Position numbers and translations under genes: made by a program
Notes under the pieces: model-generated
Seen by the model: the letters and a program-made list of their open reading frames with translations, nothing else
The model's database searches: none
Told to the model about the DNA's origin: nothing
Source: Ignavibacteriota bacterium
Lineage (GTDB): Bacteria > Bacteroidota > Ignavibacteria > UBA10030 > CAVZMI01
Reading direction: 5' to 3'
Assembly (NCBI GenBank): GCA_963776275.1
Contig: CAVZMI010000024.1
Span: forward strand, 1-16,858
DNA length: 16,858 nt
In this document: piece after piece, positions 1 to 16,858 of the stretch
How positions within the stretch are numbered: the stretch's first letter is position 1
Layout: every line of letters starts with the position of its first letter

Positions 1-1904
1 TATTTCATAAGAACAAGTTTTTTCGTCATTGTGAAATTGTTGGCCTTCATCGTGTAGAAATACATACCGCTGGCAAGTGTACTCCCGTCCATCGTCACCT
101 TATAAATTCCAGGGGATTTCACCTCGTTCACCAATGTTGCCATCCTGTGTCCGAGTATATCAAATACTTCAAGTGTTACAAATGACTGTTTTGCAATTTT
201 GAATTCGATATTGGTCGTGGGATTAAAAGGATTGGGATAATTCTGACTGAGACCGAAATCCTTCGGAATAGCATTGTCGAGGCGCTCGATTGCATTAGTT
301 GCCGCCGTCGTAAAATGCCATGTCGAAGAGTACTCGCTTGTTCCCTCCCCGTTTTTTGAGCAGACATGCCAGTAATAGATTCTCGCTGTATCAAGATTTG
401 ATATAATCATCGATGTGGTGGCCGTCGTATCATTGACAAACGTTGTTGCAAAACCAGAGTCGATTGAAACCTGTACCCGATATGAAGTTGCCAAGGACGC
501 AACATTCCACTGCAGTGTCAAGGGGCTCGGTTGAGCAGTTGCGCCATTTACGGGTGAGAGGAGCGTTGGCGCTGGAAGTACGGTTTTAAAGTTCCGGTAG
601 GTCGAAAAGTCGCTCTCTCCGGCAGCATTCTTTGTACTCACATGCCAGTAGTATGTTTGATTATGCGTAAGCCCTGTGATCTGTCTGGATGTTGTCGTGA
701 TAGTCGTATCGTCGATGTAATTTATCAAGAAATTGGAGCTTGTTGACACCTGCAGGTGATACTTTGACGCAGTCGGTACGGCATTCCAGCTTAGCGTTGG
801 ATTTACTGGGACTCCCAAAGCTCCATCGGCAGGAGAAATAAGAATCGGTGCTGTCTCCGGTGGAAGTGGAATTGTCCTGAAATGCCGGGCGGCGGAATAT
901 GCACTCCACCCTTTTGTGTTTTTGGCACTCACTCTCCAGTAATATACCGTGTAGTTTGTAAGCCCGGATGTGCTGTATTGTGTAGCGGCAATTGATGAGT
1001 CGTCGACGTAAGTTGTCGCAAATGATGATGACGTCGACACCTGTAGCCGATATTTATCTGCGCCCGTCGACGGATACCATGATAATACAGTACTGATGGG
1101 GATATCGACCGCGCTATCAGCCGGAGAATTCAGTGTTGGTACTGGCGGCGCACCCAACTGTGTTGAGAATAATCGTGTCGTCGAATACTCTGAAGTACCC
1201 GCTGTATTCTTGGCGTTGACTCGCCAGTAATATGTCATGCTGGTTGTGAGTCCGGATACTACTATTGATGTATCGATGAGAGTCGAATCGTTAAAGACAG
1301 AAGTCGTGAACGACGAGCTTGTCGATACCTGTAAATGATATGTTTCTGCGCCAATCGCTTTGTTCCATATTAGCGTGGGTGCTGTTGAGGATACGGTATC
1401 TCCGTTTGCCGGAGAGACCAGAGTAGGTTGAAATGGACGGCCAAATGACCCCTCGGTTATCACTGCGGGTGGAATACCCTCATTGAATCTGAAGTAGCTA
1501 AACCGCAGCACTGAACGGCTATTGGCGTCGCCCAAAATTCTAAATTTTATATTAATTAATTTCCCTGAGCCTTTGAGAGGGTCTCCCGCCAATATGCTTC
1601 CCGCAAATCTATATATACCGAATGCGGCACTGTCCGGGTTATCCACAATCACCATCTTATTTGATGTGATAGTGCCAACCGTGTCATAAGCCGATCCCGA
1701 AAGCGGTTGCAGAACCGCTGGATCGAAGAGCATTCTAAAATCATATCCTTCAACGTCCGATCCCGTGAGATCGCTGACATTTATCGGAATCTTAACGGTA
1801 TCCCCTGTCGCCCCTTTTGTGCCCTTGGGAAAGCTGACCTGTACCTGGCTGTAAGCAGTACTTCCTATCATAACGATGAAAAGCAGAACCAAGAATTTCT
1901 TCAT
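1..1904 (-). CDS. Secreted protein (634 aa): signal peptide, cohesin-like beta-sandwich, four FN3-like repeats, T9SS type A C-terminal sorting domain. The last base of the probable stop codon lies outside the window.
   Basis: Manual minus-strand translation from ATG 1904 (SD AAGGAGG at 1915-1909): MKKFLVLLFIVMIGSTAYSQ...GDTVKIPINVSD...FDPAVLQ...GSGKLINIKFRI. Four repeats of P.L.SP..G...L.W...Y.(L/V)QVS...YYW.V..KN..G.S.(Y/F)S follow. It ends LSQNYPNPFNPTTNIEF...LASGMYFYTM...TKKLVLMK-TA. The ORF track omits it because the stop is cut by the window edge. Confidence 0.9.
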   Translation of the reverse strand, partial: MKKFLVLLFIVMIGSTAYSQVQVSFPKGTKGATGDTVKIPINVSDLTGSDVEGYDFRMLFDPAVLQPLSGSAYDTVGTITSNKMVIVDNPDSAAFGIYRFAGSILAGDPLKGSGKLINIKFRILGDANSRSVLRFSYFRFNEGIPPAVITEGSFGRPFQPTLVSPANGDTVSSTAPTLIWNKAIGAETYHLQVSTSSSFTTSVFNDSTLIDTSIVVSGLTTSMTYYWRVNAKNTAGTSEYSTTRLFSTQLGAPPVPTLNSPADSAVDIPISTVLSWYPSTGADKYRLQVSTSSSFATTYVDDSSIAATQYSTSGLTNYTVYYWRVSAKNTKGWSAYSAARHFRTIPLPPETAPILISPADGALGVPVNPTLSWNAVPTASKYHLQVSTSSNFLINYIDDTTITTTSRQITGLTHNQTYYWHVSTKNAAGESDFSTYRNFKTVLPAPTLLSPVNGATAQPSPLTLQWNVASLATSYRVQVSIDSGFATTFVNDTTATTSMIISNLDTARIYYWHVCSKNGEGTSEYSSTWHFTTAATNAIERLDNAIPKDFGLSQNYPNPFNPTTNIEFKIAKQSFVTLEVFDILGHRMATLVNEVKSPGIYKVTMDGSTLASGMYFYTMKANNFTMTKKLVLMK

Positions 1905-1947
1905 TGTGCCTCCTTCATGATTGAAATTAATATTTGAATCTGTACGC

Positions 1948-1976
1948 AGTATACTGAATTGAGGTGGTATTGTCAA
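1948..1976 (-). promoter_or_regulatory. Sigma70-type promoter for the T9SS-cargo gene
   Basis: Minus strand: TTGACA (1976-1971), 17-bp spacer, TATACT (1953-1948), about 45 nt upstream of the ATG at 1904. Confidence 0.7.
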
Positions 1977-2076
1977 GGATATAAGTCACGAAATCCTGTT
2001 GATGATGATCACAATCCCTTGCTTGTTATTAGGAAGATACTAAATTATAAAATAAAAATCATATTCGGAAAACCTC

Positions 2077-4539
2077 ATGAAAATTCTCAAATTTGGCGGG
2101 TCTTCGGTATCAAACGCAGAGCGTGTCCGGGAAGTGACACGGATCATTCTCGAATCGGCAAAGAAAGAACCTTTAATAATCGTTGTTTCGGCATTCCAAG
2201 GGATCACCAATCAACTTCTCGAATGCGCCGCGCTTGCCGAAGCCGGCAATCCGACATATGGAAAGCTGTATACGAAGATCGTGAAACGACACGAATCAAT
2301 GATCTCGTCGCTATTCAAAAATCATAGAAACAGAACGCTTGAATCAGAGATTACCCAGTTACTGGGCGAGTTGCACGACGTTCTTCATGGTATCAATTTA
2401 CTCCGCCATGCCCCTGAGCGATCGCTCGACCTGACAGCCAGTTTCGGGGAACGTCTCTCGACGCTCATTCTCTCGGCGTTCATCAATGTAAAACGGACTT
2501 CAGTACCCGTTGATACCCGCGATATGATTATTACCGACGATCAATTTACGCATGCGGCAGTTCAATTCGACAAAACAAATGTCGCAATCCGCCGGTATTT
2601 TAATCGTCTCTTCGCACATAAGAAGCGTTTACCGATTCCTGTTGTGACGGGATTCATTGCTTCCACGGAAGATGGAAGAACCACAACTCTTGGCCGGAAC
2701 GGCTCGGATTATACCGCTGCAATCATCGGAGCAGCGATGCATGCTTCGGTCGTAGAAATCTGGACTGATGTTGATGGTGTAATGAGCGCCGATCCCCGCG
2801 CTGTTCCTTCTGCATTTGTCATTCCGAGGCTATCGTATGAAGAGGCGATGGAAATGTCGTTCTTCGGTGCAAAGGTGCTGCATTCGGCTACTATCGCACC
2901 TGCGGTTGCGGAAAAAATTCCGATTCTCATTAAAAATACGTTGAATCCTTCGGCGCCCGGGACGTTGATCTCAGAAAGTGCCGAAACCTGGGAGGGAAGC
3001 GCCAAAGGAATGAGCTCGGTCGATCAGGTGTCGCTCCTGACCGTACGCGGTCTCGGAATGGTGGGGGTCCACGGGACGGCCGAACGATTGTTTCGGGCGC
3101 TTGCGACGGCGGGGATCAATATCATCCTGATCTCGCAGGCTTCCTCGGAACATACCATCTGTTTCGCCGTCTCGAGCGCAGATACCGATCGGGCAAGTGA
3201 AGCGATCCGAAACGAATTTCATTATGAAGTCCAGAACAATCTAACGGTGATCGATGTTAGAAAGGATCAGACCATCATTGCCGTAGTCGGTGAAAATATG
3301 CAGGGAACGCCGGGAGTGTCGGGCCGCGTCTTCAGCGCGGTCGGCCGAAATGCGATTAACGTTAATGCAATCGCACAGGGAGGATCGGAGCTGAATATTT
3401 CGTTTGTGATCGATGGATCGCAGCGCGTCCGTGCGTTGAACGTCGTCCATGAAGCATTTTTCGAAAAGAGGAAGAAGCTCGCACTGATTATCATCGGAGT
3501 CGGCAATATCGGCTCAACGCTGTTGAAGCAGTTGCATCAACAGAGAAAATTTTTAATCGAGAATGGATTCGACGTGCGCGTATGTGGTATTTCCAACAGC
3601 AAGCAGTATGTTTTGTCAAATGAAGGCATCGATCCTGGAGAATGGAGAAAAGCTCTTGATACTTCTCCCTACCGGTTCAATCCGGATGAGTTTATAACCC
3701 AGATAACAAAAATGGAATTAACAAACGCAGCGCTGGTCGATTGTACGGCAAGCTCGGAAATTGTCGACCGGTATCCTGACTTTGTCCGCGCGAACATGCA
3801 CATTGTGACTCCAAACAAAAAGGCGAATGTGCTTCCATGGAAACGGTATCAGGAGCTTATGGATGTTCTAAGGAAGCGGCAAAAATTCTTTTTCTATGAA
3901 GCGAATGTCGGTGCCGGACTTCCGGTTATCTCCACACTTCAGGATCTGATGGCCAGCGGCGATACGGTCATAAAAATCGAAGGAATATTTTCAGGAACTC
4001 TTAGTTATATCTTTAATTGCTATGATGGGAGCCGGCCCTTCAGCGCACTCTTACGTGAAGCGCACAAACTCGGATATACCGAGCCCGATCCGCGTGACGA
4101 TCTCTCAGGTCAAGATGTTGCACGAAAGATTCTTATTCTGGCGCGTCAGCTTGGACTCCAGATGGATCTCGATGATATTTATATTCAGAATCTGGTGCCT
4201 CCACGATTGCGGAACGGAAAATTCTCGATGGATTTTTTCAAGTCACTTCGTGACACCGATGCGGCCTTCGAACGCCTCCTCTCCGAGGCACGTTCACACG
4301 GCTCGATACTCCGCTATGTAGGATGGCTTTCGAATGGAGCGGCCCGGGCCGAGATCAAAGAATATCCGTCGAATCACCCCTTTGCGTCGACGAAGGATAC
4401 CGATAATATCATTGCGTTTACGACACAGCGCTATGCAAAGACTCCTCTTATCATACAGGGACCGGGAGCAGGAGCAGACGTGACGGCGATGGGAGTGTTC
4501 TCGGATATCAGGAAGCTGCTGTATTATCTTCCATTCTGA
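2077..4539 (+). CDS. thrA: Bifunctional aspartate kinase / homoserine dehydrogenase I
   Basis: 820 aa. It has the N-terminal KFGGSSV, TTTLGRNGSDYTA and WTDVDG aspartokinase motifs, two ACT domains, the GVGNIG Rossmann motif, and YEANVGAGLP, GYTEPDPRDDLSG and GPGAGADVTA homoserine dehydrogenase motifs. Confidence 0.96.
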   Translation: MKILKFGGSSVSNAERVREVTRIILESAKKEPLIIVVSAFQGITNQLLECAALAEAGNPTYGKLYTKIVKRHESMISSLFKNHRNRTLESEITQLLGELHDVLHGINLLRHAPERSLDLTASFGERLSTLILSAFINVKRTSVPVDTRDMIITDDQFTHAAVQFDKTNVAIRRYFNRLFAHKKRLPIPVVTGFIASTEDGRTTTLGRNGSDYTAAIIGAAMHASVVEIWTDVDGVMSADPRAVPSAFVIPRLSYEEAMEMSFFGAKVLHSATIAPAVAEKIPILIKNTLNPSAPGTLISESAETWEGSAKGMSSVDQVSLLTVRGLGMVGVHGTAERLFRALATAGINIILISQASSEHTICFAVSSADTDRASEAIRNEFHYEVQNNLTVIDVRKDQTIIAVVGENMQGTPGVSGRVFSAVGRNAINVNAIAQGGSELNISFVIDGSQRVRALNVVHEAFFEKRKKLALIIIGVGNIGSTLLKQLHQQRKFLIENGFDVRVCGISNSKQYVLSNEGIDPGEWRKALDTSPYRFNPDEFITQITKMELTNAALVDCTASSEIVDRYPDFVRANMHIVTPNKKANVLPWKRYQELMDVLRKRQKFFFYEANVGAGLPVISTLQDLMASGDTVIKIEGIFSGTLSYIFNCYDGSRPFSALLREAHKLGYTEPDPRDDLSGQDVARKILILARQLGLQMDLDDIYIQNLVPPRLRNGKFSMDFFKSLRDTDAAFERLLSEARSHGSILRYVGWLSNGAARAEIKEYPSNHPFASTKDTDNIIAFTTQRYAKTPLIIQGPGAGADVTAMGVFSDIRKLLYYLPF

Positions 4540-4584
4540 GGCGATAAGGAAAAGAATCAAATAATGTCTATATGGCATTTGGTC

Positions 4585-4695
4585 AAGGAAAAAGTGAAAA
4601 GTAAAAAGTAAAAAGTGAAGTGGAGAAAGTGAAAAGTAAGGATTTTTTCTCGCACATTTTCACACTTTTTCCTTTTGCCGTTTACCTTTTTACTT
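4585..4695. repeat. Gene-less inverted heptamer-array element with 33-bp arms (4585-4617 and 4663-4695). It forms a hairpin and may double as the thrA terminator.
   Basis: Left arm AAGG-AAAAAGT-GAAAAGT-AAAAAGT-AAAAAGT-G. Right arm CACTTTTTCCTTTTGCCGTTTACCTTTTTACTT. The arms are 26/33 complementary. They match the arms around 9749-10096 at 30/33 (left) and 31/33 (right). Confidence 0.85.
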
Positions 4696-4741
4696 AAGCT
4701 ATAGCCAAAGAAAAGGTTACAGACGAATTTCATCTTTTTTA

Positions 4742-4770
4742 TTGTTATATTTCCAGATAATATTTATAAT
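4742..4770 (+). promoter_or_regulatory. Sigma70-type promoter for the ABC transporter operon
   Basis: TTGTTA (4742-4747), 17 bp, TATAAT (4765-4770), upstream of GGAG (4787-4790) and GTG 4797. Confidence 0.55.
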
Positions 4771-4796
4771 CACATGCCACTTCCTTGGAGCGAAAT

Positions 4797-5828
4797 GTGA
4801 GCAACACGGTGAAGCCGTTGTTTCTCGGGCTGCTTTTTGTTTTCCTCGGTTGTTCTCAGCGTTCAGGAAACCAGCAGGTTACGATTCGCATCGGATACTT
4901 TCCCAACATTACACACTCGCAGGCACTCATCGGATTCTCAGCAGAACGCGGAGATTTTAAAAAAATTTTCGGTGATAGCGTCCGAATAGATCCAAAAATC
5001 TTCAACGCCGGACCCTCTGCAATCGAGGCGCTATTTGCCGGCGAACTCGATCTAGCTTATATCGGTCCGAATCCCTCGATAAACGGCTATGTGAAATCGC
5101 GTGGTGAGGCTTTACGAATTATTGCCGGCGCAACAAGCGGCGGTGCTGTGTTTGTCGCACGTCCCGGAGTGGCAATCAAAACACCGGCAGACTGGTCGGG
5201 CAAACGCGTCGCATCTCCTCAATTAGGTAATACGCAGGATGTCGCCCTCCGTTACTATCTTGTTTCGAACGGATTAAAAACAAGAGAAAATGGTGGGACG
5301 GTCACGATTATTCCTACTCAAAATCCCGATATTCTCACACTTTTTCACAAAGGAGAAATTGACGGCGCCTGGGTGCCGGAACCGTGGGGAGCCAGACTTG
5401 TGAAGGAAGCCGGCGGAACGATCATTCTGGATGAAAGGGATCTCTGGCCCGACCGGCGGTTTGAAACGGCAAATATCATAATCAGTACAAAATTTTTAAA
5501 TCAACATCCATTCCTGGTGAAACAATTTTTACTTACGCATGTTCAATTAACGCAATGGATTAACGCTCACCCGTCGGAAGCGAAATCAATCGCGAATGCG
5601 GAAATACGACGCCTCACGGGTAAAGCATTAAGTGCCGAAGTGCTTGAGAACGCATGGCAGCGGTTTGATTGTACGTATGATCCCATTTCGGCCTCGCTCT
5701 ATGTTTCAGCAGACCGGGCGTTTGTACTCGGATATCTAGGAGACACAAAACCGGATCTCTCCGGAATTTTCGATCTCCGATTGCTCAATGAAGTACTTGA
5801 CGAATTAAATCTACCGCCCGTTCAATGA
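4797..5828 (+). CDS. ABC transporter substrate-binding lipoprotein, SsuA/TauA/NrtA-like (sulfonate/nitrate/taurine class)
   Basis: RIGYFPNITHSQAL, FNAGPSAIEALFAGELDLAYIGPNP, PQLGNTQDVALR and WVPEPW motifs. Lipobox FLGC. GTG 4797 is preferred over TTG 4785 because GGAG lies 6 nt upstream. Confidence 0.88.
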   Translation: MSNTVKPLFLGLLFVFLGCSQRSGNQQVTIRIGYFPNITHSQALIGFSAERGDFKKIFGDSVRIDPKIFNAGPSAIEALFAGELDLAYIGPNPSINGYVKSRGEALRIIAGATSGGAVFVARPGVAIKTPADWSGKRVASPQLGNTQDVALRYYLVSNGLKTRENGGTVTIIPTQNPDILTLFHKGEIDGAWVPEPWGARLVKEAGGTIILDERDLWPDRRFETANIIISTKFLNQHPFLVKQFLLTHVQLTQWINAHPSEAKSIANAEIRRLTGKALSAEVLENAWQRFDCTYDPISASLYVSADRAFVLGYLGDTKPDLSGIFDLRLLNEVLDELNLPPVQ

Positions 5829-6607
5829 ATCTAATCATACAAAATATCAGCAAGTCATTTTCAAGCCGAAACGATCGAATCGATGCTTTAAAAAATATAT
5901 CGTTCAATGTTGCATCGGGTGAATTTGTATGTCTTCTCGGACCATCGGGGTGCGGTAAGTCTACTCTCTTGAATATCATTGCCGGGTTGGAACAACCCGA
6001 TTCAGGCTTTGTGTATTGTGACAGTCGCGTTGTGACCACACCAAGTACAGACCGTATAGTGATATTTCAGGAGCCTGCGCTTTTTCCGTGGCTGAGGGTC
6101 GTCGAGAATGTTGAATTTGGATTGACCGTCAATAAGATGCCGCCCAAAAAACGCCGGGAGGTAGCTCAGAGGTTTCTATCCATGGTACATCTCTCCCGTT
6201 TTCAACATGCGGCAATCCATGAGCTGTCGGGCGGGATGAAACAAAGGGTTGCGCTTGCCAGGGCGCTTGCCCTCGATCCGGCGGTGTTATTGATGGATGA
6301 GCCGTTCGGAGCCCTCGATGCACAGACACGCGACCTGCTTCATATCGAACTCCAGGAGATATGGGAATCGACAAAAAAAACCATTGTCTTTGTAACACAT
6401 AACGTCCGGGAAGCGATTCGTCTGGGCGATCGCGTTCTTGTGATGTCGGCGCGGCCCGGATTTATCAAACGTGAATTTATTGTCAACCTTCCGCGGCCAA
6501 GGCAGATGGAAGACCACGGACTCGTCGATACCGCGCGGTTAATCCTCGCTGAACTGCGAGATGAAGTTAATCGAGCACTGGCAGAGGAGGTGAATGGTGA
6601 AGCGTAA
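5825..6607 (+). CDS. ABC transporter ATP-binding protein, SsuB/TauB/NrtD-like
   Basis: Walker A GPSGCGKST, Q-loop FQEPALFPW, signature LSGGMKQR, Walker B LLMDEPFGALD, H-loop VTH. ATGA overlap with the upstream gene. Confidence 0.93.
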   Translation: MNLIIQNISKSFSSRNDRIDALKNISFNVASGEFVCLLGPSGCGKSTLLNIIAGLEQPDSGFVYCDSRVVTTPSTDRIVIFQEPALFPWLRVVENVEFGLTVNKMPPKKRREVAQRFLSMVHLSRFQHAAIHELSGGMKQRVALARALALDPAVLLMDEPFGALDAQTRDLLHIELQEIWESTKKTIVFVTHNVREAIRLGDRVLVMSARPGFIKREFIVNLPRPRQMEDHGLVDTARLILAELRDEVNRALAEEVNGEA

Positions 6608-7367
6608 TGCTTATCCACGTCGCTGGCTTTCTCCGGTTTTTTTTACGGCTTTGATTATCCTCTGGCAGGTCTTATATCAACTTCAACTCTGGCCTGTATA
6701 TCTTTTTCCCTCACCGGCCGATGTAATATCAACTCTTCTAAACGGTGTATCGAACGGGACGATCTTACAAGGTGTCGGTGCAAGCCTCTGGCGTCTCCTG
6801 ATAGGTTATATGATCTCGCTGGCTATCGGTATCCCGCTCGGGTTTGCATCCGGGCGGATCAAGAGATTTGATCAGACGGTAGGAAAGCTTCTCCTGGGAC
6901 TCCAGACACTTCCGAGCATTTGTTGGCTCCCGCTCGCACTTCTATGGTTTGGATTGAACGAACGTGCAATAGTGTTTGTCGTCGTTATGGGAGCTGTTCT
7001 CTCTATCGCACTCTCGGCGCGCGACGGCGTCCAGAGAGTCAGTCCTCTTTACCTCAGGGCTGCAACCAACATGGGTACAAAAGGATGGAATCTCCACGCC
7101 AGGGTTATTTTTCCTGCATCACTTCCCTCCATCGTCACCGGCATGAAACTCGGCTGGTCGTTCGCCTGGCGGTCGTTAATGGCAGGTGAGTTGTTATATG
7201 GTAATACCGGACTCGGTCAGCTCTTGATGATGGGGCGGGAGCTTAATGACATGAGTCAGGTCATTGCCATCATGCTTGTGATTGTTCTCCTGGGAGTTCT
7301 AACAGACCGCATCGTGTTTGCCCCGGTTGAACGTCGAATGCACGAACGGTGGGGACTTGGCCAATGA
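6594..7367 (+). CDS. ABC transporter permease, SsuC/TauC/NrtB-like
   Basis: Multiple hydrophobic helices, FPSP, LQTLPSICWLPLALLWFG and the EAA-loop-like YLRAATNMG...VIFPASLP. SD GAGGAGG upstream. Confidence 0.92.
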   Translation: MVKRNAYPRRWLSPVFFTALIILWQVLYQLQLWPVYLFPSPADVISTLLNGVSNGTILQGVGASLWRLLIGYMISLAIGIPLGFASGRIKRFDQTVGKLLLGLQTLPSICWLPLALLWFGLNERAIVFVVVMGAVLSIALSARDGVQRVSPLYLRAATNMGTKGWNLHARVIFPASLPSIVTGMKLGWSFAWRSLMAGELLYGNTGLGQLLMMGRELNDMSQVIAIMLVIVLLGVLTDRIVFAPVERRMHERWGLGQ

Positions 7368-8488
7368 ATGACCTTCATCTCTGTTTCATTCTCGATTCCT
7401 ACCCTCCGGCGATCGGTGGGGCAGAGACCTCTCTACAAAACATTTGCGAAGGACTCGCGCAGCGGAATTTTGATGTTGTTGTAATCACGGCCTGGTTCGG
7501 TGGAAATGGACCGGCTATAGAAAAGAGCGAAGGTCTTACCGTCGTCCGCCTCAGGATTCCTCGACTCCTTCGCCGGTTCTGGTTCGTTCAGCAGGCAATT
7601 CCCGCCATTCTCAGATATGCACGCAATTCTGATATCGTGGTCGGCAGCACTTACGGTGGTGTGCTCCCGGCTTTCCTTGGTTCTATTCTTCTGAAAAAAA
7701 AACGTGTGATGATGGTGCATGAAGTAATGAGGCACCGATGGTTCCGCTTTGAAAAAAATCCGCTGAAAGCTTTTTTTTATTATTTAACCGAGAAAATTCT
7801 CATCTGGCTTCCGTTTCAGAGAGTAGTTGCTGTATCGGAATATACGCGTAATGAATTATTGCACATGGGTATGAAGGATGAAGCTATCGATGTCATATAC
7901 CATGGAATGCCAGACGGTGGAGCGAAACCTATTAGAAATCGCGATGAGGTTCGTGCATCGCTTGGATTCGGGAAAGGCGATTTTCTCTATCTTGCCTACG
8001 GCCGCCTGGGCGTTACGAAAGGCTTTCAGTATCTTGCTCGTGCGATACCGGAGATAATACGACAAGTGCCTCAAGCCAGATTTTTATTGGTTTTTTTTGA
8101 CTATGATCGGCGGATCCGGCGTGAAATAAGGAAGGCTCTGGTAAAAGTCACATCGAACTCATACAGGCTATTTGATTCTGTCCCGCGTGAATTGTTAATT
8201 GATTATATCCATGCAGCAGATTGTGTGGTGATACCGTCGCTTTCGGAGGGATTTGGTTTTGCAGCACTTGAAGCATGCGCGGCAGGTACACCGCTCGTTG
8301 CGACAAAAGCCGGCGCTCTACCTGAGGTTGTGTACGGTCGTCATGTATTTGTTGAACCAGCTTCGGTCGAACAGCTTACGGAAGGCTGTCGGCAGGTGTT
8401 CGAAGGTAGGACTTTGTATTCCGAACCGAAAGATTTTCGTTGGGAAACATCGATTGAGAAATGGGAGATAATGTTTCGATCATTGTAA
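7364..8488 (+). CDS. Glycosyltransferase family 4 (GT-B)
   Basis: YPPAIGGAE N-terminal motif, GRL...KG, and SLSEGFGFAALEA (EX7E). ATG 7364 forms an ATGA overlap with the permease stop, so it is preferred over 7349. Confidence 0.92.
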   Translation: MNDLHLCFILDSYPPAIGGAETSLQNICEGLAQRNFDVVVITAWFGGNGPAIEKSEGLTVVRLRIPRLLRRFWFVQQAIPAILRYARNSDIVVGSTYGGVLPAFLGSILLKKKRVMMVHEVMRHRWFRFEKNPLKAFFYYLTEKILIWLPFQRVVAVSEYTRNELLHMGMKDEAIDVIYHGMPDGGAKPIRNRDEVRASLGFGKGDFLYLAYGRLGVTKGFQYLARAIPEIIRQVPQARFLLVFFDYDRRIRREIRKALVKVTSNSYRLFDSVPRELLIDYIHAADCVVIPSLSEGFGFAALEACAAGTPLVATKAGALPEVVYGRHVFVEPASVEQLTEGCRQVFEGRTLYSEPKDFRWETSIEKWEIMFRSL

Positions 8489-8526
8489 CAAGACGAGAGA
8501 TATATCATGATACAAAATACAATGCT

Positions 8527-8614
8527 GAGGAACAGGAAAAGGTGGAGGAAAAGGTAGAGGAAAAGTTTATCCCGAGCGAGTGAACGTAGTGAACGAGTCG
8601 AGGGGGTAAAGGGG
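8527..8614 (+). repeat. Left arm of cassette 1: purine-rich hexamer array (nAGGnn), interrupted by a 40-bp insert
   Basis: GAGGAA CAGGAA AAGGTG GAGGAA AAGGTA GAGGAA AA[insert 8565-8604]GGTA AAGGGG. AGG recurs every 6 nt. Confidence 0.75.
8565..8604. repeat. REP-like imperfect palindrome inserted in the hexamer array
   Basis: GTTTATCCCGAGCG-AGTGAACG-T-AGTGAACG-AGTCGAGGG. Removing it restores the 6-nt register of the flanking array exactly. Confidence 0.6.
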
Positions 8615-8616
8615 AG

Positions 8617-8979
8617 ATGTATAAATCTTTTAAAGAAATGCCGGTTTGGAAAGAAGCAATGTCGATTGCAGAGGAAGTGTTCCGGATTACAGAACAACTT
8701 CCTAAGAAAGAAGATTATGGATTAACCTCGCAAATCCGAAGATCCGCCTTGAGTATCTCCGCGAATATAGCAGAGGCATATGGACGTAAACACTCTCTTG
8801 ATAAAAGAAAATTTTATTATACAGTCAGAGGGTCAACGACAGAAACACAAAACCACTTGGAATACGGATTGCGTGTTGGTTATTTTAGTAGAATTCAAAT
8901 CGAAAATCTCGATAAACGATTGTGTCGAGTGTACAATGATCTAAATAAAATCGTTGTAACCCTAAAATCTTTACCTTAA
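8617..8979 (+). CDS. Four-helix-bundle protein (23S rRNA IVS protein / TIGR02436-like, Avd-related), copy 1
   Basis: 120 aa with family motifs F.EM.VW..A, LP..E.YGLTSQIRRSALSISANIAEAYGR and RGS..ET...L. Confidence 0.92.
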   Translation: MYKSFKEMPVWKEAMSIAEEVFRITEQLPKKEDYGLTSQIRRSALSISANIAEAYGRKHSLDKRKFYYTVRGSTTETQNHLEYGLRVGYFSRIQIENLDKRLCRVYNDLNKIVVTLKSLP

Positions 8980-9004
8980 CCTTAACCTTAACCTTTACCT
9001 TTCC
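8970..9004 (+). repeat. Right arm of cassette 1: (T)TWACC hexamer array, inverted relative to 8527-8614
   Basis: TTTACC TTAACC TTAACC TTAACC TTTACC TTTCC. It has five ACCTT units and contains the TAA stop of the four-helix-bundle gene. Confidence 0.85.
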
Positions 9005-9005
9005 A

Positions 9006-9542
9006 ATGCCATCGAAACAGCGCTCTTTCGTTCTATGGTTCACAGGACTTCCCAGCTCGGGGAAGACTACGCTGGCTAACTCTATCTATCGGTGGTTGAA
9101 GAGATACGGCTATAAGGTTGAGCGACTCGACGGCGATTCGATCCGTAAGGTATTTCCGCAAACCGGTTTTGACAAGAAATCACGTGATGAACATATCCGG
9201 AGGATCGGATATATTGCTTCGATTCTTGAGCGAAACGGGATTACTGTCATCGCATCGTTTGTGTCTCCTTATCGTGAGTCGAGAGATTTTGTCCGGGAGA
9301 TCTGTAAACATTTTATCGAAGTCCATGTTGTCGCTCCAAGCGAAGTCTGTGAGAAACGAGACTTGAAAGGATTATATCGCCGGGCACGCAGCGGCGAAAT
9401 CACGAATTTTACGGGCGTGAACGATCCTTTTGAAGAACCGCTCAAACCCGAATTGGTGGTGAGAACCGACACGAAATCGAAGAGAGCATGTGTGAAAGAA
9501 ATCACCGGATATCTCAGACAACATTATAAGATAAAACCTTAA
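9006..9542 (+). CDS. cysC: Adenylyl-sulfate (APS) kinase
   Basis: [13 protein letters not shown]-loop, [42 protein letters not shown]. Confidence 0.96.
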
Positions 9543-9557
9543 CCTTAACCTTTATCC
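9535..9557 (+). repeat. Second (AACCTT)3 array at the cysC stop, a direct repeat of the cassette-1 right arm
   Basis: AACCTTAACCTTAACCTTTATCC. It contains the cysC TAA at 9540-9542. Confidence 0.8.
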
Positions 9558-9561
9558 ACTA

Positions 9562-9712
9562 ATGACCCATTTAGACAGATTAGAAAGCACTTCCATCTAT
9601 ATTCTTCGCGAAGCCTATGCGATGTTCCATAACCTCGGTATGCTGTGGTCGATTGGTAAAGATAGCGAATCATGGAGGATTGGAGAAGTTACCTAGAGAT
9701 GGCTACATGTAA
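9562..9712 (+). pseudogene. cysD: Internally deleted cysD copy: first 35 codons joined out of frame to the last ~14 codons
   Basis: 9562-9666 matches 10157-10261 at 98/105 nt ([19 protein letters not shown]...SIGKDS). 9669-9712 matches 10995-11038 at 35/44 nt ([12 protein letters not shown] vs [12 protein letters not shown]). About 730 nt are missing. The frame from ATG 9562 stops at TAG 9694-9696 (44 aa). Confidence 0.9.
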
Positions 9713-9743
9713 GGAAAAAGTAAAAATTAAAAAGGAAAAAGTG
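9711..9743 (+). repeat. Left 33-bp heptamer arm of cassette 2
   Basis: AAGG-AAAAAGT-AAAAATT-AAAAAGG-AAAAAGT-G. It begins inside the TAA of the cysD remnant. Confidence 0.88.
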
Positions 9744-9748
9744 ATTAT

Positions 9749-10096
9749 ATGACAAGAGACTTGAGTGAACGTATATTCAAGTTCATCATACGGGTGATTT
9801 TGTTACTTCGGAAATTGCACAATGATGCTGAATCACGGAATATCAAACAACAACTCATCCGAGCCGCGACATCGGTTGGTGCGAATTATGAAGAAGCCCA
9901 GACAGCATCGTCTCGTGCAGATTTTAGGAATAAAATCAATATTGCTTTAAAGGAAATACGCGAGGTGCATTACTGGTTAAAAATAATTGCCGCTCTCGAG
10001 AAAATAGAAAATGCCGAGCTTCGAGAAATAAAGTCTGAAGCGAAAGAATTGATGCTAATATTTGGTTCCATTGCGACGAAAGTATCAAAAAAATGA
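9749..10096 (+). CDS. Four-helix-bundle protein (TIGR02436-like), copy 2
   Basis: 115 aa with QLIRAATSVGANYEEAQ.ASSRADF.NK.NIALKE.RE..YWL. Confidence 0.92.
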   Translation: MTRDLSERIFKFIIRVILLLRKLHNDAESRNIKQQLIRAATSVGANYEEAQTASSRADFRNKINIALKEIREVHYWLKIIAALEKIENAELREIKSEAKELMLIFGSIATKVSKK

Positions 10097-10108
10097 TTAA
10101 ACGAACAG

Positions 10109-10141
10109 CACTTTTACCTTTTGCCTTTTACCTTTTTACTT
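10109..10141 (+). repeat. Right 33-bp heptamer arm of cassette 2
   Basis: CACTTTTACCTTTTGCCTTTTACCTTTTTACTT. It is 26/33 complementary to 9711-9743. Confidence 0.88.
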
Positions 10142-10156
10142 GACCCTCTTCTGCTT

Positions 10157-11038
10157 ATGAGCCATTTAGACAGATTAGAAAGCATTTCCATCTATATTCT
10201 TCGCGAAGCCTATGCGACGTTCCACAACCTTGGCATGCTCTGGTCGATTGGTAAAGATAGCACGGTTCTCCTCTGGTTGGTTCGGAAAGCGTTTTTCGGA
10301 CATGTACCGTTTACATTGATTCACATTGATACCAGTTTCAAAATTCCGGAAATGATCCGATACCGCGATAAACTTGTTGAAGAACTCGGATTAAATCTGA
10401 TTTTTGGAATCAACGAAGAAGCGTTGAGAAAAAAACAAACGTTCCCCGACGGTCATGTGGACCACCTTGCATGCTGTAAAATCCTGAAGACCGACGCTCT
10501 CATCAATACAATTAACGGCACCTGGACGCGATACCGCTTCAACCGCACAACGAAAGTATATGAACCGGAGCATAATGGCGAACCGTTCGATGGAATCATA
10601 ACCGGAGCACGGGCCGACGAAGAGGGCTCACGGTCGAAAGAGCGCTATTTTTCAGCACGCGATGAAAAAAGCCAGTGGGATATAGCCGGCCAGCCGCCTG
10701 AATTCTGGAATTTTTATAAAACCGACTTTGCCCCGGGGACACATGTCCGAATTCATCCACTTCTTGATTGGACAGAACTGAACGTCTGGGAATATATCAA
10801 ACGTGAAAATATACCAACGGTATCGTTGTACTATAATAAAGGGGATGGGAAAAGATATCGTTCGCTCGGTTGTTATCCATGCACATTCCCGATCGACTCT
10901 GACTCCAGAACAGTCGATGAGATCATTGAAGAACTTAAAAGTGGAAAGCTGAAAAACGTCGCCGAGAGAAGCGGGAGAGCTCAGGATAAAGAAGATCAGG
11001 GGGGATTGGAAAGCTTACGAAGAGATGGATATATGTAA
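10157..11038 (+). CDS. cysD: Sulfate adenylyltransferase subunit 2 (293 aa)
   Basis: [23 protein letters not shown]-loop, [49 protein letters not shown], and a C-terminal GYM. ATG 10157 is chosen because 10121-10156 is largely repeat arm and the paralogous remnant starts at the equivalent ATG. Confidence 0.94.
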
Positions 11039-11069
11039 GGAAAAAGTAAAAATTAAAAAGGAAAAAGTA
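11037..11069 (+). repeat. Left 33-bp heptamer arm of cassette 3
   Basis: AAGG-AAAAAGT-AAAAATT-AAAAAGG-AAAAAGT-A. It starts inside the cysD TAA. 11033-11068 is identical to 9707-9742. Confidence 0.88.
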
Positions 11070-11074
11070 TTTAC

Positions 11075-11422
11075 ATGAAAAGAGATTTGGATGAACGAGT
11101 ATTCAATTTTACGATTAGGTTGATTTTATTTCTCCGCAAATTGCCAAATGATATTGAATTATGGAATATCAAACATCAGTTGATAAAGGCTGTGACTTCT
11201 GTTGGAGCTAATTATGAAGAGGCACAGGCGGCTTCTTCGCGTGCAGATTTCAAGAATAAATTAAATATTGCTTTGAAGGGGATACGAGAAACACATTATT
11301 GGATAAGAATCATCGGAGCACTAGAAAAAGTAAATAATGATGAAATCCGGGAACTTCAATCAGGAGCAAAAGAATTGATGTTGATCTTCGGATCAATTGC
11401 ATCGAAAGTATCAAAAAAATGA
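11075..11422 (+). CDS. Four-helix-bundle protein (TIGR02436-like), copy 3
   Basis: 115 aa with QLIKAVTSVGANYEEAQAASSRADF. It is 85/115 aa identical to copy 2, ungapped. Confidence 0.92.
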   Translation: MKRDLDERVFNFTIRLILFLRKLPNDIELWNIKHQLIKAVTSVGANYEEAQAASSRADFKNKLNIALKGIRETHYWIRIIGALEKVNNDEIRELQSGAKELMLIFGSIASKVSKK

Positions 11423-11457
11423 ATTCATCAATACGTGATACTTGTACTGCTAAAGAG

Positions 11458-12459
11458 TCAAGTTAACAGTTTTTGAAATTGTTGTCGTAAAGCACTATGT
11501 TTAGATTTAAATACATCAATCGGAATAGCCCCTTTTTTAGCTAGTCCGAAGTGAGCACGTTGAAAATTATAATACCATAAATATTTATCAAGAGCTTGTT
11601 GTAACTCTGGAAGAGAATTGAAGAATCGAGTACGGAACATTGGTTGATAGAACTCTTCCAGGATTGTTCTTTGAAAACGTTCACAGGTGCCATTAAGGAT
11701 CGGCTTGCCTTTGGGTATTCGATTGTGCTTGATATCATAAGCAGCAAGCATACGCTGGAATTGACTGCCGGTGAACTCAGTGCCATTATCCGTCAGTACA
11801 TACTCGAGATTGATACCGTTGTCGTAGAACTTCGGGATAAGCACATTTTCGACCAAATCGATCGTTGCTGATTGATCTTTACGAGTGTAGAGTTTTGCCC
11901 AGCCATAGCGAGAGCACAGATCAATACCAGAGATCTGGTAGATTCGTCCAACACGCTTGAGATGACCCACGTAAAAGGTATCTAGAGCGACAATATGCCC
12001 CGGCCAGAGTCCTTCATTGACTTTGTTGATCTGACGTTTCATCACGCGTAACGTTTGTTCGGTCAATGGTCGGTTGTCCATACGAGCACGTTCAAGATAG
12101 ACCAATCGTTGATAGCGACGATTCAGACCAAAACGCTTTAGGTGGTACCAGAGCGCCACATGAGTAACGGAAATGCCTTGCTGTTGAAAAATATAGGCAT
12201 ATCGTCGTGGTCCCCATGCTGGATGTTCTTGGACGAGTTCTAGTAAGAGTTTTTTCTTGCTCAGTGCCATCTCATTGGGCATTTTAGGCTTTCGTCGTAC
12301 CTTTGGAGCTAATGACCCTGTTTTGATGAACTGTGCTTTTATTTTGTAGAAGCTCGTTCGGCTCATCCCAAAAGTACGGCATGCTTGGCTCACACCGTGA
12401 CGTTCAGCGTAGATTAATAACGATCGACGCTGGTTAATGATCAGATCGTCTGTGGTCAT
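11458..12459 (-). CDS. IS481-family DDE transposase (HTH + rve integrase core)
   Basis: N-terminal HTH (VSQACRTFGMSRTSFYK), HPAWGP, ALDTFYVG.LK.VGRIY (D), LTDNGTEF (D), NGTCERFQRT..EEF (E), YNFQRAH. Confidence 0.92.
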   Translation of the reverse strand: MTTDDLIINQRRSLLIYAERHGVSQACRTFGMSRTSFYKIKAQFIKTGSLAPKVRRKPKMPNEMALSKKKLLLELVQEHPAWGPRRYAYIFQQQGISVTHVALWYHLKRFGLNRRYQRLVYLERARMDNRPLTEQTLRVMKRQINKVNEGLWPGHIVALDTFYVGHLKRVGRIYQISGIDLCSRYGWAKLYTRKDQSATIDLVENVLIPKFYDNGINLEYVLTDNGTEFTGSQFQRMLAAYDIKHNRIPKGKPILNGTCERFQRTILEEFYQPMFRTRFFNSLPELQQALDKYLWYYNFQRAHFGLAKKGAIPIDVFKSKHSALRQQFQKLLT

Positions 12460-12533
12460 TGGAGATCTCCCGGTTGTCCTTGTGTCCTATCCAGACACAA
12501 GTATACGACAACTCGAAGGTCCTTCCAATGACC
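12454..12533 (-). promoter_or_regulatory. Long hairpin covering the transposase SD and start codon
   Basis: Nested inverted segments: GGTCATTGGA/TCCAATGACC (12454-63/12524-33), GTTGTC/GACAAC (12473-78/12507-12) and CTTGTGTC/GACACAAG (12479-86/12494-501). Confidence 0.7.
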
Positions 12534-12591
12534 TTCATTTCAAAGAACAGTTAACTGATGTGTGTAAACACATCTCCTTAATAATACATGA

Positions 12592-12624
12592 TACTTTTTA
12601 ATTTTTCCTTTTTACTTTTTCCTT
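12592..12624 (+). repeat. Right 33-bp heptamer arm of cassette 3, displaced by the IS
   Basis: TACTTTTTAATTTTTCCTTTTTACTTTTTCCTT. It is 29/33 complementary to 11037-11069. Confidence 0.88.
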
Positions 12625-12638
12625 GAGAAAGAACCATT

Positions 12639-14444
12639 TTGACGGAAAACCATCTAAATATCATCGTTGCCGGCCATGTCGATCATGGAAAGAGCACAAT
12701 AATCGGCCGTCTTCTCGCTGATACCGGCTCTTTACCTGACGGGAAGCTCGAGCAGGTGAAGACCTTGTGCGAGCGCAACTCTAAGCCGTTCGAATATGCA
12801 TTTCTGATCGATGCTCTTAAAGATGAGCGTTCGCAGGGCATTACTATCGATGCCGCACGCGTGTTTTTCAAGACTGAAAAGAGGCATTACATTATTATCG
12901 ATGCGCCGGGACATATCGAATTTTTGAAAAACATGATGACTGGGGCATCGCGGGCCGGGGCGGCAATACTGGTGATCGATGCTTCGGAAGGCGTTCAGGA
13001 GAATTCGCGGCGGCACGGCTATCTGCTTTCAATGCTGGGGATACGTCAGATTGCTGTCGTTATTAATAAAATGGACATAGCCGGCTACCAAAAAGAGGTG
13101 TTCGATACGCATGTGAAAGAGTTTTCGCTATTCCTTGAAACGATAGGAATTCGCGCTGTGAATTTCATTCCGGTCAGCGGCTGCAGGGGAGATAACATAG
13201 CAGCGAGAAGTGCCGCGATGAAATGGTATACAGGGGCGACAGTGCTTGAGGCTCTTGATACATTCGAGGAATCAAAAACTCCGCTGGATCTTCCATTCAG
13301 GTTCCCGGTTCAGGATGTTTATAAGTTTACGAAATATAACGACACCCGCCGGATTATCGCCGGCACGGTTTCTTCAGGTTCAATCCGTCCGGATGACGAA
13401 ATTGTCTTTTATCCTTCGGGGAAGAGGAGCAGAGTAGCAACCATCGAGGTATTCAATGCTCCCCTGACGCAGCTCGCCTGCACAGATTCGGCAACCGGTT
13501 TCACCCTCAAGGAACAGATCTATGTCACACGCGGTGAAATAGCTGCAAAGGTTGGAGAACCGCCCCCGCAGATTTCGTCACGACTGCACGTCAGTCTCTT
13601 CTGGATGGCAAGACGCCCGCTTTCCGTCGGGAAACAATATCTTTTGAAATGCGGAACGACAAAGACTCATATGCAGATAGAGGAACTGATAAAAGTCATC
13701 GATGCTTCCGATCTTCATACATTGTCCGTTCAGAACTTTGTGGAACGGCACCAGGTTGCCGAGTGTGATATGAAATTGGAGAAGGCGATTGCGTTTGATC
13801 GTGTCGGCGATGTAGCAGGGACGGGGCGGTTCGTCGTCGTGGATGAGTATGAAATAGCCGGAGGTGGTATAATTCTCGATACACTTGAGGATCAACAGGC
13901 TTTTGTACGCGAGAAAGTTCTCACCCGTAATATCAAGTGGGAAAAAAGCACTATCCCGTCAGAAGTTCGCGCCGAACGTTTTAAGCAAAAACCGGCTTTG
14001 ATTCTGATCACCGGTAAAAAGAACAGCGGTAAAAAGCCGCTCGCACGGGCACTGGAGAAAAAATTGCTCGAGGGTGGATATCATGCATATTTCCTCGGGA
14101 TCGGGAATATATTATACGGAGTCGATGCAGATATCAAAGGAATTCATGATGACAGGTACGAGCATATCCGGAGGCTGGCGGAAGTCTCCAATATTCTTCT
14201 GGATACCGGCATAATACTTATAGTCACCGCCATTGATCTTCACACGAACGAAATCGATCTAATTCGGATGACGTGTAATGAATATGAAACCATGACAATC
14301 TGGGTTGGTGAGAGCGGAACTCCCGTATTGAACTTTGATATTGCAGTTTCAAGCAACACGCCGATCGATGCAACAGTCGAAAAAATTCTTCAAGATCTTA
14401 AGACGAGATTATTCAGTGCAGGGGAAGGAAATTATCATAGCTGA
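12639..14444 (+). CDS. cysN: Sulfate adenylyltransferase subunit 1 (GTPase) with a degenerate C-terminal APS-kinase-like domain (CysN/CysNC type)
   Basis: [36 protein letters not shown]......TGRFVVVD....GGG. The C-terminal [14 protein letters not shown]...SGK...[15 protein letters not shown] is CysC-like. It lies next to cysD. TTG start. Confidence 0.88.
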
Positions 14445-14467
14445 AAGAGATTAAAAGGGTTTATGCA

Positions 14468-15274
14468 TTGAGAATCGTGGCTATAATGACAGTAAGAAAT
14501 GAAGAACTCTATCTCCCGAGAGTGTTAGAGCATCTATATAATCAGGGAATTGAGGTTTGTCTGATTGACAACGGATCAACGGATTCGAGTTTGGAAATTG
14601 CCCGCGAGTATCTCGGAAAGAGAATAACGAGAATTGAACAGTTACCGTACACGGGGGTCTTCGAGTGGAGGGAAGTCTTACGGCACAAGGAGAGATTGGC
14701 AAAAGAGATCGACGCGGATTGGTACATCCATCACGATGCTGACGAAATCCGGGAAGCTCCCTCGCCGACGTATACGACCCTGTACGAAGGAATTTACAAC
14801 GTTGATCGGATGGGGTATAACGCAATCGACTTCGATGAATTCGTCTTCACGCCGACAACCGATGAAGAGCACTTCGAAGGGACAGATTATGTCAACGAGA
14901 TGCGGTATTACTATTTCTTTCAACCCGGGCCACTACGACGGGTGAATGCCTGGAAGAATCTGCGGAGGAGAATCGATTTGAAAAACTGGGGAGGACATCA
15001 GATTCTTTTCAGGGGTCGCAAAATATATCCGGAGAAATTCATTCTGCGGCACTATATTATATTGAGTAGAGCTCATGCAATAAAAAAATACGGAGAGAGG
15101 GTCTATTCAAAATATGAAGTTGAAAAATTGCATTGGCATATAGGCCGTACCGGATTTCAGATCGATCATCTGAATTTCCCAAAAAAGGAAAATCTTTGCT
15201 GTATCGACACGGACTATTGGGATCGATCACATCCGCAGCGGGACCATCTTTTTCTCCATAGGAATATCGGGTGA
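14468..15274 (+). CDS. Glycosyltransferase family 2 (GT-A)
   Basis: AIMTVRNEE.YL...LEH, IDNGSTD, W.IHHDADE (DxD), GGH...ILRHY. TTG start. Confidence 0.88.
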   Translation: MRIVAIMTVRNEELYLPRVLEHLYNQGIEVCLIDNGSTDSSLEIAREYLGKRITRIEQLPYTGVFEWREVLRHKERLAKEIDADWYIHHDADEIREAPSPTYTTLYEGIYNVDRMGYNAIDFDEFVFTPTTDEEHFEGTDYVNEMRYYYFFQPGPLRRVNAWKNLRRRIDLKNWGGHQILFRGRKIYPEKFILRHYIILSRAHAIKKYGERVYSKYEVEKLHWHIGRTGFQIDHLNFPKKENLCCIDTDYWDRSHPQRDHLFLHRNIG

Positions 15275-16059
15275 TGAAAAACGTTCCTGTTATCATCGGT
15301 GGTTTTTATCGTTCAGGCACCAGTCTCCTGCGGAGATTATTCGATGCACATTCTCAAATTCATTGCAGTCCGGAGATAAAGTTTTTTAATGATTTTTACG
15401 GGAGGTATCTTCACGACGATCTGAACCATATACGGTTCTTTACGACTCTTCGATCGATCGGATTGGATGAGGGTACACTGCTGGAGATATTCGGGAAGGC
15501 GTACATTAAAAGTCATGAGGAAGCCGCGCGAAAATTCGGGAAAAGGATCTGGGCCGATAAAAATCCGGAAAATGTTCTCTTCCTGGAACAATGGCAGAGT
15601 CTCCTGCAGGGACAATTCGTTTTCATTCACGTGATCAGGCATCCCCTGGATGTGATGGCATCGTTGCTGGAAGTACGGTTTGAAAAAACGATACAGACGG
15701 ATTTTAAGGACAAAGTGTTACTCTATAAGCATTTTGTGGAATGCGGTCTTGAATTCTCCGCACGATATCCTGAACAAAGTCATGAAGTGCGTTATGAATC
15801 TCTGATCTCCGATCCGGAGTCCACTCTGAAAATTCTTCTCGATTCGCTGGGATTGGAGTATGAACCGGTCATGGTAACGGGATTCAACAGTCCTCAAAGA
15901 CAGGAAGGTATTGAAGATCCAAAGATTTATTCGACAAAGACAATCCACACACGGAGCATCGGACGCTGGAAAAAAGATTTAGCACCAAGACACATCAGGG
16001 TTGTGCGATCGTTGCTCTCCGAGCTTGCCCGAAAACTTGGTTACGAGCTTTCGTCATAA
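15271..16059 (+). CDS. PAPS-dependent sulfotransferase
   Basis: 5'-PSB motif IGGFYRSGTSLLRRLFDAH, WADKNP.N, 3'-PB motif IRHPLDVMAS, RYESLISDP, SIGRWK. The start is either GTG 15271 or ATG 15274. Confidence 0.92.
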   Translation: MMKNVPVIIGGFYRSGTSLLRRLFDAHSQIHCSPEIKFFNDFYGRYLHDDLNHIRFFTTLRSIGLDEGTLLEIFGKAYIKSHEEAARKFGKRIWADKNPENVLFLEQWQSLLQGQFVFIHVIRHPLDVMASLLEVRFEKTIQTDFKDKVLLYKHFVECGLEFSARYPEQSHEVRYESLISDPESTLKILLDSLGLEYEPVMVTGFNSPQRQEGIEDPKIYSTKTIHTRSIGRWKKDLAPRHIRVVRSLLSELARKLGYELSS

Positions 16060-16090
16060 CTATTCTCGTTCTCTCGAGAGGCATCGCTGT

Positions 16091-16858
16091 ATGGATACAT
16101 GGATGAGGAACGGACCGGTTGTAATCGGCGGTGTGGGGGGCAGCGGTACCAGAGTCGTCGCAGAGATATTACGCGAGGTCGGATTCTATCTGGGAGCCGA
16201 TTTAAACTTGGCGTTGGATAATCTTTGGTTTACCCTGTTGTTGAAACGGCCCAGGTTGTTTCATAAAAAAAGCGCTTTGAAAGTCGAGGTATGCCGGGGT
16301 TTTTCAATCCTGGAGAAAATAATGAAAGGCGAGTCCGGATTATCATGGCGTGAGTATAAATTTTTGATCTCTGCGATCAGTGAAATGATGGTTTTTGGCC
16401 ATGACTATCTTCGGGCTGGCAAAGGCTGTTGGCCTTTGAAGCGTGCTATATCCATGTTATCAAAGAATAGATTGGCCTTGAGGGATTATATCGGTTGGGG
16501 TTGGAAAGAACCGAATACACATATTTTCATTGAGTATTTGGCTGAGTATTTCAGCAATTTAAAATATATTCATGTCATCAGACATGGTCTGGATATGGCC
16601 TATCACAATAATCAATCCCAATTATACAATTGGGGAAGTCTTTTTGGAGTAGAAAAGCCAAAGACTTTGAAAGATCTTCCCGTTGCTTCTCTTGAATATT
16701 GGATCAAAGCGAATCAAAAAGCCATCCGGCTGGGTAAAAATATTTTGAATGAGCGATTTCTACTGATTAACTTTGACCAGCTATGTGAAACCCCTAAAAT
16801 TGAGGTAGAAAAAATTCTTACTTTTCTGGAATTTCAAACTAACGATATTGATTTTATT
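16091..16858 (+). CDS. Second sulfotransferase-family protein, 3'-truncated by the window edge
   Basis: Manual translation from ATG 16091 (GAGAGG upstream): MDTWMRNGPVVIGGVGGSGTRVVAEIL...WGWKEPNTH...HVIRHGLDMA...NFDQLCETP. It stays open for 256 codons to the window end and is not in the ORF track. Confidence 0.85.
   Translation, partial: MDTWMRNGPVVIGGVGGSGTRVVAEILREVGFYLGADLNLALDNLWFTLLLKRPRLFHKKSALKVEVCRGFSILEKIMKGESGLSWREYKFLISAISEMMVFGHDYLRAGKGCWPLKRAISMLSKNRLALRDYIGWGWKEPNTHIFIEYLAEYFSNLKYIHVIRHGLDMAYHNNQSQLYNWGSLFGVEKPKTLKDLPVASLEYWIKANQKAIRLGKNILNERFLLINFDQLCETPKIEVEKILTFLEFQTNDIDFI

Follow-up and report, generated by a model that had tools for sequence, protein, structure and literature searches.

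What is the 111-base inverted repeat at 4585-4695, between thrA and the gene for an ABC substrate-binding protein, and what might it do there? The window, i.e. the whole stretch of DNA that was analysed, comprised all 16,858 nt of contig C24 of the source genome (G000, 3.70 Mb in 38 contigs). A first-pass annotation had taken the repeat for a gene-less copy of the arms of a nearby cassette, and had proposed that it was either a MITE-like or deleted form of the cassette or a site through which the cassette protein controls termination or read-through from thrA into the sulfur cluster downstream. All the features that it had described were confirmed in the sequence at their positions, and are collected in Table 1 with the neighbouring genes and cassettes.

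Table 1. The thrA element, its surroundings and the three cassettes of the window
Feature	Position	Strand	Remarks
thrA, aspartokinase / homoserine dehydrogenase	2077-4539	+	Pfam AA_kinase, ACT, Homoserine_dh
Left head outside the arm	4566-4584	+	ATGGCA at 4572-4577, starting a 10-codon frame that reaches into the arm
Left arm, AAGG then tandem heptamers (AAAAAGT type)	4585-4617	+	30/33 to 9711-9743, 29/33 to 11037-11069
Loop, 45 nt	4618-4662	+	Degenerate further units at 4618-4639 and a small inner stem, GTGGAGAAA / TTTCTCGCAC
Right arm, complement of the left arm, with rare units CTTTTGC and CGTTTAC	4663-4695	+	31/33 to 10109-10141
Possible inverted copy of the head	4696-4712	-	TGGCT on the minus strand; weak, 11/24 ungapped matches to the left head
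Sigma-70-like promoter match, in the gap between element and ABC gene	4742-4770	+	TTGTTA-17-TATAAT, 10/12
ABC substrate-binding protein gene, opening the downstream sulfur cluster	4785-5828	+	Pfam NMT1_2
Third cassette, arms of another unit type (GGAAAAGGT / AACCTT)	8525-9005	+	PF05635 gene 8617-8979
Cassette with AAAAAKK arms, nearest relative of the element's arms	9711-10141	+	PF05635 gene 9749-10096
Second cassette with AAAAAKK arms	11037-12624	+	PF05635 gene 11075-11422
IS inserted in cassette 11037-12624	11442-12588		rve transposase 11458-12459 on the minus strand

As shown in Table 1, the element was an inverted pair of 33-nt arms built of heptamers (AAAAAGG, AAAAAGT and AAAAATT), the left arm beginning 45 nt past the thrA stop codon; no ORF lay between the arms, and this was therefore the gene-less form. 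TRF reported a period of 7, with 7.9 copies at 4585-4639, and the cassette arms also had period 7. When each arm was searched for in the window with up to three mismatches, the only matches were the arm itself and the arm of the cassette at 9711-10141 (“cassette 2” of the first-pass annotation), and none of 200 dinucleotide-preserving shuffles yielded any arm match at this threshold. The identities claimed for this pair (30/33 on the left, 31/33 on the right) and the complementarity of 26/33 claimed between the element's own two arms proved exact. Orientation and boundaries (AAGG...GTG and CAC...ACTT) also agreed with those of the cassette, and the similarity to the cassette arm ended exactly at the arm ends. 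The cassette at 11037-12624 was a poorer match to the element (29/33 left, 25/33 right). The partial self-complementarity reported for the 45-nt loop was found as well, GTGGAGAAA pairing with TTTCTCGCAC with one bulged G. The stretch 4560-4720 had a folding energy of -39 kcal/mol (z = -3.3), which a single one of 200 shuffles equalled. On the left side, likeness exceeded the boundary assigned earlier, 4566-4616 being 80% complementary over 51 nt to 12593-12643 at the right end of a cassette.

The sigma-70-like match lay 3′ of the element, which places the element between thrA and the predicted ABC promoter, as had been described; shuffles averaged 1.4 such sites, so this promoter-like sequence is to be taken as a mere consensus match. 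A search with Rfam found no rRNA match in the window, and on the element it returned two sub-threshold and meaningless matches (Plasmodium RNase P, 30 of 100 bits; MIR408, 20 of 64 bits).

The ORFs of all three cassettes in the window, which sit in a tight gene cluster from the ABC genes to cysN, matched PF05635 (23S_rRNA_IVP) with 108.5, 72.9 and 64.5 bits (gathering threshold 33.8). The cassette protein was a 115-aa four-helix-bundle protein; we know of no catalytic activity of PF05635. A family search of the source genome found 11 PF05635 matches. The full-length genes were mostly flanked on both sides by complementary repeat arrays, and the unit differed with the protein subfamily (AAAAAKK, AAAGGT/AACCTT, GAAGTTT/AAACCTG, GATTTCT/TCATCAA and ATTCACA). 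This layout was not universal in PF05635, the matches C27:41262 and C32:31651 not being among those with such arrays. For 37 PF05635 loci in 28 genomes of the order, complementarity between a locus's own upstream and downstream flanks averaged 15.4, against 8.5 with the flanks of other loci, a comparison that is no statistical test because the loci are related and hence non-independent. The own flank was the top partner at 19 of these loci, and better partners elsewhere were mostly of the same unit type; the source-genome match C21:227163 scored only 6.5 with its own flank (rank 32/37). Homologues of the cassette protein at 39-56% identity kept A-rich heptamer arms (G019, G028, G008, G018, G003 and G014), and in five of these six genomes the cassette lay between the same two ABC exporter genes.

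Searching the source genome with a regular expression for at least three AAAAAKK-type units gave 66 arms, where about 3 were expected (1 in 1.18 Mb of shuffled sequence), and blastn-short with the window's arms gave 60 arm-like intervals. They included 17 gene-less close arm pairs, among them the thrA element, with the arms 22-221 nt apart, alongside four gene-bearing AAAAAKK pairs and about 20 lone arms. Eight of the ten strict arms with a neighbour within 300 nt were in hairpin orientation, while about 0.35 close pairs were expected (an estimate from 66 arms in 3.7 Mb). The genome thus holds 16 further gene-less pairs of the same arm type, and the element is not the one-off sequence that the first-pass annotation had named as the case against its reading. 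Arms of family members were inverted arrays of about 4.7 heptamers. The unit order GT, TT, GG was found in 9 of 36 exact arm windows, in which 17 orders were observed, and 7 of 42 listed arms had an ATGGC head 9-16 nt away on the outside, about eight more having a one-letter variant of it. Other heptamer unit types also formed gene-less pairs, and 7 was the commonest TRF period of the genome (229 of 978 arrays).

The gene-less copies shared their ends and not their loops: the loops of the 17 copies were unrelated, with only two short matches of 12 and 15 nt. MITEs are short, gene-less elements bounded by terminal inverted repeats; they occur in many copies and have a longer relative that carries a gene. 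The element family resembled them in shortness, gene-less form, inverted repeats, copy number and a gene-bearing relative, but its members had no internal sequence in common, the gene-bearing form encodes no known transposase, and inspection by eye of the 15 nt flanking each of the 17 copies, whose ends were fuzzy, showed no target-site duplication. The label of a classical MITE was not supported, given the unrelated loops and the lack of visible target-site duplications. Kinship of the element with the cassettes, as a relative that lacks the gene, was upheld by arm sequence, boundaries, orientation and a rare right-arm variant in common. The element was thereby shown to belong, in gene-less form, to a hairpin-repeat family whose arm type also brackets PF05635 genes.

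Of the gene-less pairs, 12 lay in co-directional, 4 in divergent and 1 in convergent spacers, against an intergenic background of 1198:277:237. Since this equals the background, nothing pointed to selection for 3′ ends of transcripts; a selfish or neutral repeat would be distributed in this way just as a functional one would. With respect to co-directional neighbours, the head-bearing arm was on the 5′ side in nine cases and on the 3′ side in three, which was not significant (a hand count with crude ORF calls).

The right-arm variant CCTTTTGCCKTTTACCTTTTTAC occurred in three places only when the source genome, G001 and G002 were searched: at 4671-4693 in the element, at 10117-10139 in the cassette, and at the thrA junction of G001. 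Because this rare variant is shared, with sharp ends, by the element and the cassette, a discrete 33-nt module seems to have passed between loci 5.4 kb apart. We infer from these comparisons that copying or conversion between loci may act on the 33-nt arm as its unit, the loops being local sequence; that arms would gain and lose whole heptamers by slippage; and that the right arm of the thrA copy may stem from an exchange with the cassette 5.4 kb downstream. The use of G:U wobbles to tell pairing as RNA from pairing as DNA was tried and dropped as uninformative, because unit variants that mismatch (G/T against C/A) oppose purine to purine or pyrimidine to pyrimidine whichever strand is read.

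The first-pass annotation had also suggested that presence or absence at the junction between thrA and the ABC gene be checked in relatives. The sister species of the same genus (G001), with a thrA 97% identical, carried the element at the same junction, differing in a left arm one heptamer shorter, in T for G at window position 4680 and in one loop substitution. A metagenome contig of about 97% identity had the same two arm differences as G001, and in two DNA metagenome runs the element was likewise one heptamer shorter. A member of the same family (G002) had another hairpin 3′ of thrA, G+C-rich and followed by a T run, by eye an intrinsic terminator, and in more distant relatives thrB was directly 3′ of thrA. 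The thrA copy would thus appear old enough to be common to the sister species. By hand count, the element differed from that of G001 by 2 substitutions in 104 aligned nt, and the flanking spacer by 6 listed differences in 134 nt; there was no clear purifying selection on the element, its divergence being about that of its surroundings.

Seven other orthologous sites were compared between the source genome and G001, and there the arms were single, interrupted or shorter, or the element was missing. One arm was absent at C23:467331 and C23:444716; at C27:43406 and C20:65515 one arm was split by nested small hairpin boxes; at C3:20357 the loop was conserved and the arms were shorter in G001, by 2 and 3 units; and at C35:16975 the whole element was missing, with a 972-nt stretch in its place. 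None of the orthologous sites compared showed a clean insertion footprint. The region of C32:106564, compared coarsely, was collinear with G001 end to end. The cassette segment 9544-10138 had no counterpart in G001.

Matches to the arm pattern numbered 60 in the source genome, 19 in G001, 3 in G002 and 0-23 in 28 other genomes of the order, counts for which the built-in control is void, as the pattern reads the same backwards. None of the nine PF05635 loci of G001 had AAAAAKK arms, and its best relative of the protein of the cassette gene at 11075 was 35% identical. AAAAAKK-armed cassettes were therefore found in the source genome and not in G001, and the arm matches of the former were threefold those of the latter. 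That an excess of arms coincides with the cassettes is what protein-dependent spread would lead one to expect, in a comparison of two genomes. The element itself persists without its cognate protein, as G001 keeps the element and has no AAAAAKK-armed PF05635 locus. Judging from these comparisons, we do not think that the element would need the four-helix-bundle protein to persist, and a protein-controlled switch at this site is not supported.

Two members of the family on contig C21 bear on what the element might do in RNA. A gene-less AAAAAKK hairpin filled the tRNA-Arg/tRNA-His spacer, and the tRNA-His/tRNA-Glu spacer contained a PF05635 cassette; a PF05635 gene was found in the latter spacer in G013 and G021 as well, and between tRNA-Arg and tRNA-Glu in G017. 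Family members occupy spacers of probably co-transcribed genes. An insertion in a tRNA precursor has to be removed from the RNA, as is the case for the intervening sequences (IVSs) of rRNA. An RNase III gene is present in the source genome. In the available part of one account (PMC4990558), the Coxiella IVS has a 28-bp terminal stem that is cut mid-stem by RNase III in vitro, and 2-3 tandem heptamers beside the S23p start codon whose number varies among strains.

Our preferred reading, to which we would give an even chance, is that the thrA element is a non-autonomous, IVS-like hairpin repeat whose arms are copied as modules and whose stem in the transcript may serve as a processing or 3′-end site, the protein not being needed. 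Transcription past thrA would produce a long, imperfect, A:U-rich stem of about 33 bp, probably of the kind that RNase III cuts; by analogy with the stems of rRNA IVSs, this stem would most likely act as a processing site or a 3′-end site, which would uncouple the thrA transcript from what lies downstream. The proposed cutting or ending of the thrA transcript draws on the predicted fold, on the family members in tRNA spacers, on the cleavage of the Coxiella IVS stem, on the presence of an RNase III gene and on the contrast with G002, which has a terminator-like hairpin at this place where a terminator scan of the source genome found none. Against this proposal, the stem of the element is imperfect (26/33) and almost purely A:U. 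A dedicated function is disfavoured by the background-like spread of the gene-less pairs over intergenic classes and by a conservation no higher than that of the neighbouring spacer.

Other readings had to be weighed against this one. An ordinary intrinsic terminator of thrA would suit the position of the element 45 nt past the stop codon, its U-rich 3′ arm and the G+C-rich hairpin with a T run at the equivalent place in G002. It is nevertheless very unlikely, as a scan found no terminator-like site in 4540-4784, the stem is A:U-rich with its U runs paired, and divergent genes flank 4 of the 17 gene-less copies. The element could also be the scar of a complete cassette whose PF05635 gene was deleted, which we regard as unlikely. 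Its boundaries and orientation equal those of a cassette, truncated PF05635 genes between arms exist (C23:87962 and C27:41262), and a box, GTTTATCCCGAGCGA..., is shared by some gene-less copies and a cassette (8566-8612, in its 5′ part). The deleted cassette of the first-pass annotation was not borne out, however: the loop was no more like the three cassette interiors than shuffled loops were and held no gene remnant above shuffles, and the same gene-less form occurred in G001 and the metagenome contig. At C3:20357 a short proto-hairpin in G001 corresponded to a longer one in the source genome, with arms differing by whole heptamers around the same, conserved loop, from which it follows that hairpins can grow and shrink in place without a gene.

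It is likewise improbable that the element arose purely locally, by slippage of a heptamer microsatellite and a template switch that supplied the partner arm, with no copying between loci and no function. Heptamers as the commonest TRF period (229 of 978 arrays), units gained or lost between the sister species, single arms at some orthologous sites and a distribution over intergenic classes as by chance would all agree with a local product, as would the heptamer excess and convergent pairs described for Xanthomonas in the part of PMC4692102 available to us. Such an origin would not account for a rare arm variant with sharp ends at two loci 5.4 kb apart, for the order GT, TT, GG in 9 of 36 windows, for an ATGGC head whose distance from the arm is fixed in 7 of 42 arms, or for a unit type that is constant around homologous genes across families. 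The remaining alternative makes the heptamer arms, in DNA or RNA form, a target of the cassette protein, which would either propagate them or exert an effect in trans, e.g. on read-through from thrA. Here each abundant heptamer type of the source genome brackets at least one PF05635 gene, homologues at 39-56% identity in other families keep A-rich heptamer arms, and there were 60 matches in the genome with AAAAAKK cassettes against 19 in G001 without them. The layout also resembles that of REPIN/RAYT systems as far as the accessible text of PMC3116915 describes them, in its inverted doublets with variable spacers, the singlets alongside them and the match of type to gene. We give this alternative only a small chance of being right. 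G001 retains the element and 19 matches with the cognate protein absent, and G010 has 23 matches although the best of its four homologues, the sole one whose flanks were read, has other arms. Gene and arms are inherited together, so the matching of types follows from descent alone. PF05635 is, to our knowledge, without known catalytic activity. Nor is control of read-through by the copy-2 protein supported, a promoter-like site separating the element from the ABC gene.

The reading as an IVS-like hairpin repeat can be set beside several known systems. The IVSs of 23S rRNA in Coxiella burnetii and Leptospira, with their S23p/PF05635 ORF, are alike in having an inverted-repeat stem that encloses a PF05635 gene or no gene at all, an ORF-less IVS being of the Salmonella type. 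They are also alike in the tandem heptamers of variable number in the stem region, and in a location inside co-transcribed RNA, which here includes tRNA-tRNA spacers. Unlike an IVS, the element lies outside rRNA, between thrA and the ABC gene, its whole arm is a heptamer array, and its family has dozens of copies per genome; cleavage by RNase III is known for the Coxiella IVS and only predicted for the element. In the parts at hand of the study of Rehm et al. (2015, PMC4692102), the GGGAATC heptamers of Xanthomonas and those of Nostoc and Calothrix form intergenic arrays, often as convergent pairs on opposite strands, and their length varies between close relatives at one junction, as in the present family. 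Those heptamers, in contrast, are G-rich and were studied as quadruplexes, and the available text makes no link to PF05635; the units here are A-rich and cannot form quadruplexes. In the literature searched, with most subscription journals outside its scope, no paper tied PF05635 genes to heptamer hairpins outside rRNA.

The locus joins three long-unexplained things, namely PF05635 proteins, the intervening sequences of rRNA and the excess of intergenic heptamers in bacteria, with the same 33-nt arm type found around PF05635 genes and, gene-less, in mRNA and tRNA-tRNA spacers of one genome. If RNase III does cut these stems, they would be a general means of cutting operon transcripts and a tractable model of how IVSs originate and spread. 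For annotation, such hairpins are not to be read as terminators or operators by default.

As described in the available portions of Bertels and Rainey (2011, PMC3116915), REPINs are inverted hairpin doublets with poorly conserved spacers, accompanied by many singlets; their extragenic spread is chance-like, and there are several types, each with a matching bracketed gene. In all this the present family is alike. It differs in that the bracketed gene encodes a 115-aa four-helix-bundle protein and not a Y1 transposase, that the arms are tandem heptamers and not a 16-mer palindrome, and that no transposition intermediate was seen. A REPIN/RAYT-like two-part system might nevertheless be imagined, driven by an Avd-like four-helix-bundle protein that, as a pentamer, would recognise some five heptamers and drive the copying or conversion of 33-nt arms from one co-transcribed spacer to another; on this view the thrA element would be a non-autonomous member that had swapped right arms with the cassette 5.4 kb away, and the arm excess of the source genome a trace of this activity. 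Relatives of PF05635 with a solved structure are pentamers according to the portion of PMC4990558 available. We hold such a system to be quite improbable. A direct link to RAYTs was also considered and rejected. The source genome had nine Y1_Tnp matches, and the seven whose flanks were read adjoined other, G+C-rich palindromes. None of these was bracketed by an arm pair, and one AAAAAKK arm lay about 225 nt upstream of the Y1_Tnp match C23:155327.

At the cysD-cysN junction, the genome under study (G000) and its sister species of the same genus (G001) carried different cassettes. In G000 this position (11037-12624) was occupied by a cassette with AAAAAKK arms (inverted arrays of tandem heptamers), whereas the equivalent junction of G001 (locus L021, 12396-12826) contained a cassette with AAAGGT/ACCTTT arms and no insertion sequence (IS). 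The enclosed PF05635 genes also differed, that of G001 being of the type found at 8617 in the window and that of G000 belonging to a different subfamily. Gene and arms were replaced jointly.

Two cysD-derived stretches preceded the other AAAAAKK-armed cassette of the window (9711-10141): 123 nt duplicating the 5′ end of the gene (89% identity to 10139-10261) and ~42 nt from its 3′ end. Within 9544-10141, the duplicate spanning the 3′ end of cysD, the left arm and the ORF start shared only 77% identity with 10995-11294. Comparison with the window showed that the entire 9544-10141 segment was absent from G001. Further downstream, ~780 nt within the sulfotransferase genes (15316-16099) corresponded to only ~70 nt in G001.

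Both AAAAAKK cassettes of the window contained a 17-codon reading frame (9699-9752 and 11025-11078), which started at an ATG within the final cysD codons, traversed the left arm in its sole open frame and ended in a TGA overlapping, as ATGA, the start codon of the PF05635 gene. Such an overlap, together with a frame running through the arm, would be well suited to opening the stem by translational coupling. The equivalent frame was merely 10 codons long in the gene-less element following thrA (4585-4695) and 4 codons, as read from its sequence, in the G001 copy of that element. Directly outside many AAAAAKK arms genome-wide was a conserved “head”, ATGGCT plus 6–7 nt; among the 42 arms listed, 7 carried an exact head and ~8 more a near variant.

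A 1.15-kb IS encoding an rve transposase was present in four copies in G000 (mutual identity 99.8–100%), three of them within heptamer-armed elements, either adjoining an arm or in the loop. In the G000 tRNA operon, the tRNA-Arg/tRNA-His spacer contained a gene-less AAAAAKK hairpin and the tRNA-His/tRNA-Glu spacer a PF05635 cassette; two relatives of the order (G013 and G021) also had a PF05635 gene in the latter spacer. The tRNA-Arg/tRNA-His spacer of G001 held a hairpin of another heptamer type, and its tRNA-His/tRNA-Glu spacer contained no gene. The same pair of tandem ABC exporter genes flanked a PF05635 cassette in five genera; these cassettes had A-rich heptamer arms, and their position has been retained across families of the order.

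Coordinates of repeats, cassettes and mobile elements (Cn, contig n of G000; L, locus; G, genome)
Feature	Genome	Position or locus
GTTTATCCCGAGCGA...GAGTCGAGGG repeat	G000	window 8566-8612; C35:17060-17115
GTTTATCCCGAGCGA...GAGTCGAGGG repeat	G001	L041, L073
ABC exporter-gene cassettes	G028, G008, G018, G003, G014	L046-L050
39-nt inverted repeat	G000	C16:814-852; C16:8267-8305
Y1 transposase genes with palindromes	G000	C23:193133; C27:40241; C28:53606; C23:249303
IS copies	G000	window 11442-12588; C21:225284-226433; C23:64169-65314; C22:11219-12365
ATGGCT head (examples)	G000	C35:16960; C20:278074; C23:467316; window 4572
tRNA operon	G000	C21:226503-227633 (L034, L093)
tRNA operon	G001	L185
tRNA operon, further loci		L060, L061, L063

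Heptamer arms at several loci contained or adjoined a further small repeat, GTTTATCCCGAGCGA...GAGTCGAGGG, which itself encloses a mini-hairpin; this repeat also occurred in the 5′ part of the 8617 cassette. AAAAAKK arms also formed a perfect 39-nt inverted repeat whose two copies, separated by 7.4 kb, were arranged pyrimidine-first, opposite to the orientation of a hairpin element. Short G+C-rich palindromes flanked Y1 transposase (RAYT or IS200-like) genes of G000; these are a separate REP-like repeat system within this genome.

Follow-up and report, generated by a model that had tools for sequence, protein, structure and literature searches.

The stretch of DNA analysed (the window; 16,858 nt from an Ignavibacteriota bacterium) carries a cysC-cysD-cysN operon for sulfate activation (PAPS supply) with three ORFs of the PF05635/TIGR02436 family, all on the + strand: 4HB-1 at the junction between the GT4 gene (7349-8488) and cysC, encoding APS kinase (9006-9542), 4HB-2 between a cysD remnant and cysD (10157-11038), and 4HB-3 between cysD and cysN (12639-14444). 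The initial annotation had placed three co-oriented ORFs at these junctions, which was borne out by matches to both profiles. Using cut-offs of 33.8 bits for PF05635 and 24 bits for TIGR02436, scores of 108.5 and 105.3 bits, respectively, were obtained for 4HB-1 (8617-8979, + strand, 120 aa), 72.9 and 87.8 bits for 4HB-2 (9749-10096, +, 115 aa) and 64.5 and 77.7 bits for 4HB-3 (11075-11422, +, 115 aa), with no other Pfam domain found in the three genes. 4HB-1 also matched PDB entry 2GSC (E 1.3e-17) and 4HB-3 matched 2RLD (E 2.2e-16). The 4HB genes are under purifying selection, with dN/dS values of 0.34, 0.16, 0.07 and 0.07 in four comparisons; the value of 0.34 is that of 4HB-1 against its ortholog in the same-genus genome G001, and 4HB-2 and 4HB-3, sharing 74% aa identity at a dS of 2.18, gave 0.07. 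On sequence evidence, the three ORFs are functional genes of this family (S23p, Avd-like four-helix-bundle proteins).

Cassette architecture in the operon

In all three cassettes a purine-rich array of 6-7-nt units lies upstream of the ORF and a complementary array lies downstream, each inverted array pair, with the ORF in the loop, occupying an entire intergenic spacer of the operon. The upstream arm of cassette 1 (8527-8565, +) is a purine-rich hexamer-type array of AGGAAA/AGGTGG/AGGTAG units that is 12 nt (two units) shorter in G001 and in the metagenome contig X1. A leader with a predicted hairpin of its own extends from this arm to the ATG (8566-8616, +) and showed one difference from G001 in about 52 positions, the 4HB-1 ORF having a dS of 0.205. 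The downstream arm (8961-9004, +), made of CCTTAA/CCTTTA hexamers (TRF 8969-9001, period 6, 5.5 copies), covers the 4HB-1 stop codon and ends 1 nt short of the cysC ATG. Complementarity between these two arms is the weaker case (30/49 ungapped; duplex of -32.2 kcal/mol with bulges). A second CCTTAA array directly after cysC (9535-9557, +; 100% match to 8978-8997) is a possible alternative partner for the upstream arm, with a predicted duplex of -20.3 kcal/mol, and G001 has a longer solo array at the corresponding position.

The cysD remnant proposed previously proved to be real, with 9544-9666 and 10139-10261 sharing 89% identity. It covers 9562-9710 (+), consists of the 5' 105 nt (9562-9666) fused to a stretch resembling the cysD 3' end (9667-9710), gave 85% over residues 1-41 by tblastn, and is absent from G001 and contig X1. 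Cassette 2 follows directly, with an upstream arm of [GG/GT/TT]AAAAA heptamers (9711-9743, +) and a downstream arm of CTTTTAC/CTTTTGC heptamers (10109-10141, +) that are 26/33 complementary, the mismatches falling at arm positions 4, 11-12, 17-19 and 26. The cassette 3 upstream arm (11037-11069, +) starts within the cysD stop codon and is 29/33 complementary to its downstream arm (12592-12624, +), with mismatches at arm positions 17-18 and 24-25. Both counts, as well as the spacing of mismatches at about 7 nt, had been given earlier and were reproduced exactly in an ungapped comparison; in cassette 3 the mismatches coincide with the variable dinucleotide of the [GG/GT/TT]AAAAA heptamers. Cassettes 2 and 3 have upstream arms that are 32/33 identical although their ORFs show a dS of 2.2, which suggests conversion between arrays.

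An IS481-like insertion sequence (11442-12588, - strand; 333-aa rve transposase at 11458-12459) lies between 4HB-3 and its downstream arm as a secondary insertion, flanked by a 6-bp target duplication, TGATAC, at 11436-11441 and 12589-12594. It is the only other coding sequence inside the arms, in agreement, by profile matches, with the earlier statement that these enclose no transposase, recombinase or RT apart from a secondary IS. Four copies of the element are present in the genome, three of them adjoining AAGTAAA-type arrays. Elsewhere in the window, a pair of inverted arrays of the same unit class but without an ORF (4585-4695, assigned to neither strand; arms 4585-4641 and 4655-4695) is found between a thrA-like gene and an ABC binding-protein gene.

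Cassettes 1, 2 and 3 scored 34, 36 and 50 for complementarity between their flanks; 23, 9 and 0, respectively, of 600 control ORFs from this genome did as well or better, placing cassette 1 at only about the 96th percentile. Arms were imperfect (61-88% complementary, ungapped). Downstream flanks shuffled at the same composition paired nearly as well as the real ones (z between -1.3 and -2.9), and the downstream arm of cassette 3 was a stronger duplex partner for the cassette 2 upstream arm (-26.0) than was that of cassette 2 itself (-18.8); the complementarity is for the most part a feature of the unit class.

Occurrence and turnover of array-enclosed genes

The genome contains 11 matches to PF05635, nine of them above cut-off, and all nine of these genes are enclosed by arrays. 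The seven correctly windowed cassettes scored 34-52 against a 95th percentile of 33 in the 600 control ORFs; the cassette at C21:227166 was recovered as an array pair with a score of 45 (control maximum 32), and the ninth member, a pseudogene (C32:34307), has complementary TGATTGA-type arrays (25/33). At least six unit classes occur in the genome, the arms of any one cassette always being of a common class. Across the phylum, PF05635 was found above cut-off in 66 of 81 genomes, and in a sample of 30 loci (one per genome) 20 exceeded the 95th percentile of 400 control ORFs, where about 1.5 would be expected, and 12 the 99th, with the other 10 below the 95th. At locus L045 the arrays next to the gene are direct, not inverted, and its protein matched bAvd at 29.8 bits, below the cut-off of 40; loci L040, L048 and L062 have G+C-rich unit classes.

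An origin of the apparent complementarity in chance or composition, with low-complexity A/T-rich intergenic DNA merely seeming to pair, would fit the shuffled flanks and the modest rank of cassette 1 but is highly improbable and contradicted by the controls. A complementary partner within 3 kb (score >= 28) was found for 52 of the 169 arrays of period 5-8 in the genome, compared with 5/169 against random distant DNA, and neither the enclosure of nine genes out of nine by at least six unit classes, some G+C-rich elsewhere in the phylum, nor the excess among phylum loci agrees with such an artefact.

The expectation that other family members would carry arms thus held in this genome and in 20 of the 30 sampled phylum genomes, but the arrays are not exclusive to the family. 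At least 27 ORF-less inverted pairs were found in the genome, along with many solo arrays and with pairs around other cargo (tRNAs, IS elements and one AbiEii toxin gene). In 23 of the ORF-less pairs the G-rich arm comes first, a strand-symmetric polarity, and one pair retains the 3'-terminal 30 codons of a 4HB ORF (E 2.9e-12). One cassette lies inside a tRNA cluster, a stable-RNA context. Arrays were also seen to adjoin stop and start codons, the stop codon of one ORF being supplied by an array. The cassettes are part of a genome- and phylum-wide class of array-hairpin spacer elements, with or without a gene, or with other cargo.

The number of arrays (169, against only 9-11 PF05635 genes), the ORF-less pairs and their polarity, the positions at stop and start codons with one array-derived stop, and the solo arrays located after the cysD stop in several genomes lacking the gene could also mean that the arrays came first, as a slippage-born general spacer feature with its own role in expression. 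The 4HB protein would then be a putative array-recognising nucleic-acid binder whose gene sits inside its own target, for example for autoregulation; Avd, a homolog, binds nucleic acid. Comparable array systems have been published, as far as the available text goes (PMC4692102, PMC4679880). This explanation, in both its parts, is considered unlikely, as it leaves unexplained why all nine family members and almost no other protein genes (the AbiEii gene being the only exception seen) sit in inverted pairs, and why gene and arms are exchanged jointly.

Such exchange was evident when the nine cassettes were compared with G001, in which the flanks are 93-97% identical. Three of the nine were conserved in place, one lay at contig ends and five differed: cassette 2 was absent, cassette 3 was swapped at the same junction for one with hexamer arms and a gene of another subfamily, solo arrays took the place of C21:152944, an ORF-less inverted pair occupied the orthologous site of C23:12806, and at C21:227166 unrelated DNA separated two tRNA genes. 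Among 24 genomes, 4 had a PF05635 gene in the cysD|cysN spacer, and these represented four arm classes. Whole elements are gained, lost and exchanged, and turnover is fast. The earlier view of the cassettes as discrete genetic units is supported by the comparison of these two congeneric genomes, in which they are variously present, absent or swapped; the orthologous loci showed presence/absence variation but no clean empty site at arm boundaries in the relatives compared, because gene-less sites still bear arrays.

These differences, including the whole-cassette swap, the four arm classes at one spacer and the ORF-less pair found where the other genome has a gene-bearing one, are what would be expected if the inverted arrays acted at the DNA level, as hairpin/cruciform sites or portable homology driving insertion, deletion and exchange. 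Copies with a gene would be the 'full' members, from which the ORF-less pairs would derive in the manner of MITEs and their parent elements or of REP/REPIN elements and their associated gene, as the retained gene remnant would fit, and any RNA stem would be a by-product; the near-identical upstream arms of cassettes 2 and 3, despite an ORF dS of 2.2, point the same way, as does the lack of a G·U excess among arm mismatches (below). Both the mechanism and this view of the copies are nevertheless judged improbable. No cassette of the genome encodes a recombinase, transposase or RT, apart from the secondary IS in cassette 3, and no catalytic motif is known in the helical bundle of 115-120 aa; the arm sequences fall into at least six classes, unlike ends for a dedicated enzyme, and no target-site duplications of cassettes were seen, gene-less sites keeping their arrays in place of a clean empty site.

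Predicted pairing and a possible role in RNA

The explanation favoured here, to which we give about an even chance, is that these are cassettes resembling rRNA intervening sequences (IVS) but placed outside rRNA, whose arms would form an RNase III-type stem in the transcript; an action of the cassettes on RNA is likely, judging from modelling and analogy. The cassette would be co-transcribed with the operon, and the purine-rich 5' array and pyrimidine-rich 3' array would form a long, regularly interrupted A-U-rich stem with the small ORF looped out. By analogy with 23S rRNA IVS, an RNase III-type cut of this stem in the mRNA is predicted to release the message of the small gene and to separate the flanking cistrons, which would make the insert tolerable to the operon and may affect expression of neighbouring genes.

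Minimum-energy folds paired the flanks by 21-51 bp in seven of nine folded cassettes, four of which (46, 51, 42 and 38 pairs) exceeded the maximum of 37 in 150 controls. Cassettes 1, C23:77777 and C23:12806 (21-29 pairs) are unexceptional, since 20% of control ORFs folded in the same way had >= 20 flank-to-flank pairs (30.7% had >= 15). Among 178 arm mismatches in 31 cassettes, 107 were neither G·U- nor A·C-type and the remainder were 42 G·U and 29 A·C (p = 0.15), so that no signature of selection for sense-strand RNA pairing was detected in mismatch types. No RNA run was found to contain the locus. RNase III is encoded in the genome, and its 23S rRNA gene has no PF05635 ORF inside. No published description of the repeat-bracketed PF05635 layout in operons was found in the literature.

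Comparison with known systems

In REP/REPIN elements with their RAYT gene, and in MITEs with their parent IS, inverted repeat copies flank a gene, gene-less copies are dispersed as intergenic hairpins and turnover is rapid. The cassettes likewise have a gene between inverted repeats that also occur gene-less genome-wide, with quick turnover, but they encode a small helical bundle instead of a transposase, their arms consist of tandem arrays in several unrelated unit classes instead of one conserved palindrome, and they lack visible target duplications. Short-repeat arrays are also known from Xanthomonas, where GGGAATC arrays include 70-75 convergent (inverted) pairs (PMC4692102), from Beggiatoaceae, cyanobacteria and some Bacteroidetes with TAACTGA repeats (PMC4679880), and from cyanobacterial STRR. 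According to the accessible portions of these reports, such arrays resemble those described here as intergenic tandem heptamers of variable copy number, often at start codons, with some in inverted pairs that could fold into stem-loops. Unlike the Xanthomonas and TAACTGA arrays, several unit classes coexist here and the pairs enclose a specific gene family, whereas the available text of both papers makes no connection between arrays and PF05635 and contains 'S23' and 'four-helix' 0 times.

Avd, the accessory protein of diversity-generating retroelements (DGR), has a homologous four-helix-bundle fold, as stated in the part of the source available (PMC10053308). Unlike in DGR, a search of this genome (completeness 96%) detected no reverse transcriptase, with 0 matches to PF00078, and the surroundings of the 4HB genes showed neither template nor variable repeats.

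The closest parallel in the favoured explanation is the 23S rRNA IVS of Coxiella burnetii, for which the available text describes an S23p ORF, heptameric direct repeats of variable number upstream of it, and terminal inverted repeats forming a 28-bp stem cut by RNase III, with Leptospira among others cited as bearing ORF-containing IVS (PMC4990558). As in the rRNA IVS so described, the cassettes have a PF05635-family ORF with upstream heptameric repeats of variable number, are sporadic among relatives and encode no mobility enzyme (PMC4990558). The Coxiella stem is cut by RNase III, whereas in the cassettes both the stem and its cleavage are predicted. They differ further in that the host transcript is an mRNA operon, or elsewhere in the genome a tRNA cluster, and not rRNA, that three cassettes occur in one operon and ORF-less versions are numerous, and that both arms are tandem arrays of 6-7-nt units, which is why the predicted stem is regularly interrupted.

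Cassettes of the cys operon

The window, which is the entire 16.9-kb contig C24 of the genome (G000), carries on the plus strand a GT4 glycosyltransferase gene (7349-8488) followed by cassette 1, the APS kinase gene cysC (9006-9542), a cysD remnant (9562-9710) followed by cassette 2, cysD (10157-11038) followed by cassette 3, and cysN (12639-14444) followed by a GT2 gene and sulfotransferase genes. With the gene order GT4-cysC-cysD-cysN-GT2-sulfotransferases, it is a PAPS-supply operon for sulfation. Each cassette comprises a small plus-strand ORF (4HB-1, 8617-8979; 4HB-2, 9749-10096; 4HB-3, 11075-11422) between two short-period tandem arrays, here called arms. The assignment of the three ORFs to the four-helix-bundle (4HB) family was borne out by both profiles, with PF05635 scores of 108.5, 72.9 and 64.5 bits (cut-off 33.8) and TIGR02436 scores of 105.3, 87.8 and 77.7 bits (cut-off 24). 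The window 4HB proteins also matched 2GSC (E 1.3e-17) and 2RLD (E 2.2e-16) in a sequence search of the PDB, two solved S23p-type structures with five chains per deposit.

The initial annotation had described 33-bp complementary arms in cassettes 2 and 3, and these were recovered to the base, with 26/33 complementary positions in cassette 2 (9711-9743 versus 10109-10141) and 29/33 in cassette 3 (11037-11069 versus 12592-12624). Their mismatches recur about every 7 nt because the heptamers, [GG/GT/TT]AAAAA, carry them at their variable dinucleotide. The arms of cassette 1 are hexamer arrays (8527-8565 versus 8961-9004) and pair more weakly than those of the other two cassettes (30/49 ungapped; -32.2 kcal/mol with bulges). 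Scores for flank-to-flank complementarity were 34, 36 and 50 for cassettes 1, 2 and 3, values reached by 23, 9 and 0, respectively, of 600 control ORFs from the same genome. A search for intrinsic terminator-like sites and sigma-70-like promoters returned none at any arm.

Further repeats were observed around cassette 1. A second CCTTAA-type array lies 3' of cysC (window 9535-9557, with a counterpart at about 9770-9805 of L017, the matching locus of the same-genus genome G001), so that the upstream arm could pair with either of two partners, the array after 4HB-1 (-32.2 kcal/mol) or the array after cysC (-20.3 kcal/mol); a 4HB gene of another genome of the phylum (G044, L068 2383-3110) likewise has one G-array and two C-arrays. 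The leader of cassette 1 (window 8566-8616) contains a repeated motif with small hairpins, CCCGAGCGAG / CTCGCTCAGGGCAAG, which is also found beside arrays, at G000:C23:77640-77776 and in the loops of several ORF-less array pairs. In G001, an array is split by an element of about 90 nt that carries this motif (L029, about 2905-2995). The motif may be a MITE-like repeat in its own right.

Cassette 3 holds an IS481-like insertion (11442-12588) between 4HB-3 and the downstream arm, 1147 bp long, with a 333-aa rve transposase on the opposite strand and a 6-bp duplication (TGATAC). This insertion probably interrupts cysD-cysN co-transcription. The element is present in four copies in the genome, three of them directly adjoining AAGTAAA-type arrays.

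Array-flanked genes in the genome and the phylum

The flank analysis was extended to all PF05635 matches in the genome (11, of which 9 exceed the cut-off). Each of the nine has a short-period array on one side and, on the other, a complementary array of the same class. Seven of these cassettes score 34-52; an eighth, at C21:227166 (contig:position), was recovered as an array pair scoring 45, where controls reached at most 32, and the ninth is a pseudogene (C32:34307) with arms complementary at 25/33 positions. At least six unit classes unrelated in sequence are represented (AAGGAAA/AAGTAAA/AATTAAA, AGGTAA hexamers, GGTTTCA, GTGAATA, TGATTGA and GAGGTCG-type), and the two arms of any one cassette always belong to a single class, which is a covariation-like signal. 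Outside the set of nine, a weak 187-aa match (C32:31651, 26.5 bits) shows no visible arrays in its flanks and scored 35 with a misplaced window, a value reached by 17 of 600 controls, and at C27:41265 a broken copy (24.7 bits) has, as judged by eye, arrays whose composition is reversed.

PF05635 also matched Bacteroides thetaiotaomicron, a cultured species in the control panel. Of 81 genomes sampled in the phylum, 66 had PF05635 genes above the cut-off, and a single genome gave as many as 19 matches. The generality of the arms held in part among these relatives: at 30 loci, one per genome, 20 scored above the 95th percentile of 400 control ORFs, 12 of them also above the 99th, but 10 did not pass the 95th, including one (L045) at which the arrays beside the gene are direct and not inverted. 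In six genomes from one family of the phylum, the best-scoring cassette, as read from the flanks, lies directly 5' of a thiolase-like gene (L035, L039, L043, L044, L047 and L052). If this identity holds, some cassette positions would be long-stable while others turn over within a genus.

Inverted arrays are not restricted to 4HB genes. Using tandem repeats of period 5-8 and at least three copies (TRF), 169 arrays were detected in G000, 52 of which have a complementary partner within 3 kb, as against 5 of 169 when compared with control DNA. The partnered arrays merge into 38 pairs; among the 27 with loops of 20-250 nt, two loops contain a tRNA gene and the others no gene. Pairs occur without a gene or with tRNA, IS or AbiEii cargo, and inverted arrays enclose all nine 4HB genes. 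The G-containing arm comes first in 23 of the 27 short-loop pairs, and as this polarity is the same on both strands, the 5' arm of any transcript would be rich in purines and the 3' arm rich in pyrimidines. In one ORF-less pair (C15:171754-171930), the 30 C-terminal residues of a 4HB protein are still encoded (73% identity, E 2.9e-12).

This pair is a decayed cassette of the C28:64919 type, with a loop reduced to 175 nt; a second decayed cassette of that type (C28:60044-61603) has an inserted IS3-type transposase and retains the 4HB C-terminus alone. An ORF-less inverted pair of the AAGTAAA type also lies in the window, between a thrA-like gene and an ABC binding-protein gene; its arms (4585-4641 and 4655-4695) enclose a loop of about 13-40 nt, and its unit class is shared with cassettes 2 and 3. 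An Rfam scan gave just two matches, both at chance level (E 0.08 and 0.46) and both on this pair (4577-4695).

Besides the two tRNA genes lying between arrays, one 4HB cassette is located between tRNA-His and tRNA-Glu. The tRNA cluster concerned (Arg, His, Glu; G000:C21:224900-227700, L008) has array hairpins in every spacer, together with a disrupted tRNA-Arg copy, an IS copy and four tandem units of about 52 nt 5' of the 4HB gene, and the Arg-His spacer in G001 carries hairpins of another unit class. Just past a tRNA 3' end, an AbiEii toxin gene (PF08843, 136 bits) sits inside an inverted GTGAATT-type pair (G000:C21:240834-242323), the only protein cargo seen in inverted pairs besides 4HB and IS.

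Cassette turnover and selection on the protein

A site-by-site comparison of the nine cassettes with G001 (CysD 97% identical) showed conservation in place for three (cassette 1, C28:64919 and C32:34307), while the counterpart of one falls at contig ends. The remaining sites differ. Cassette 2 and the cysD remnant are absent from G001. At the cysD-cysN junction, G001 has a different cassette, with hexamer arms and a 4HB-1-subfamily gene (74% identical to 4HB-1 in amino acids, dS 2.4), and homology with the window ends exactly at the cysD stop codon (TAA versus TGA) to resume four codons inside cysN. Elsewhere, the cassette is replaced in G001 by about 90 nt of solo pyrimidine arrays (site of C21:152944), by an ORF-less inverted pair (C23:12806) or by 226 nt of unrelated DNA (C21:227166). 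The proposal that cassettes are discrete genetic units is therefore supported in that five of nine sites, at the cys loci and elsewhere, differ from G001, but no array-free "empty site" was found among them. A look-up of window 7349-14444 listed no RNA run and two DNA contigs, in which just a G001-like layout without cassette 2 and scattered array matches were seen; the contigs may stem from the sample behind the G001 assembly.

Identity between the window and L017 is 96% over 1-9666, 93.7% in cysD and 87.5% over 12650-15316; nothing in L017 matches positions 15317-16098, and from 16099 onwards identity is back at 95%. On these values, the tract from the cysD remnant onwards looks imported or recombined.

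The cysD-cysN junction was also followed across the phylum. In 201 genomes, 23 loci with a close cysD were found, 22 of them including the cysN start, and the spacer contains a PF05635 gene in two of these 22, namely G044 and G056, where the arrays are of CTGGCTA and CGAATAG type. A congener of G056 (G052, cysD 92.9% identical) has kept the upstream array and lacks the gene and the downstream array. The junction is thus occupied in 4 of 24 genomes including G000 and G001, with four arm classes, an enrichment that is only indicative because sampling began from an occupied site. The pattern suggests repeated colonisation or replacement in place.

Both cassette 1 and C28:64919 have arrays whose length is not the same in G000 and G001, and at each of them the two arms change in the same direction; C32:34307 showed no clear trend, and the cases are too few to build on. 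At C28:64919 (G000:C28:65300-65360, L002) and in its G001 ortholog, the 4HB ORF enters its downstream array; the last residues and TGA stop derive from AACCTGA heptamers, so that the C-terminus could vary with array length.

The turnover data are fitted at least as well by two explanations other than processing of RNA. According to the first, the arrays act on DNA in the gain, loss and exchange of cassettes; according to the second, the arrays come first and the 4HB product is a putative array-binding protein. Both are compatible with RNA processing.

To our knowledge, PF05635/TIGR02436, although very common, has no known function outside DGRs. Its dN/dS values indicate a functional protein: 0.34 for 4HB-1 between G000 and G001, 0.16 for the C28:64919 orthologs, and 0.07 both for 4HB-2 versus 4HB-3 and for 4HB-1 versus the G001 cysD-cysN gene. 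Since 4HB-2 and 4HB-3 diverged long ago as paralogs (dS 2.2), cassette 2 is no recent tandem copy of cassette 3. Their upstream arms nevertheless differ at only 1 of 33 positions, as read from the alignment, and such near-identity beside old ORFs is suggestive of constrained arrays or of conversion from one array to another.

Candidate mechanism and related systems

We infer from the features shared with 23S rRNA intervening sequences and from the predicted folds that pairing of the arms within the operon transcript, followed by processing, is the best-supported mechanism; it would loop out the 4HB message and separate the flanking cistrons. Minimum-energy folds contained 21-51 flank-to-flank pairs in seven of nine cassettes, four of which exceeded all 150 controls, and RNase III is encoded in the genome. 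Counting against RNA pairing, the stems are imperfect and the pairing of arms is specific to the class and not to the partner. Most arm mismatches are non-wobble, and the asymmetry between G·U (42) and A·C (29; p = 0.15) does not point specifically to the sense RNA. The 100-nt flank duplexes of seven cassettes gave z values of -1.3 to -2.9 against shuffled partners; composition alone pairs well, so that duplex energy does not discriminate. Overall, what the initial annotation observed stands, and its interpretation does so in part, for the units, their generality and the in-silico folds.

A broader reading, in which array hairpins and 4HB genes make up one two-tier element system, appears rather unlikely as a whole. 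Gene-bearing cassettes would be its "autonomous" members and the many ORF-less pairs non-autonomous derivatives, and a pentameric 4HB protein would recognise the periodic, regularly interrupted stem as RNA or DNA. Both tiers would invade operon spacers, tRNA clusters and rRNA helices time and again, preferred sites such as cysD-cysN would reflect a targeting rule, and the classical intervening sequence (IVS) of rRNA would be a mere special case, the first to be noticed.

Other known elements were considered. A strict rRNA IVS is ruled out by location, the cassettes lying between protein-coding genes; the 23S gene of G000 (C27:78245-81320, 3076 nt) contains none of the 11 PF05635 matches and, in the aligned part listed, small expansions only. 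A diversity-generating retroelement (DGR) component was rejected, the genome having no PF00078 match and the neighbours being cys genes. An IS or MITE was likewise rejected: conserved ends are lacking (the arms fall into at least six unrelated classes), variable sites show no target duplication, and the only transposase inside the arms is that of the secondary IS481-like insertion, which has ends and a 6-bp duplication of its own. The initial statement that the window cassettes encode no transposase apart from this IS was correct, and that on reverse transcriptase extends to the whole genome.

If 4HB genes always lie in array hairpins that are cut in RNA, the rRNA IVS would no longer be an rRNA curiosity but one location among those used by a general class of inserts, in polycistronic as well as stable RNAs. 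Operon spacers would then carry a movable RNA-processing module able to uncouple neighbouring genes, and many unexplained bacterial heptamer arrays would gain a candidate origin or partner. In full-text literature, supplements aside and mostly from open journals, no link between PF05635 genes outside rRNA and inverted arrays was found.

Genome-wide heptamer arrays, including inverted pairs, are described for Xanthomonas (GGGAATC; PMC4692102) and TAACTGA repeats for Beggiatoaceae (PMC4679880), the available portions of both papers making no mention of PF05635. G000 has in common with the Xanthomonas type many intergenic arrays of 6-8-nt units, some in close inverted pairs. Among documented systems, the ORF-bearing IVS of 23S rRNA comes closest. 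The Coxiella example has, according to the available text, an S23p ORF bordered by inverted repeats forming a 28-bp stem cut by RNase III, with heptameric repeats in variable number upstream of the ORF (PMC4990558). The cassettes share with the IVS an S23p-family ORF between complementary termini able to form a stem (here in silico) and, with that of Coxiella, short tandem repeats upstream of the ORF that vary in number between relatives; every sequence-level feature is common to both, the host RNA excepted. The cassettes can be described as IVS-like inserts that lie outside rRNA and form part of a wider array-hairpin system.
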